Shown here piece by piece: positions 1-29,704 of a DNA stretch of 29,704 bases. Each line of letters begins with the position of its first letter. Positions within the stretch are counted from its first letter, which is position 1. The DNA comes from a virus. The DNA is taken from positions 1 through 29,704 of IMG/VR virus record IMGVR_UViG_3300038321_000078; one strand, 5' to 3'. The notes under the pieces are model-generated. The model worked only from the letters and a program-made list of their open reading frames with translations. It was not told the DNA's origin and did not search any database. A program made the translations under genes and the position numbers.

Positions 1-77
1 GGAGCAGAAGCAACCTTTGAGGATAATAAGTGTGACGTTATGGGTTTGGCTTATTGTTTAATGCTTCGGAGAAATAT
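1..77. repeat. 77-bp exact copy of 29628-29704: assembly overlap marking a circularly closed (or circularly permuted) genome of 29,627 bp
   Basis: Direct reading: bases 1-77 (ggagcagaagcaacctttgagg...cttcggagaaatat) are identical to the last 77 bases of the window. The copy lies inside an ORF that reads through the junction. Confidence 0.95.
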
Positions 78-345
78 TGTCAAGACACGTTTCGGGGCTG
101 AGATAAAAAATAATCAATACGGCACGGTTCTGCAATATGAGAATGGGATTCTCAATCAGCAGATAGCCGGAATTTGTCAACCCATTTTCAGGAGTTTGAA
201 AACGAAATCGGCGGCAGCGGAAACTTCGGAATCCGGATTCAGCATAGGTAATTGGCTTATGGGATTAATGCCGGCACGGCTATCATCTTCAAAACGTTTT
301 TCAAAGGTAGTGGATATAATTGACGGTGGTTTTTACAGGTATTAA
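1..345 (+). CDS. 3' part of a junction-spanning CDS (starts at ATG 29514; 152 aa in the circular genome); possible head-tail connector/adaptor, by position only
   Basis: The frame of track ORF 40..345 is open from base 1 and continues the ORF that begins at 29514. It lies directly downstream of the capsid gene. No family motif recognised. Confidence 0.6.
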   Translation, partial: GAEATFEDNKCDVMGLAYCLMLRRNIVKTRFGAEIKNNQYGTVLQYENGILNQQIAGICQPIFRSLKTKSAAAETSESGFSIGNWLMGLMPARLSSSKRFSKVVDIIDGGFYRY

Positions 346-371
346 AAATTAAAAAATAGGAGATAAATAAA

Positions 372-974
372 ATGGCATTTTCACCATGTACAACAGCGGG
401 ATTGACCGCAAGTATAGCAACGGCTTGTGCAGAGCCGAGATTAAAAGGTTATGAGCAGATTGGTATTATAATTCTTAAATCGGACATTGATTTGACCAAT
501 ACAACGGTAGACGCAGCTAATCCGAGAATTATTAACACTTTAGCATTGAAAACCGGAACTCCCGCAAAAACTGCGGCAGTAATTTACAACAGCAGAAAGA
601 CACCGCTCCCATTCAACGGAACGCAAACGGTTTATAACCGTGATGAAAATCAGTACGACAAGACCGTTCAATTTTATTACGAGGGCGTTGGTGGAGCATC
701 GGCGTTAAACGTAGTTGAGCCATTGAAAGATGGTGATTACGTTGTTGTTTTAGAGCGGAAACAGAAGTACGGAGCTGGAAGTTTTCAGGTATTCGGATGG
801 CAGAAAGGTCTGTCTGCTGGCAACGATGGCGGAGCACAAGTTCAGGATGAGGAAACAGGTTACTGGCTAATTACGATGACAACGCAAGAACCATTTGCCG
901 AAGTTGAATGGTCGGATGGAAATTACGGAACAACGAAAGCAGATTTTGATATTTTGGTTGAAGGAGCTAAATAG
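372..974 (+). CDS. Abundant virion structural protein (possibly major tail protein), 200 aa
   Basis: Clean ORF with AGGAG about 11 nt upstream of the ATG. A strong intrinsic terminator (1018-1046) follows, typical of a highly expressed structural gene. Function inferred from position only. Confidence 0.5.
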   Translation: MAFSPCTTAGLTASIATACAEPRLKGYEQIGIIILKSDIDLTNTTVDAANPRIINTLALKTGTPAKTAAVIYNSRKTPLPFNGTQTVYNRDENQYDKTVQFYYEGVGGASALNVVEPLKDGDYVVVLERKQKYGAGSFQVFGWQKGLSAGNDGGAQVQDEETGYWLITMTTQEPFAEVEWSDGNYGTTKADFDILVEGAK

Positions 975-1017
975 TTGAGTAATTTAGTTAAATTTGTAAA
1001 TCTTTTTGATGAAAAAG

Positions 1018-1046
1018 CGGTTGAATTGGTATCAACCGTTTTTTTT
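1018..1046 (+). terminator. Rho-independent terminator
   Basis: Stem CGGTTGA (1018-1024) / TCAACCG (1032-1038), 7-nt loop, then T8 (1039-1046). Confidence 0.8.
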
Positions 1047-1051
1047 ATTCT

Positions 1052-1059
1052 TATATTTG
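1052..1059 (+). promoter_or_regulatory. Candidate Bacteroidota-type -7 box (TATATTTG) upstream of the fibre gene
   Basis: Matches TAnnTTTG, sits just after the terminator and 23 nt before ATG 1083. No clear -33 TTTG. Confidence 0.3.
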
Positions 1060-1082
1060 TTGAAAAATAAAACACAAAAACT

Positions 1083-2534
1083 ATGGCTATTCCAAAAATA
1101 AGGGCAGGCAACGACTTCGTATATGTTTGGGCGATAGAGAGAAATGGCGTTGCGGTTGATTTAACGGCTGCAACAATTGTTAGGCTTTCATATGGCGTTG
1201 GAAAACCTTGTAATTATTATACTGAAATTCCATTTGAAATTATCGACGGGAATAAAGTACGTTCGTCACATAATTACGAAAATACGGGCACGTATAATTT
1301 GAGGTTAGAATTTACGATGGCTGGAGTTGACAGTACTGTTGACATTGATGCTTTTGCCATTGTTCCACGGTCTGCATTATCGAGCGAAGCGACTGACTTT
1401 GCCGTCACTTCCGATATGGCAATCGGTTTCAAAGGCGATTCCGCTTACCAAGTCTGGCTGGATGCAGGAAATACGGGAACGGTAGAGGACTATCTGGCGG
1501 ATATAAAAGGCGACCCCCTTACCTACGACGACCTAACGCCTGAACAGATTGCTGAATTGAAAGGTGAAAAAGGAGACAAAGGAGACAAAGGGGACAAAGG
1601 CGATGTTGGTGCACAAGGAATTCAGGGCATTCAAGGGGAAAAGGGAGATAAAGGAGATGCAGGTAGTGTTCCGATTGTTCAAACAACAGGCACTTCAACA
1701 ACGGATGTGATGAGCCAAAATGCTGTAAGCGAAGAAATAGCTAACTTAGCGGGCGATGTGAGCACTGAATTTGCAAAAGGTGGATTAATTGCAAGCTATA
1801 CGCATACAAGCAACAAGGAGGTCGTTGTTGAAAGCATTGACTTTGTCACAGGGATACTAACTGCAACGGGGCATGGTCTGGTGAATAACGACCGTGTAAA
1901 TGTAGCGGTTAATCAATTCACAGTTATAGATTATCCGACAAAGGTCGTTCCAACCGGATTAAATGTTGCAACACTCTATCACGTAGTAAATAGTCAGCAG
2001 AATACATTTATGTTGTCAACATCATCTGGAGGAGCACCTATATCAATTTCTGACAAGGCAACAAAAGATTACACAAAGTGGCATTTTGAAATAGTAGCTA
2101 ATGTTGATATTGCCAATTTACCAAATCTAAGCAAATGTAAGATAATCATATCGGGAAAAAGCTGTAATACCAGGAGCCCAGCAGCTTATATATATTTCTC
2201 CAAAAACAACAGTCCAATTTTAGGGGGGGCATTGCAGGTGTGGACAGCACAATCATATAGATATCCGAATATATCCACCGCCGCAAGACTGCTTACAGAT
2301 ATTGTTGAATACGCTAACATAATGGCATATCACGAGATATCCATCGACCTTTCATTACCGAGGGCTACAATATATTTCAACGGTATAAGAGTGCGAGGCG
2401 TAAACGACACCACCAATGAGGTCGTAAAAGTAACAAATGATATTTTTGTGCATAATACAGATGGGGGCGTGGACTTCGACATGGTTAACATTAATAGTGT
2501 ATGTAACGGAATGACAATCAAAATATACAGATGA
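1083..2534 (+). CDS. Tail fibre protein with collagen-like Gly-X-Y stalk, 483 aa
   Basis: 12 consecutive G-X-Y triplets (GEKGDKGDKGDKGDVGAQGIQGIQGEKGDKGDAGSV). Collagen-like stalks are common in phage fibres. Confidence 0.75.
   Translation: MAIPKIRAGNDFVYVWAIERNGVAVDLTAATIVRLSYGVGKPCNYYTEIPFEIIDGNKVRSSHNYENTGTYNLRLEFTMAGVDSTVDIDAFAIVPRSALSSEATDFAVTSDMAIGFKGDSAYQVWLDAGNTGTVEDYLADIKGDPLTYDDLTPEQIAELKGEKGDKGDKGDKGDVGAQGIQGIQGEKGDKGDAGSVPIVQTTGTSTTDVMSQNAVSEEIANLAGDVSTEFAKGGLIASYTHTSNKEVVVESIDFVTGILTATGHGLVNNDRVNVAVNQFTVIDYPTKVVPTGLNVATLYHVVNSQQNTFMLSTSSGGAPISISDKATKDYTKWHFEIVANVDIANLPNLSKCKIIISGKSCNTRSPAAYIYFSKNNSPILGGALQVWTAQSYRYPNISTAARLLTDIVEYANIMAYHEISIDLSLPRATIYFNGIRVRGVNDTTNEVVKVTNDIFVHNTDGGVDFDMVNINSVCNGMTIKIYR
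1563..1670 (+). repeat. Collagen-like (GXY)12 coding repeat, including three tandem 9-bp units (GGAGACAAA-like)
   Basis: ggtgaaaaaggagacaaaggagacaaaggggacaaaggcgat... read directly. Confidence 0.9.
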
Positions 2535-2734
2535 TGATGACAACAATATATAATTCACAGACAGGCGAGATAACTTACAGAGAGTTAACCGCCGAAGAAA
2601 TCGCACAAATGGAAGCGATGCAAGTTGAAACAGAGCAAGAAGTTCATCCAACATTGGAAGAACGTGTAGCCAACATCGAGCAAGTTACAGCCGAAGTAAT
2701 CACAATCTTAAATGATAAAGGGATAGCACCCTGA
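2531..2734 (+). CDS. Hypothetical small acidic protein, 67 aa (fibre-associated by position)
   Basis: ATGA start/stop overlap with the fibre gene. No motif recognised. Confidence 0.6.
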   Translation: MMMTTIYNSQTGEITYRELTAEEIAQMEAMQVETEQEVHPTLEERVANIEQVTAEVITILNDKGIAP

Positions 2735-2756
2735 AACTAACAAACATAATTTGGAA

Positions 2757-3194
2757 ATGGTACTAAACTACTTATTGGACAATCTGCTACCTTTGGCAAT
2801 AGCCGTAGGTGGTGGAATTGCATGGATTTTAGACAAACAGAAACGCAAAGCGGAACTCGAAAGCGTAAAAATCAGTAATGAACAGAGCAAGGCACTTAAC
2901 AAACAAAACGAGGCTGGCGCATTGGCAGGTATGCAGGAGGAGTATGCCAAGTTTGTCGAGGTAGTCCGCAAGGAAATTGCCGAACTTCGGGAGGAAAACA
3001 CGGCACTTAAAAGCAGAGTTAAAGACCTTGAAAAAGAGCTGAAAGCGTCTGCCAACGAACGCACACAACTTTCCGAGCAATTAGGAGAGTTCAAGGTACA
3101 AGCTGAAAAAGATGCTAAATTAATCCGGGAATTGAACACGAAGATTCAAAATTACGAAAAGGAAATGAAAGTTTTCAGAAAGGAGCGAAAATGA
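2757..3194 (+). CDS. Membrane-anchored coiled-coil protein (i-spanin-like or other lysis accessory protein)
   Basis: ATG 2757 preferred over the track's TTG 2751. N-terminal hydrophobic helix (LLPLAIAVGGGIAWIL) followed by ~110 aa of charged, heptad-like sequence. ATGA overlap with the next gene. Confidence 0.45.
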   Translation: MVLNYLLDNLLPLAIAVGGGIAWILDKQKRKAELESVKISNEQSKALNKQNEAGALAGMQEEYAKFVEVVRKEIAELREENTALKSRVKDLEKELKASANERTQLSEQLGEFKVQAEKDAKLIRELNTKIQNYEKEMKVFRKERK

Positions 3195-3526
3195 TAGTAC
3201 TTTTAGAAATATTAAAAATAACGGCGTGGGCTTATATCCTATGGCTGGCTTTCAAAAACAGAAGGGCGATAAGCAACAACGTGCTATGGCTGACAATTAC
3301 AAGTTCTATTCTGATGATAGTTGCCGGAGCGTGCGACATTGTCAACCGTGAAGCATTACACGCCAAGTCGAGTTGGTGGCTTATTGCCAACGTTTTCATC
3401 ATCATCAATTACATTACCGTAATTAATAGGAGCGTGGATTTTCATTATATAATGAAAAAGAAACTGACGGACTTTGTTGACCAGATTAAATCGGATAAAA
3501 AGGATTTGAAGAATGATAAAAAGTAA
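3191..3526 (+). CDS. Holin candidate (3 predicted TMDs, charged C-terminal tail), 111 aa
   Basis: Hydrophobic segments ITAWAYILWLAF, VLWLTITSSILMIVAGA and WWLIANVFIIINYITVI, then a K/D-rich tail. Overlaps the endolysin start. Confidence 0.55.
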   Translation: MIVLLEILKITAWAYILWLAFKNRRAISNNVLWLTITSSILMIVAGACDIVNREALHAKSSWWLIANVFIIINYITVINRSVDFHYIMKKKLTDFVDQIKSDKKDLKNDKK

Positions 3527-3875
3527 ATATTTCACCGAAGGTGAATTTAGAAACTGCTCCCCTTCATGCAGTTTACAGGATATGAAGCAGAGCACAATGA
3601 ACCGGCTCGACACCATGCGCCAACTGGCAGGAATACCACTTATTATTAATTCAGCCTACAGACCGCAGGCATGGGAAAAAGCCAAAAGACGGTCAGGAAC
3701 AGGCTCTCACACACTCGGTCAGGCGGTGGACATCAGGTGCACATCCGAAACAAACCGCTGGCGGATTATCGAAGCTGCCATAAAAGTCGGATTCACACGC
3801 ATCGGCATTGCAAAAACATACATTCATGTGGATGATAGTCAAAAACATACACAGGGTGTTGTTTGGTTATATTGA
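3513..3875 (+). CDS. Endolysin, peptidase M15 family (zinc D-Ala-D-Ala carboxypeptidase-like), 120 aa
   Basis: INSAYR, SGTGSHTLGQAVDI and YIHVDD match the H-x6-D ... H zinc-ligand pattern of M15 (VanY-like) phage lysins. Confidence 0.8.
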   Translation: MIKSKYFTEGEFRNCSPSCSLQDMKQSTMNRLDTMRQLAGIPLIINSAYRPQAWEKAKRRSGTGSHTLGQAVDIRCTSETNRWRIIEAAIKVGFTRIGIAKTYIHVDDSQKHTQGVVWLY

Positions 3876-3928
3876 CGTTCGTTGGCTAAAAAAAAAATAA
3901 ATCAAAAATAAACTGAAAAACAACACAT

Positions 3929-4069
3929 ATGAAGATTTACAAGTTTTTAAGAAAACATTTCCGAAACCTGCTGGCACTGCTAATAAGAGCCGAACGGTGG
4001 AAACGGGAGCCGAAAAATCAGGAAATCGTTTATCGGATTGAACTTTTTAATAAAATGAGGGGATTATGA
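3929..4069 (+). CDS. Small basic ORF, 46 aa (below track cutoff)
   Basis: My own translation: MKIYKFLRKHFRNLLALLIRAERWKREPKNQEIVYRIELFNKMRGL. Its upstream context (aacacatATG) resembles other genes here. ATGA overlap with 4066..4449. Confidence 0.35.
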   Translation: MKIYKFLRKHFRNLLALLIRAERWKREPKNQEIVYRIELFNKMRGL

Positions 4070-4449
4070 AAAATATACTATTTATAGTCATTGTTTTATT
4101 TTTTATCGGATGTTCTAAAACAATCTATGTACCAGTAACTTCGGAGATTACAAAGACAGAGTATCGGGATAAGCTGGTTCATGACAGTATTTATCTATCT
4201 GATAGTATTTTAATTGAGAAAAAAGGAGATACAATTTTTAACACAAGGATAAAATATGTTTATAAATATAAATTAACGAGAGATACGGTCAGTGTCCGGG
4301 ATAGTATTTACATAGAAAAACCAATCGAGGTCATTAAAGAGGTAAACAAATTGACGAAGTGGCAACGGTGGCGGTTGAACTTTCTTTGGGTATTATTAGC
4401 AGGTGGAATAGGTTATTTAATCATTAAAATAAAAAGATTATGGAAGTAA
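4066..4449 (+). CDS. Lipoprotein with C-terminal transmembrane helix; unimolecular spanin candidate, 127 aa
   Basis: Signal peptide plus lipobox-like FIGC (MKNILFIVIVLFFIGCSK), a beta-rich middle, and a C-terminal TMD FLWVLLAGGIGYLII followed by KIKRLWK. Located in the lysis cassette. Confidence 0.5.
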   Translation: MKNILFIVIVLFFIGCSKTIYVPVTSEITKTEYRDKLVHDSIYLSDSILIEKKGDTIFNTRIKYVYKYKLTRDTVSVRDSIYIEKPIEVIKEVNKLTKWQRWRLNFLWVLLAGGIGYLIIKIKRLWK

Positions 4450-4760
4450 AAGAATTGGCAGCTAAAAAAACGCTGACTAAAAAGGAAAAAGAGTTTATAA
4501 TTTCAGAAGCCGAAAGGTTGGAAATTGAGTATGTAATTAATGACGGTTGCGATAATTGTTATCAGGATTTGGCACTTGCGATTTATTCAGCAGAAAATAA
4601 AGATGAAGAGGAATTGTCCAAAAAAAAATACGTTCTTAAACAGGGCATTGATTTTATCATTGTAGGAACCGGTGAAAGGGTTAACGAAGCAACTTTAACA
4701 GATGAAATGGCGGAGCGGTTGATAGGTAAAGGGTTGACGAAATTCTTTGAAAAATATTAA
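4440..4760 (+). CDS. Hypothetical protein, 106 aa
   Basis: Overlaps the upstream stop by 10 nt. No family recognised. Confidence 0.7.
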   Translation: MEVKELAAKKTLTKKEKEFIISEAERLEIEYVINDGCDNCYQDLALAIYSAENKDEEELSKKKYVLKQGIDFIIVGTGERVNEATLTDEMAERLIGKGLTKFFEKY

Positions 4761-4774
4761 AAACATCAATCAGA

Positions 4775-5290
4775 ATGGAAATAATTTTTGACAGAAAAAC
4801 GAAGCTACGTAAAATGCAGTCAATGATTATCTGTTTTCCTGAAATTATAGAGAAAGCAAAGAATGAAATAAAGGACACGCTCCCGCATTATGTTTTTGAT
4901 TTCTTTTCGATTTCGGTTGCTGACTTTTTGCGATTGCAGGAGAACATCATGCCGGAAAAAGTGCAGAAGTTTCTATCAAAAAGAACAACTACATTCTATG
5001 ATTACATTAAATTAGTAAATACTTTTGAGCAGGGAGCAAAAACTTTTGAACAGATTTTAGTTGACACAACAATTCAGGCGGATGCTGATGAGGAATCAGC
5101 GAGAGCCGGTTTGTTGGAAATAACAACAGAGGAAGCGATGCTTACTTTTTTGCTTGATTTCTATAAATTGCAAAGTTTAGAGCAGGCGCAGAAAATGACA
5201 CTTTACGAGTACATTACGGCTCGAAAGATTTCATTTAACAATTCCAAATTTCAAAAAAACTTAATTGCTATTCAAAAAATCAAAATCTAA
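4775..5290 (+). CDS. Hypothetical protein, 171 aa
   Basis: ORF track; tight same-strand packing. No motif recognised. Confidence 0.7.
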   Translation: MEIIFDRKTKLRKMQSMIICFPEIIEKAKNEIKDTLPHYVFDFFSISVADFLRLQENIMPEKVQKFLSKRTTTFYDYIKLVNTFEQGAKTFEQILVDTTIQADADEESARAGLLEITTEEAMLTFLLDFYKLQSLEQAQKMTLYEYITARKISFNNSKFQKNLIAIQKIKI

Positions 5291-5295
5291 ATGAT

Positions 5296-5721
5296 ATGAG
5301 CTTAATTCAGAAAATAAAAGCAGAGGTAGAAAAGGCTGGGTTGCAATTCTATTACGACAGCGGCGGAGGTCTTAATCAGATGTTAGATGAGGCTGATTTT
5401 GAAGATGGCAAATGTGTTGTATTTTCGTTTCTTTTGCAGTCAACACGGCTGACCGAGGGCAAAGAGAGCGGAAATATAGGCTTGTTTTTTTCGAAGTTAA
5501 CGAATTTTGACTTTGAATCATTGGAAAATTATGATATTCAAGAGGAATGTAAGGTATTAGCGTGGAATTTTATCAAGAAGATTAATTCAGGAAACATTTT
5601 AACGGTTGATGAGATTACGCTGACGAGGTTTTATGATGAATTTTCGGTCAATGTTACGGGGGTGGCGGTTAACGCCGTTTTTTCGGAAATGGTTGGGATG
5701 ACCGATTGTTTTGTCAGATAA
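5296..5721 (+). CDS. Hypothetical protein, 141 aa (possible neck/tail-completion protein, by size and position only)
   Basis: ORF track. No motif recognised. Confidence 0.65.
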   Translation: MSLIQKIKAEVEKAGLQFYYDSGGGLNQMLDEADFEDGKCVVFSFLLQSTRLTEGKESGNIGLFFSKLTNFDFESLENYDIQEECKVLAWNFIKKINSGNILTVDEITLTRFYDEFSVNVTGVAVNAVFSEMVGMTDCFVR

Positions 5722-5785
5722 AAATAAATCAAGAAAAAAAAATAATAATTTAGCCAAAAAATAGGCATTACAACTATCTAAAATC

Positions 5786-5952
5786 AACTATTATTATTAT
5801 TATAATTATTACGTCAAAAAAAAAAGGTTTAAAGAAAGGGTAAAAGCAGTATATATATATAATATTTAATTTAAATATAATATAATAATAGCTACTCCTG
5901 ATATATCCTACTGGCGTTTTAACTATTATTTAACATTTATAACTGATAAAAA
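5786..5952. repeat. AT-rich element A: inverted, diverged copy of element B (22751-22956), with a (TA)n core and (TTA)n arm
   Basis: The reverse complement aligns collinearly with B through these blocks: ctgataaaaa 5943-5952, actattattt 5922-5931, cctgatata 5897-5905, TA-core 5848-5864, aactattattattattataattattacgt 5786-5814. Confidence 0.7.
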
Positions 5953-5975
5953 ACTAACAATTACCATTCATTGAT

Positions 5976-6470
5976 ATGGATTTACGGCAGGAAATAATCA
6001 TTGCATTGACGGAGGCAAAAGACCAAATCATTTCAAACATTGATACGGAGGGCATACGTGCGTCAGGACGAACGCAAGAGAGTTTGCGGGTAGAAGATAG
6101 GGGCGAACATTTGGTACTTGTACAAGGCACGGGAGGCGCACCATTCGAGACGTTGCAATATGGTAGGGAGGGTGGCAAAGTGCCTTATGGATTCCGTTCG
6201 ATAATTCGTCAATGGATTTTAGATAAAGGAATTTCAACAACTGACATTCCTTATACCCGTAAGCCGTCGGCAAATTGGCAACCGAAGTATACACCGCAGG
6301 AGCGAGGTTTGATGTCGGCGGCAGGTGCGATAGCGGAAAAGATAAGGAAATCAGGAACTGACAGATTTACGCAACCGAATGAGAATGTTTACACGCCTGT
6401 TTTAAATGAGTTGATTGAAAAGATTGAAAAGATAATGTTAACAAAAATAACTTCTGAAATACGTAAATAA
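5976..6470 (+). CDS. Virion assembly protein, tentatively HK97 gp10-like head-tail joining/tail-completion family, 164 aa
   Basis: ASGRTQESLRVE and GGAPFETLQYGREGG resemble the tG-Lr-Si ... aPYA--vE-G pattern of gp10-like proteins (from memory). Lies directly upstream of the tape measure gene. Confidence 0.35.
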   Translation: MDLRQEIIIALTEAKDQIISNIDTEGIRASGRTQESLRVEDRGEHLVLVQGTGGAPFETLQYGREGGKVPYGFRSIIRQWILDKGISTTDIPYTRKPSANWQPKYTPQERGLMSAAGAIAEKIRKSGTDRFTQPNENVYTPVLNELIEKIEKIMLTKITSEIRK

Positions 6471-6473
6471 AAA

Positions 6474-8927
6474 ATGGCAAGGGAAGAACAAATAATTATT
6501 GACGTTGAAATAAATGTAGGGGATACGGAACAGAGACTAGGATATGTAGCTAAAGCTATCAGTGGATTGACGGAAGAAAACAAAAAGTTAAAAAAAGAGC
6601 TGAAAGACGGGACTGGCGATTGGGCGGAAAATACAGCGCAAATAAAAGCAAATGAAGCTGAAATAAAATCTTTTAAGGTAGCAGAAAAAGACCTTTCAGC
6701 CATTCTATCTGTATCTGACAGGCAATGGCGTACTTATTCCGACAGTATTCGTGGTCAGGCGGCACAGTTGGCAGATTTAAAGAATCAGTACATATCCTTG
6801 ACAAAAGCAGAAAGGGACTCGGCAGGCGGGAAAGATATGTTGAAAAAGTTAATGGAACTCGATGCACAGGTCAAGGAGAACGATGCTTCGATGGGTAATT
6901 TTCAGCGAAATGTTGGTAATTACCCTAAAGTCTTTGATTTATCTGGAACATCAATCGGAAAATTTCAAGCGATGCTATCAGGGCTTGGAGGTACGTCCAC
7001 GACGGTTGGGGGCGTTGTAGGCACGGCATTCGGAACGATGAAAACACAAGCCATTTCACTTGGAAAAGCATTCCTTACACCGCCTATCGGTCTTATAGTT
7101 GTTGTGCTGTCAGCCATTATGTTCGCCGTTCAAAAGGTAGTGCAGGCATTCAAGAAGAACGACGAGGCAAGTACACAGTTAGAACAGGCATTATCATCTT
7201 TAACACCTATTGCAGAGGGTATTTCGTGGGTATTCGATAAATTGGCATTGGTGCTTTCAAAAGTATTTTTAGGCATCGGTAAAGTAATTAGTTCGGTGTT
7301 AAGTTTGATTCCTGCCTATAAAGATGCGGCGGCAGCGGCAAATGAATTGGTTGTTGCACAGGATAATTTGGAACAGACGGAGCGTGATTATACTATCAGT
7401 TCAGCTAAGAATAATGCCGAAATTGCGAGGATAAAAAAAGAGGCTGTAAATACTCAAAAATATACGAATAAAGAAATTGAGGAGATGTTGCAGCGTGCGG
7501 ATGATTTAGAGATGGAAAATCTGCAAAATGACAAAAACAGAAAAGAAGAATCCCTTCGACTGTTAAAAGCGAAGGCAAAACAAGAAAAAGATACATCTGA
7601 TGCAACAGCAGATGCAATAGCGGCGGCTGAGGCAGCCAAATATCAGGCAGAGGAATCATACTATTCTGGCACGATGCGCCTTGCAAGCAAAGCGAATGCG
7701 GCACGAGAAAAACAAGCAAGCCAAAACGCAGCGGCAGCAAAAGCCGCAGCAGCTGAGAGACAAAAAGAAATTGAAAATCAGGAAGCCGCAGCTGAAAAGG
7801 CTATTCAGATTTCAAAACAATTAGAGGATGCAATGGTTGAGGCTATTGAATCACAGATTGAAAGAGAAATTGCAGCGGAAAAATTAGCGACACAGCGGAA
7901 AATTGATGAATTGAACGCTGAAACTGATTTAACGGCAGAGGCGGTTAAAAATAGAAATGCACTTATTAAACAGTTAAAAATCAATTCTGATGCTAAAATT
8001 AAAGAATTAACTGATAAGAATGCGAAAGAGGAGCAAGAAAAGTTAGTCGATGCGGAGGCTGAAAAATTACGGATAAAAAATGAGGCAGCAGGAAAAGAGG
8101 CAAAAAATTTAGAGGATTTGGCGGACAGGAAACGTCAGATAATGGAGAATGAATTTAACGCTGCACGATTGAATTTAGAGCGGCTACACGCTGATGAAAA
8201 ATCATTTGCGGACTTAGCATTAACCGAAGCGCAAACGGAGGCACAGGCGTTGATAACAATGGACGCCGCAACGAAGGCAGCACTTTATCAGTCAGAGGCG
8301 GAATATACGGCAGATGTCATTGAGGCAAAAAGAAAAATTGTTGAAGCAACTGATGCTGTGATTACGGCAGAGCACAGGCAGTTGGAACAGCAAGTTGAGA
8401 GCATTCAGGCGTTTGGGGATGCGATAAGTTCTGTATTGTCTGAAATGGCAGGCGACAGCAGGGAAGCATTAATATTTCAAAAACTGATAGCTTTGGCGAA
8501 TGCGAGTTTGAATTTAGCTACGGCAATATCGGCAGCAACGGCAGCTGGAGCAATTGGCGGACCGGCGAAGATTGCGGCTAACATTGCAAGCGTCATAGTG
8601 GCATTTGCACAGGTAACGAAAGCGATGAAAGCTTCTAAAGTACCTGAACCGCCGAAGTTTGAAAGAGGTGGAATCGTTGGAGGGTCGAGCTACACGGGCG
8701 ACAATGTGATTGCGAGGGTCAACAGTGGTGAAATGATTTTGAATTTTGAGCAGCAAAAAAAGCTGTTCGATATGTTGGCAATGAATAATAATGACGGCAG
8801 AGGGATGATTGATTATGATTTATTAGCGAGGGCGATGTCAAGGCAGCCGGCACCCGTAATGATTTACAAAGAGTTTACTGATTTTCAGGAGAAAATAGTT
8901 ACATTTGACGAACATATAAAACTTTAA
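6474..8927 (+). CDS. Tail tape measure protein, 817 aa
   Basis: Largest gene. Long Ala/Glu/Lys-rich coiled-coil stretches, internal hydrophobic segments (PPIGLIVVVLSAIMFAV) and a C-terminal GGIVGG...DNVIARVNSGEMIL motif typical of tape measure proteins. Confidence 0.8.
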   Translation: MAREEQIIIDVEINVGDTEQRLGYVAKAISGLTEENKKLKKELKDGTGDWAENTAQIKANEAEIKSFKVAEKDLSAILSVSDRQWRTYSDSIRGQAAQLADLKNQYISLTKAERDSAGGKDMLKKLMELDAQVKENDASMGNFQRNVGNYPKVFDLSGTSIGKFQAMLSGLGGTSTTVGGVVGTAFGTMKTQAISLGKAFLTPPIGLIVVVLSAIMFAVQKVVQAFKKNDEASTQLEQALSSLTPIAEGISWVFDKLALVLSKVFLGIGKVISSVLSLIPAYKDAAAAANELVVAQDNLEQTERDYTISSAKNNAEIARIKKEAVNTQKYTNKEIEEMLQRADDLEMENLQNDKNRKEESLRLLKAKAKQEKDTSDATADAIAAAEAAKYQAEESYYSGTMRLASKANAAREKQASQNAAAAKAAAAERQKEIENQEAAAEKAIQISKQLEDAMVEAIESQIEREIAAEKLATQRKIDELNAETDLTAEAVKNRNALIKQLKINSDAKIKELTDKNAKEEQEKLVDAEAEKLRIKNEAAGKEAKNLEDLADRKRQIMENEFNAARLNLERLHADEKSFADLALTEAQTEAQALITMDAATKAALYQSEAEYTADVIEAKRKIVEATDAVITAEHRQLEQQVESIQAFGDAISSVLSEMAGDSREALIFQKLIALANASLNLATAISAATAAGAIGGPAKIAANIASVIVAFAQVTKAMKASKVPEPPKFERGGIVGGSSYTGDNVIARVNSGEMILNFEQQKKLFDMLAMNNNDGRGMIDYDLLARAMSRQPAPVMIYKEFTDFQEKIVTFDEHIKL

Positions 8928-8931
8928 GATT

Positions 8932-9834
8932 ATGAATTGGACGACACACATAAACGATACGGATTGGATAATTGAAAGCACAGCAATTATTGATAGCGGA
9001 ACAAACTACTTCTACAAATGGGATAAAAGTTTTATCCGTATTACTATGAAAACGGCAGGTGTAAAAACAATAACCGTAGAGGGGGTTAAGTATACGATGT
9101 ATTCAATGAATGAATATGTAATTATAGAAATTACTGAATTTGTTCGTTCAACGTCAAGTGATTTGATATTATATTTTAGCGATGATAATTCGTTTTATTT
9201 TGTATTTCAAGCGTCAACTATTAATGGTGCGAGTATTAGCGAATTTAAATCAAGAATACCAGCTGAAATACCTTATATTGCTACAACAAATCCTTTTTGG
9301 GTGCAGTTGTCAGAAAATATGATGACAAAAACAATAGTGGATGAAATCATAGACTATAATGTTACAAGTAATCCTGATGGTGGCGTTTTGTCGTATAATT
9401 GGGTTGAAGAGGTATCACACGGTGCATCATTATATCTGTACACAACTACAGGTTATTATTCGCATTTCATTACGCCTTCATGTACGACTGATAAGATTTT
9501 AGTCGAGTGGGTTTCGGCACAAGGAAAGAAAAAATCATGGTGGTTTCAGGTAGAGAGAACGATTATCGGAAGCGATAAACAGTTGAATTTGCAGACGATG
9601 GAAAACGGATATAATACGTTGAAAAATAAACGTGTTTCCATTCAAGTAAGCCACAAAAACGCCGATATGACGACACAGACATATTTATCTGACATTGCAA
9701 TTTCAGATGAGGTTTACATTTATGAGGGCACAACAAGAATGCAGGTTCGATTGGCAGATAACAGTTTCGATATTACACAACGGAAAAGGGATGTTCAATT
9801 GATAATTAATAAATTCGCTTATGATACGATTTAG
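8932..9834 (+). CDS. Distal tail protein candidate, 300 aa
   Basis: Position immediately after the tape measure gene. No motif recognised. Confidence 0.4.
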   Translation: MNWTTHINDTDWIIESTAIIDSGTNYFYKWDKSFIRITMKTAGVKTITVEGVKYTMYSMNEYVIIEITEFVRSTSSDLILYFSDDNSFYFVFQASTINGASISEFKSRIPAEIPYIATTNPFWVQLSENMMTKTIVDEIIDYNVTSNPDGGVLSYNWVEEVSHGASLYLYTTTGYYSHFITPSCTTDKILVEWVSAQGKKKSWWFQVERTIIGSDKQLNLQTMENGYNTLKNKRVSIQVSHKNADMTTQTYLSDIAISDEVYIYEGTTRMQVRLADNSFDITQRKRDVQLIINKFAYDTI

Positions 9835-11605
9835 AATTGTTGGTAGTGGTTATTTAGAATTACCTTCTGATTTCAGCTTTTCGTTTAATTATAACAACGG
9901 CATTTTTGCCTTTGACAGTATGCAATTAAGCCGGAGCGGTGAATTTTCGATACCACGAACCCCAGCGAATGATTTGTTACTGGATTTTTCACACAACCCA
10001 TCAAGCGACGGAACGTTTATACGGAAAAAGAAACAGGCAGAATTACACTATTCCGGTGGAAAGATTGACGGTTATCTTTTCATAGGGAAATACACTGGTG
10101 GAACCTATTCAGGTAGTTATTCAGCCGTTTTCGTTTATGGCGAATTATCTGGATTAAAATCCATAAGCGAAAAAGGGAGCATAGGAACGTATTTGAACTT
10201 GAATTTGACGGATAGTGTTTATGTCGACCCCACTTCGATAGTGTCAGCCTATAATTCAAGTGGTATATTACCCGATACATTTAAGTTGTACAATTATAGA
10301 AATTTAATACAAGATGTAAATAAATTGACAAATGCGATAAATATGTTGCCAACGGTCAAATTATCATATTTGATGTCATCGGCAGCTACAGCGTTGAATA
10401 TTAACGTTGACACAACAGGATTAGGTATTGGAAGAGAAGCGGTCGGATTAATATTATCAGGAAATAAGGCGAGCCCGTCGTTGACGACGGTAAACGTTTC
10501 CGGAATAACAAAAACGTCCTCTGCAAATCCGTTGAATTTTTCGGGTGGAAGTACATTTTTTGAGTTGACGACACGTAATTTCAAGTACAAGCACAAAACA
10601 GCTATTGGTTGGTACACGACAGAAAACGTAACTGTGAATGTTTTACGTTGCAAGGCTGATTTGACGATTTTATTTGAAACGGCTTATTACGATTTTGCAT
10701 GTGTTACCGGAATTGGGGATACATTTTTAAGCGACGGTAGTTTTGAGGGTTGGTTTCGTAATATTTATCCGAACACAACGATCGACCTTAAAAAAGGCGA
10801 TTATTTTACTTTTACAAACAAGAATGACTATGACATATTCAACGGCAGACCGACGGATGATTATGATGAGATGATAAATCTGTCATTTAAGGTTTATTCT
10901 GGAGATGTGAACACGGTTGATGTCTCGGAAACATTATATTTAAGGGATAATCTCCCTGATGTTTCGTTGCTGGATTTGGTAAAGATTTTTGCAAACCTTT
11001 TCCGGTGCGGTGTACAGTACGCCGCGTCGACAAATACTATTTCATTTTTTAACTTTGAATTTGACAAGTCAACGGCGGAGAAGTTGGATGATGTATTAAT
11101 CGAGATTAAATCGGTTGACAGAACGTTTTTAAATTATGCGAGGCGTAATGTTGTCAAATTCAATAATGAGGATTATGTTGATAGGGAGCACAACGTTGAG
11201 TATATGATTGACAACGACAGTTTATCTGACGAAAAGACATTATTCACGATACCGTTTTCAGAAGGAAATGCAAATTTTAGTAAGTCAGTTGTTGTAAACG
11301 ATTTTGAATTAGCTTCACCTTACAAAAAAACGGCAAAAAAGCAAACCATTTGTGTTGCAAGTAATACGGCAGGAGTGAATTATTTAATGCACATTTCGAT
11401 GTTGTATGAAAATTTCGATATTTCGGAAAAGCTGAAAGATATTATTTTCAACTCGACAACAGTTGTCATGTCGGTAAAAATGACGGCAGGTGACTTTTTG
11501 AAAATAGGAAACACAAAGGTATTTTCATATAGAGGAAAACATTATTGTTGCATTTTCGGCACACATTCCGGTCAAATCGCAGAATTAACGTTGATAAAAA
11601 TTTGA
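9821..11605 (+). CDS. Tail tip / baseplate or receptor-binding protein candidate, 594 aa
   Basis: Second gene after the tape measure gene and last gene before the terminator. No motif recognised. Confidence 0.4.
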   Translation: MIRFRIVGSGYLELPSDFSFSFNYNNGIFAFDSMQLSRSGEFSIPRTPANDLLLDFSHNPSSDGTFIRKKKQAELHYSGGKIDGYLFIGKYTGGTYSGSYSAVFVYGELSGLKSISEKGSIGTYLNLNLTDSVYVDPTSIVSAYNSSGILPDTFKLYNYRNLIQDVNKLTNAINMLPTVKLSYLMSSAATALNINVDTTGLGIGREAVGLILSGNKASPSLTTVNVSGITKTSSANPLNFSGGSTFFELTTRNFKYKHKTAIGWYTTENVTVNVLRCKADLTILFETAYYDFACVTGIGDTFLSDGSFEGWFRNIYPNTTIDLKKGDYFTFTNKNDYDIFNGRPTDDYDEMINLSFKVYSGDVNTVDVSETLYLRDNLPDVSLLDLVKIFANLFRCGVQYAASTNTISFFNFEFDKSTAEKLDDVLIEIKSVDRTFLNYARRNVVKFNNEDYVDREHNVEYMIDNDSLSDEKTLFTIPFSEGNANFSKSVVVNDFELASPYKKTAKKQTICVASNTAGVNYLMHISMLYENFDISEKLKDIIFNSTTVVMSVKMTAGDFLKIGNTKVFSYRGKHYCCIFGTHSGQIAELTLIKI

Positions 11606-11631
11606 TTTGACAATTAAATGTTGTATATTTG
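11601..11631 (+). promoter_or_regulatory. Candidate promoter (TTTG-19 nt-TATATTTG)
   Basis: TTTG 11601-11604 and TATATTTG 11624-11631, at the spacing expected for the Bacteroides -33/-7 consensus. It lies upstream of a terminator, so the function is uncertain. Confidence 0.35.
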
Positions 11632-11697
11632 TAAGGTAGAGAGTTTTGTATTAGTTTTTATAGTTTTTCATAGGTTTTTTTTGAATTTATTGATGCG

Positions 11698-11732
11698 AAG
11701 CGTGCTGACTGTGAAGTTGGCACGTTTTTTTT
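11698..11732 (+). terminator. Rho-independent terminator ending the tail operon
   Basis: Stem CGTGCT (11701-11706) / GGCACG (11719-11724), 12-nt loop, then T8 (11725-11732). Confidence 0.75.
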
Positions 11733-11821
11733 AGCACTTACCGTTAAAAAGGTAAAAAAATGTATACTATTTTAAGATATATATAATAAAAGTTAAATAA
11801 TCGCTAAAAATTTGGATAAAT

Positions 11822-11852
11822 TTTGGTATATCAAAAAAAGGTAGTATATTTG
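11822..11852 (+). promoter_or_regulatory. Candidate early promoter (TTTG-19 nt-TATATTTG)
   Basis: TTTG 11822-11825 and TATATTTG 11845-11852, about 46 nt upstream of the first early ORF (ATG 11899). Confidence 0.5.
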
Positions 11853-11898
11853 TATCATAAAGAAAGAGATAAACTAAACAATTAAAAAAAATACAACT

Positions 11899-12063
11899 AT
11901 GAAAACAACAAGAAATTTAACAGCACGTTACTTTGAAAGCTCGAAACTTTCAAGAATTTACGAAAATGGAAAATGGATCTACACAACCGACGAGGACTTG
12001 TCAAATTGCACCGAAAACGACATTAAGTATTTTTTAAGGAGTGGTGATTACTGGGCAAGATAA
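11899..12063 (+). CDS. Small early ORF, 54 aa (below track cutoff)
   Basis: My own translation: MKTTRNLTARYFESSKLSRIYENGKWIYTTDEDLSNCTENDIKYFLRSGDYWAR. It has the same aaaaacaactATGAAAACA start context as neighbouring early genes. Confidence 0.5.
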   Translation: MKTTRNLTARYFESSKLSRIYENGKWIYTTDEDLSNCTENDIKYFLRSGDYWAR

Positions 12064-12339
12064 ATAAACAACCTCCCGCCTGCGATGGCATCAAAGGCGG
12101 GAACAATTGAAAAAAGTTCTTTGAAATACTGATACAAAAACAGCTTAGCAAGTTGCAGATATGGTTGTAACGGTGGTGTTAAGTAATCGAAAAAGTCCTG
12201 CGTTCGTTGAAATGACGATAAAAGAGGACAAATCTCCCCGATAGTTCGGAAATGCTGAAAATTACATTCAGTTCGGGTCTCGAAGCCCGGCGGGGAACAA
12301 AAACAAAATGGAAACTATTTATAATTAAAATACATAACT
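12064..12339 (+). other. ORF-free, comparatively GC-rich structured region (candidate ncRNA, leader or cis element)
   Basis: Hairpin TCCCGCCT (12074-12081) / AGGCGGGA (12095-12102). A second module has closing stem TCCCCG (12235-12240) / CGGGGA (12291-12296) enclosing hairpins CTGAA/TTCAG (12255-12271) and CGGG/CCCG (12274-12289). Both modules are followed by ACAA. Confidence 0.3.
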
Positions 12340-12669
12340 ATGATAATAGCAAGCAAAATAAACTTATACACATACAAGGAATTAAAAAGCCAAGTAAAAT
12401 ATGATAAGGCAGAAATTATGACAGATGCGTGGTGGTATTTTCGCAAAGGTGGAATGACATTTAACGAAGCCATGAAAAGAGCATGGGCTTGGAATAGGCG
12501 TTGGGTTACAGAATGTCGTGATGCAATCTTAAAATTTGAAGCAATGGATAAGAAAATTCAAGCAGACTATGAAGCAATAAAAAACAAACCTGCTGAAAAT
12601 GCAAGCACATGGATGAACGCTGAAACAATGAGTAATCATTATAATTCAAATTCATATAAAGGAGATTAA
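12340..12669 (+). CDS. Hypothetical early protein, 109 aa
   Basis: ORF track. Trp-rich (AWWYFRKGG...KRAWAWNRRW). No family recognised. Confidence 0.7.
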   Translation: MIIASKINLYTYKELKSQVKYDKAEIMTDAWWYFRKGGMTFNEAMKRAWAWNRRWVTECRDAILKFEAMDKKIQADYEAIKNKPAENASTWMNAETMSNHYNSNSYKGD

Positions 12670-12695
12670 TTGATTTTTTAAAAACTAAAAAAAAT

Positions 12696-12887
12696 ATGAA
12701 AACACAAGAAATTAAAAGCAGCGTTTATGAAGTAAAAATTGGACGCAAATGGTTAAGGGTTAGAGCTACAAGTTTGAAAGCCTTAAATGAATGGTCAAAA
12801 GAAAATAATGTGTCTGATTGGCGCATGGTTGGTATGATGTCAATTGCAGAAACAAAAGAAAGTCAAAAGTTAAGAGTAGTAAAATAA
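12696..12887 (+). CDS. Hypothetical early protein, 63 aa
   Basis: ORF track; ATGAAAACA start context. Confidence 0.65.
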   Translation: MKTQEIKSSVYEVKIGRKWLRVRATSLKALNEWSKENNVSDWRMVGMMSIAETKESQKLRVVK

Positions 12888-12906
12888 CAACTAATTAAAA
12901 AACACT

Positions 12907-13146
12907 ATGAAAACAAAATTTTACAAATGGGTCTCACCGTTTAGCGACGGTATCGACCAAGTAGTAATGATTCATTCCGGCATATCATGCCGAGTGAATG
13001 ATTTTGGAATAGATCAAAAAATTGAATACCTCAATTATGAGGTAATCACAGATGACATGACCATTGCAACAAAAGCGGAATTTTTAAGAGTTTACAGCAA
13101 AGTAAACGGCGAAATGTTAAGCCGTATGTTAAACACAATTTTATAA
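12907..13146 (+). CDS. Hypothetical early protein, 79 aa
   Basis: ORF track; ATGAAAACA start context. Confidence 0.65.
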   Translation: MKTKFYKWVSPFSDGIDQVVMIHSGISCRVNDFGIDQKIEYLNYEVITDDMTIATKAEFLRVYSKVNGEMLSRMLNTIL

Positions 13147-13172
13147 ACAACAACAAAAAAATTTACAAAAAA

Positions 13173-13664
13173 ATGAAAACAGGAAAAGTAATTGGCAATT
13201 TCGATTGCCGTGTGTGGAAAAAAGACACGCCAAAACAAGCACGTCAAATGGTGGCACAGGGCGAAAGAATTAATTTATCGGTTGCATTTGATGAAGCCGA
13301 TTTAACGGATGAATTGAAAGAGTTCACACGGTTTCACGAGAAAAGTGGAAAATGGTATGCAAATATTAAAGTATTTCCGAAGTCATGTAAAATTTTTACA
13401 GCTTCAGCGAAACAAATTGATTTTCCGGATTATAAAAAAATCGACGGAGGTAGATTTGAAGTAATCGTTGAATTTGTGATTAAGCACGGCAAAGAGAAAA
13501 CAACGGAGCTTAATGGACTTTATGCCAATGCTATTCAGATTATAAAAAGAGCAGATGTTCCTTTTGAGCCGATAGCAGGCGTAAGTGATGACTTTCTTGC
13601 CGGTAATGCACCCGACCCATTTGGAGGGGAGGATGATGACGAAAAAACTAATTTGCCTTTTTAG
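13173..13664 (+). CDS. ssDNA-binding (gp2.5/DUF2815-like or SSB-like) protein with an acidic C-terminal tail ending LPF, 163 aa
   Basis: C-terminus ...PDPFGGEDDDEKTNLPF mimics the bacterial SSB tip DDD[IL]PF. Lies immediately upstream of the YqaJ exonuclease, the usual partner position. The OB fold was not verified. Confidence 0.55.
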   Translation: MKTGKVIGNFDCRVWKKDTPKQARQMVAQGERINLSVAFDEADLTDELKEFTRFHEKSGKWYANIKVFPKSCKIFTASAKQIDFPDYKKIDGGRFEVIVEFVIKHGKEKTTELNGLYANAIQIIKRADVPFEPIAGVSDDFLAGNAPDPFGGEDDDEKTNLPF

Positions 13665-13709
13665 CGCAATCAGTGACTTATAATAATTCAAAAAAAAACA
13701 AAACAACTT

Positions 13710-14594
13710 ATGAAAACAGAAAATCACAAAAATGAAATTGAAGCCACTCGAAAGGGTGGCTTCGGAGGAAGCGATGCGAAACTATTTTACAAAATAGGTT
13801 TGAAAGGGTTATCGGCATTGAATAATACGGACAAAAAGAGAATCCGGGTCGCAAAAGGAATTGACGAGTACAAACCTATTACGATGAATGAAGCGATGCA
13901 GAGAGGTCATGATTTCGAGGATTGGTATGCGGAACAATCATTTGCACCAATTGCCGACAGAGAGGCTAAATTATCATGTCAATTAGCAAACAATTTTGAT
14001 ACCTTTTTCCATGCTGACTTTTCGGACGGATTTAATGAGGTTTGGGAATTGAAATGTGTTCAAAGTCCTGACAATGCGGTTCGGGATTATTATGAACAAT
14101 TGCAATGGCAACATTTGATTGGAGCAAGGATGCATTGGCTGGTAGTGTGCGACAGTAGCCAGTCATTTGAAAATGGTACTAAAATGCCTGAATTAATTGA
14201 ACGCAATGAACATGTAATTGAAATCCTGCGAAATGGAATTAAATTGCTCGATAACAATTGGGATAATTTGGATTTGGAGGTGGGCGAAGATTGGAGCGAA
14301 AACGACTTAATGCCTTTTGAAAAAGAGGACATTGCGGTGTTCACTTCTTATTTGCAACGGATAAAACAGTTGGAAGAATTGGCGGAAGAAAGCAGGTTGA
14401 AAGTGTTCAACTTTATGAAAGATAACGGAATAAAGTCTCTAAAATCAGATTATTACACCGTTACTTATGTTCCTGAAAGTACGACTTCAACGCTCGACAA
14501 AAAGAAACTTTTAGCCGAACATCCAGAAATAAAGGAAAGTGATTATCAGAAAACAGGTCAGAAAAAAGCGTTTATAACAGTTAAATTAAAGTAA
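13710..14594 (+). CDS. YqaJ / lambda-Exo-like PD-(D/E)XK recombination exonuclease, 294 aa
   Basis: N-terminal RKGGFGGSDAKLFYKIG matches the YqaJ GIGGSDA motif. HADFSDG...EVWELK fits D...ExK. Confidence 0.7.
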   Translation: MKTENHKNEIEATRKGGFGGSDAKLFYKIGLKGLSALNNTDKKRIRVAKGIDEYKPITMNEAMQRGHDFEDWYAEQSFAPIADREAKLSCQLANNFDTFFHADFSDGFNEVWELKCVQSPDNAVRDYYEQLQWQHLIGARMHWLVVCDSSQSFENGTKMPELIERNEHVIEILRNGIKLLDNNWDNLDLEVGEDWSENDLMPFEKEDIAVFTSYLQRIKQLEELAEESRLKVFNFMKDNGIKSLKSDYYTVTYVPESTTSTLDKKKLLAEHPEIKESDYQKTGQKKAFITVKLK

Positions 14595-14609
14595 TCTAAA
14601 AAAAATAAA

Positions 14610-14972
14610 ATGCAAAAATCAATTTTAATCATTGGTCGCCAAGGTAGTGGAAAAACAACAAAGGCTAAAGAAATTGCAAGTCAGTTTCAAAATGATGAAG
14701 TAGTATTCATCGATTATCGTTGGGAAATAATTCAGGATGACCCATTTTTATTTTCGGAATGCACCGATAAAACAAAACTGGTAGTGTTTGAAGGTTTTTA
14801 TGACATAAACCAAGTTGAAACATTTTTCAATGCGGTTTCAAATCCAATTAATGTCAACAAGAAAATGAAAAGACCTTTTACGATTCAACCCAAATTCGTT
14901 TTTGTGTGTCAAAGAGAAATTGAAGAATTAGAAGCGCGTTTTTACAGAACATTTGATATAATAGAATTATAG
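14610..14972 (+). CDS. Minimal P-loop NTPase, 120 aa
   Basis: Walker A GRQGSGKT, Walker B-like LVVFEG, and a possible motif C-like FVFVCQ. Confidence 0.55.
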   Translation: MQKSILIIGRQGSGKTTKAKEIASQFQNDEVVFIDYRWEIIQDDPFLFSECTDKTKLVVFEGFYDINQVETFFNAVSNPINVNKKMKRPFTIQPKFVFVCQREIEELEARFYRTFDIIEL

Positions 14973-14974
14973 AT

Positions 14975-15298
14975 ATGAAACCAACCGAAATCACGATGCA
15001 AATCGTCAAGAATTTAGGTAATTATGAAACGTGCAGACTTGAAGCAACGTTCACGCTCGATGAAGGCGACGATTTAACGGATGCGTTCAAATCAGCACGG
15101 CAACAGTTGGAGAATGCCTACGAAACGGCTTACAATTTGAAAAAGGACAACCGAAAAGTATTAGAATTAAACTCGAAAGAGTTTGACAGAGTTTGCAAGG
15201 CGTTACACGAAGAAAAAACGGATATTGATGAATTGCAAAAGTTTTTTAAGATATCGGATGAGATAATTAGATATTTCAGAGAAAATAAATTAATATGA
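14975..15298 (+). CDS. Hypothetical protein, 107 aa
   Basis: ORF track; 2-nt gap from the upstream gene. Confidence 0.7.
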   Translation: MKPTEITMQIVKNLGNYETCRLEATFTLDEGDDLTDAFKSARQQLENAYETAYNLKKDNRKVLELNSKEFDRVCKALHEEKTDIDELQKFFKISDEIIRYFRENKLI

Positions 15299-15332
15299 AA
15301 ATTAAAAAATAAACTAACTAAAAAAAAACACT

Positions 15333-15752
15333 ATGAATGCAATTAAATTTTATGATTTAGAAAAAATCAAAACAAAAAAAGGTGGAAACACAAAACTTGA
15401 TGGAAATGTAGTGCAAATTTATTGCAGAGGATTTGACAAAAATACAAGTCCTAACTATTGCTTATTTTTTCCTTTTAACCTACCTGCAATAGCCGACGGG
15501 TATAAAAGAATAAATTTTGCAAAAAACGATTTGACGGGAGAAGTTTTTATTTTGTTCAGTAAAACAGATGGCTTTCTGCTAACACACGGGAATAAAACGA
15601 AAACACATAACGTATGTTCCAAAGGAATAGTTACTTTGTTTATGGATTTGATAGGAATGAAATATCAAGATATAAATACTATTTACAATCTTTCAGAGAA
15701 TTTGAGTAGTAATAACGAAACGATTGTTTACAAAGTTTTGTATAAAAACTAA
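15333..15752 (+). CDS. Hypothetical protein, 139 aa
   Basis: ORF track; aaacactATG context. Confidence 0.7.
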   Translation: MNAIKFYDLEKIKTKKGGNTKLDGNVVQIYCRGFDKNTSPNYCLFFPFNLPAIADGYKRINFAKNDLTGEVFILFSKTDGFLLTHGNKTKTHNVCSKGIVTLFMDLIGMKYQDINTIYNLSENLSSNNETIVYKVLYKN

Positions 15753-15789
15753 AAATTAAACGGTGGGGCTGGGCGAGGGCAGTAAAAAT

Positions 15790-16011
15790 ATGAGAAAGCA
15801 AGTTAAAAAACACGTTAGAAAAACAAAGTCAGCACAGCAATTACTGAATGCTGAAATACGGTTGGCTGTAAGAAAAGGAGAACTCCCTTTTACTTTTATT
15901 GATAACGATGAAAAGACTTATCGGAAAATCGTTTATCAACTGGCGAAAGAAACCGGACAAAAGTTATCATGCACTAAAATTGAAGATAAATGGATTATAG
16001 ATATAGCCTGA
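15790..16011 (+). CDS. Hypothetical basic protein, 73 aa
   Basis: ATG 15790 preferred over the track's GTG 15763. Overlaps the primase start. Confidence 0.6.
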   Translation: MRKQVKKHVRKTKSAQQLLNAEIRLAVRKGELPFTFIDNDEKTYRKIVYQLAKETGQKLSCTKIEDKWIIDIA

Positions 16012-16853
16012 TGAAAGGCAGTAGGAAATTCATTTGTCCTGCATGCGGGGATAAAAAGAAAACATTTGTGCCGTACGTCGATGAAAATAATAACATAGTC
16101 GATTTGGATAAATGGGGGCGCTGTGAAAGAATTCACAGTTGTGGTTACATAAGCTATCCGAAAACGAATGGCAATGAATGGGAGCGGAAAATAATTAAAA
16201 GGTCTGTAATTGTCAAGCCGAAGCCCATTGAATTTGTGAGTAAAAAGATTGTAGAAGCTACATTTCACAATTTCAAACATAACCCGTTCTTTATGTTTTT
16301 AGCACGTACATTCGGTATGGAAACGGCTTACGAATTGCAGGCGAAATACAATATCGGAACGGCTACAAACGGAGGTACTATATTTTGGCAGGAGGACAAA
16401 GACGGCAATTTCAGGACAGGTAAAGTAATTTATTACAATCCAAACGGAAAAAGGAATCACGACCGGAAGAGCTGGTTTGTTCATTCAAAAATAAGACCGG
16501 ATTTTGTTTACCAACAATGTTTCTTCGGGTTGCATTTGGCTGATGAAACGAATCCGATAGCACTTTGCGAGAGTGAAAAGACAGCCGTAATGATGTCAGT
16601 TTTTCAACCTGAATTTACTTGGCTTGCAAGTGGCGGGAGTGAAATGCTGAATAATATACGGCTTGCTGAATTACCTCGACTTGATAAAGTCTTTGCTGAT
16701 AACGGGCAAACAGAAAAATGGGAAATGAAAACACGCAATTTCGATGGCAGAAAGATGGATGCTTCTGTTGATAATGCCGTTGCTGACGGGGTTATCACTC
16801 AAGGAAGTGATGTGTTAGATTTGGTTTTGGAATCAATTAATCAAAAAAAATGA
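15990..16853 (+). CDS. DNA primase candidate (N-terminal Zn-ribbon plus Toprim-like domain), 287 aa
   Basis: CPACG...CERIHSCGY zinc ribbon. Toprim-like acidic motifs ALCESEKTA and FADNG. The N-terminus YRYSLMKGSRKFICPACG resembles Bacteroidota mobile-element primase-like proteins (from memory). Confidence 0.55.
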   Translation: MDYRYSLMKGSRKFICPACGDKKKTFVPYVDENNNIVDLDKWGRCERIHSCGYISYPKTNGNEWERKIIKRSVIVKPKPIEFVSKKIVEATFHNFKHNPFFMFLARTFGMETAYELQAKYNIGTATNGGTIFWQEDKDGNFRTGKVIYYNPNGKRNHDRKSWFVHSKIRPDFVYQQCFFGLHLADETNPIALCESEKTAVMMSVFQPEFTWLASGGSEMLNNIRLAELPRLDKVFADNGQTEKWEMKTRNFDGRKMDASVDNAVADGVITQGSDVLDLVLESINQKK

Positions 16854-17317
16854 AAAAAATGAAAACAAATTATTTAGGTTACAGAGTTAATAGAAATTCA
16901 ATAGATTATGCAATTAGGTTTAGTGATAAATTCAAAGAAGATATTAAAGATGCAATGCCTGAATTTGAGTTTTGGATGTCTAATTTTCATTCTCCAATAG
17001 AATTAAAAATTGGAGATAAAATATTAATTTCTCCAAATGCGCAAATTGAAAATACAAAAGAAGGTGTTTTATATGATGAAAAATGTTTGTATGAAATATA
17101 TGGAGCTATTTCTGGAGAATTAATGTGTAAAGTCGTTGATATTTATTTTAATTTGTCGTATTATTCTGACATGACAAAAGATAAGTATAATAAGGAATTT
17201 GATGAAATGGATAAAGTAAATTTTGATAAAAATTTATATTATTATTTTTATGATGATTATAGAAATTCAAGATTTACAATTGTAATCGAGCCTGTTGAAA
17301 AACCTATAAAAAAATAA
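16850..17317 (+). CDS. Hypothetical protein, 155 aa, markedly AT-rich gene (possible moron)
   Basis: ORF track. Visibly lower GC than the flanking primase and helicase genes. Tyr/Asn/Lys-rich. Confidence 0.65.
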   Translation: MKKMKTNYLGYRVNRNSIDYAIRFSDKFKEDIKDAMPEFEFWMSNFHSPIELKIGDKILISPNAQIENTKEGVLYDEKCLYEIYGAISGELMCKVVDIYFNLSYYSDMTKDKYNKEFDEMDKVNFDKNLYYYFYDDYRNSRFTIVIEPVEKPIKK

Positions 17318-17320
17318 TCT

Positions 17321-18709
17321 ATGACAAATTACGAGAAAATAATAAAAGTAATGTGCTGGGAGGGTTACGATGGCGAAAGTCCGGAACAGACTTACCAGAG
17401 GAAAATAGGCAATGCTATCCCGCCGCCGAATGAAATAATTGACATCGTGGAGGTGGGAGGGTTGCAGAAATGGGCGGAGAGGTTGGAGGTTAGTTCACAA
17501 GTGGAGCTTTACAGCAAGCTATTGAAAGCAATTAGGTTGACAGTTGCAGACCCGATATTCAATGACAGAAAGTTAGTGAACACTTTTCCTCCTTTTGCTA
17601 ACTTCTTTTATTTCTGCCAGAAGTTAGACCGAAACGGGAAAACCGCAACGGAAGCGGAAGCAATTGCCGATATAGCTTGGAATGGTGTTATCTGTAAACG
17701 AAATAATCAAAGTAATATCCAGCAGATGTTTTCAGTTAAACCCGATGCTGACAAATACAAAGCTATTTCTGAAAAGATACGGCAGACATGGGGATTCTCG
17801 GAAAAGGAAATTGATGCATTCCGGTATTTTGTTTGTCAGACACGGCACGAGGGACACAATCCTTCATTGAATAAATCAATTTATCTATGGGGGAAAAAGA
17901 AGGGCACAGGAAAAACAACGGTAGGCAGGGCAATAATTACAATCCTTAACGGCGATAAATGGTGTAATTACGGCACGTATGAAAGCACGTTAAACAAAGA
18001 AATGGGTTACAATGACCATGATTTACCACTTGCAGCACTTTATAATTGTGTTTTCCTTGATGAAACAGTTCCGAAAGATAGCCGAAAAAGTTACGGAGGT
18101 GTAAAAAGGATGCTTACTTCTAATTCTTTTAATTACAACCCGAAGTTTAGGCAGGTGTTAACAATCCCATGTAAAAGACTTTATATTTTCACGTCAAACG
18201 ATGACATTGCGGAGTTCATTCAGGATGAAAGCGAAAGGCGGTTTGTTTCCATTGAGATTGACCGTTCGCCGGATCAGTTGATGTTTGATGAGATTTACGA
18301 CATTTGGAAAGAGTTTGCCGTAAATTGTGAACCGGAGGAGGATTGGAAAGAGTGGTATGATAGTTTCGCACTTGTCAACGGATTAGAGAAACTAAATATC
18401 GACGAGGTTAAGAATGAATTGTTTCTGCGGAAAGAGGAGCTTTTTGCTACAATGAACGGTGCTGGTAGTTATTTCACGATAAAATCGCTGGCGAATGCAC
18501 TCTTCAAAAATGAGCCAACACGGGAGCAACGGCATTCTGTAAAGTCAGCAGTTGCGGAACTTTTTCACGACTGCAAGACAAAATCAAACGATGCGCTTTA
18601 TTCAAAAACATCATGCCGGGAACGGCTATTGGATATCGAAGCGGAAAAATCAAAAGGAGAAATAGAGGAAACAGAAACAGACGACAACGGCTCGGGATTG
18701 CCGTTTTAG
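17321..18709 (+). CDS. SF3-type (VirE/D5-like) replicative helicase/NTPase with an acidic C-terminal tail ending LPF, 462 aa
   Basis: Walker A GKKKGTGKTT, Walker B VFLDET, motif C IFTSND. C-terminus ...EIEETETDDNGSGLPF. Confidence 0.65.
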   Translation: MTNYEKIIKVMCWEGYDGESPEQTYQRKIGNAIPPPNEIIDIVEVGGLQKWAERLEVSSQVELYSKLLKAIRLTVADPIFNDRKLVNTFPPFANFFYFCQKLDRNGKTATEAEAIADIAWNGVICKRNNQSNIQQMFSVKPDADKYKAISEKIRQTWGFSEKEIDAFRYFVCQTRHEGHNPSLNKSIYLWGKKKGTGKTTVGRAIITILNGDKWCNYGTYESTLNKEMGYNDHDLPLAALYNCVFLDETVPKDSRKSYGGVKRMLTSNSFNYNPKFRQVLTIPCKRLYIFTSNDDIAEFIQDESERRFVSIEIDRSPDQLMFDEIYDIWKEFAVNCEPEEDWKEWYDSFALVNGLEKLNIDEVKNELFLRKEELFATMNGAGSYFTIKSLANALFKNEPTREQRHSVKSAVAELFHDCKTKSNDALYSKTSCRERLLDIEAEKSKGEIEETETDDNGSGLPF

Positions 18710-18714
18710 AAAGT

Positions 18715-19002
18715 ATGAAAATGAACGAAAATCCATTTAAAAAAGACACTCCAATGGACGTGGAGTTTAAAGATGAAGATTTCCTTTTATTTAACAAAAG
18801 ATATTTTTTCGCTGACAAAATATTCGATAAATATGAAATAGAAGTAAATGCAGGAATGTTCAAGGTAAAGTTTGATATAGAATTTATACACAAAGAAAGT
18901 AGAAATGTTCTTGCAAAAGGAAGGTATAGCAGTTTGAAAGAACTAAATGAAGATGTAAAGATTTTCTTATTAAAGAATGAGTCTTTTTTGATTAATCTAT
19001 GA
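18715..19002 (+). CDS. Hypothetical protein, 95 aa
   Basis: ATG 18715 preferred over the track start 18613, which overlaps the helicase gene. AT-rich. Confidence 0.6.
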   Translation: MKMNENPFKKDTPMDVEFKDEDFLLFNKRYFFADKIFDKYEIEVNAGMFKVKFDIEFIHKESRNVLAKGRYSSLKELNEDVKIFLLKNESFLINL

Positions 19003-19229
19003 AAACATATCATTACAGTATCTTATTCAACGGTTGCGATATACGGCATCACGGAGAATTTGACAGCTCATTTTATGATGAGAAACAAATTGTCAGAAAA
19101 GCGAAAAAGGAAATCGAAGCCAAGCTCCCAGAGTGGGGGTTTGGCGGGCAGGATATTACGGAAACGGAAATATATTACATAGAGAATGATGAAGAAAAAG
19201 AAGTGTTTAATTATAAACAAATTGATTAG
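18999..19229 (+). CDS. Hypothetical protein, 76 aa
   Basis: ATGA overlap with the upstream gene; ATGAAAACA start. Confidence 0.65.
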   Translation: MKTYHYSILFNGCDIRHHGEFDSSFYDEKQIVRKAKKEIEAKLPEWGFGGQDITETEIYYIENDEEKEVFNYKQID

Positions 19230-19265
19230 AAGTAGAAACTTAAATATCAACAACTGCAATAGTTT

Positions 19266-19312
19266 AAAACGCCTAACGGCTATTGCTTATACACTTTGTT
19301 AGGCAACGTTTT
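19266..19312 (+). terminator. Hairpin with short T-run (weak terminator or attenuator)
   Basis: AAAACGCCTAAC (19266-19277) pairs with GTTAGGC-AA-CGTTTT (19298-19312). Core stem is GCCTAAC/GTTAGGC. Confidence 0.35.
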
Positions 19313-19315
19313 ATT

Positions 19316-19489
19316 ATGAAAAAATATAGTTTTAAAGCAATAATTGATGGTAAGGAATTTTTTCCGAAAGGATTTTATTATCAAGGTAAATTTATAATAT
19401 TGGTAGGTTGTGAAAAATCAGACCATACAATTAGAAGAAAGGAAAAAATTACTGATGTTGAAATAGTGGTGACTGAAAATGTTGGATAA
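19316..19489 (+). CDS. Hypothetical protein, 57 aa
   Basis: ATG 19316 preferred over the track's TTG 19283, which lies inside the hairpin. Confidence 0.55.
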   Translation: MKKYSFKAIIDGKEFFPKGFYYQGKFIILVGCEKSDHTIRRKEKITDVEIVVTENVG

Positions 19490-20822
19490 TAATATGAAAC
19501 TTCACAACTACCAACAGCGAATAATAGAATTTTGTAAAAAAGAACCGAAAGCTATCTTAGCGGTCGGCATGGGGTTAGGAAAATCAGCCGCAATTCTGCA
19601 TTACATAGATGAAGTAAAACCTGCATCTGTCCTGATTGTAGCTCCTAAAAGGGTTTGCGAGCAGGTTTGGAAGCAGGAAGCCGAGAAATGGGGATTGACA
19701 GAGATAGCCAACCGCCTTACAATTGTGGCAGGCACGAAAGCGAAACGCCGGAAGTTGATTCAATCATCTAACTATTTGATTATTGGGAGAGATAATTTAG
19801 CTGACGTGGAGGGTATGCGGTTTTCATTGCTTGTAATGGATGAGCTTACTTCTTTCAAGAATCCACAGTCAAAACGAACGGACTTCATTTGTTCAATAGT
19901 GGCAGAGCAACGAATAGGAATGACAGGTACATTCCTTACAAACGGTGCGATGGACTGCTTCGGTCAGTTCGCAGCGATGGAGATCGGCGGTAGGATGACG
20001 AAGAAAGAGCGGGTATCAGCTTTTTATCGATGGAGGGCGACACACTTTCAAGACCTATTAGCAGGGAGTGGGCTGCAGTTCCAGAAATGGAAGCTCGTCA
20101 CTCCGTTAGAACATTTGTTGAAAAACGTACGGCAGAACATTTTTACGTTGGATTCAAAAGATTGGCTTGAAATACCGGAGGTTGAATTTATTGAACATCA
20201 TGTAGAATTGTCAGAAGCTGAAATGACGGAGTATCTGAAACTAAACACGATGCTTAATTGTACGCTTGATGATGAGATTGTCAGCTTCAATGAAAATCAA
20301 AAGTTTGCGAAACTTCAAACGCTTTGCAACGGCTTTGTTTATGTGGACGATGGTATTCCTGTCAGGTCGGAATGGTCAACGAAACTGGATGAGGTGGTGG
20401 ACTTTGTAGATCGGGCAGTCAGCGAGGGTGAGCAGGTTCTGCTTTTTTATTCATTTCGAGAAGAAAAAGCGTGGCTGGAGGAAAAGATGAAAAAACTTCA
20501 TCTGAAATTTACGGACGTAAAGGATAAACGTTTCATGGAGAAATGGAATGAGGGAGAGGTGGGAGTACTACTTGGGCATCCAGCCTCGTGCTCGCATGGA
20601 TTGAATCTTCACCAGTCCGGAGCACGAATTTGCGTTTGGTCAACAATACCTTTTGACATGGAGTTGTGGAGCCAAGCCAACGCGAGATTAGCCAGACAAG
20701 GACAGAGGAGAAATACACAAATACACTCATTTATGGCAAAGAATACGGTTGAGAAAACAAAGTACATTGCACTTCGGAGAAAAGAAACAATTGCGAATGA
20801 ATTTGTGGAATTGACGAAATAA
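19479..20822 (+). CDS. SNF2-family (SF2) helicase, 447 aa
   Basis: Motif I GMGLGKS, motif II LLVMDELTS, motif III GMTGT, C-terminal motif VI QANARLARQGQ. ATG 19494 is an alternative start. Confidence 0.8.
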   Translation: MLDNNMKLHNYQQRIIEFCKKEPKAILAVGMGLGKSAAILHYIDEVKPASVLIVAPKRVCEQVWKQEAEKWGLTEIANRLTIVAGTKAKRRKLIQSSNYLIIGRDNLADVEGMRFSLLVMDELTSFKNPQSKRTDFICSIVAEQRIGMTGTFLTNGAMDCFGQFAAMEIGGRMTKKERVSAFYRWRATHFQDLLAGSGLQFQKWKLVTPLEHLLKNVRQNIFTLDSKDWLEIPEVEFIEHHVELSEAEMTEYLKLNTMLNCTLDDEIVSFNENQKFAKLQTLCNGFVYVDDGIPVRSEWSTKLDEVVDFVDRAVSEGEQVLLFYSFREEKAWLEEKMKKLHLKFTDVKDKRFMEKWNEGEVGVLLGHPASCSHGLNLHQSGARICVWSTIPFDMELWSQANARLARQGQRRNTQIHSFMAKNTVEKTKYIALRRKETIANEFVELTK

Positions 20823-20838
20823 AATAAAATTAAATAAA

Positions 20839-21072
20839 ATGATTATGAGTACAAAAAGCACAATCTTATTGACTAATGATAATGAGCATTGGTACAATGA
20901 CTGTTCAGAGCCGTTAACCGGCATTGACGAAAAGCCATACAAAGATGTAATTACGTTGGAGTTTAGCAAAAAAAACATACGTATAGACTTAAACGATGAT
21001 GAAGATTTGGTGATTTCTATCATAAATCCAAATTGTGAGATATACGATGTTTTGTCAAAATTTATGAAATAG
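20839..21072 (+). CDS. Hypothetical protein, 77 aa
   Basis: ORF track. Confidence 0.65.
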   Translation: MIMSTKSTILLTNDNEHWYNDCSEPLTGIDEKPYKDVITLEFSKKNIRIDLNDDEDLVISIINPNCEIYDVLSKFMK

Positions 21073-21098
21073 AACCGGGTTTATAAAATTAAATAATT

Positions 21099-21335
21099 AT
21101 GGTACGATTTGTTGAAATGACTGGAATTTACTTAGACGATAGAAAATCGTTTGGGTTTTACAATACCGTGACTGATGTTTTTGTCGGACTTAGTGACTCA
21201 TACGCTTTTGACAGCGTAAAGGACTTTGAAATGTGTTACAACAAAAATTGCGGAGTGGATTATGAAAGAATGAAATCACTCATTCCGCAGTCGTGGTATG
21301 ATTATGAGAAAACGCTGTCCGAAAATTACCGATAA
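21099..21335 (+). CDS. Hypothetical protein, 78 aa
   Basis: ORF track. Confidence 0.65.
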   Translation: MVRFVEMTGIYLDDRKSFGFYNTVTDVFVGLSDSYAFDSVKDFEMCYNKNCGVDYERMKSLIPQSWYDYEKTLSENYR

Positions 21336-21411
21336 CGCTTTGCAGCTATATTTAGTTGCGGATTTAGAAGAACAAATTATCAAATTAGTAATAACTTAAA
21401 TAGAAAGAAAA

Positions 21412-21615
21412 ATGTCAAATAAACCACAAAGACCGCAATTGAATATAGCTGTTGTTAGCGGTAGTTTTTATTGGGTAAAACCATTTAATAACAGTGAATT
21501 TGAACCTGCAAAAGCAAGACTTGATTACAGAGATGAGATATGTTTTGCATTTACGGATGGAAGTACAATGAGTATTAATGCGGTATGGGAAGTCGAGCCT
21601 TTAAATGACCGCTAA
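21412..21615 (+). CDS. Hypothetical protein, 67 aa
   Basis: ORF track. Confidence 0.65.
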   Translation: MSNKPQRPQLNIAVVSGSFYWVKPFNNSEFEPAKARLDYRDEICFAFTDGSTMSINAVWEVEPLNDR

Positions 21616-21829
21616 CACCGATATATGCGCAATCAACTTTATTATTAATAAACAAATTATGACAGCAGTAGAATATTTAGCAGAAAAGTATAATTACATT
21701 ACTTGGATGCGTAACAGAGATGAAATTTCAGCAGGCACAGCAGACGAGTTGCGGGCAAAATTTCTTAAAGAAGCAAAGGAAATGGAAAGGGAACAAATGA
21801 ATAAAGTTCAAAATGGTGTGAACAAATAA
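21605..21829 (+). CDS. Hypothetical protein, 74 aa (56 aa if it starts at ATG 21659)
   Basis: ORF track; start uncertain. Confidence 0.55.
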   Translation: MTANTDICAINFIINKQIMTAVEYLAEKYNYITWMRNRDEISAGTADELRAKFLKEAKEMEREQMNKVQNGVNK

Positions 21830-21843
21830 TTTAATAAAACAAC

Positions 21844-22059
21844 ATGGCAATAAAAAAAATAATCAGTCCGAAAAAAGACTTGAGGAAAATAACGAATAAG
21901 GAAAAAGATTTGCAGGTATTGGAATTGGCAAAGGAACAGGAGGCAAAGAGACGTCTCAAAATTGTCAGAGTTGACCGACAAACGATTATCTTTGTGGATG
22001 CGGACAAATGTCCCATAAAGGCAGTCGAAGAGTACAGAGAGAAGCTAAAGCGGTATTAG
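21844..22059 (+). CDS. Hypothetical basic protein, 71 aa
   Basis: ORF track. Confidence 0.65.
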   Translation: MAIKKIISPKKDLRKITNKEKDLQVLELAKEQEAKRRLKIVRVDRQTIIFVDADKCPIKAVEEYREKLKRY

Positions 22060-22066
22060 GGCAATG

Positions 22067-22084
22067 GATGAAAACAAACACAAA
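22067..22084 (+). repeat. 18-bp direct repeat GATGAAAACAAACACAAA, copy 1 (covers the start codon of 22068..22295)
   Basis: Identical 18-mer at 22291-22308. Confidence 0.9.
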
Positions 22085-22295
22085 CAAAAATGGAATTATG
22101 ATTGAATTATTAAAAGAACAACTGAAAGAGTATTTACTTGAATACAAAAAAGTAAATGACGAGATAAAAGCGCTTTTTGATAAAGAAAAGTTCAATGCGT
22201 ACGAATTAAAAGAATTATCAAAAAAAGGAGCTGGGTTAAAAATGATGATTGAAGCTTGTTTGCGCGAAATTAAACGTTATGAGAGCAATAGATGA
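22068..22295 (+). CDS. Hypothetical coiled-coil protein, 75 aa
   Basis: ATG 22068 preferred over track start 22008, which overlaps the upstream gene. Exactly bracketed by the 18-bp direct repeat. Confidence 0.6.
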   Translation: MKTNTNKNGIMIELLKEQLKEYLLEYKKVNDEIKALFDKEKFNAYELKELSKKGAGLKMMIEACLREIKRYESNR

Positions 22296-22308
22296 AAACA
22301 AACACAAA
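22291..22308 (+). repeat. 18-bp direct repeat GATGAAAACAAACACAAA, copy 2 (covers the stop codon of 22068..22295)
   Basis: Identical to 22067-22084. It creates a 9-codon mini-ORF (MKTNTKENE) overlapping the VRR-NUC start. Confidence 0.9.
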
Positions 22309-22313
22309 GGAAA

Positions 22314-22598
22314 ATGAATAAATCAGAAAAAAAATTAGAAAGCGATTGCTGTAAAATTGCAAGGGCGAAAGGGTTGGCGGCGGTAAAGCTGGAAAAGAAC
22401 GGACACAAAGGAATCCCGGATAGATTGTTTATAAAACAGGGAGGTCAGTCTATTTTTGTTGAGTTCAAAAGACCTGATGGGAGCGGAATTGTTTCTCCGG
22501 AACAAAAAGTATGGGCGGAATTTATCGGCGAATCTCATTTTTTCTGCTCGTCGGTAGAGGAATTTCAGAAGATTTTAGAGAAAGTTTTTAGACTTTGA
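22314..22598 (+). CDS. VRR-NUC domain nuclease, 94 aa
   Basis: GIPDRLFI ... SIFVEFKRP fits the PD-(D/E)XK core of VRR-NUC (G-x-PD ... E-x-K). Size is typical. Confidence 0.75.
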   Translation: MNKSEKKLESDCCKIARAKGLAAVKLEKNGHKGIPDRLFIKQGGQSIFVEFKRPDGSGIVSPEQKVWAEFIGESHFFCSSVEEFQKILEKVFRL

Positions 22599-22619
22599 CC
22601 GAAAAGCTATCCGATAAAT

Positions 22620-22640
22620 AACATATTTTAACAATATGTT
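22620..22640. promoter_or_regulatory. Perfect 8-bp inverted repeat AACATATT-ttaac-AATATGTT (operator or RNA hairpin candidate)
   Basis: Read directly. Followed by AGGAGG at 22642-22647. Confidence 0.3.
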
Positions 22641-22703
22641 TAGGAGGTCCGGAGCGATTTTCAATGAAAATGGGATTAATAGTTTATTTTTTTAGTAAAG
22701 TTC

Positions 22704-22738
22704 AGCCGATTGCCAACGATGGTGGTCGGCTTTTTTTT
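22704..22738 (+). terminator. Rho-independent terminator ending the early/replication operon
   Basis: Stem AGCCGA (22704-22709) / TCGGCT (22726-22731), then a T-run through 22738. Confidence 0.75.
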
Positions 22739-22750
22739 GCTTTTTTGTGG

Positions 22751-22956
22751 TTTTTATCAGGAAATAAATTATTTTAGAAGAAACTAAAAGTAAAATAATA
22801 ATCAAAAATAATAGTAAAAAAGGCTATAGAAGTATATCAGGTATATTATTATTATATATTATTATAATATTATATATATACTATACTTATGACTATACTG
22901 TTCTTTTTTCCTATAGGCTTTTCAAAACGCATAATAATAATAATATAATAATAGTT
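22751..22956. repeat. AT-rich element B: inverted, diverged copy of element A (5786-5952), with internal dyad symmetry, a (TA)n core and (TAA)n arm
   Basis: Blocks shared with the reverse complement of A: tttttatcag 22751-22760, aaataatagt 22806-22815, tatatcagg 22833-22841, tattatatatatact 22868-22882, acgcataataataataatataataatagtt 22927-22956. Confidence 0.7.
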
Positions 22957-22999
22957 TAACAAAACTAAACAGAAGTTAAAAAAATGTTAACGTAAAGGA

Positions 23000-23035
23000 A
23001 ACCGAAAAAAAAACCGAAAAAACGTTGTATATTTG
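23000..23035 (+). promoter_or_regulatory. Candidate late/packaging-operon promoter: tandem AACCGAAAAAA x2 followed by the -7 box TATATTTG
   Basis: AACCGAAAAAA at 23000-23010 and 23012-23022; TATATTTG at 23028-23035, about 26 nt before ATG 23062. No -33 TTTG. The 12-mer GTTGTATATTTG is shared with 11620-11631. Confidence 0.4.
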
Positions 23036-23061
23036 ACGAAAATAATTCATGCAGAAAAACT

Positions 23062-23832
23062 ATGAAGCTGACAGACCTAAAACAAAATCCTAAAAATCCG
23101 AGAATCATAAAAGATGACAAATTTAAGAAGCTCGTAAAATCATTACAGGAATTTCCTGAAATGATGGAGAAGCGTCCGATGGTTTGTGTAACGGATTCGG
23201 TGGATGGCAAATTGTTTCCGTTGGGTGGTAATATGAGGTTAAAGGCTTTACAGGAATTGAAGTACAAAGATATTCCTGATAGTTGGGTAATGCTGGCTGA
23301 TGATTGGACGGAGGAGAAGAGGATAGAATTTGCAATTCGAGATAACGTAAGTTATGGCGATTGGGATTGGAAAGAGTTAGCGAATGATTGGGATGCTGAT
23401 ACGTTGGAAGATTGGGGATTAGATATGTCTGATTGGGAAGATGATAAAGACGAAAATAGCGAGGGAATAAAAAAGGCAACAGAAATTTTATCAGGATTAA
23501 AGTATGAGCCATTGTATTATGAACCGATAGAAAAGCCAAATATAAATTTATTTGATTGTATTAATTTCGATAAATACAATGCTAAAATAAAAGCGATTGA
23601 TGAATACGATTTAACTACAGAACAAAAGGAGGTATTAAAGTTTTTCGCATATCGTTTTATAAAAATAGATTTTGAAAATGTAGCAAATTACTATTCATTT
23701 AACGCCTCAGACGAAGAACAAAAAGCGATAGAAAGACTTCGTTTGGTTTTGACTGATACAGGACTGAATGGATTTGTTGAAGATGATTTATTGAAAATAA
23801 TGAAAGAAAGTATTGATGCAGGAAATGATTAA
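23062..23832 (+). CDS. ParB N-terminal (ParB/Srx-fold, ParB-like nuclease) domain protein with an acidic Trp-rich linker, 256 aa
   Basis: LKQNPKNPRII...LVKSLQEF...PLGGNMRLKAL fits ParBc motifs. Then DWDWKELANDWDADTLEDWGLDMSDWEDD. The C-terminal ~120 aa are unassigned. Confidence 0.65.
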   Translation: MKLTDLKQNPKNPRIIKDDKFKKLVKSLQEFPEMMEKRPMVCVTDSVDGKLFPLGGNMRLKALQELKYKDIPDSWVMLADDWTEEKRIEFAIRDNVSYGDWDWKELANDWDADTLEDWGLDMSDWEDDKDENSEGIKKATEILSGLKYEPLYYEPIEKPNINLFDCINFDKYNAKIKAIDEYDLTTEQKEVLKFFAYRFIKIDFENVANYYSFNASDEEQKAIERLRLVLTDTGLNGFVEDDLLKIMKESIDAGND

Positions 23833-24727
23833 CATATTTATTCCGTCATATCATCGACCTACTAATGTAAAAACAGCAAAGTATTTTGTTAGAATGGGTT
23901 ATGATCCAAAAAAAATTCACGTATTTGTAGACAGTGAAACAGATGATATATCTGAATATGAAATTGAAATGAATAAAATTGGTGTACAATTGCATGTTTT
24001 TGACATGGAAGAAGCACGAAAAAGATATGATTATGTTCACCGTGCGAGTGTATCAAGACGTTCAGCAGGACAGGCAAGAAATATGTTTCAAGATTTTGCA
24101 AAAGCAAACAATATAGATTTTTATATGGTTATGGACGATGATACAAATGGTATGCAAAACAGACCTTTTGGCTTGTATCTTGGACCTGCAAAAATTGATT
24201 TAATAAATACTGTTTTTTTGATGATAGAAAGTTTTATGCGTAAACATAAAATTGGATTATTCGGATTATCACAGACAGGAGATGTTTATAGTTACGGTGT
24301 TTCAAATAAAATATTCAGAAAAAAGGTAATGAACACAACATTCTATCTACTTCCTTATATTTATAGGGGAGAACGTGGTGTACAAGATGACGACACAAGT
24401 CTATTTACTGGAATAATGAATGAGGGTTTATTTACCGGAAGCATGCACAGCGGTTTAATTTTACAGCAAACAGCATCTGCTGTGCAAGCTGGAGGTTTAA
24501 CTGATTTATATAATGAGTGTAAGCTGCTAAATAAATCACTTGTTACGCCTATACAGTTTCCAAGTGCGATACATGCAGAAAAACAAACTATGAATGGGAA
24601 TAGATTACATCACAGAATTAAAAACAGATACTTATTTCCAAGAATTATAAAAAGCGATAAAAGGGATAATATCGCTTGGGATACATATGCCGAAGATTAC
24701 CCATTCACTAACGAGCCAAAACGCTGA
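23813..24727 (+). CDS. Putative GT-A-fold glycosyltransferase-like protein, 304 aa (300 aa if it starts at ATG 23825)
   Basis: N-terminal beta-strand INIFIPSYHRP and DxD-like FYMVMDDD are reminiscent of nucleotide-sugar GT-A enzymes. AT-richer than the flanking genes. The assignment rests on motifs only. Confidence 0.4.
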   Translation: MMQEMINIFIPSYHRPTNVKTAKYFVRMGYDPKKIHVFVDSETDDISEYEIEMNKIGVQLHVFDMEEARKRYDYVHRASVSRRSAGQARNMFQDFAKANNIDFYMVMDDDTNGMQNRPFGLYLGPAKIDLINTVFLMIESFMRKHKIGLFGLSQTGDVYSYGVSNKIFRKKVMNTTFYLLPYIYRGERGVQDDDTSLFTGIMNEGLFTGSMHSGLILQQTASAVQAGGLTDLYNECKLLNKSLVTPIQFPSAIHAEKQTMNGNRLHHRIKNRYLFPRIIKSDKRDNIAWDTYAEDYPFTNEPKR

Positions 24728-24749
24728 TTTAATTTGAGTTTAATTTGAA

Positions 24750-26327
24750 ATGGCAAATCCAGGAAATATAATACCTCCGAAGAAAGGCGAAGTTCGTAAT
24801 CCGAAAGGTAGGGGTAATTCTCTCAACCGAAAAACGTTGATGCGTAAATGGTTGACGTTGACGGAGGAGGGGAAAAATCCGATAACAAAGGAAACGGAAC
24901 AGTTATCGCAGGCAGACCTTGTCATGTTGTCAATGATAAACAAAGCGAGAAAGGGAGATGTTTCAGCAGGCAAATTATTGATTGAACACGGCACTGATGA
25001 AGAGCGAGAGCAGACAAAAGACACCAACATTCAGACAGCACCAACGTTGGCAAACTATGTAAATTCAGTTGCTGACGATTGGTTGCAACAGCGTACGTTT
25101 ATTGAAACCTATAAGATATTAGAGCAGATACACGATTTCTGTTTTGACACCGAAAATAAAATACTTTTGTTGTCGATGCCACAAGGGAGCGGAAAATCGT
25201 ACATTGCGAACAAGGTAACGGAATGGTTATTAGGTTGTTGGCAGTTGGTGGCGAGAACACAATCAAATTCTATAATGCGGGTTTGCAACACCGATTCAAA
25301 TGTTACAAAGTTTCAGGCGGCAATATCAAACGAGATAATGGGAGAGGCGTGGTCAGCGGTATTTGGTAATCACAAGCTGTCAAATAACAACAAGAATGGA
25401 ATGAGGTTTGACGGCAGTTGGAATGACAATGCCTTTTTCACTTCAGCAAAAAGTTCTGTTATGTCCAGAAGGGCAGATTTTTTAATATTCGATGACCTAT
25501 ACGCCAGTATGGGCGAAGCGCTGAGCCATACGATGACAGCCGATTATATCATGAAGTTCCAAACGATGTGGCGGGGGAGGTTGAAGGGGAGTGAGATAGG
25601 AAAGATAATCATGGTCGGCACGAGGTATGCAAAGAATGACTTCTATCAACAGGTCGTTAATATGTACCCTGATAGTTCTGTTGTGATAACAGTTCCGGCA
25701 ATTGATGACAATGGTAATAGTTTCTGCGAAGAAACGCACCCAATAGATGAATTACTGCATGACAGGGAAACGATGAACATTGACTTGTTCAATGCTATCT
25801 ATCAACAGCAACCAACGGCGGAAGGATTTATCAATCCGTTTGCTGACTGGACACCAACGACAGCACCGGTCCATGAGGGTCAGTTTGATTATGTTTGCAC
25901 GGTAGCAGATCCGAGCTTCGGCGTTGGAGGGGATTATTTCATGGTGGGGAAATTTGGTTACAACCGCAACGGTCAGACGGCATTAATAGACTTATTATGT
26001 GAGCGGGTTTGTTCTGATGAGATGTACATTGATTTCATTGAGCGAGCAGGTTGCAAGCGTAATTTTGTCGAGGGCAATGGCGTTGGAGGGATGCTGATAA
26101 AAAGGGTTATCAATCGGACGAAGCAGCCGATATTGCCGTTCACTTCAATTGGCAATAAGATTGAGAGAATTTACATGAATGCGAATGATATCATGCGGAT
26201 GACGTTTAATGAGAAATTAGAAAACATTCCGTTCGAGCAGATGTTTAATTTCGGGAGTGCCGATCATGATGATTTCCCGGATATGATAAGTCACTTCTTT
26301 AACAATGTCAAAGTATATGGATACTGA
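24750..26327 (+). CDS. terL: Terminase large subunit with a small-terminase-like N-terminal extension, 525 aa
   Basis: Walker A MPQGSGKS, Walker B FLIFDDL, GTRY, and nuclease acidic motifs VADPSFGVGGD, VEGNGVGG and ADHDDFPD. The first ~95 aa (NPGNIIPPKKGEVRNPKGRGN ... KARKGDVSAGKLLIEHG) resemble small-terminase-type N-termini. Confidence 0.85.
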   Translation: MANPGNIIPPKKGEVRNPKGRGNSLNRKTLMRKWLTLTEEGKNPITKETEQLSQADLVMLSMINKARKGDVSAGKLLIEHGTDEEREQTKDTNIQTAPTLANYVNSVADDWLQQRTFIETYKILEQIHDFCFDTENKILLLSMPQGSGKSYIANKVTEWLLGCWQLVARTQSNSIMRVCNTDSNVTKFQAAISNEIMGEAWSAVFGNHKLSNNNKNGMRFDGSWNDNAFFTSAKSSVMSRRADFLIFDDLYASMGEALSHTMTADYIMKFQTMWRGRLKGSEIGKIIMVGTRYAKNDFYQQVVNMYPDSSVVITVPAIDDNGNSFCEETHPIDELLHDRETMNIDLFNAIYQQQPTAEGFINPFADWTPTTAPVHEGQFDYVCTVADPSFGVGGDYFMVGKFGYNRNGQTALIDLLCERVCSDEMYIDFIERAGCKRNFVEGNGVGGMLIKRVINRTKQPILPFTSIGNKIERIYMNANDIMRMTFNEKLENIPFEQMFNFGSADHDDFPDMISHFFNNVKVYGY

Positions 26328-26529
26328 TACTGATTTCAAAAAAAAGTACGGACGTTCAAAGGCTTTTTTCTTTCTTCATTTCGACGACATTCAGCATTTG
26401 AGAAAGCGTTTATCTGCGGAGAAAGTGGCAAAGATTTACGGCGGGTTAATTGGTAAAGGTAGTATTTACCATTACGAGAGGGAGTGCAATCCAAAAAGAT
26501 GTACACAAAAAGTTATCAATAAAGAATAA
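26305..26529 (+). CDS. Hypothetical small protein, 74 aa, possible helix-turn-helix (70 aa if it starts at ATG 26317)
   Basis: ORF track. LSAEKVAKIYGGLIGKGSIYHYE looks HTH-like. Overlaps the terL 3' end. Confidence 0.5.
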   Translation: MSKYMDTDTDFKKKYGRSKAFFFLHFDDIQHLRKRLSAEKVAKIYGGLIGKGSIYHYERECNPKRCTQKVINKE

Positions 26530-26535
26530 ATACTT

Positions 26536-26543
26536 TATATTTG
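26536..26543 (+). promoter_or_regulatory. TATATTTG -7-like box 4 nt upstream of the portal ATG
   Basis: Read directly. No -33 TTTG. Would imply a near-leaderless transcript if functional. Confidence 0.2.
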
Positions 26544-26547
26544 CACC

Positions 26548-27453
26548 ATGAGATTAATACTCGAAACAGATAGCAAGAAAAGAGCGGTAGCCCAGAGAGG
26601 TTACAACGGAGTAATGGGCTTCAGGATGACACGAGGTAAATACTCCGATGCTTTGCTGATGTCTATTTTCAAGAAGATTTTCAAGCGTTTGAATTTAATT
26701 GATTATAGGGTAAATAATCCTAACTCGATAACGATTGGTACTGTTTTATATTTCCTGAACAATGAATTGACGTCAGCTTTTGCTGAATTGTTTCAGAATG
26801 GTTTTATTTTATTTGACAAACAGGAAAGCGGAAAAGTTTCCTATATCCGGAAAACGAAAGCGACAGGAACACCTGATGGATGGTTTTACGAAAATAGGCA
26901 GTTAGAAGTTTTCTATTCTGATACATACGAGGTGTTTGGGATGTCAGATGGAGCGATGCTGAAAGATACGTTAAAAGCCATTGACAATGCGTTGAATGCA
27001 AGCCAAACTGTTATAAAGAGGTTGGGAGTTGTTGTTACAGGAACACCTGAACAGCCTACACAGAATCCACAGATGGTGCATATGGATGGCGATGACAAGG
27101 ACGAGATGGAAAAAGAGATTGCACAGGATTACGGAATGTTGGAAGAGCAGAAGCAGTTTCTACTTTTCAGAAGACCGATGAGGTTACAACGGATTGCGCT
27201 CGGAGGAAAAGATTTGCTGATTACAGAAACGGTTGAGATGTTTACGAAAATTCTTTGCGATGCAACTAACATTCCTTATGACGTAATGGCGATGAGTGGG
27301 CAGTCAACCTTCAATAATATGGAACAGGCGGAGAAAAGTATGCAGGACACGGCAGAGGAATTTGTCAGCAAGATATGGACTTTCTTTAAGGTTATGGGAA
27401 TTGATTTTAGTTGGACGGTAAATAATAATAAATATGGAAAACAAAGCGTATAA
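26548..27453 (+). CDS. Portal protein candidate (unusually small, 301 aa)
   Basis: Synteny: TerL - X - prohead protease - major capsid. No motif verified. Confidence 0.55.
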   Translation: MRLILETDSKKRAVAQRGYNGVMGFRMTRGKYSDALLMSIFKKIFKRLNLIDYRVNNPNSITIGTVLYFLNNELTSAFAELFQNGFILFDKQESGKVSYIRKTKATGTPDGWFYENRQLEVFYSDTYEVFGMSDGAMLKDTLKAIDNALNASQTVIKRLGVVVTGTPEQPTQNPQMVHMDGDDKDEMEKEIAQDYGMLEEQKQFLLFRRPMRLQRIALGGKDLLITETVEMFTKILCDATNIPYDVMAMSGQSTFNNMEQAEKSMQDTAEEFVSKIWTFFKVMGIDFSWTVNNNKYGKQSV

Positions 27454-28036
27454 TGAAATGTTGATGGCGACGAATTTTTTTGCCATTAATGACTTCAAGA
27501 AAACAGAAAACGGAAATATGAAAGTCAGCGGGTTGCTAACAATTTTTGACAATTTAACAAGCAATGGAAACGGTCTTGTTTATCATGCCGGATGTTACGA
27601 TGATTTTTGCAAGAATTATTACCAGCAAAATGGTAAGAGCATTCCGTTGGATTTACTTCACAATACAACTGACATCAATCACATAGCTGGTAAAGTTACA
27701 GAATTCATTGTAACGAATAATGAAGTAAGAATTGTTGCTGAAATATCTAAGCACGCACCACTTTTTGAAAACATAGTTGGAATGGTTGAGGATGGAGTTC
27801 TGCAAGGATTCAGCGACATGAGCTACATTGATAACGGTTATTTCGATAATGAAACAGAATTATTTCACGTAAACAAATGCTCGATAGTTTCTATCGCATT
27901 AGTTCCAACACCAGCCGTGGCAAAAAGTCAGCTGGCATTAAATTCGACAAAGTTCACATTTGGTAGTGAAAATGAAAAAAAGGAAAACGACATAAAAGAA
28001 GAAGCTGAAAAGCGGTCGGTATTTTTTGGTTTATAA
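27434..28036 (+). CDS. HK97-family prohead protease (S78/U35-like), 200 aa
   Basis: LLHNTTDINHIAGKV (His), LQGFSDMSY (Ser) and SIVSIALVPTPAVAKS match the conserved blocks of HK97-type maturation proteases. Lies upstream of the capsid gene. Confidence 0.7.
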   Translation: MENKAYNEMLMATNFFAINDFKKTENGNMKVSGLLTIFDNLTSNGNGLVYHAGCYDDFCKNYYQQNGKSIPLDLLHNTTDINHIAGKVTEFIVTNNEVRIVAEISKHAPLFENIVGMVEDGVLQGFSDMSYIDNGYFDNETELFHVNKCSIVSIALVPTPAVAKSQLALNSTKFTFGSENEKKENDIKEEAEKRSVFFGL

Positions 28037-28061
28037 ATAAATAAATAAAATTAGTTAGGGT

Positions 28062-29333
28062 ATGAAAAAGAAACATTTAGAGAACACGCTGACCGCTTTA
28101 AAAAACGGGTTAGCAAAAAACGCAGTTACTCCTGAGGGCGAAGCTTTGATTCAGGAAATCACTCAGATTTTAGCAGATTTGGCAAACGACCCGGATGTAG
28201 AGTACGACGAAGCCGATATTTTGGCAAAAGTAACGGAAACCGCCAAGAGTGCTGGTGCAGCCGCAGCCGCAGAGGTGGCAAACGCTTTCAAAGGTAAAAT
28301 TGTAACAGAAAACAAAATGGACAAAGAAAAGGTAAGAGGTTACTTTGCCGAAGCAATGCGCAATGCAGCGGGTAAAGGAAAAGGAGCATTTGCTACCGAG
28401 TTCAAAGAATTATGCGCAAAAAATGGAATTACAGGATTACCGTCGTTGGTGGAGGTATTCCCGGAAATTCAGACAAAGTTTGAAAAGACGTCTATTCTCT
28501 CTAAACTTCGTAAATTAGGAAATCAATCATTGAAGTTTGGTATTTCAGCACAGGCTGACGATGCAACGGATGTTCGTGCAAGAGGTTACACGGCTTATGA
28601 TACGGATGGAGTTTTACAAGGTAAAGTCGACCAGAATTTGATTCTTACACCTAAAACTTTAAGTTTGGGAGCAATCTACAAAAAGATTACCATTCCTAAA
28701 CTGATGAGCTACCAAACAGGGAATGACACACAGTTGTTCAATTGGTTGGCAAATGAATTGGTTGAGAGAATCGACAATGAAATTCAACGAGTGATACTTG
28801 TTGGCGACGGAAGGCTTTCAACAGCTTTAGACCATATTACCAGTTTTGAAACAATAGGAACGAAAACAGCTGACGATGCATACACCGTTTACGATGAAGT
28901 TTCAAACGTCATGCCTACATTGGCAAACGTTCGGGCGATGATTGACCAAATGGACAATTCAAAACCTATTACTCTTTATGCGCACCCGGCAACAATCACA
29001 GGAATGCAGGCTTATCAGTATGCGAGTGGTGGGGCGGTAAGTTATATTTCCGATGAAATTCTGGCGAGTCAATTAGGAGTTGCTGAAATCGTTCGTACCA
29101 AAATGTTGGCAGGTGCCGTTCCTGCACCGGTTGTGGCAGCAGCTACATATCCTTTGGTAATTGCTATACAGGGCGACGGTTATGGATATGTTGGAAGCGA
29201 CCTTTTCAGCGTTGATTACGAGAAATGGGATTACAACGCTGACGTACTGATGGCTGAAATTTTCGCAGGTGGTGGCGTTATTAGACCGCTTTCTACCGGA
29301 GTATTAAAAGTAGCAGTTCCAGCTGCAGCATAG
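28062..29333 (+). CDS. Major capsid protein (HK97 fold, with an N-terminal delta-like domain), 423 aa
   Basis: Follows the protease. Helical A/K/E-rich N-terminal ~100 aa, then a beta-rich body. Size is typical. Confidence 0.75.
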   Translation: MKKKHLENTLTALKNGLAKNAVTPEGEALIQEITQILADLANDPDVEYDEADILAKVTETAKSAGAAAAAEVANAFKGKIVTENKMDKEKVRGYFAEAMRNAAGKGKGAFATEFKELCAKNGITGLPSLVEVFPEIQTKFEKTSILSKLRKLGNQSLKFGISAQADDATDVRARGYTAYDTDGVLQGKVDQNLILTPKTLSLGAIYKKITIPKLMSYQTGNDTQLFNWLANELVERIDNEIQRVILVGDGRLSTALDHITSFETIGTKTADDAYTVYDEVSNVMPTLANVRAMIDQMDNSKPITLYAHPATITGMQAYQYASGGAVSYISDEILASQLGVAEIVRTKMLAGAVPAPVVAAATYPLVIAIQGDGYGYVGSDLFSVDYEKWDYNADVLMAEIFAGGGVIRPLSTGVLKVAVPAAA

Positions 29334-29340
29334 TTTAGAT

Positions 29341-29517
29341 ATGAGAATCACATTCAAATATGATTATACGTTGCTTGAGAATGGATCGGTTAGGACATTT
29401 AAGGCTGGGGAGGTTGTGGACTTCCCCGCCGACAGTCCGATGACGGAAACATTCAGACAGCAGGACGGTGATGTGTTGACTATTGAAAAAGAAAAGAAAA
29501 AAGGGAAAAAGAAATGA
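29341..29517 (+). CDS. Small ORF, 58 aa, with a Lys-rich C-terminus (below track cutoff)
   Basis: My own translation: MRITFKYDYTLLENGSVRTFKAGEVVDFPADSPMTETFRQQDGDVLTIEKEKKKGKKK. ATGA overlap with the next gene. The minus-strand track ORF 29335..29556 is its shadow. Confidence 0.55.
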   Translation: MRITFKYDYTLLENGSVRTFKAGEVVDFPADSPMTETFRQQDGDVLTIEKEKKKGKKK

Positions 29518-29704
29518 CAGCGAATGATTATATTTTGGCTGGTTACGAAATTTCAAAACAAGTTTCAGAAGAAATTATTACGAGGGCAGAAAACGACGTA
29601 ATGAACGCATATGTTATTCCGATATTGGGAGCAGAAGCAACCTTTGAGGATAATAAGTGTGACGTTATGGGTTTGGCTTATTGTTTAATGCTTCGGAGAA
29701 ATAT
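29514..29704 (+). CDS. 5' part of the junction-spanning CDS (continues at base 78 of the window; same gene as 1..345)
   Basis: ATG 29514. The frame stays open to the window end and is in phase with 1..345 through the 77-bp overlap. Confidence 0.6.
   Translation, partial: MTANDYILAGYEISKQVSEEIITRAENDVMNAYVIPILGAEATFEDNKCDVMGLAYCLMLRRN
29628..29704. repeat. Second copy of the 77-bp terminal overlap (identical to 1-77)
   Basis: Direct reading, as for 1-77. Confidence 0.95.

Follow-up and report, generated by a model that had tools for sequence, protein, structure and literature searches.

We identified two copies of one cis-acting DNA element, here called A and B, in the genome of an uncultured small phage. 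The copies lie in inverted orientation at two distant sites, and are neither RNA genes nor mobile elements. "The window" is the whole stretch of DNA that was analysed (IMGVR_UViG_3300038321_000078:1-29704; 29,704 nt). Together with their counterparts in related phages, A and B constitute a conserved sequence family of cis elements, paired and inverted, that has not been described before. By analogy with oriL and oriR of phage SPP1, the pair may represent iteron and unwinding-element sites of a replication system, a reading to which we assign a probability of roughly 0.37. The two copies are:

22751..22960, plus strand: element B, the better conserved copy (nhmmer match 22752-22960, E = 4e-33)
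5784..5952, minus strand: element A, the inverted and faster-evolving copy (nhmmer match 5949-5784, E = 8e-17, model positions 4-196)

The preliminary description, which was made from the window alone, had proposed that the reverse complement of A aligns with B, and formal alignment bears this out. The Smith-Waterman score of the reverse complement of 5786-5952 against 22751-22956 is 89, while dinucleotide shuffles score 31.4 +/- 5.0 (z = 11.6; 0/1000 reach 89) and the direct orientation scores 45. Because AT-rich low-complexity DNA can fool shuffles, three further alignment controls were included. Reversed-only and complement-only alignments score 36 and 42, respectively. Natural AT-rich DNA (2572 windows of 167 bp and 13-23% GC from unrelated genomes, many of them seeded with the element's own 23-mer) gives a best score of 60, with no window reaching 89, and other AT-rich windows of the same phage genome score at most 35. 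The null scores top out at 53-60, against 89 for the A/B comparison. The alignment has about 70% identity, with indels, across 150 bp, and contains all of the blocks noted at the outset, i.e. AAATAATAGT, TATATCAGG, the TA core and (TAA)n-TAGTT. The TATCAG/CTGATA motif is indeed found twice per element (B: 22755-22760 and 22835-22840; A: 5898-5903 and 5943-5948), with 28 copies in the whole genome.

A profile HMM was made from seven element copies and used in nhmmer searches. It gives exactly two matches in the window phage, B on the plus and A on the minus strand, both near the full length of the model. It also recovers copies from related phages that were left out of its building (B of L060, 7e-25; A of L185, 2e-17; A of L190, 1e-10), and finds one plus and one minus copy per genome. 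Taken together, the alignment controls and the two-hit profile search show that A and B are truly homologous and inverted relative to each other. On two points the preliminary description did not hold. The gap containing A (254 bp) is not one of the two largest in the genome, since it is smaller than the 293-bp gap at 11606-11898, and also than a 276-bp gap at 12064-12339 if a weak 50-aa ORF there is ignored. Moreover, the third (TA)n region at about 11760-11800, described as a weaker element, has no counterpart in the family: the profile search found no third member in 11606-11898, and the region is not conserved in the relative L183.

The assembly is circular, as positions 1-77 are repeated at 29628-29704, which gives a unit of 29,627 bp. 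The elements divide this circle into arcs of about 12.5 and 16.8 kb, and the long ORFs are all on the plus strand, as had been described. Gene annotation, which was based on PHROGs, Pfam and NCBIfam scans of the phage ORFs, resulted in the following layout:

5296-5721, plus strand: 141-aa gene, the 5' neighbour of element A
5976-6470, plus strand: 164-aa gene (phrog_31246), directly 5' of the tape-measure gene
6474 to 11605, plus strand: tape measure, then tail genes
11899-22598, plus strand: early genes, with RecE-like, DUF6371, SF3 helicase, SNF2 and VRR-NUC-like members
13710..14594, plus strand: RecE-like recombination exonuclease (phrog_434)
15990-16853, plus strand: Zn-ribbon and DUF6371 protein (Pfam; the 15990..18709 module has a PHROGs match to "DNA primase")
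Between the DUF6371 and helicase genes of the 15990..18709 module, plus strand: 155-aa ORF
17321-18709, plus strand: DUF5906/VapE-like SF3-type helicase (Pfam, PHROGs)
22314-22598, plus strand: VRR-NUC-like nuclease (phrog_93, phrog_5702)
22704..22738, plus strand: intrinsic terminator closing the early operon (12-pair hairpin, then a T-run), directly 5' of B
23028..23035, plus strand: Bacteroidetes-type -7 box TATATTTG with no -33 TTTG, 27 bp 5' of the ParB-like gene
From 23062, plus strand: ParB-like protein gene (PHROGs/Pfam/NCBIfam layout)
From 23813, plus strand: TET-associated glycosyltransferase (TAGT) gene (profile scans)
From 24750, plus strand: large terminase (TerL) gene (profile scans)
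From 26548, plus strand: portal gene (profile scans)
From 28062, plus strand: protease-like/capsid region (profile scans)
Across the assembly junction to 5721, plus strand: collagen-like fibre, lysis and head-tail genes

Element B is thus placed between the terminator of the early genes and the promoter-like box of the packaging and late genes, and element A between the 141-aa gene and the 164-aa gene that precedes the tape-measure gene. The profile scans also placed an SNF2 helicase among the early genes. Boxes of the TATATTTG type occur directly 5' of genes at 1052, 11624, 11845, 23028 and 26536, with TTTG 19 nt 5' of the box at two early sites. As, in addition, one phage protein matches a Porphyromonas-named N-terminal domain and a Flavobacterium MAG encodes one of the TerL homologues, the host probably belongs to the Bacteroidetes. 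Megablast gave no match to a close isolated phage, and the best TerL matches in tblastn are about 23% identical. A tRNA/tmRNA search of the genome found none, and neither the helicase nor the DUF6371 protein has a match in a sequence search of the PDB.

The internal anatomy of the two copies was resolved as follows:

22807..22815, plus strand: left copy of the 9-mer AATAATAGT in B (exact 9-mer search)
22842..22891, no strand assigned: (TA)n/TATTATTAT core of B, the least stable 50 bp of the genome (dG -42.2 kcal/mol, z = 4.15)
22845-22855, minus strand: degenerate 11-mer ATAATAATAAT at the left edge of the B core, opposite to the outer 9-mers
22911..22930, plus strand: conserved core CTATAGGCTTTTCAAAACGC of B with the near-palindrome TTTTCAAAA, overlapping a sigma-70-like -35 match
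22931..22955, plus strand: right-hand repeat block ATAATAATAATAATATAATAATAGT of B (exact 9-mer at 22947; alignments A1-A3)
5922..5930, minus strand: left copy, in B orientation, of the 9-mer AATAATAGT in A (exact 9-mer search)
5882-5892, plus strand: ATAATAATAGC adjoining the A core (motif match), opposite to the two outer 9-mers of A
5841..5890, no strand assigned: (TA)n core of A, the second least stable 50 bp (dG -44.6 kcal/mol, z = 3.69)
5787..5814, minus strand: right-hand repeat block of A, reverse complement GTAATAATTATAATAATAATAATAGT (exact 9-mer at 5787-5795)

Read in B orientation, the blocks of the element are, in order, TnTCAGG, AAATAATAGT in forward orientation, a spacer of about 20 bp, ACTATTATTAT (the 9-mer inverted) and the (TA)n/TATTAT core; 3' of this core come about 25 variable bp, CTATAGGnTTTTCAAAACGC and two tandem AATAATAGT-type sites. 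Each element carries three to four such sites, two or three direct and one inverted. All four exact AATAATAGT matches in the 29.6 kb of the window phage fall within A or B, and all six in the relative L043 fall in the B gap or in A; allowing up to one mismatch, the 11-mer has 11 matches (1.35 expected). The right-hand block is the most conserved part of the element family and contains, in relatives, two tandem AATAATAGT-type 9-mers, whose starts are 15 bp apart in L043, L060, L053 and L002. The core CTATAGGCTTTTCAAAACGC is kept in all B copies.

By nearest-neighbour energetics, no other duplex stretch in the genome is as unstable as the (TA)n cores, described as of unwinding type, with B ranking first and A second at 50, 100 and 200 bp (z = 3.3-4.2). 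Inverted AT-only arms of about 20 bp (ACTATTATTATA... / ...TATAATAATAGT) surround an 80-90-bp centre in each element and are internal to the conserved unit. Judged by eye, two motif assignments were discarded: a sigma-54-type core (GG-N10-GC), for which spacing is inconsistent among the copies, and a DnaA box or Bacteroidetes -7 box for the 9-mer blocks, each of which is one base off.

Contigs of related phages were reached through homologues of TerL, the 164-aa protein and SNF2. Those carrying the element are:

Window type (also L041, L042): B identical; A in the window only
L045 (TerL 78%): B present; contig ends short of the A site
L043/L044 (TerL 76%): B present; A present
Ga0116170_10000809, i.e. 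IMG/VR 3300009694_000064 (TerL 89%; L002, L025, L053): B present; A present
SRR30424971 phage: B in L060; A in L185
L190/L191: B site not covered; A present

Wherever both sites could be read, both elements were found, in the same relative orientation. B is always on the gene strand, between the VRR-NUC-like gene or terminator and the packaging genes, and A is always on the opposite strand, between a 140-158-aa gene and the 164-aa gene; in the family as defined by the profile, all B copies are plus and all A copies minus in every assembly. The inverted A occupies one site in five lineages (window, L043, L002, L185, L190). B is on the same contig as A for the window, L043 and L002/L025, and for L185 the contig with B (L060) comes from the same sample. 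The B orthologues have Smith-Waterman scores of 338-346 (L045), about 136-145 (L043/L044/L060) and 148-154 (L025/L053). In L042 and L045, a T to C change in the terminator stem turns a G-U into a G-C pair, and a TATATTTGACG box is kept 3' of every B copy. L054, which is more distant, has the core block CTATAGGCTTTTCAAAACGC at its B site in inverted form, and therefore the orientation has changed at least once in evolution.

Other relatives differ at these sites. L188 has structural, terminase and ParB genes in common with the window phage and a different replication module (ERF, DnaA_C-like); its counterpart of the VRR-NUC-like gene matches PF08774 VRR_NUC, and no AT-rich island was found at either site or anywhere in its 21 kb. 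At the A site of L184 and L186, whose helicase is more diverged (50-56%), there is an AT-rich island with different repeats, TCTAAGGGG. This motif was found at no B site among the loci examined, and the L184 contig stops 443 bp past the SNF2 gene. In L003 an AT-rich island lies one gene further on, directly 5' of the tape-measure gene.

These distributions bear on two functions that had been suggested for the pair, namely binding sites for the ParB-like protein (a centromere or parS-like array) and substrates for inversion of the 16.8-kb arc. In the window, L045, L043 and L025, the ParB-like gene directly follows B. In L060, however, a near-identical B is directly 5' of TerL with no ParB or TAGT gene there, and L188 encodes a ParB homologue (54%) and lacks the AT-rich island; of palindromic sites, only the weak near-palindrome TTTTCAAAA is present. 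The inverted arrangement would in principle allow flip-flop inversion, but copies that share about 70% identity, with indels, over 150 bp are poorly suited to homologous inversion. The genes are all on one strand in every assembled relative, and the orientation of the elements is uniform across the family defined by the profile, which also speaks against an invertible promoter. The initial statement that no recombinase or integrase gene is present holds for the 37 plus-strand ORFs, of 47 listed, that were scanned with PHROGs, Pfam and NCBIfam and that include every one longer than 82 aa; these gave no invertase, integrase or transposase. We regard both functions as very improbable, and as the least probable of the readings considered here.

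The degree of conservation was compared with that of the surrounding DNA:

B, window and L045: element 92%; flanking coding DNA 79-80%; rest of gap 58-84%
B, window and L043: element 67%; flanking coding DNA 63-66%; rest of gap 38-49%
B, window and L025: element 66%; ParB N-terminus 78%, upstream gene unalignable; rest of gap 43-45%
A, all three pairs: element 50-58%; flanking coding DNA 63-73%

Overall, the identity of B to its relatives (0.66-0.92) is compared with 0.63-0.80 for the alignable flanking coding DNA, and reaches a peak of 95-97% at 22754-22873 in the comparison with L045. B is therefore under purifying selection, as judged against both the coding DNA and the rest of the gap. A evolves overall faster than the neighbouring genes, with the repeat blocks retained.

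A copies can be closer to B than to each other. A of the window scores 89 with its own B and 52 and 53 with other A copies; A of L190 scores 99, 99 and 92 with three of the B copies (only 54 with B of L043) and 73, 53 and 45 with A copies. This suggests that such B-like A copies result either from gene conversion from B or from a shared constraint, such as one binding partner. By either route, A and B are coupled.

The family is one of DNA-level elements. Searches for a structured RNA gave no Rfam match at the gathering score and none credible at E <= 1; RNAalifold yielded -1.6 and -0.3 kcal/mol with one or two compensatory pairs on the two strands, its sole "structure" being the energetically negligible AT-only arms, and the single-sequence folds have z-scores of +0.29 and -1.03 against shuffles. 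Two potential hidden genes were likewise rejected: a 62-aa minus-strand ORF (5599-5787), whose start lies at the boundary of A, lacks a counterpart in L002, and a 37-codon frame in the B gap is broken in L045.

It could be argued that A and B are a selfish or neutral pair, derived from an old MITE-like insertion or duplication, functionless and kept similar by gene conversion alone. The inverted arms around a short centre, the rapid evolution of A relative to its flanking genes, the different AT-rich islands at the A site of L184 and L186 (and at the neighbouring site of L003), and the fact that L188 does without the elements would all fit such an origin. Against it, the conservation of B equals or exceeds that of coding DNA and greatly exceeds that of the remaining gap sequence, and exactly two copies are found, at fixed sites, across lineages with 11-36% protein divergence. 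Among the matches listed, the 120 bacterial loci seeded with the 23-mer include no real copy (Smith-Waterman scores of 67 or less), and nhmmer gives at most 17 bits in them, over the seed alone. In the search for element copies or prophages in bacterial genomes, the at least 120 loci listed thus contain only low-complexity chance matches, and in a pattern scan of IMG/VR the element occurs in two related contigs only. A selfish or neutral pair is accordingly unlikely, and the decayed MITE insertion offered by the preliminary description is disfavoured by the copy number, by the fixed sites in five lineages and by the coding-like conservation of B.

Among the possibilities listed there, a replication origin or DNA-unwinding element is the best fit, in view of the repeated 9-mers, the least stable duplex of the genome, the conservation and the SPP1 precedent. 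Two related copies lie far apart, B at the early/late junction and A among the late genes. Relatives that carry the element have homologues of the DUF5906 helicase and RecE, and L188, as one contrasting genome, has neither this module nor the islands. The A site of L184 and L186 holds a different repeat, which makes the repeats look lineage-specific; iterons are known to change in sequence when specificity changes.

We propose that a protein of the replication module binds the 9-mers, the candidates being the Zn-ribbon/DUF6371 protein and the SF3-type DUF5906 helicase, which would link the genes at 15990..18709 to A and B. B, at the early/late junction, would be the main origin, melting at its TA core, and A, 12.5 kb away among the late genes, would serve as a second binding locus. 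There it might be a secondary origin or, when bound, a roadblock at which the fork stalls, with a switch to recombination-dependent concatemer synthesis, for which the RecE-like exonuclease and the VRR-NUC-like nuclease would provide the toolkit, as proposed for SPP1. In a phage with recombination of the single-strand-annealing type, inverted copies could persist and be homogenised by conversion. Since direct repeats would delete an essential arc, the inverted orientation may simply be the only stable arrangement for two homologous copies in a recombination-proficient phage.

Several observations count against an origin function. Neither element adjoins the replication genes (B lies about 4 kb 3' of the helicase gene), A is less conserved than its flanking genes, and L188, the sole contrasting genome, also differs in its transcription layout. 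The position of B at a terminator/promoter junction and of A 5' of the tail genes fits regulation equally well. Per-gene GC3 and AT3 skew do not change in an interpretable step at either element, and the protein that binds the AT-only 9-mers could be an architectural one of the host.

In a variant of the two-origin scheme, A and B are strand-specific initiation sites that need opposite strands, so that replication starts on one strand at B, and A fires, or arrests the fork, only upon its arrival. This would be akin to the mitochondrial OH/OL system, or to ssiA/ssiB of RSF1010 pulled 12 kb apart. We know of no description of such an asymmetric two-origin replication mode for tailed phages of Bacteroidetes, and consider it highly unlikely here. 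If true, it would make the inverted geometry mechanistically required, with the pair kept matched by conversion.

The equally good positional fit to regulation deserves closer consideration. A and B might be orientation-independent regulatory sites for late transcription, at which a phage or host activator or repressor binds AATAATAGT 5' of the packaging/head block (B) and the tail block (A), the AT-rich core being an UP-like or bending region; alternatively, the core itself might be a promoter, sense at B and antisense at A. B lies between the early terminator (22704-22738) and a TATATTTG box that has the -7 and lacks the -33 element, as expected for an activator-dependent promoter. Both elements are directly 5' of late gene clusters, as the island of L003 is directly 5' of the tape-measure gene, and a TATATTTA box is present in the gap 5' of the gene preceding the tape measure in L043, L185 and L002. 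The core of B contains sigma-70-like hexamers (TTCAAA-17-TATAAT, 22921-22949, plus strand), whose homologue in A is TTGACG-16-AATAAT (5817-5790, minus strand). However, the spacer between these hexamers is as conserved as the hexamers themselves, which is a better fit to protein-binding repeats, and the host-type promoters of the genome are TTTG/TAnnTTTG rather than TTGACA/TATAAT. The whole asymmetric unit is inverted at A, and therefore a directional promoter there would fire antisense; nothing is conserved downstream of its putative start, in L002 the upstream gene has its stop codon right at the border of the element, and the A gap of the window has no TAnnTTTG box on either strand. We hold a role in late transcription to be the main, if tentative, alternative to the replication sites proposed above.

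The proximity of B to the terminase genes raises a further possibility, that B is a packaging recognition region (pac/cos) read by a TerS-like N-terminal domain of TerL, with A as a non-functional or accessory duplicate. The packaging function suggested earlier is in this respect conceivable for B alone, which is on the plus strand and adjoins the terminase genes: it is directly 5' of TerL in L060, L059 and L054, and in the window phage the ParB/TAGT cassette alone separates the two. TerL has an extra N-terminal domain, which matches PF20901/PF18932/HTH_23 in relatives and is a separate 137-aa gene in L188. Yet L188, with the identical terminase type, is without an AT-rich element, and the same proposal leaves A unexplained, on the minus strand and kept B-like at one fixed site in five lineages; we know of no use for a second pac site in inverted orientation. 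Packaging is in our view distinctly unlikely, slightly more so than a selfish origin.

For the preferred reading, as replication sites, the closest documented system is oriL/oriR of the Bacillus phage SPP1, bound by the origin-binding protein gp38. [quoted passage not shown] A and B resemble this pair in being two related, non-identical elements about 12-13 kb apart on the circle of a small siphovirus genome, each with short repeats and an AT-rich unwinding region, one of them interrupting the late (virion) gene order, and in the presence of genes for an exonuclease and a junction-resolving nuclease for recombination-dependent replication. In contrast, there is no sequence similarity; oriL of SPP1 lies inside the initiator gene, whereas A and B are both intergenic; the replication module is of the SF3-helicase/DUF6371 type instead of gp38/gp39 and the DnaB-type gp40; and the host phylum differs, the promoters here being of Bacteroidetes type. 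The strict inverted orientation and the tracking of B by A are documented here for A and B, and the likeness to SPP1 is one of analogy.

Other known systems share fewer traits. In the satellite phage P4, the alpha primase-helicase reportedly recognises a bipartite, iteron-bearing ori/crr (Flensburg & Calendar 1987; Ziegelin et al. 1993), with which A and B may be compared as two iteron-bearing regions kilobases apart that would serve one initiator of primase-helicase type. The iterons of P4 (TGTTCACC) are not AT-only, its crr is a tandem duplication, the distance between ori and crr is 4.5 kb, and alpha unites in one fused protein what the window phage divides between separate genes for primase-like and helicase functions. 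Iteron and DUE theta origins of plasmids and of lactococcal and lambdoid phages likewise have clustered short repeats flanking the least stable duplex, but are normally single, whereas A and B, as putative origins, form a pair on opposite strands. Like MITEs and Bacteroides-type invertons, the elements are short (about 130-200 bp), non-coding and bordered by AT-rich arms in inverted orientation; they differ in having two copies at fixed sites, no encoded invertase or transposase and no orientation polymorphism among the assemblies.

To conclude, A and B appear, by analogy, most like the known dual iteron/DUE origin-type sites of SPP1, the new features being the phage lineage, the initiator type and the strict inverted geometry. 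To our knowledge, origins and late-gene control are essentially unmapped in phages of Flavobacteriia/Bacteroidetes and in phages with primase-helicase modules of the DUF6371/DUF5906 type. A sharply defined pair of conserved cis elements of about 200 bp, together with a specific 9-mer, is a concrete handle for experiments and provides them with precise targets, the mechanism being proposed by analogy. The tracking of B by A is also a clean small case in which inverted non-coding repeats of a phage evolve in concert. If the SPP1-like reading is true, an unrelated lineage with a different type of initiator would have evolved the same design for the switch to concatemer synthesis, in which an origin is combined with a second origin, or a roadblock, at a distance.

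The interval between element B, the AT-rich island at the early/late junction, and the gene for the large terminase (TerL) is occupied in the window by two genes (23062-24727), which encode a ParB-like protein and a TET-associated glycosyltransferase (PF20691). In the relatives L060, L059 and L054, TerL lies directly 3' of the gap. The two genes resemble an inserted cassette for DNA modification; among the ORFs scanned, none was seen to encode a TET/JBP dioxygenase. A perfect 12-bp tandem repeat (two copies of AAACCGAAAAAA, 22999-23022) directly precedes the ParB-like gene's -7 box, at the position where a -33 element would be expected; it is represented by a single copy in the element-bearing relative L045 and is lacking in L043 and L025.

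In L041, which represents the same phage from another sample, the early-operon terminator hairpin has lost its 5' half to a 36-bp deletion (approx. 3900-3935, corresponding to window positions 22685-22720). Both L041 and L042 (another phage of the window type) carry an additional gene, encoding 283 aa, 5' of the VRR-NUC-like gene. Within the early region of the window, two ORFs, 16850-17317 and 19283-19489, have a very low GC3 (0.14 and 0.16, respectively; approx. 0.36 for the genome) and may be recently acquired genes. Within the former lies a duplex stretch (17176-17275) that ranks third for low stability.

At the A site (the region just 5' of the 164-aa gene), or adjoining it, more distant relatives carry AT-rich (TA)n islands of another kind, with repeats of their own; that of L003 is placed between the tape measure gene and the gene preceding it.

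AT-rich (TA)n islands of the more distant relatives
L184, 1198-1384: island with repeats TCTAAGGGG
L186, 9079-9264: island with repeats TCTAAGGGG
L003, 3496-3818: island with repeats TTTCTAA

A further island variant at the early/late junction is present in L061 (1677-2188), where the gap preceding TerL and a gene for a ParB-methyltransferase fusion carries at least five AAGTATAGA repeats, in both orientations, flanking a perfect AT palindrome, TATTAATATATATTAATA.

Another gap of the window, 11606-11898, contains two well-formed promoters of the Bacteroidetes type, which flank a unit of approx. 90 nt.

Bacteroidetes-type promoters of the gap 11606-11898
Box at 11624: TTTG, 19 nt, TATATTTG
Box at 11845: TTTG, 19 nt, TATATTTG

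The unit terminates with a 9-pair hairpin followed by T8 (approx. 11701-11737), a hairpin that was not called by the scan tool, and may represent a leader or a small early RNA. This region lacks conservation in the relative L183.

The TerL protein of the window (24750-26327; 525 aa) has approx. 100 additional N-terminal residues, and the extra region of its homologues matches PF20901 (Sf6_terminase), PF18932 or HTH_23. In the distant relative L188 (9591-11296), a standalone PF20901 gene (137 aa) is followed by a TerL of 431 aa. This suggests that TerL is fused to a small-terminase-like domain, with a separate small terminase gene being absent.

Follow-up and report, generated by a model that had tools for sequence, protein, structure and literature searches.

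The locus studied here raises the question of what a ParB-like protein and a glycosyltransferase (GT), encoded side by side just upstream of a viral large terminase gene, do together, and on which acceptor the sugar would be placed. The window (the whole stretch of DNA that was analyzed, 29,704 nt) is a complete circular genome of 29,627 bp with a 77-nt terminal repeat. Both open reading frames (ORFs) that the initial annotation described at this locus are real: ORF1 (23062-23832) encodes a protein of 256 aa, and ORF2 extends to 24727. The features of the genome that bear on the question are as follows.

1083-2534: collagen-like (collagen-repeat) fibre
22704..22731, plus strand: intrinsic-terminator-like hairpin with a 12-bp stem and a T-run (from the sequence)
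22740..23061, plus strand: AT-rich intergenic spacer of ~320 nt, about 26% GC
23062..23352, plus strand: ParB/Srx-fold nucleotide-binding domain of ORF1, residues 1-97 (profile, structure model)
23353..23526, plus strand: acidic, Trp-rich linker of ORF1, residues 98-155 (sequence, AF2 model)
23527..23832, plus strand: helical C-terminal domain (CTD) of ORF1, residues 156-256 plus the stop codon (AF2 model)
23825..24727, plus strand: ORF2, TAGT-family GT-A glycosyltransferase of 300 aa (Pfam, PHROG, fold)
24750..26327, plus strand: large terminase, terL (Pfam, PHROG, homology)

The hairpin ends the upstream early/middle operon, 3' of a VRR-NUC-like gene, and the spacer that follows it contains (TAT/ATA)n tracts and AACCGAAAAA repeats; this spacer is presumed to be the promoter region of a late/packaging operon in which the two-gene cassette comes first. 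A parS-like site was sought among the spacer repeats, which proved to be low-complexity sequence with no convincing candidate, and PADLOC returned no meaningful defence-system match. Downstream, residues ~1-95 of terL (DUF5681-like) have a homologue in related loci, where a protein of 110-116 aa is encoded on its own at the terS position, and the window thus has a small-terminase-like module that is independent of the ParB-like protein. We rejected the ParB-like protein as the small terminase on this basis; the presence in most loci of a small ORF of its own between the GT gene and terL also counts against that role.

The N-terminal domain of ORF1 is confirmed as a ParB/Srx fold, as initially annotated, on four grounds: ORF1 is matched by ParB-like families of PHROG at 1e-24 to 1e-9; the ORF1 family profile matches the solved structures of Noc/ParB/Spo0J at 8e-11 to 1e-6 over residues 2-97; PF02195 is present in most close homologues; and CDP/CTP-bound ParBs rank first in a Foldseek search with the AF2 model, the best match being MxParB-CDP (rmsd 2.8 Å over 101 columns). 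By itself, ORF1 of the window scores 13.4 bits, under the Pfam ParB_N cut-off of 26.3, and the Foldseek alignments span only ~100 columns, all within the nucleotide-binding domain. The motifs of this domain are NPKNPR (residues 9-14), S27, GGNMR (55-59), and DN (94-95), and they contain the conserved NTP-contact motifs Box I NPR, Box II GxxR, and Box III D/E-N. All of 40 clade members share N12-P13-R14, S27, G55-G56-N57-M58-R59, and D94-N95 without exception; over distant clades the invariant set shrinks to N12, S27, G56, D94, and N95, and some have lost both arginines.

The linker that follows comprises two short helices and then a stretch, predicted to be disordered, that reaches to a conserved YEP motif; its acidic and Trp-rich character, also part of the initial annotation, is evident from the 11 D, 5 E, and 5 W in residues 99-135. 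The CTD is helical and modeled with confidence. A helix-turn-helix (HTH) was looked for in the model between the nucleotide-binding domain and the CTD and is absent, and no ParA-like ATPase was found among the genome ORFs scanned with Pfam or PHROGs. The conclusion that ORF1 is a dedicated GT partner, not a partition protein, is supported.

For ORF2, the maximal reading frame begins at TTG 23813, the start originally given for this gene, and the more likely start is ATG 23825, which gives a product of 300 aa, in agreement with database entry P0001, and makes the gene overlap the ORF1 stop by 8 nt (ATGATTAA). The call of a GT-A enzyme, made at first from the segments IFIPSYHRP and VMDDD, both of which are found in the protein, has been borne out by profile and fold, and the assignment of ORF2 to the TAGT family is supported. 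ORF2 matches Pfam PF20691 (TAGT) at 6.8e-11 with 42.9 bits (gathering cut-off 27.5) over residues 7-181, and PHROG 842 at 2e-24; PF20691 is pre-annotated on nearly all close GT homologues, and distant clade members score 98-171 bits against it. The AF2 model is confident over residues 1-180 and of low confidence over the C-terminal 120. Searched with Foldseek against the PDB, the model has best matches that are all GT-A (E 1.6e-6, prob 1.0), and against viral models TAGT-domain proteins lead (E 2.4e-12, TM about 0.6). At the sequence level, no solved structure matched the GT. The enzyme would be metal-dependent and probably inverting. Its conserved motifs are located as follows.

23855-23857, plus strand: R11
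24134-24142, plus strand: DDD104-106
24383-24400, plus strand: QDDDTS187-192
24491-24511, plus strand: GGLTDLY
24608-24613, plus strand: HH262-263

R11, DDD104-106, D190, and HH262-263 are invariant; R11 and DDD104-106 are so over six phage lineages, and R...DDD...[D/E]D together with the C-terminal HH is invariant from Bacteroidota-type phages through to a haloarchaeal virus.

The partner and the GT form a conserved cassette in which pairing is obligate or near-obligate. The partner gene lies directly 5' of the GT gene in every locus of the window clade (65/65) and in 56/59 loci of the E. coli-type clade; over all loci with room for a partner the two are linked in 121 of 124, with frames that overlap or abut, and the partner and GT distance matrices are correlated (Mantel r = 0.908, p = 0.001, n = 121). 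The same arrangement, with the partner directly preceding the GT, occurs in Lactobacillus, Nocardia, Porphyromonas, and Haloarcula viruses, and the cassette as a whole ranges over several bacterial phyla and archaea. The full pair was found in 16% of complete E. coli genomes, and hundreds of strains of this species have it in Rac-like prophages, where the Rac-type pair consists of full-length ynaK and a neighbouring gene labelled "GREB1-related". Temperate prophages are numerous among the carriers, and the cultured carriers include phages c5, phi jlb1, NTR1, HHTV-2, and Porphyromonas phages. The cassette is nearly always ahead of terS/terL, and in phage c5 it sits right after the cos site. It was found 5' of at least three unrelated terL types, and it is this observation, not base composition, that supports module exchange. 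The GT gene is indeed more AT-rich than terL, as had been remarked (GC 0.329 vs 0.426), but with a GC z-score of -0.78, tenth lowest among the 46 genes of the genome, it is no outlier, and we rejected composition as a sign of exchange.

Within the partner, the CTD is the constant part, a universal GT partner and the key portion of the protein. Initially described as unassigned, it does lack a Pfam match, but it is recognizable from its constant company with the GT and also occurs as a stand-alone protein. In larger phages a stand-alone CTD precedes 1-3 TAGT genes in the vicinity of genes for DNA polymerase and the sliding clamp; among five such phages sampled, these are DNA polymerase A and the beta-clamp in four (L245, L246, L248, and L250), and in three of those four a cytidylyltransferase-like or sugar-epimerase gene adjoins. 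This replisome context of the CTD and its TAGTs fits a DNA substrate. In the polymerase-A phages we considered whether two unannotated proteins of 378-402 aa encoded 5' of the CTD might be a hidden acceptor-making enzyme, and rejected this: they are mutually unrelated, one is weakly beta-clamp-like, and they have no PDB or Pfam match of note. ParB-GT fusions of the "Rosetta stone" type were likewise discarded, because in the double-length homologues the GT is joined to something other than ParB: a methyltransferase-like domain of class I, a P-loop domain, or another GT. These rare variants count in favour of a role in DNA modification. The ParB of Serratia phage eta was set aside as a related case on account of its unrelated context.

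Which other enzymes the genome encodes bears directly on the identity of the acceptor. No TET/JBP dioxygenase, thymidylate-synthase-type hydroxymethylase, or DNA methyltransferase was found in the complete genome by Pfam (every ORF of at least 127 aa plus the 94-aa VRR-NUC-like ORF, E <= 0.01 or looser) or by PHROGs (15 ORFs, including all of at least 287 aa except the portal and major-capsid genes), bearing in mind that divergent dioxygenases can escape PF12851. As the window is a complete circular genome, the absence of hydroxymethylase and TET/JBP genes that the initial annotation remarked upon holds genome-wide. Likewise, no acceptor-making enzyme is annotated in phage c5 (31.8 kb) or present in eight Pfam-annotated related neighbourhoods, and when 88 representatives of upstream-neighbour clusters were pooled and scanned with Pfam, no recurrent partner enzyme emerged among the 25 most frequent of 52 families, a set from which a lone TET_JBP match could be missing. 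To our knowledge, no GT-A glycosylates an unmodified DNA base.

We consider it narrowly probable that the cassette heading the late operon encodes a ParB-tethered TAGT glycosyltransferase that modifies phage DNA after replication. We infer DNA to be the acceptor, and the partner to tether or activate the enzyme: the CTD would bind or activate the GT, and the ParB-type domain, held on a flexible acidic linker, would supply an NTP-gated, dimeric DNA-clamping or DNA-opening function, acting like the ParB activators of phage thymine dioxygenases. The complex would place a sugar from a host nucleotide-sugar on replicated phage DNA just before or during packaging, and the role of that sugar would be protective, most plausibly by blunting host nucleases. 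Several observations count against DNA as the acceptor: the scans of the complete 29.6-kb genome turned up no acceptor-making enzyme; GREB1, a TAGT member, is reported to glycosylate a protein; the third GT motif carries T/V and not the Y/F of proven DNA GT-As; and the C-terminal 120 residues of the GT are modeled with low confidence. A more specific proposal, which we regard as doubtful, is that the CTD-TAGT pair with its ParB clamp domain puts sugar on phage DNA without any hydroxymethyl-pyrimidine precursor; in that case the sugar would sit on a canonical base or on some other universal feature of DNA.

The acceptor could instead be a phage protein, O-glycosylated by the GT with the partner as target adaptor; candidates are the collagen-like fibre or a capsid, tail, or packaging protein. 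Glycosylated capsid and tail proteins are known from some mycobacteriophages, which use GT plus methyltransferase genes for this purpose. The protein O-GlcNAc transferase activity reported for GREB1 is consistent with a protein acceptor, as are the collagen-repeat fibre encoded in the window, the co-transcription of the cassette with structural genes, and the identity of the best PDB fold matches of the GT, the collagen-glycosylating LH3 GT domain and COLGALT1. However, these matches have TM 0.3-0.4 and 9-17% identity and reflect generic GT-A similarity, the viral TAGT matches being much stronger. Moreover, the nearest structures of the partner's ParB-type fold are DNA clamps, the CTD and GT core lies near DNA polymerase and sliding-clamp genes in other phages, and no lysyl hydroxylase is present to provide hydroxylysine. 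Glycosylation of the collagen-like fibre in particular, put forward as an alternative in the initial annotation, is weakened by the occurrence of the cassette in many genomes and contexts unrelated to such fibres, including phage c5, which has no annotated collagen-like protein. We judge a protein acceptor to be unlikely.

We give still less weight to an acceptor that is neither DNA nor protein, such as a nucleotide or signalling molecule modified in counter-defence, or a host envelope polymer modified for receptor masking in the manner of prophage TarP/Gtr. Under that proposal the ParB/Srx domain would work as a kinase or an NTP-binding enzyme in the way of SerK, SbnI, or sulfiredoxin. Kinases acting on small molecules and on proteins do belong to this fold and are found further down the Foldseek ranking, but the closest structures are those of CTP-clamp ParBs and not of kinases. 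For phage GT-As the reported top PDB match is TarP, the wall-teichoic-acid GT of a prophage, many carriers of the cassette are temperate, and a cytidylyltransferase-like or epimerase gene adjoins the GT in some loci. Yet inspection by eye shows no obvious signal peptide or hydrophobic segment in either protein, and the cassette lies in a late operon or replisome module, not in an early or lysogenic position. It is also common to diderms, monoderms, actinobacteria, and haloarchaea, whose envelopes are wholly different; because it spans bacterial phyla and archaea, DNA is favoured over host-specific surface polymers. Position in the genome might suggest something else again, namely that the ParB-like protein acts in packaging initiation (pac/cos recognition, or as a nuclease like terminase-adjacent HNH proteins) and that the GT is a passenger moron: the cassette is immediately 5' of terS/terL in almost all siphovirus-type loci, its place after the cos site in phage c5 is suggestive, and the partner bears the label "ParB-like partition nuclease" in several records. 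We hold this to be very unlikely in view of the near-obligate pairing, overlapping frames, and correlated divergence of the two genes, the invariant catalytic residues of the GT, the distinct terS-like gene or domain that the window and its relatives possess, and the CTDs that accompany TAGT genes in replication modules with no terminase anywhere near.

Phage DNA glycosylation as known decorates 5hmC or 5hmU, made either before replication by ThyS-type enzymes or after it by TET/JBP-type dioxygenases; in published mining about 65% of phage GT contigs had neither enzyme nearby and were set aside. The cassette represents a large and coherent subset of these orphan GTs, in which a TAGT is locked to a dedicated partner domain and sits at the packaging operon or within a replisome module, in genomes small enough to show the absence of an acceptor pathway. 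If the pair acts on DNA, the principle of ParB as activator, demonstrated for thymine dioxygenases in 2026, would extend to glycosyltransferases, and a new acceptor chemistry would be indicated. Were the precursor-free proposal true, a new type of DNA modification would be encoded in ~1/6 of complete E. coli genomes and in bacterial and archaeal viruses. What the cassette glycosylates is readily testable, as its carriers include E. coli prophages and cultured phages, and modified DNA is relevant to phage therapy, sequencing artefacts, and enzymatic DNA-labelling tools.

Compared with Spo0J, Noc, and KorB, the partner shares the N-terminal CTP-binding fold and motifs, and these are its best sequence and structure matches; it differs in having no HTH/parS-binding domain, a different C-terminal domain, and no ParA in the scanned ORFs, and, unlike chromosomal and plasmid ParB, it is encoded within a late operon, that of a 29.6-kb virus, and is not part of a partition system. 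ParB-like modules joined to DNA methyltransferases in phages, mentioned in the initial annotation, are documented as ParB-fold/DNA methyltransferase fusions in phages and prophages (Kaljevic et al., 2025, PMC12704722; PHROG 498), and the N-terminal domain of ORF1 matches the N-terminus of the PHROG 498 "DNA methyltransferase" at 1e-18. Both are orphan ParB-CTPase folds without ParA/parS that are tied to DNA-modifying activity in phages; here, however, a separate, translationally coupled GT takes the place of the fused methyltransferase, and in rare relatives it is the GT itself, not the ParB, that is fused to a Methyltransf_23/12-like domain.

The TAGT family (PF20691) holds the kinetoplastid JGT, the second glucosyltransferase of T2/T6, and 5hmC GTs linked to phage TET-type dioxygenases (Burke, 2021, PMC8256090; Pyle, 2023, bioRxiv 10.1101/2023.12.21.572611). 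The characterized viral and protist TAGTs (the T2/T6 beta-glucosyl-HMC-alpha-GT, 5mYOX-associated GTs, and JGT) all act on DNA. ORF2 resembles the proven TAGTs in its above-gathering HMM match, GT-A fold, and phage origin, and probably in its R...DDD...[D/E]D residues, and, as with phage TAGTs, ParB and terminase genes are often in the neighbourhood. For phage DNA GT-As and JGT the reported signature of the active site is R...DDD...EDY/F; R, DDD, and [D/E]D here appear to correspond to it, and the third motif reads DDT/EDV, with T/V in place of the aromatic Y/F. Proven TAGTs use 5hmU, 5hmC, or glucosyl-5hmC provided by a TET/JBP-type dioxygenase or a ThyS-type hydroxymethylase, whereas neither source is found in the window genome and the eight related neighbourhoods; conversely, the obligate CTD-bearing partner of the window clade has not been described for proven TAGTs.

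A close parallel for the partner is with the ParB activators that some phage thymine dioxygenases require on double-stranded DNA (O'Toole et al., 2026, PMC13229309), to which it is likened by architecture and by the pattern of putative NTP-contact residues as described there. In the window the neighbouring enzyme is a TAGT GT and the genome has no 5mYOX dioxygenase, whereas GTs go with the ParB-independent subclass of dioxygenases (O'Toole et al., 2026, PMC13229309); also, judging by context, the CTD here can function without a ParB domain. The two are alike in having a nucleotide-binding domain, short helices, a disordered linker of ~50 aa, and a CTD, with no HTH, and in both the gene adjoins that of a DNA-modifying enzyme, with terminase genes often nearby. 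Finally, the residues that were mutated in the thymine-dioxygenase ParB activators (N14, R16, S29, and R56) correspond in spacing to N12, R14, S27, and R59 of ORF1.

The partner gene (ORF1, encoding a ParB-like protein) and the glycosyltransferase (GT) gene (ORF2) lie between a hairpin and the large terminase gene:

22704-22731, strong terminator-like hairpin, after the VRR-NUC gene
23062-23832, + strand, ORF1: 256 aa, N-terminal ParB/Srx domain
23825-24727 (likely ATG start), + strand, ORF2: 300 aa, Pfam TAGT family (PF20691)
24750-26327, large terminase gene terL: first ~95 residues DUF5681-like

The hairpin is followed by a spacer of ~320 nt (26% GC) and then by partner, GT and terL in nearly gapless order, which together place the cassette at the head of the late/packaging operon. 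Over its first ~95 residues, the terL product is 44-51% identical to a separate 110-116-aa protein, which related loci (L017, L020, L021, L033, L054, L059, L060, and L080) encode between GT and terL; this indicates a terS-like function distinct from the ParB-like protein. In the window genome, terS-like and terL sequences appear as one in-frame fusion, which could be genuine or a sequencing or assembly indel.

The domain order initially proposed for ORF1 (ParB/Srx domain, acidic Trp-rich linker, unassigned C-terminal domain) is borne out by several methods. By itself, the ORF1 product scores 13.4 bits against Pfam ParB_N, under the 26.3 cut-off; PF02195 is already annotated on most of its close homologues, and it matches several PHROG ParB-like families (1e-24 to 1e-9). 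A family profile built from six lineages matches solved Noc/ParB/Spo0J chains over residues 2-97 (8e-11 to 1e-6). In the AlphaFold2 model, residues 1-95 form a confident nucleotide-binding domain, followed by two short helices (103-117), a disordered stretch (~120-155; acidic and Trp-rich in composition), and a confidently modelled helical C-terminal domain (CTD; 160-253) that matched no Pfam family. Foldseek alignments are limited to the first ~100 residues, with CDP/CTP-bound ParBs as best matches, and neither the model nor Foldseek gave a helix-turn-helix.

The GT-A character that had been read from motifs in ORF2 is likewise upheld: the product exceeds the Pfam TAGT gathering score and matches PHROG 842, its model is GT-A with every top Foldseek PDB match a GT-A enzyme, and its top viral matches are TAGT-domain proteins (E 2e-12). 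The gene is real and on the + strand, but its start is most likely ATG 23825 rather than 23813, giving an 8-nt ATGATTAA overlap with the ORF1 stop and the 300-aa product length found in the database. Across six distant lineages R11, DDD104-106, D190, GG223-224, and HH262-263 are invariant. PF20691 takes in the T2/T6 beta-glucosyl-HMC-alpha-glucosyltransferase, JGT, and GT-A enzymes of phage clusters encoding 5mYOX (TET/JBP-type dioxygenase); it also includes GREB1, an animal protein O-GlcNAc transferase. The third active-site motif of the present clade is DDT/EDV, as opposed to the R...DDD...EDY/F active site reported for phage 5mYOX-cluster DNA GT-As; speculatively, the lost aromatic may mean a different acceptor.

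The GT family comprises 735 representatives at 50% clustering, and tblastn matches occur in viruses of Porphyromonas, E. coli/Salmonella, Lactobacillus, Nocardia, Vibrio, and Haloarcula. A ParB-like gene lies directly 5' of the GT, with terminase genes 3', in all these host groups except Vibrio phages; in phage c5 the pair is ORF1 and ORF2, directly after the cos site. Among 70 IMG/VR loci plus the tblastn-found phages, the partner is immediately 5' of the GT in 65/65 loci with room for it (gap -69 to +5 nt). The same holds for 56 of the 59 unique GTs of the E. coli-type clade, the exceptions being a GT-methyltransferase fusion and a 310-aa upstream gene of no known kind. Partner and GT distance matrices are correlated (r = 0.908, Mantel p = 0.001, n = 121). 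Module exchange had been suggested from AT-richness; the GT gene is unremarkable in its genome (GC 0.329, z = -0.78), but modular mobility stands on better evidence, since the same cassette is followed by terL genes of at least three unrelated clusters and by several clusters of terS-like genes.

The E. coli form of the pair is annotated as ynaK and 'GREB1-related protein' (locus L002, 2213-3929, beside trkG; matches H31-H41). Of 5,426 complete E. coli genomes, 889 carry at least 80% of the pair and 1,580 carry some part of it. In K-12 strains the partner gene is cut down to its first ~254 nt; when intact, this Rac-prophage ynaK is the ParB-like partner of a TAGT glycosyltransferase.

A CTD-only profile retrieved 1,731 proteins, the best matches being stand-alone proteins of 110-160 aa that lack a ParB domain but are clearly homologous, sharing P-x-Y-E/L-P, A47, R49, YY61-62, E69, Q71, E75, LV79-80, and D83. 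In four loci (L245, L246, L248, and L250), a CTD gene and, after it, one to three TAGTs lie 3' of DNA polymerase A, close to a beta sliding-clamp gene; three of the four have RecA further 3'. Between polymerase and CTD, L245 and L246 carry an unannotated 378-402-aa gene and L248 an extra TAGT; L245, L248, and L250 encode a cytidylyltransferase-like protein or NAD-dependent sugar epimerase between GT and clamp. This layout suggests a form of the system that builds oligosaccharides and is tied to the replisome. The carriers of stand-alone CTDs with up to three tandem TAGTs are phages of ~60-100 kb (L246, 5001-7982; L245, L248, L250). Locus L249 has the order N6/N4 methyltransferase, acetyltransferase, CTD, TAGT, and L247 (4585-7158) a 139-aa ParB_N gene, a separate CTD gene, TAGT, a radical-SAM enzyme, and then terminase. 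These contexts make CTD-TAGT the core of the system; the ParB domain is an add-on, which may be fused, encoded separately, or missing.

TAGT domains also occur in fusion proteins:

P0297, P0335, and L229 8001-9719, class-I SAM-methyltransferase-like domain (either end)
P0344, domain with a P-loop-like N-terminal motif, judged by eye, with no Pfam match
P0337, second TAGT domain

An exact 77-nt direct terminal repeat (1-77 = 29628-29704) marks the window as a circular or circularly permuted assembly, and hence a complete phage genome of 29,627 bp; all its predicted genes are on the + strand. Pfam was run on all ORFs of at least 127 aa plus a 94-aa VRR-NUC-like ORF, and PHROGs on 15 ORFs, including all of at least 287 aa except the portal and major-capsid genes. 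These scans detected no TET/JBP dioxygenase, thymidylate-synthase-type enzyme, or DNA methyltransferase, although divergent dioxygenases may evade PF12851. The initial caveat that no gene would supply an acceptor base thus holds genome-wide. Recognised genes encode a collagen-like fibre, tape-measure protein, portal, terminase, RecE-like exonuclease, primase-like proteins, SNF2 helicase, and VRR-NUC nuclease; the unannotated remainder are tail-module proteins or shorter than ~170 aa. The scanned ORFs, all but one of them at least 127 aa long, included no recognisable integrase, repressor, holin, or endolysin. The collagen-like gene (1083-2534; 483 aa, Gly-X-Y repeats, matches to many tail-fibre PHROGs) is within the structural module, yet 5' of the tape-measure gene. 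The tail module and the first early genes are separated by ~730 nt (11606-12339) with no ORF of at least 60 aa on either strand, probably a regulatory or origin region. The two most AT-rich genes, 16850-17317 and 19283-19489 (GC 0.23 and 0.27, GC3 0.14-0.16), match no family and deviate in composition much more than the GT gene does. Beyond this genome, eight Pfam-annotated neighbourhoods contained no TET_JBP or thymidylate synthase, and when 88 clusters of upstream neighbours were scanned together, no recurrent acceptor-making partner appeared among the 25 most frequent of the 52 families.

The most economical reading, towards which we lean, is that the GT modifies DNA after replication, with its CTD-bearing partner delivering or activating it. 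Here the partner also has a ParB clamp-type domain, and the pair would be expressed together with the packaging genes. This reading is favoured by the record of the TAGT family on DNA, the precedent of a ParB-like activator, the placement of the ParB-less form beside replisome genes, and, as a pointer to a universal acceptor, carriage of the pair in hosts whose envelopes are unrelated. The range of hosts also bears on a small-molecule or envelope acceptor, which we regard as quite unlikely even with sugar-nucleotide-type genes beside some TAGTs. Against DNA stands a genome whose scanned ORFs include no source of 5hm-pyrimidine, and we know of no GT-A that glycosylates canonical DNA. Protein glycosylation, for which GREB1 offers a family member and the collagen-like fibre a candidate substrate, seems improbable beside the replisome-linked loci. 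That the partner is a packaging accessory and the GT a passenger would fit their place before terL, but with a distinct terS-like function and a CTD-TAGT core we consider this very unlikely. A remaining share of the probability goes to no named reading. Anti-restriction would be a plausible purpose of DNA glycosylation by the pair. Of the initial proposal, the observations stand in full and the interpretation in part. The pair is a TAGT-family enzyme in a previously undescribed obligate partnership, without a known acceptor pathway; our literature search found no description of an obligate CTD/ParB-TAGT pair or of any function for it. The cassette is common, E. coli prophages included, and is open to direct testing.

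Among known systems, ~65% of phage contigs with a GT have neither 5mYOX nor ThyS (thymidylate-synthase-type hydroxymethylase), and such contigs were judged less likely to be DNA modifiers (Pyle et al., bioRxiv 10.1101/2023.12.21.572611). The initially mentioned association of ParB-like modules with DNA methyltransferases is documented by fusions of methyltransferases to orphan ParB folds in phages (Kaljevic et al., PMC12704722), and the ORF1 product matches the N-terminus of a PHROG 'DNA methyltransferase' (1e-18). The methyltransferase-like domain fused to TAGT is of the same Methyltransf_23/12 type as reported on phage ParB folds. Phage 5mYOX genes most often have GT, ParB, and terminase genes as neighbours, and one phage thymine dioxygenase subclass requires a ParB-like activator, specifically on dsDNA (O'Toole et al., 2026, PMC13229309). 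As compared by description, that activator and the partner are laid out alike, with a nucleotide-binding domain, a linker, and a CTD, and no DNA-binding domain.
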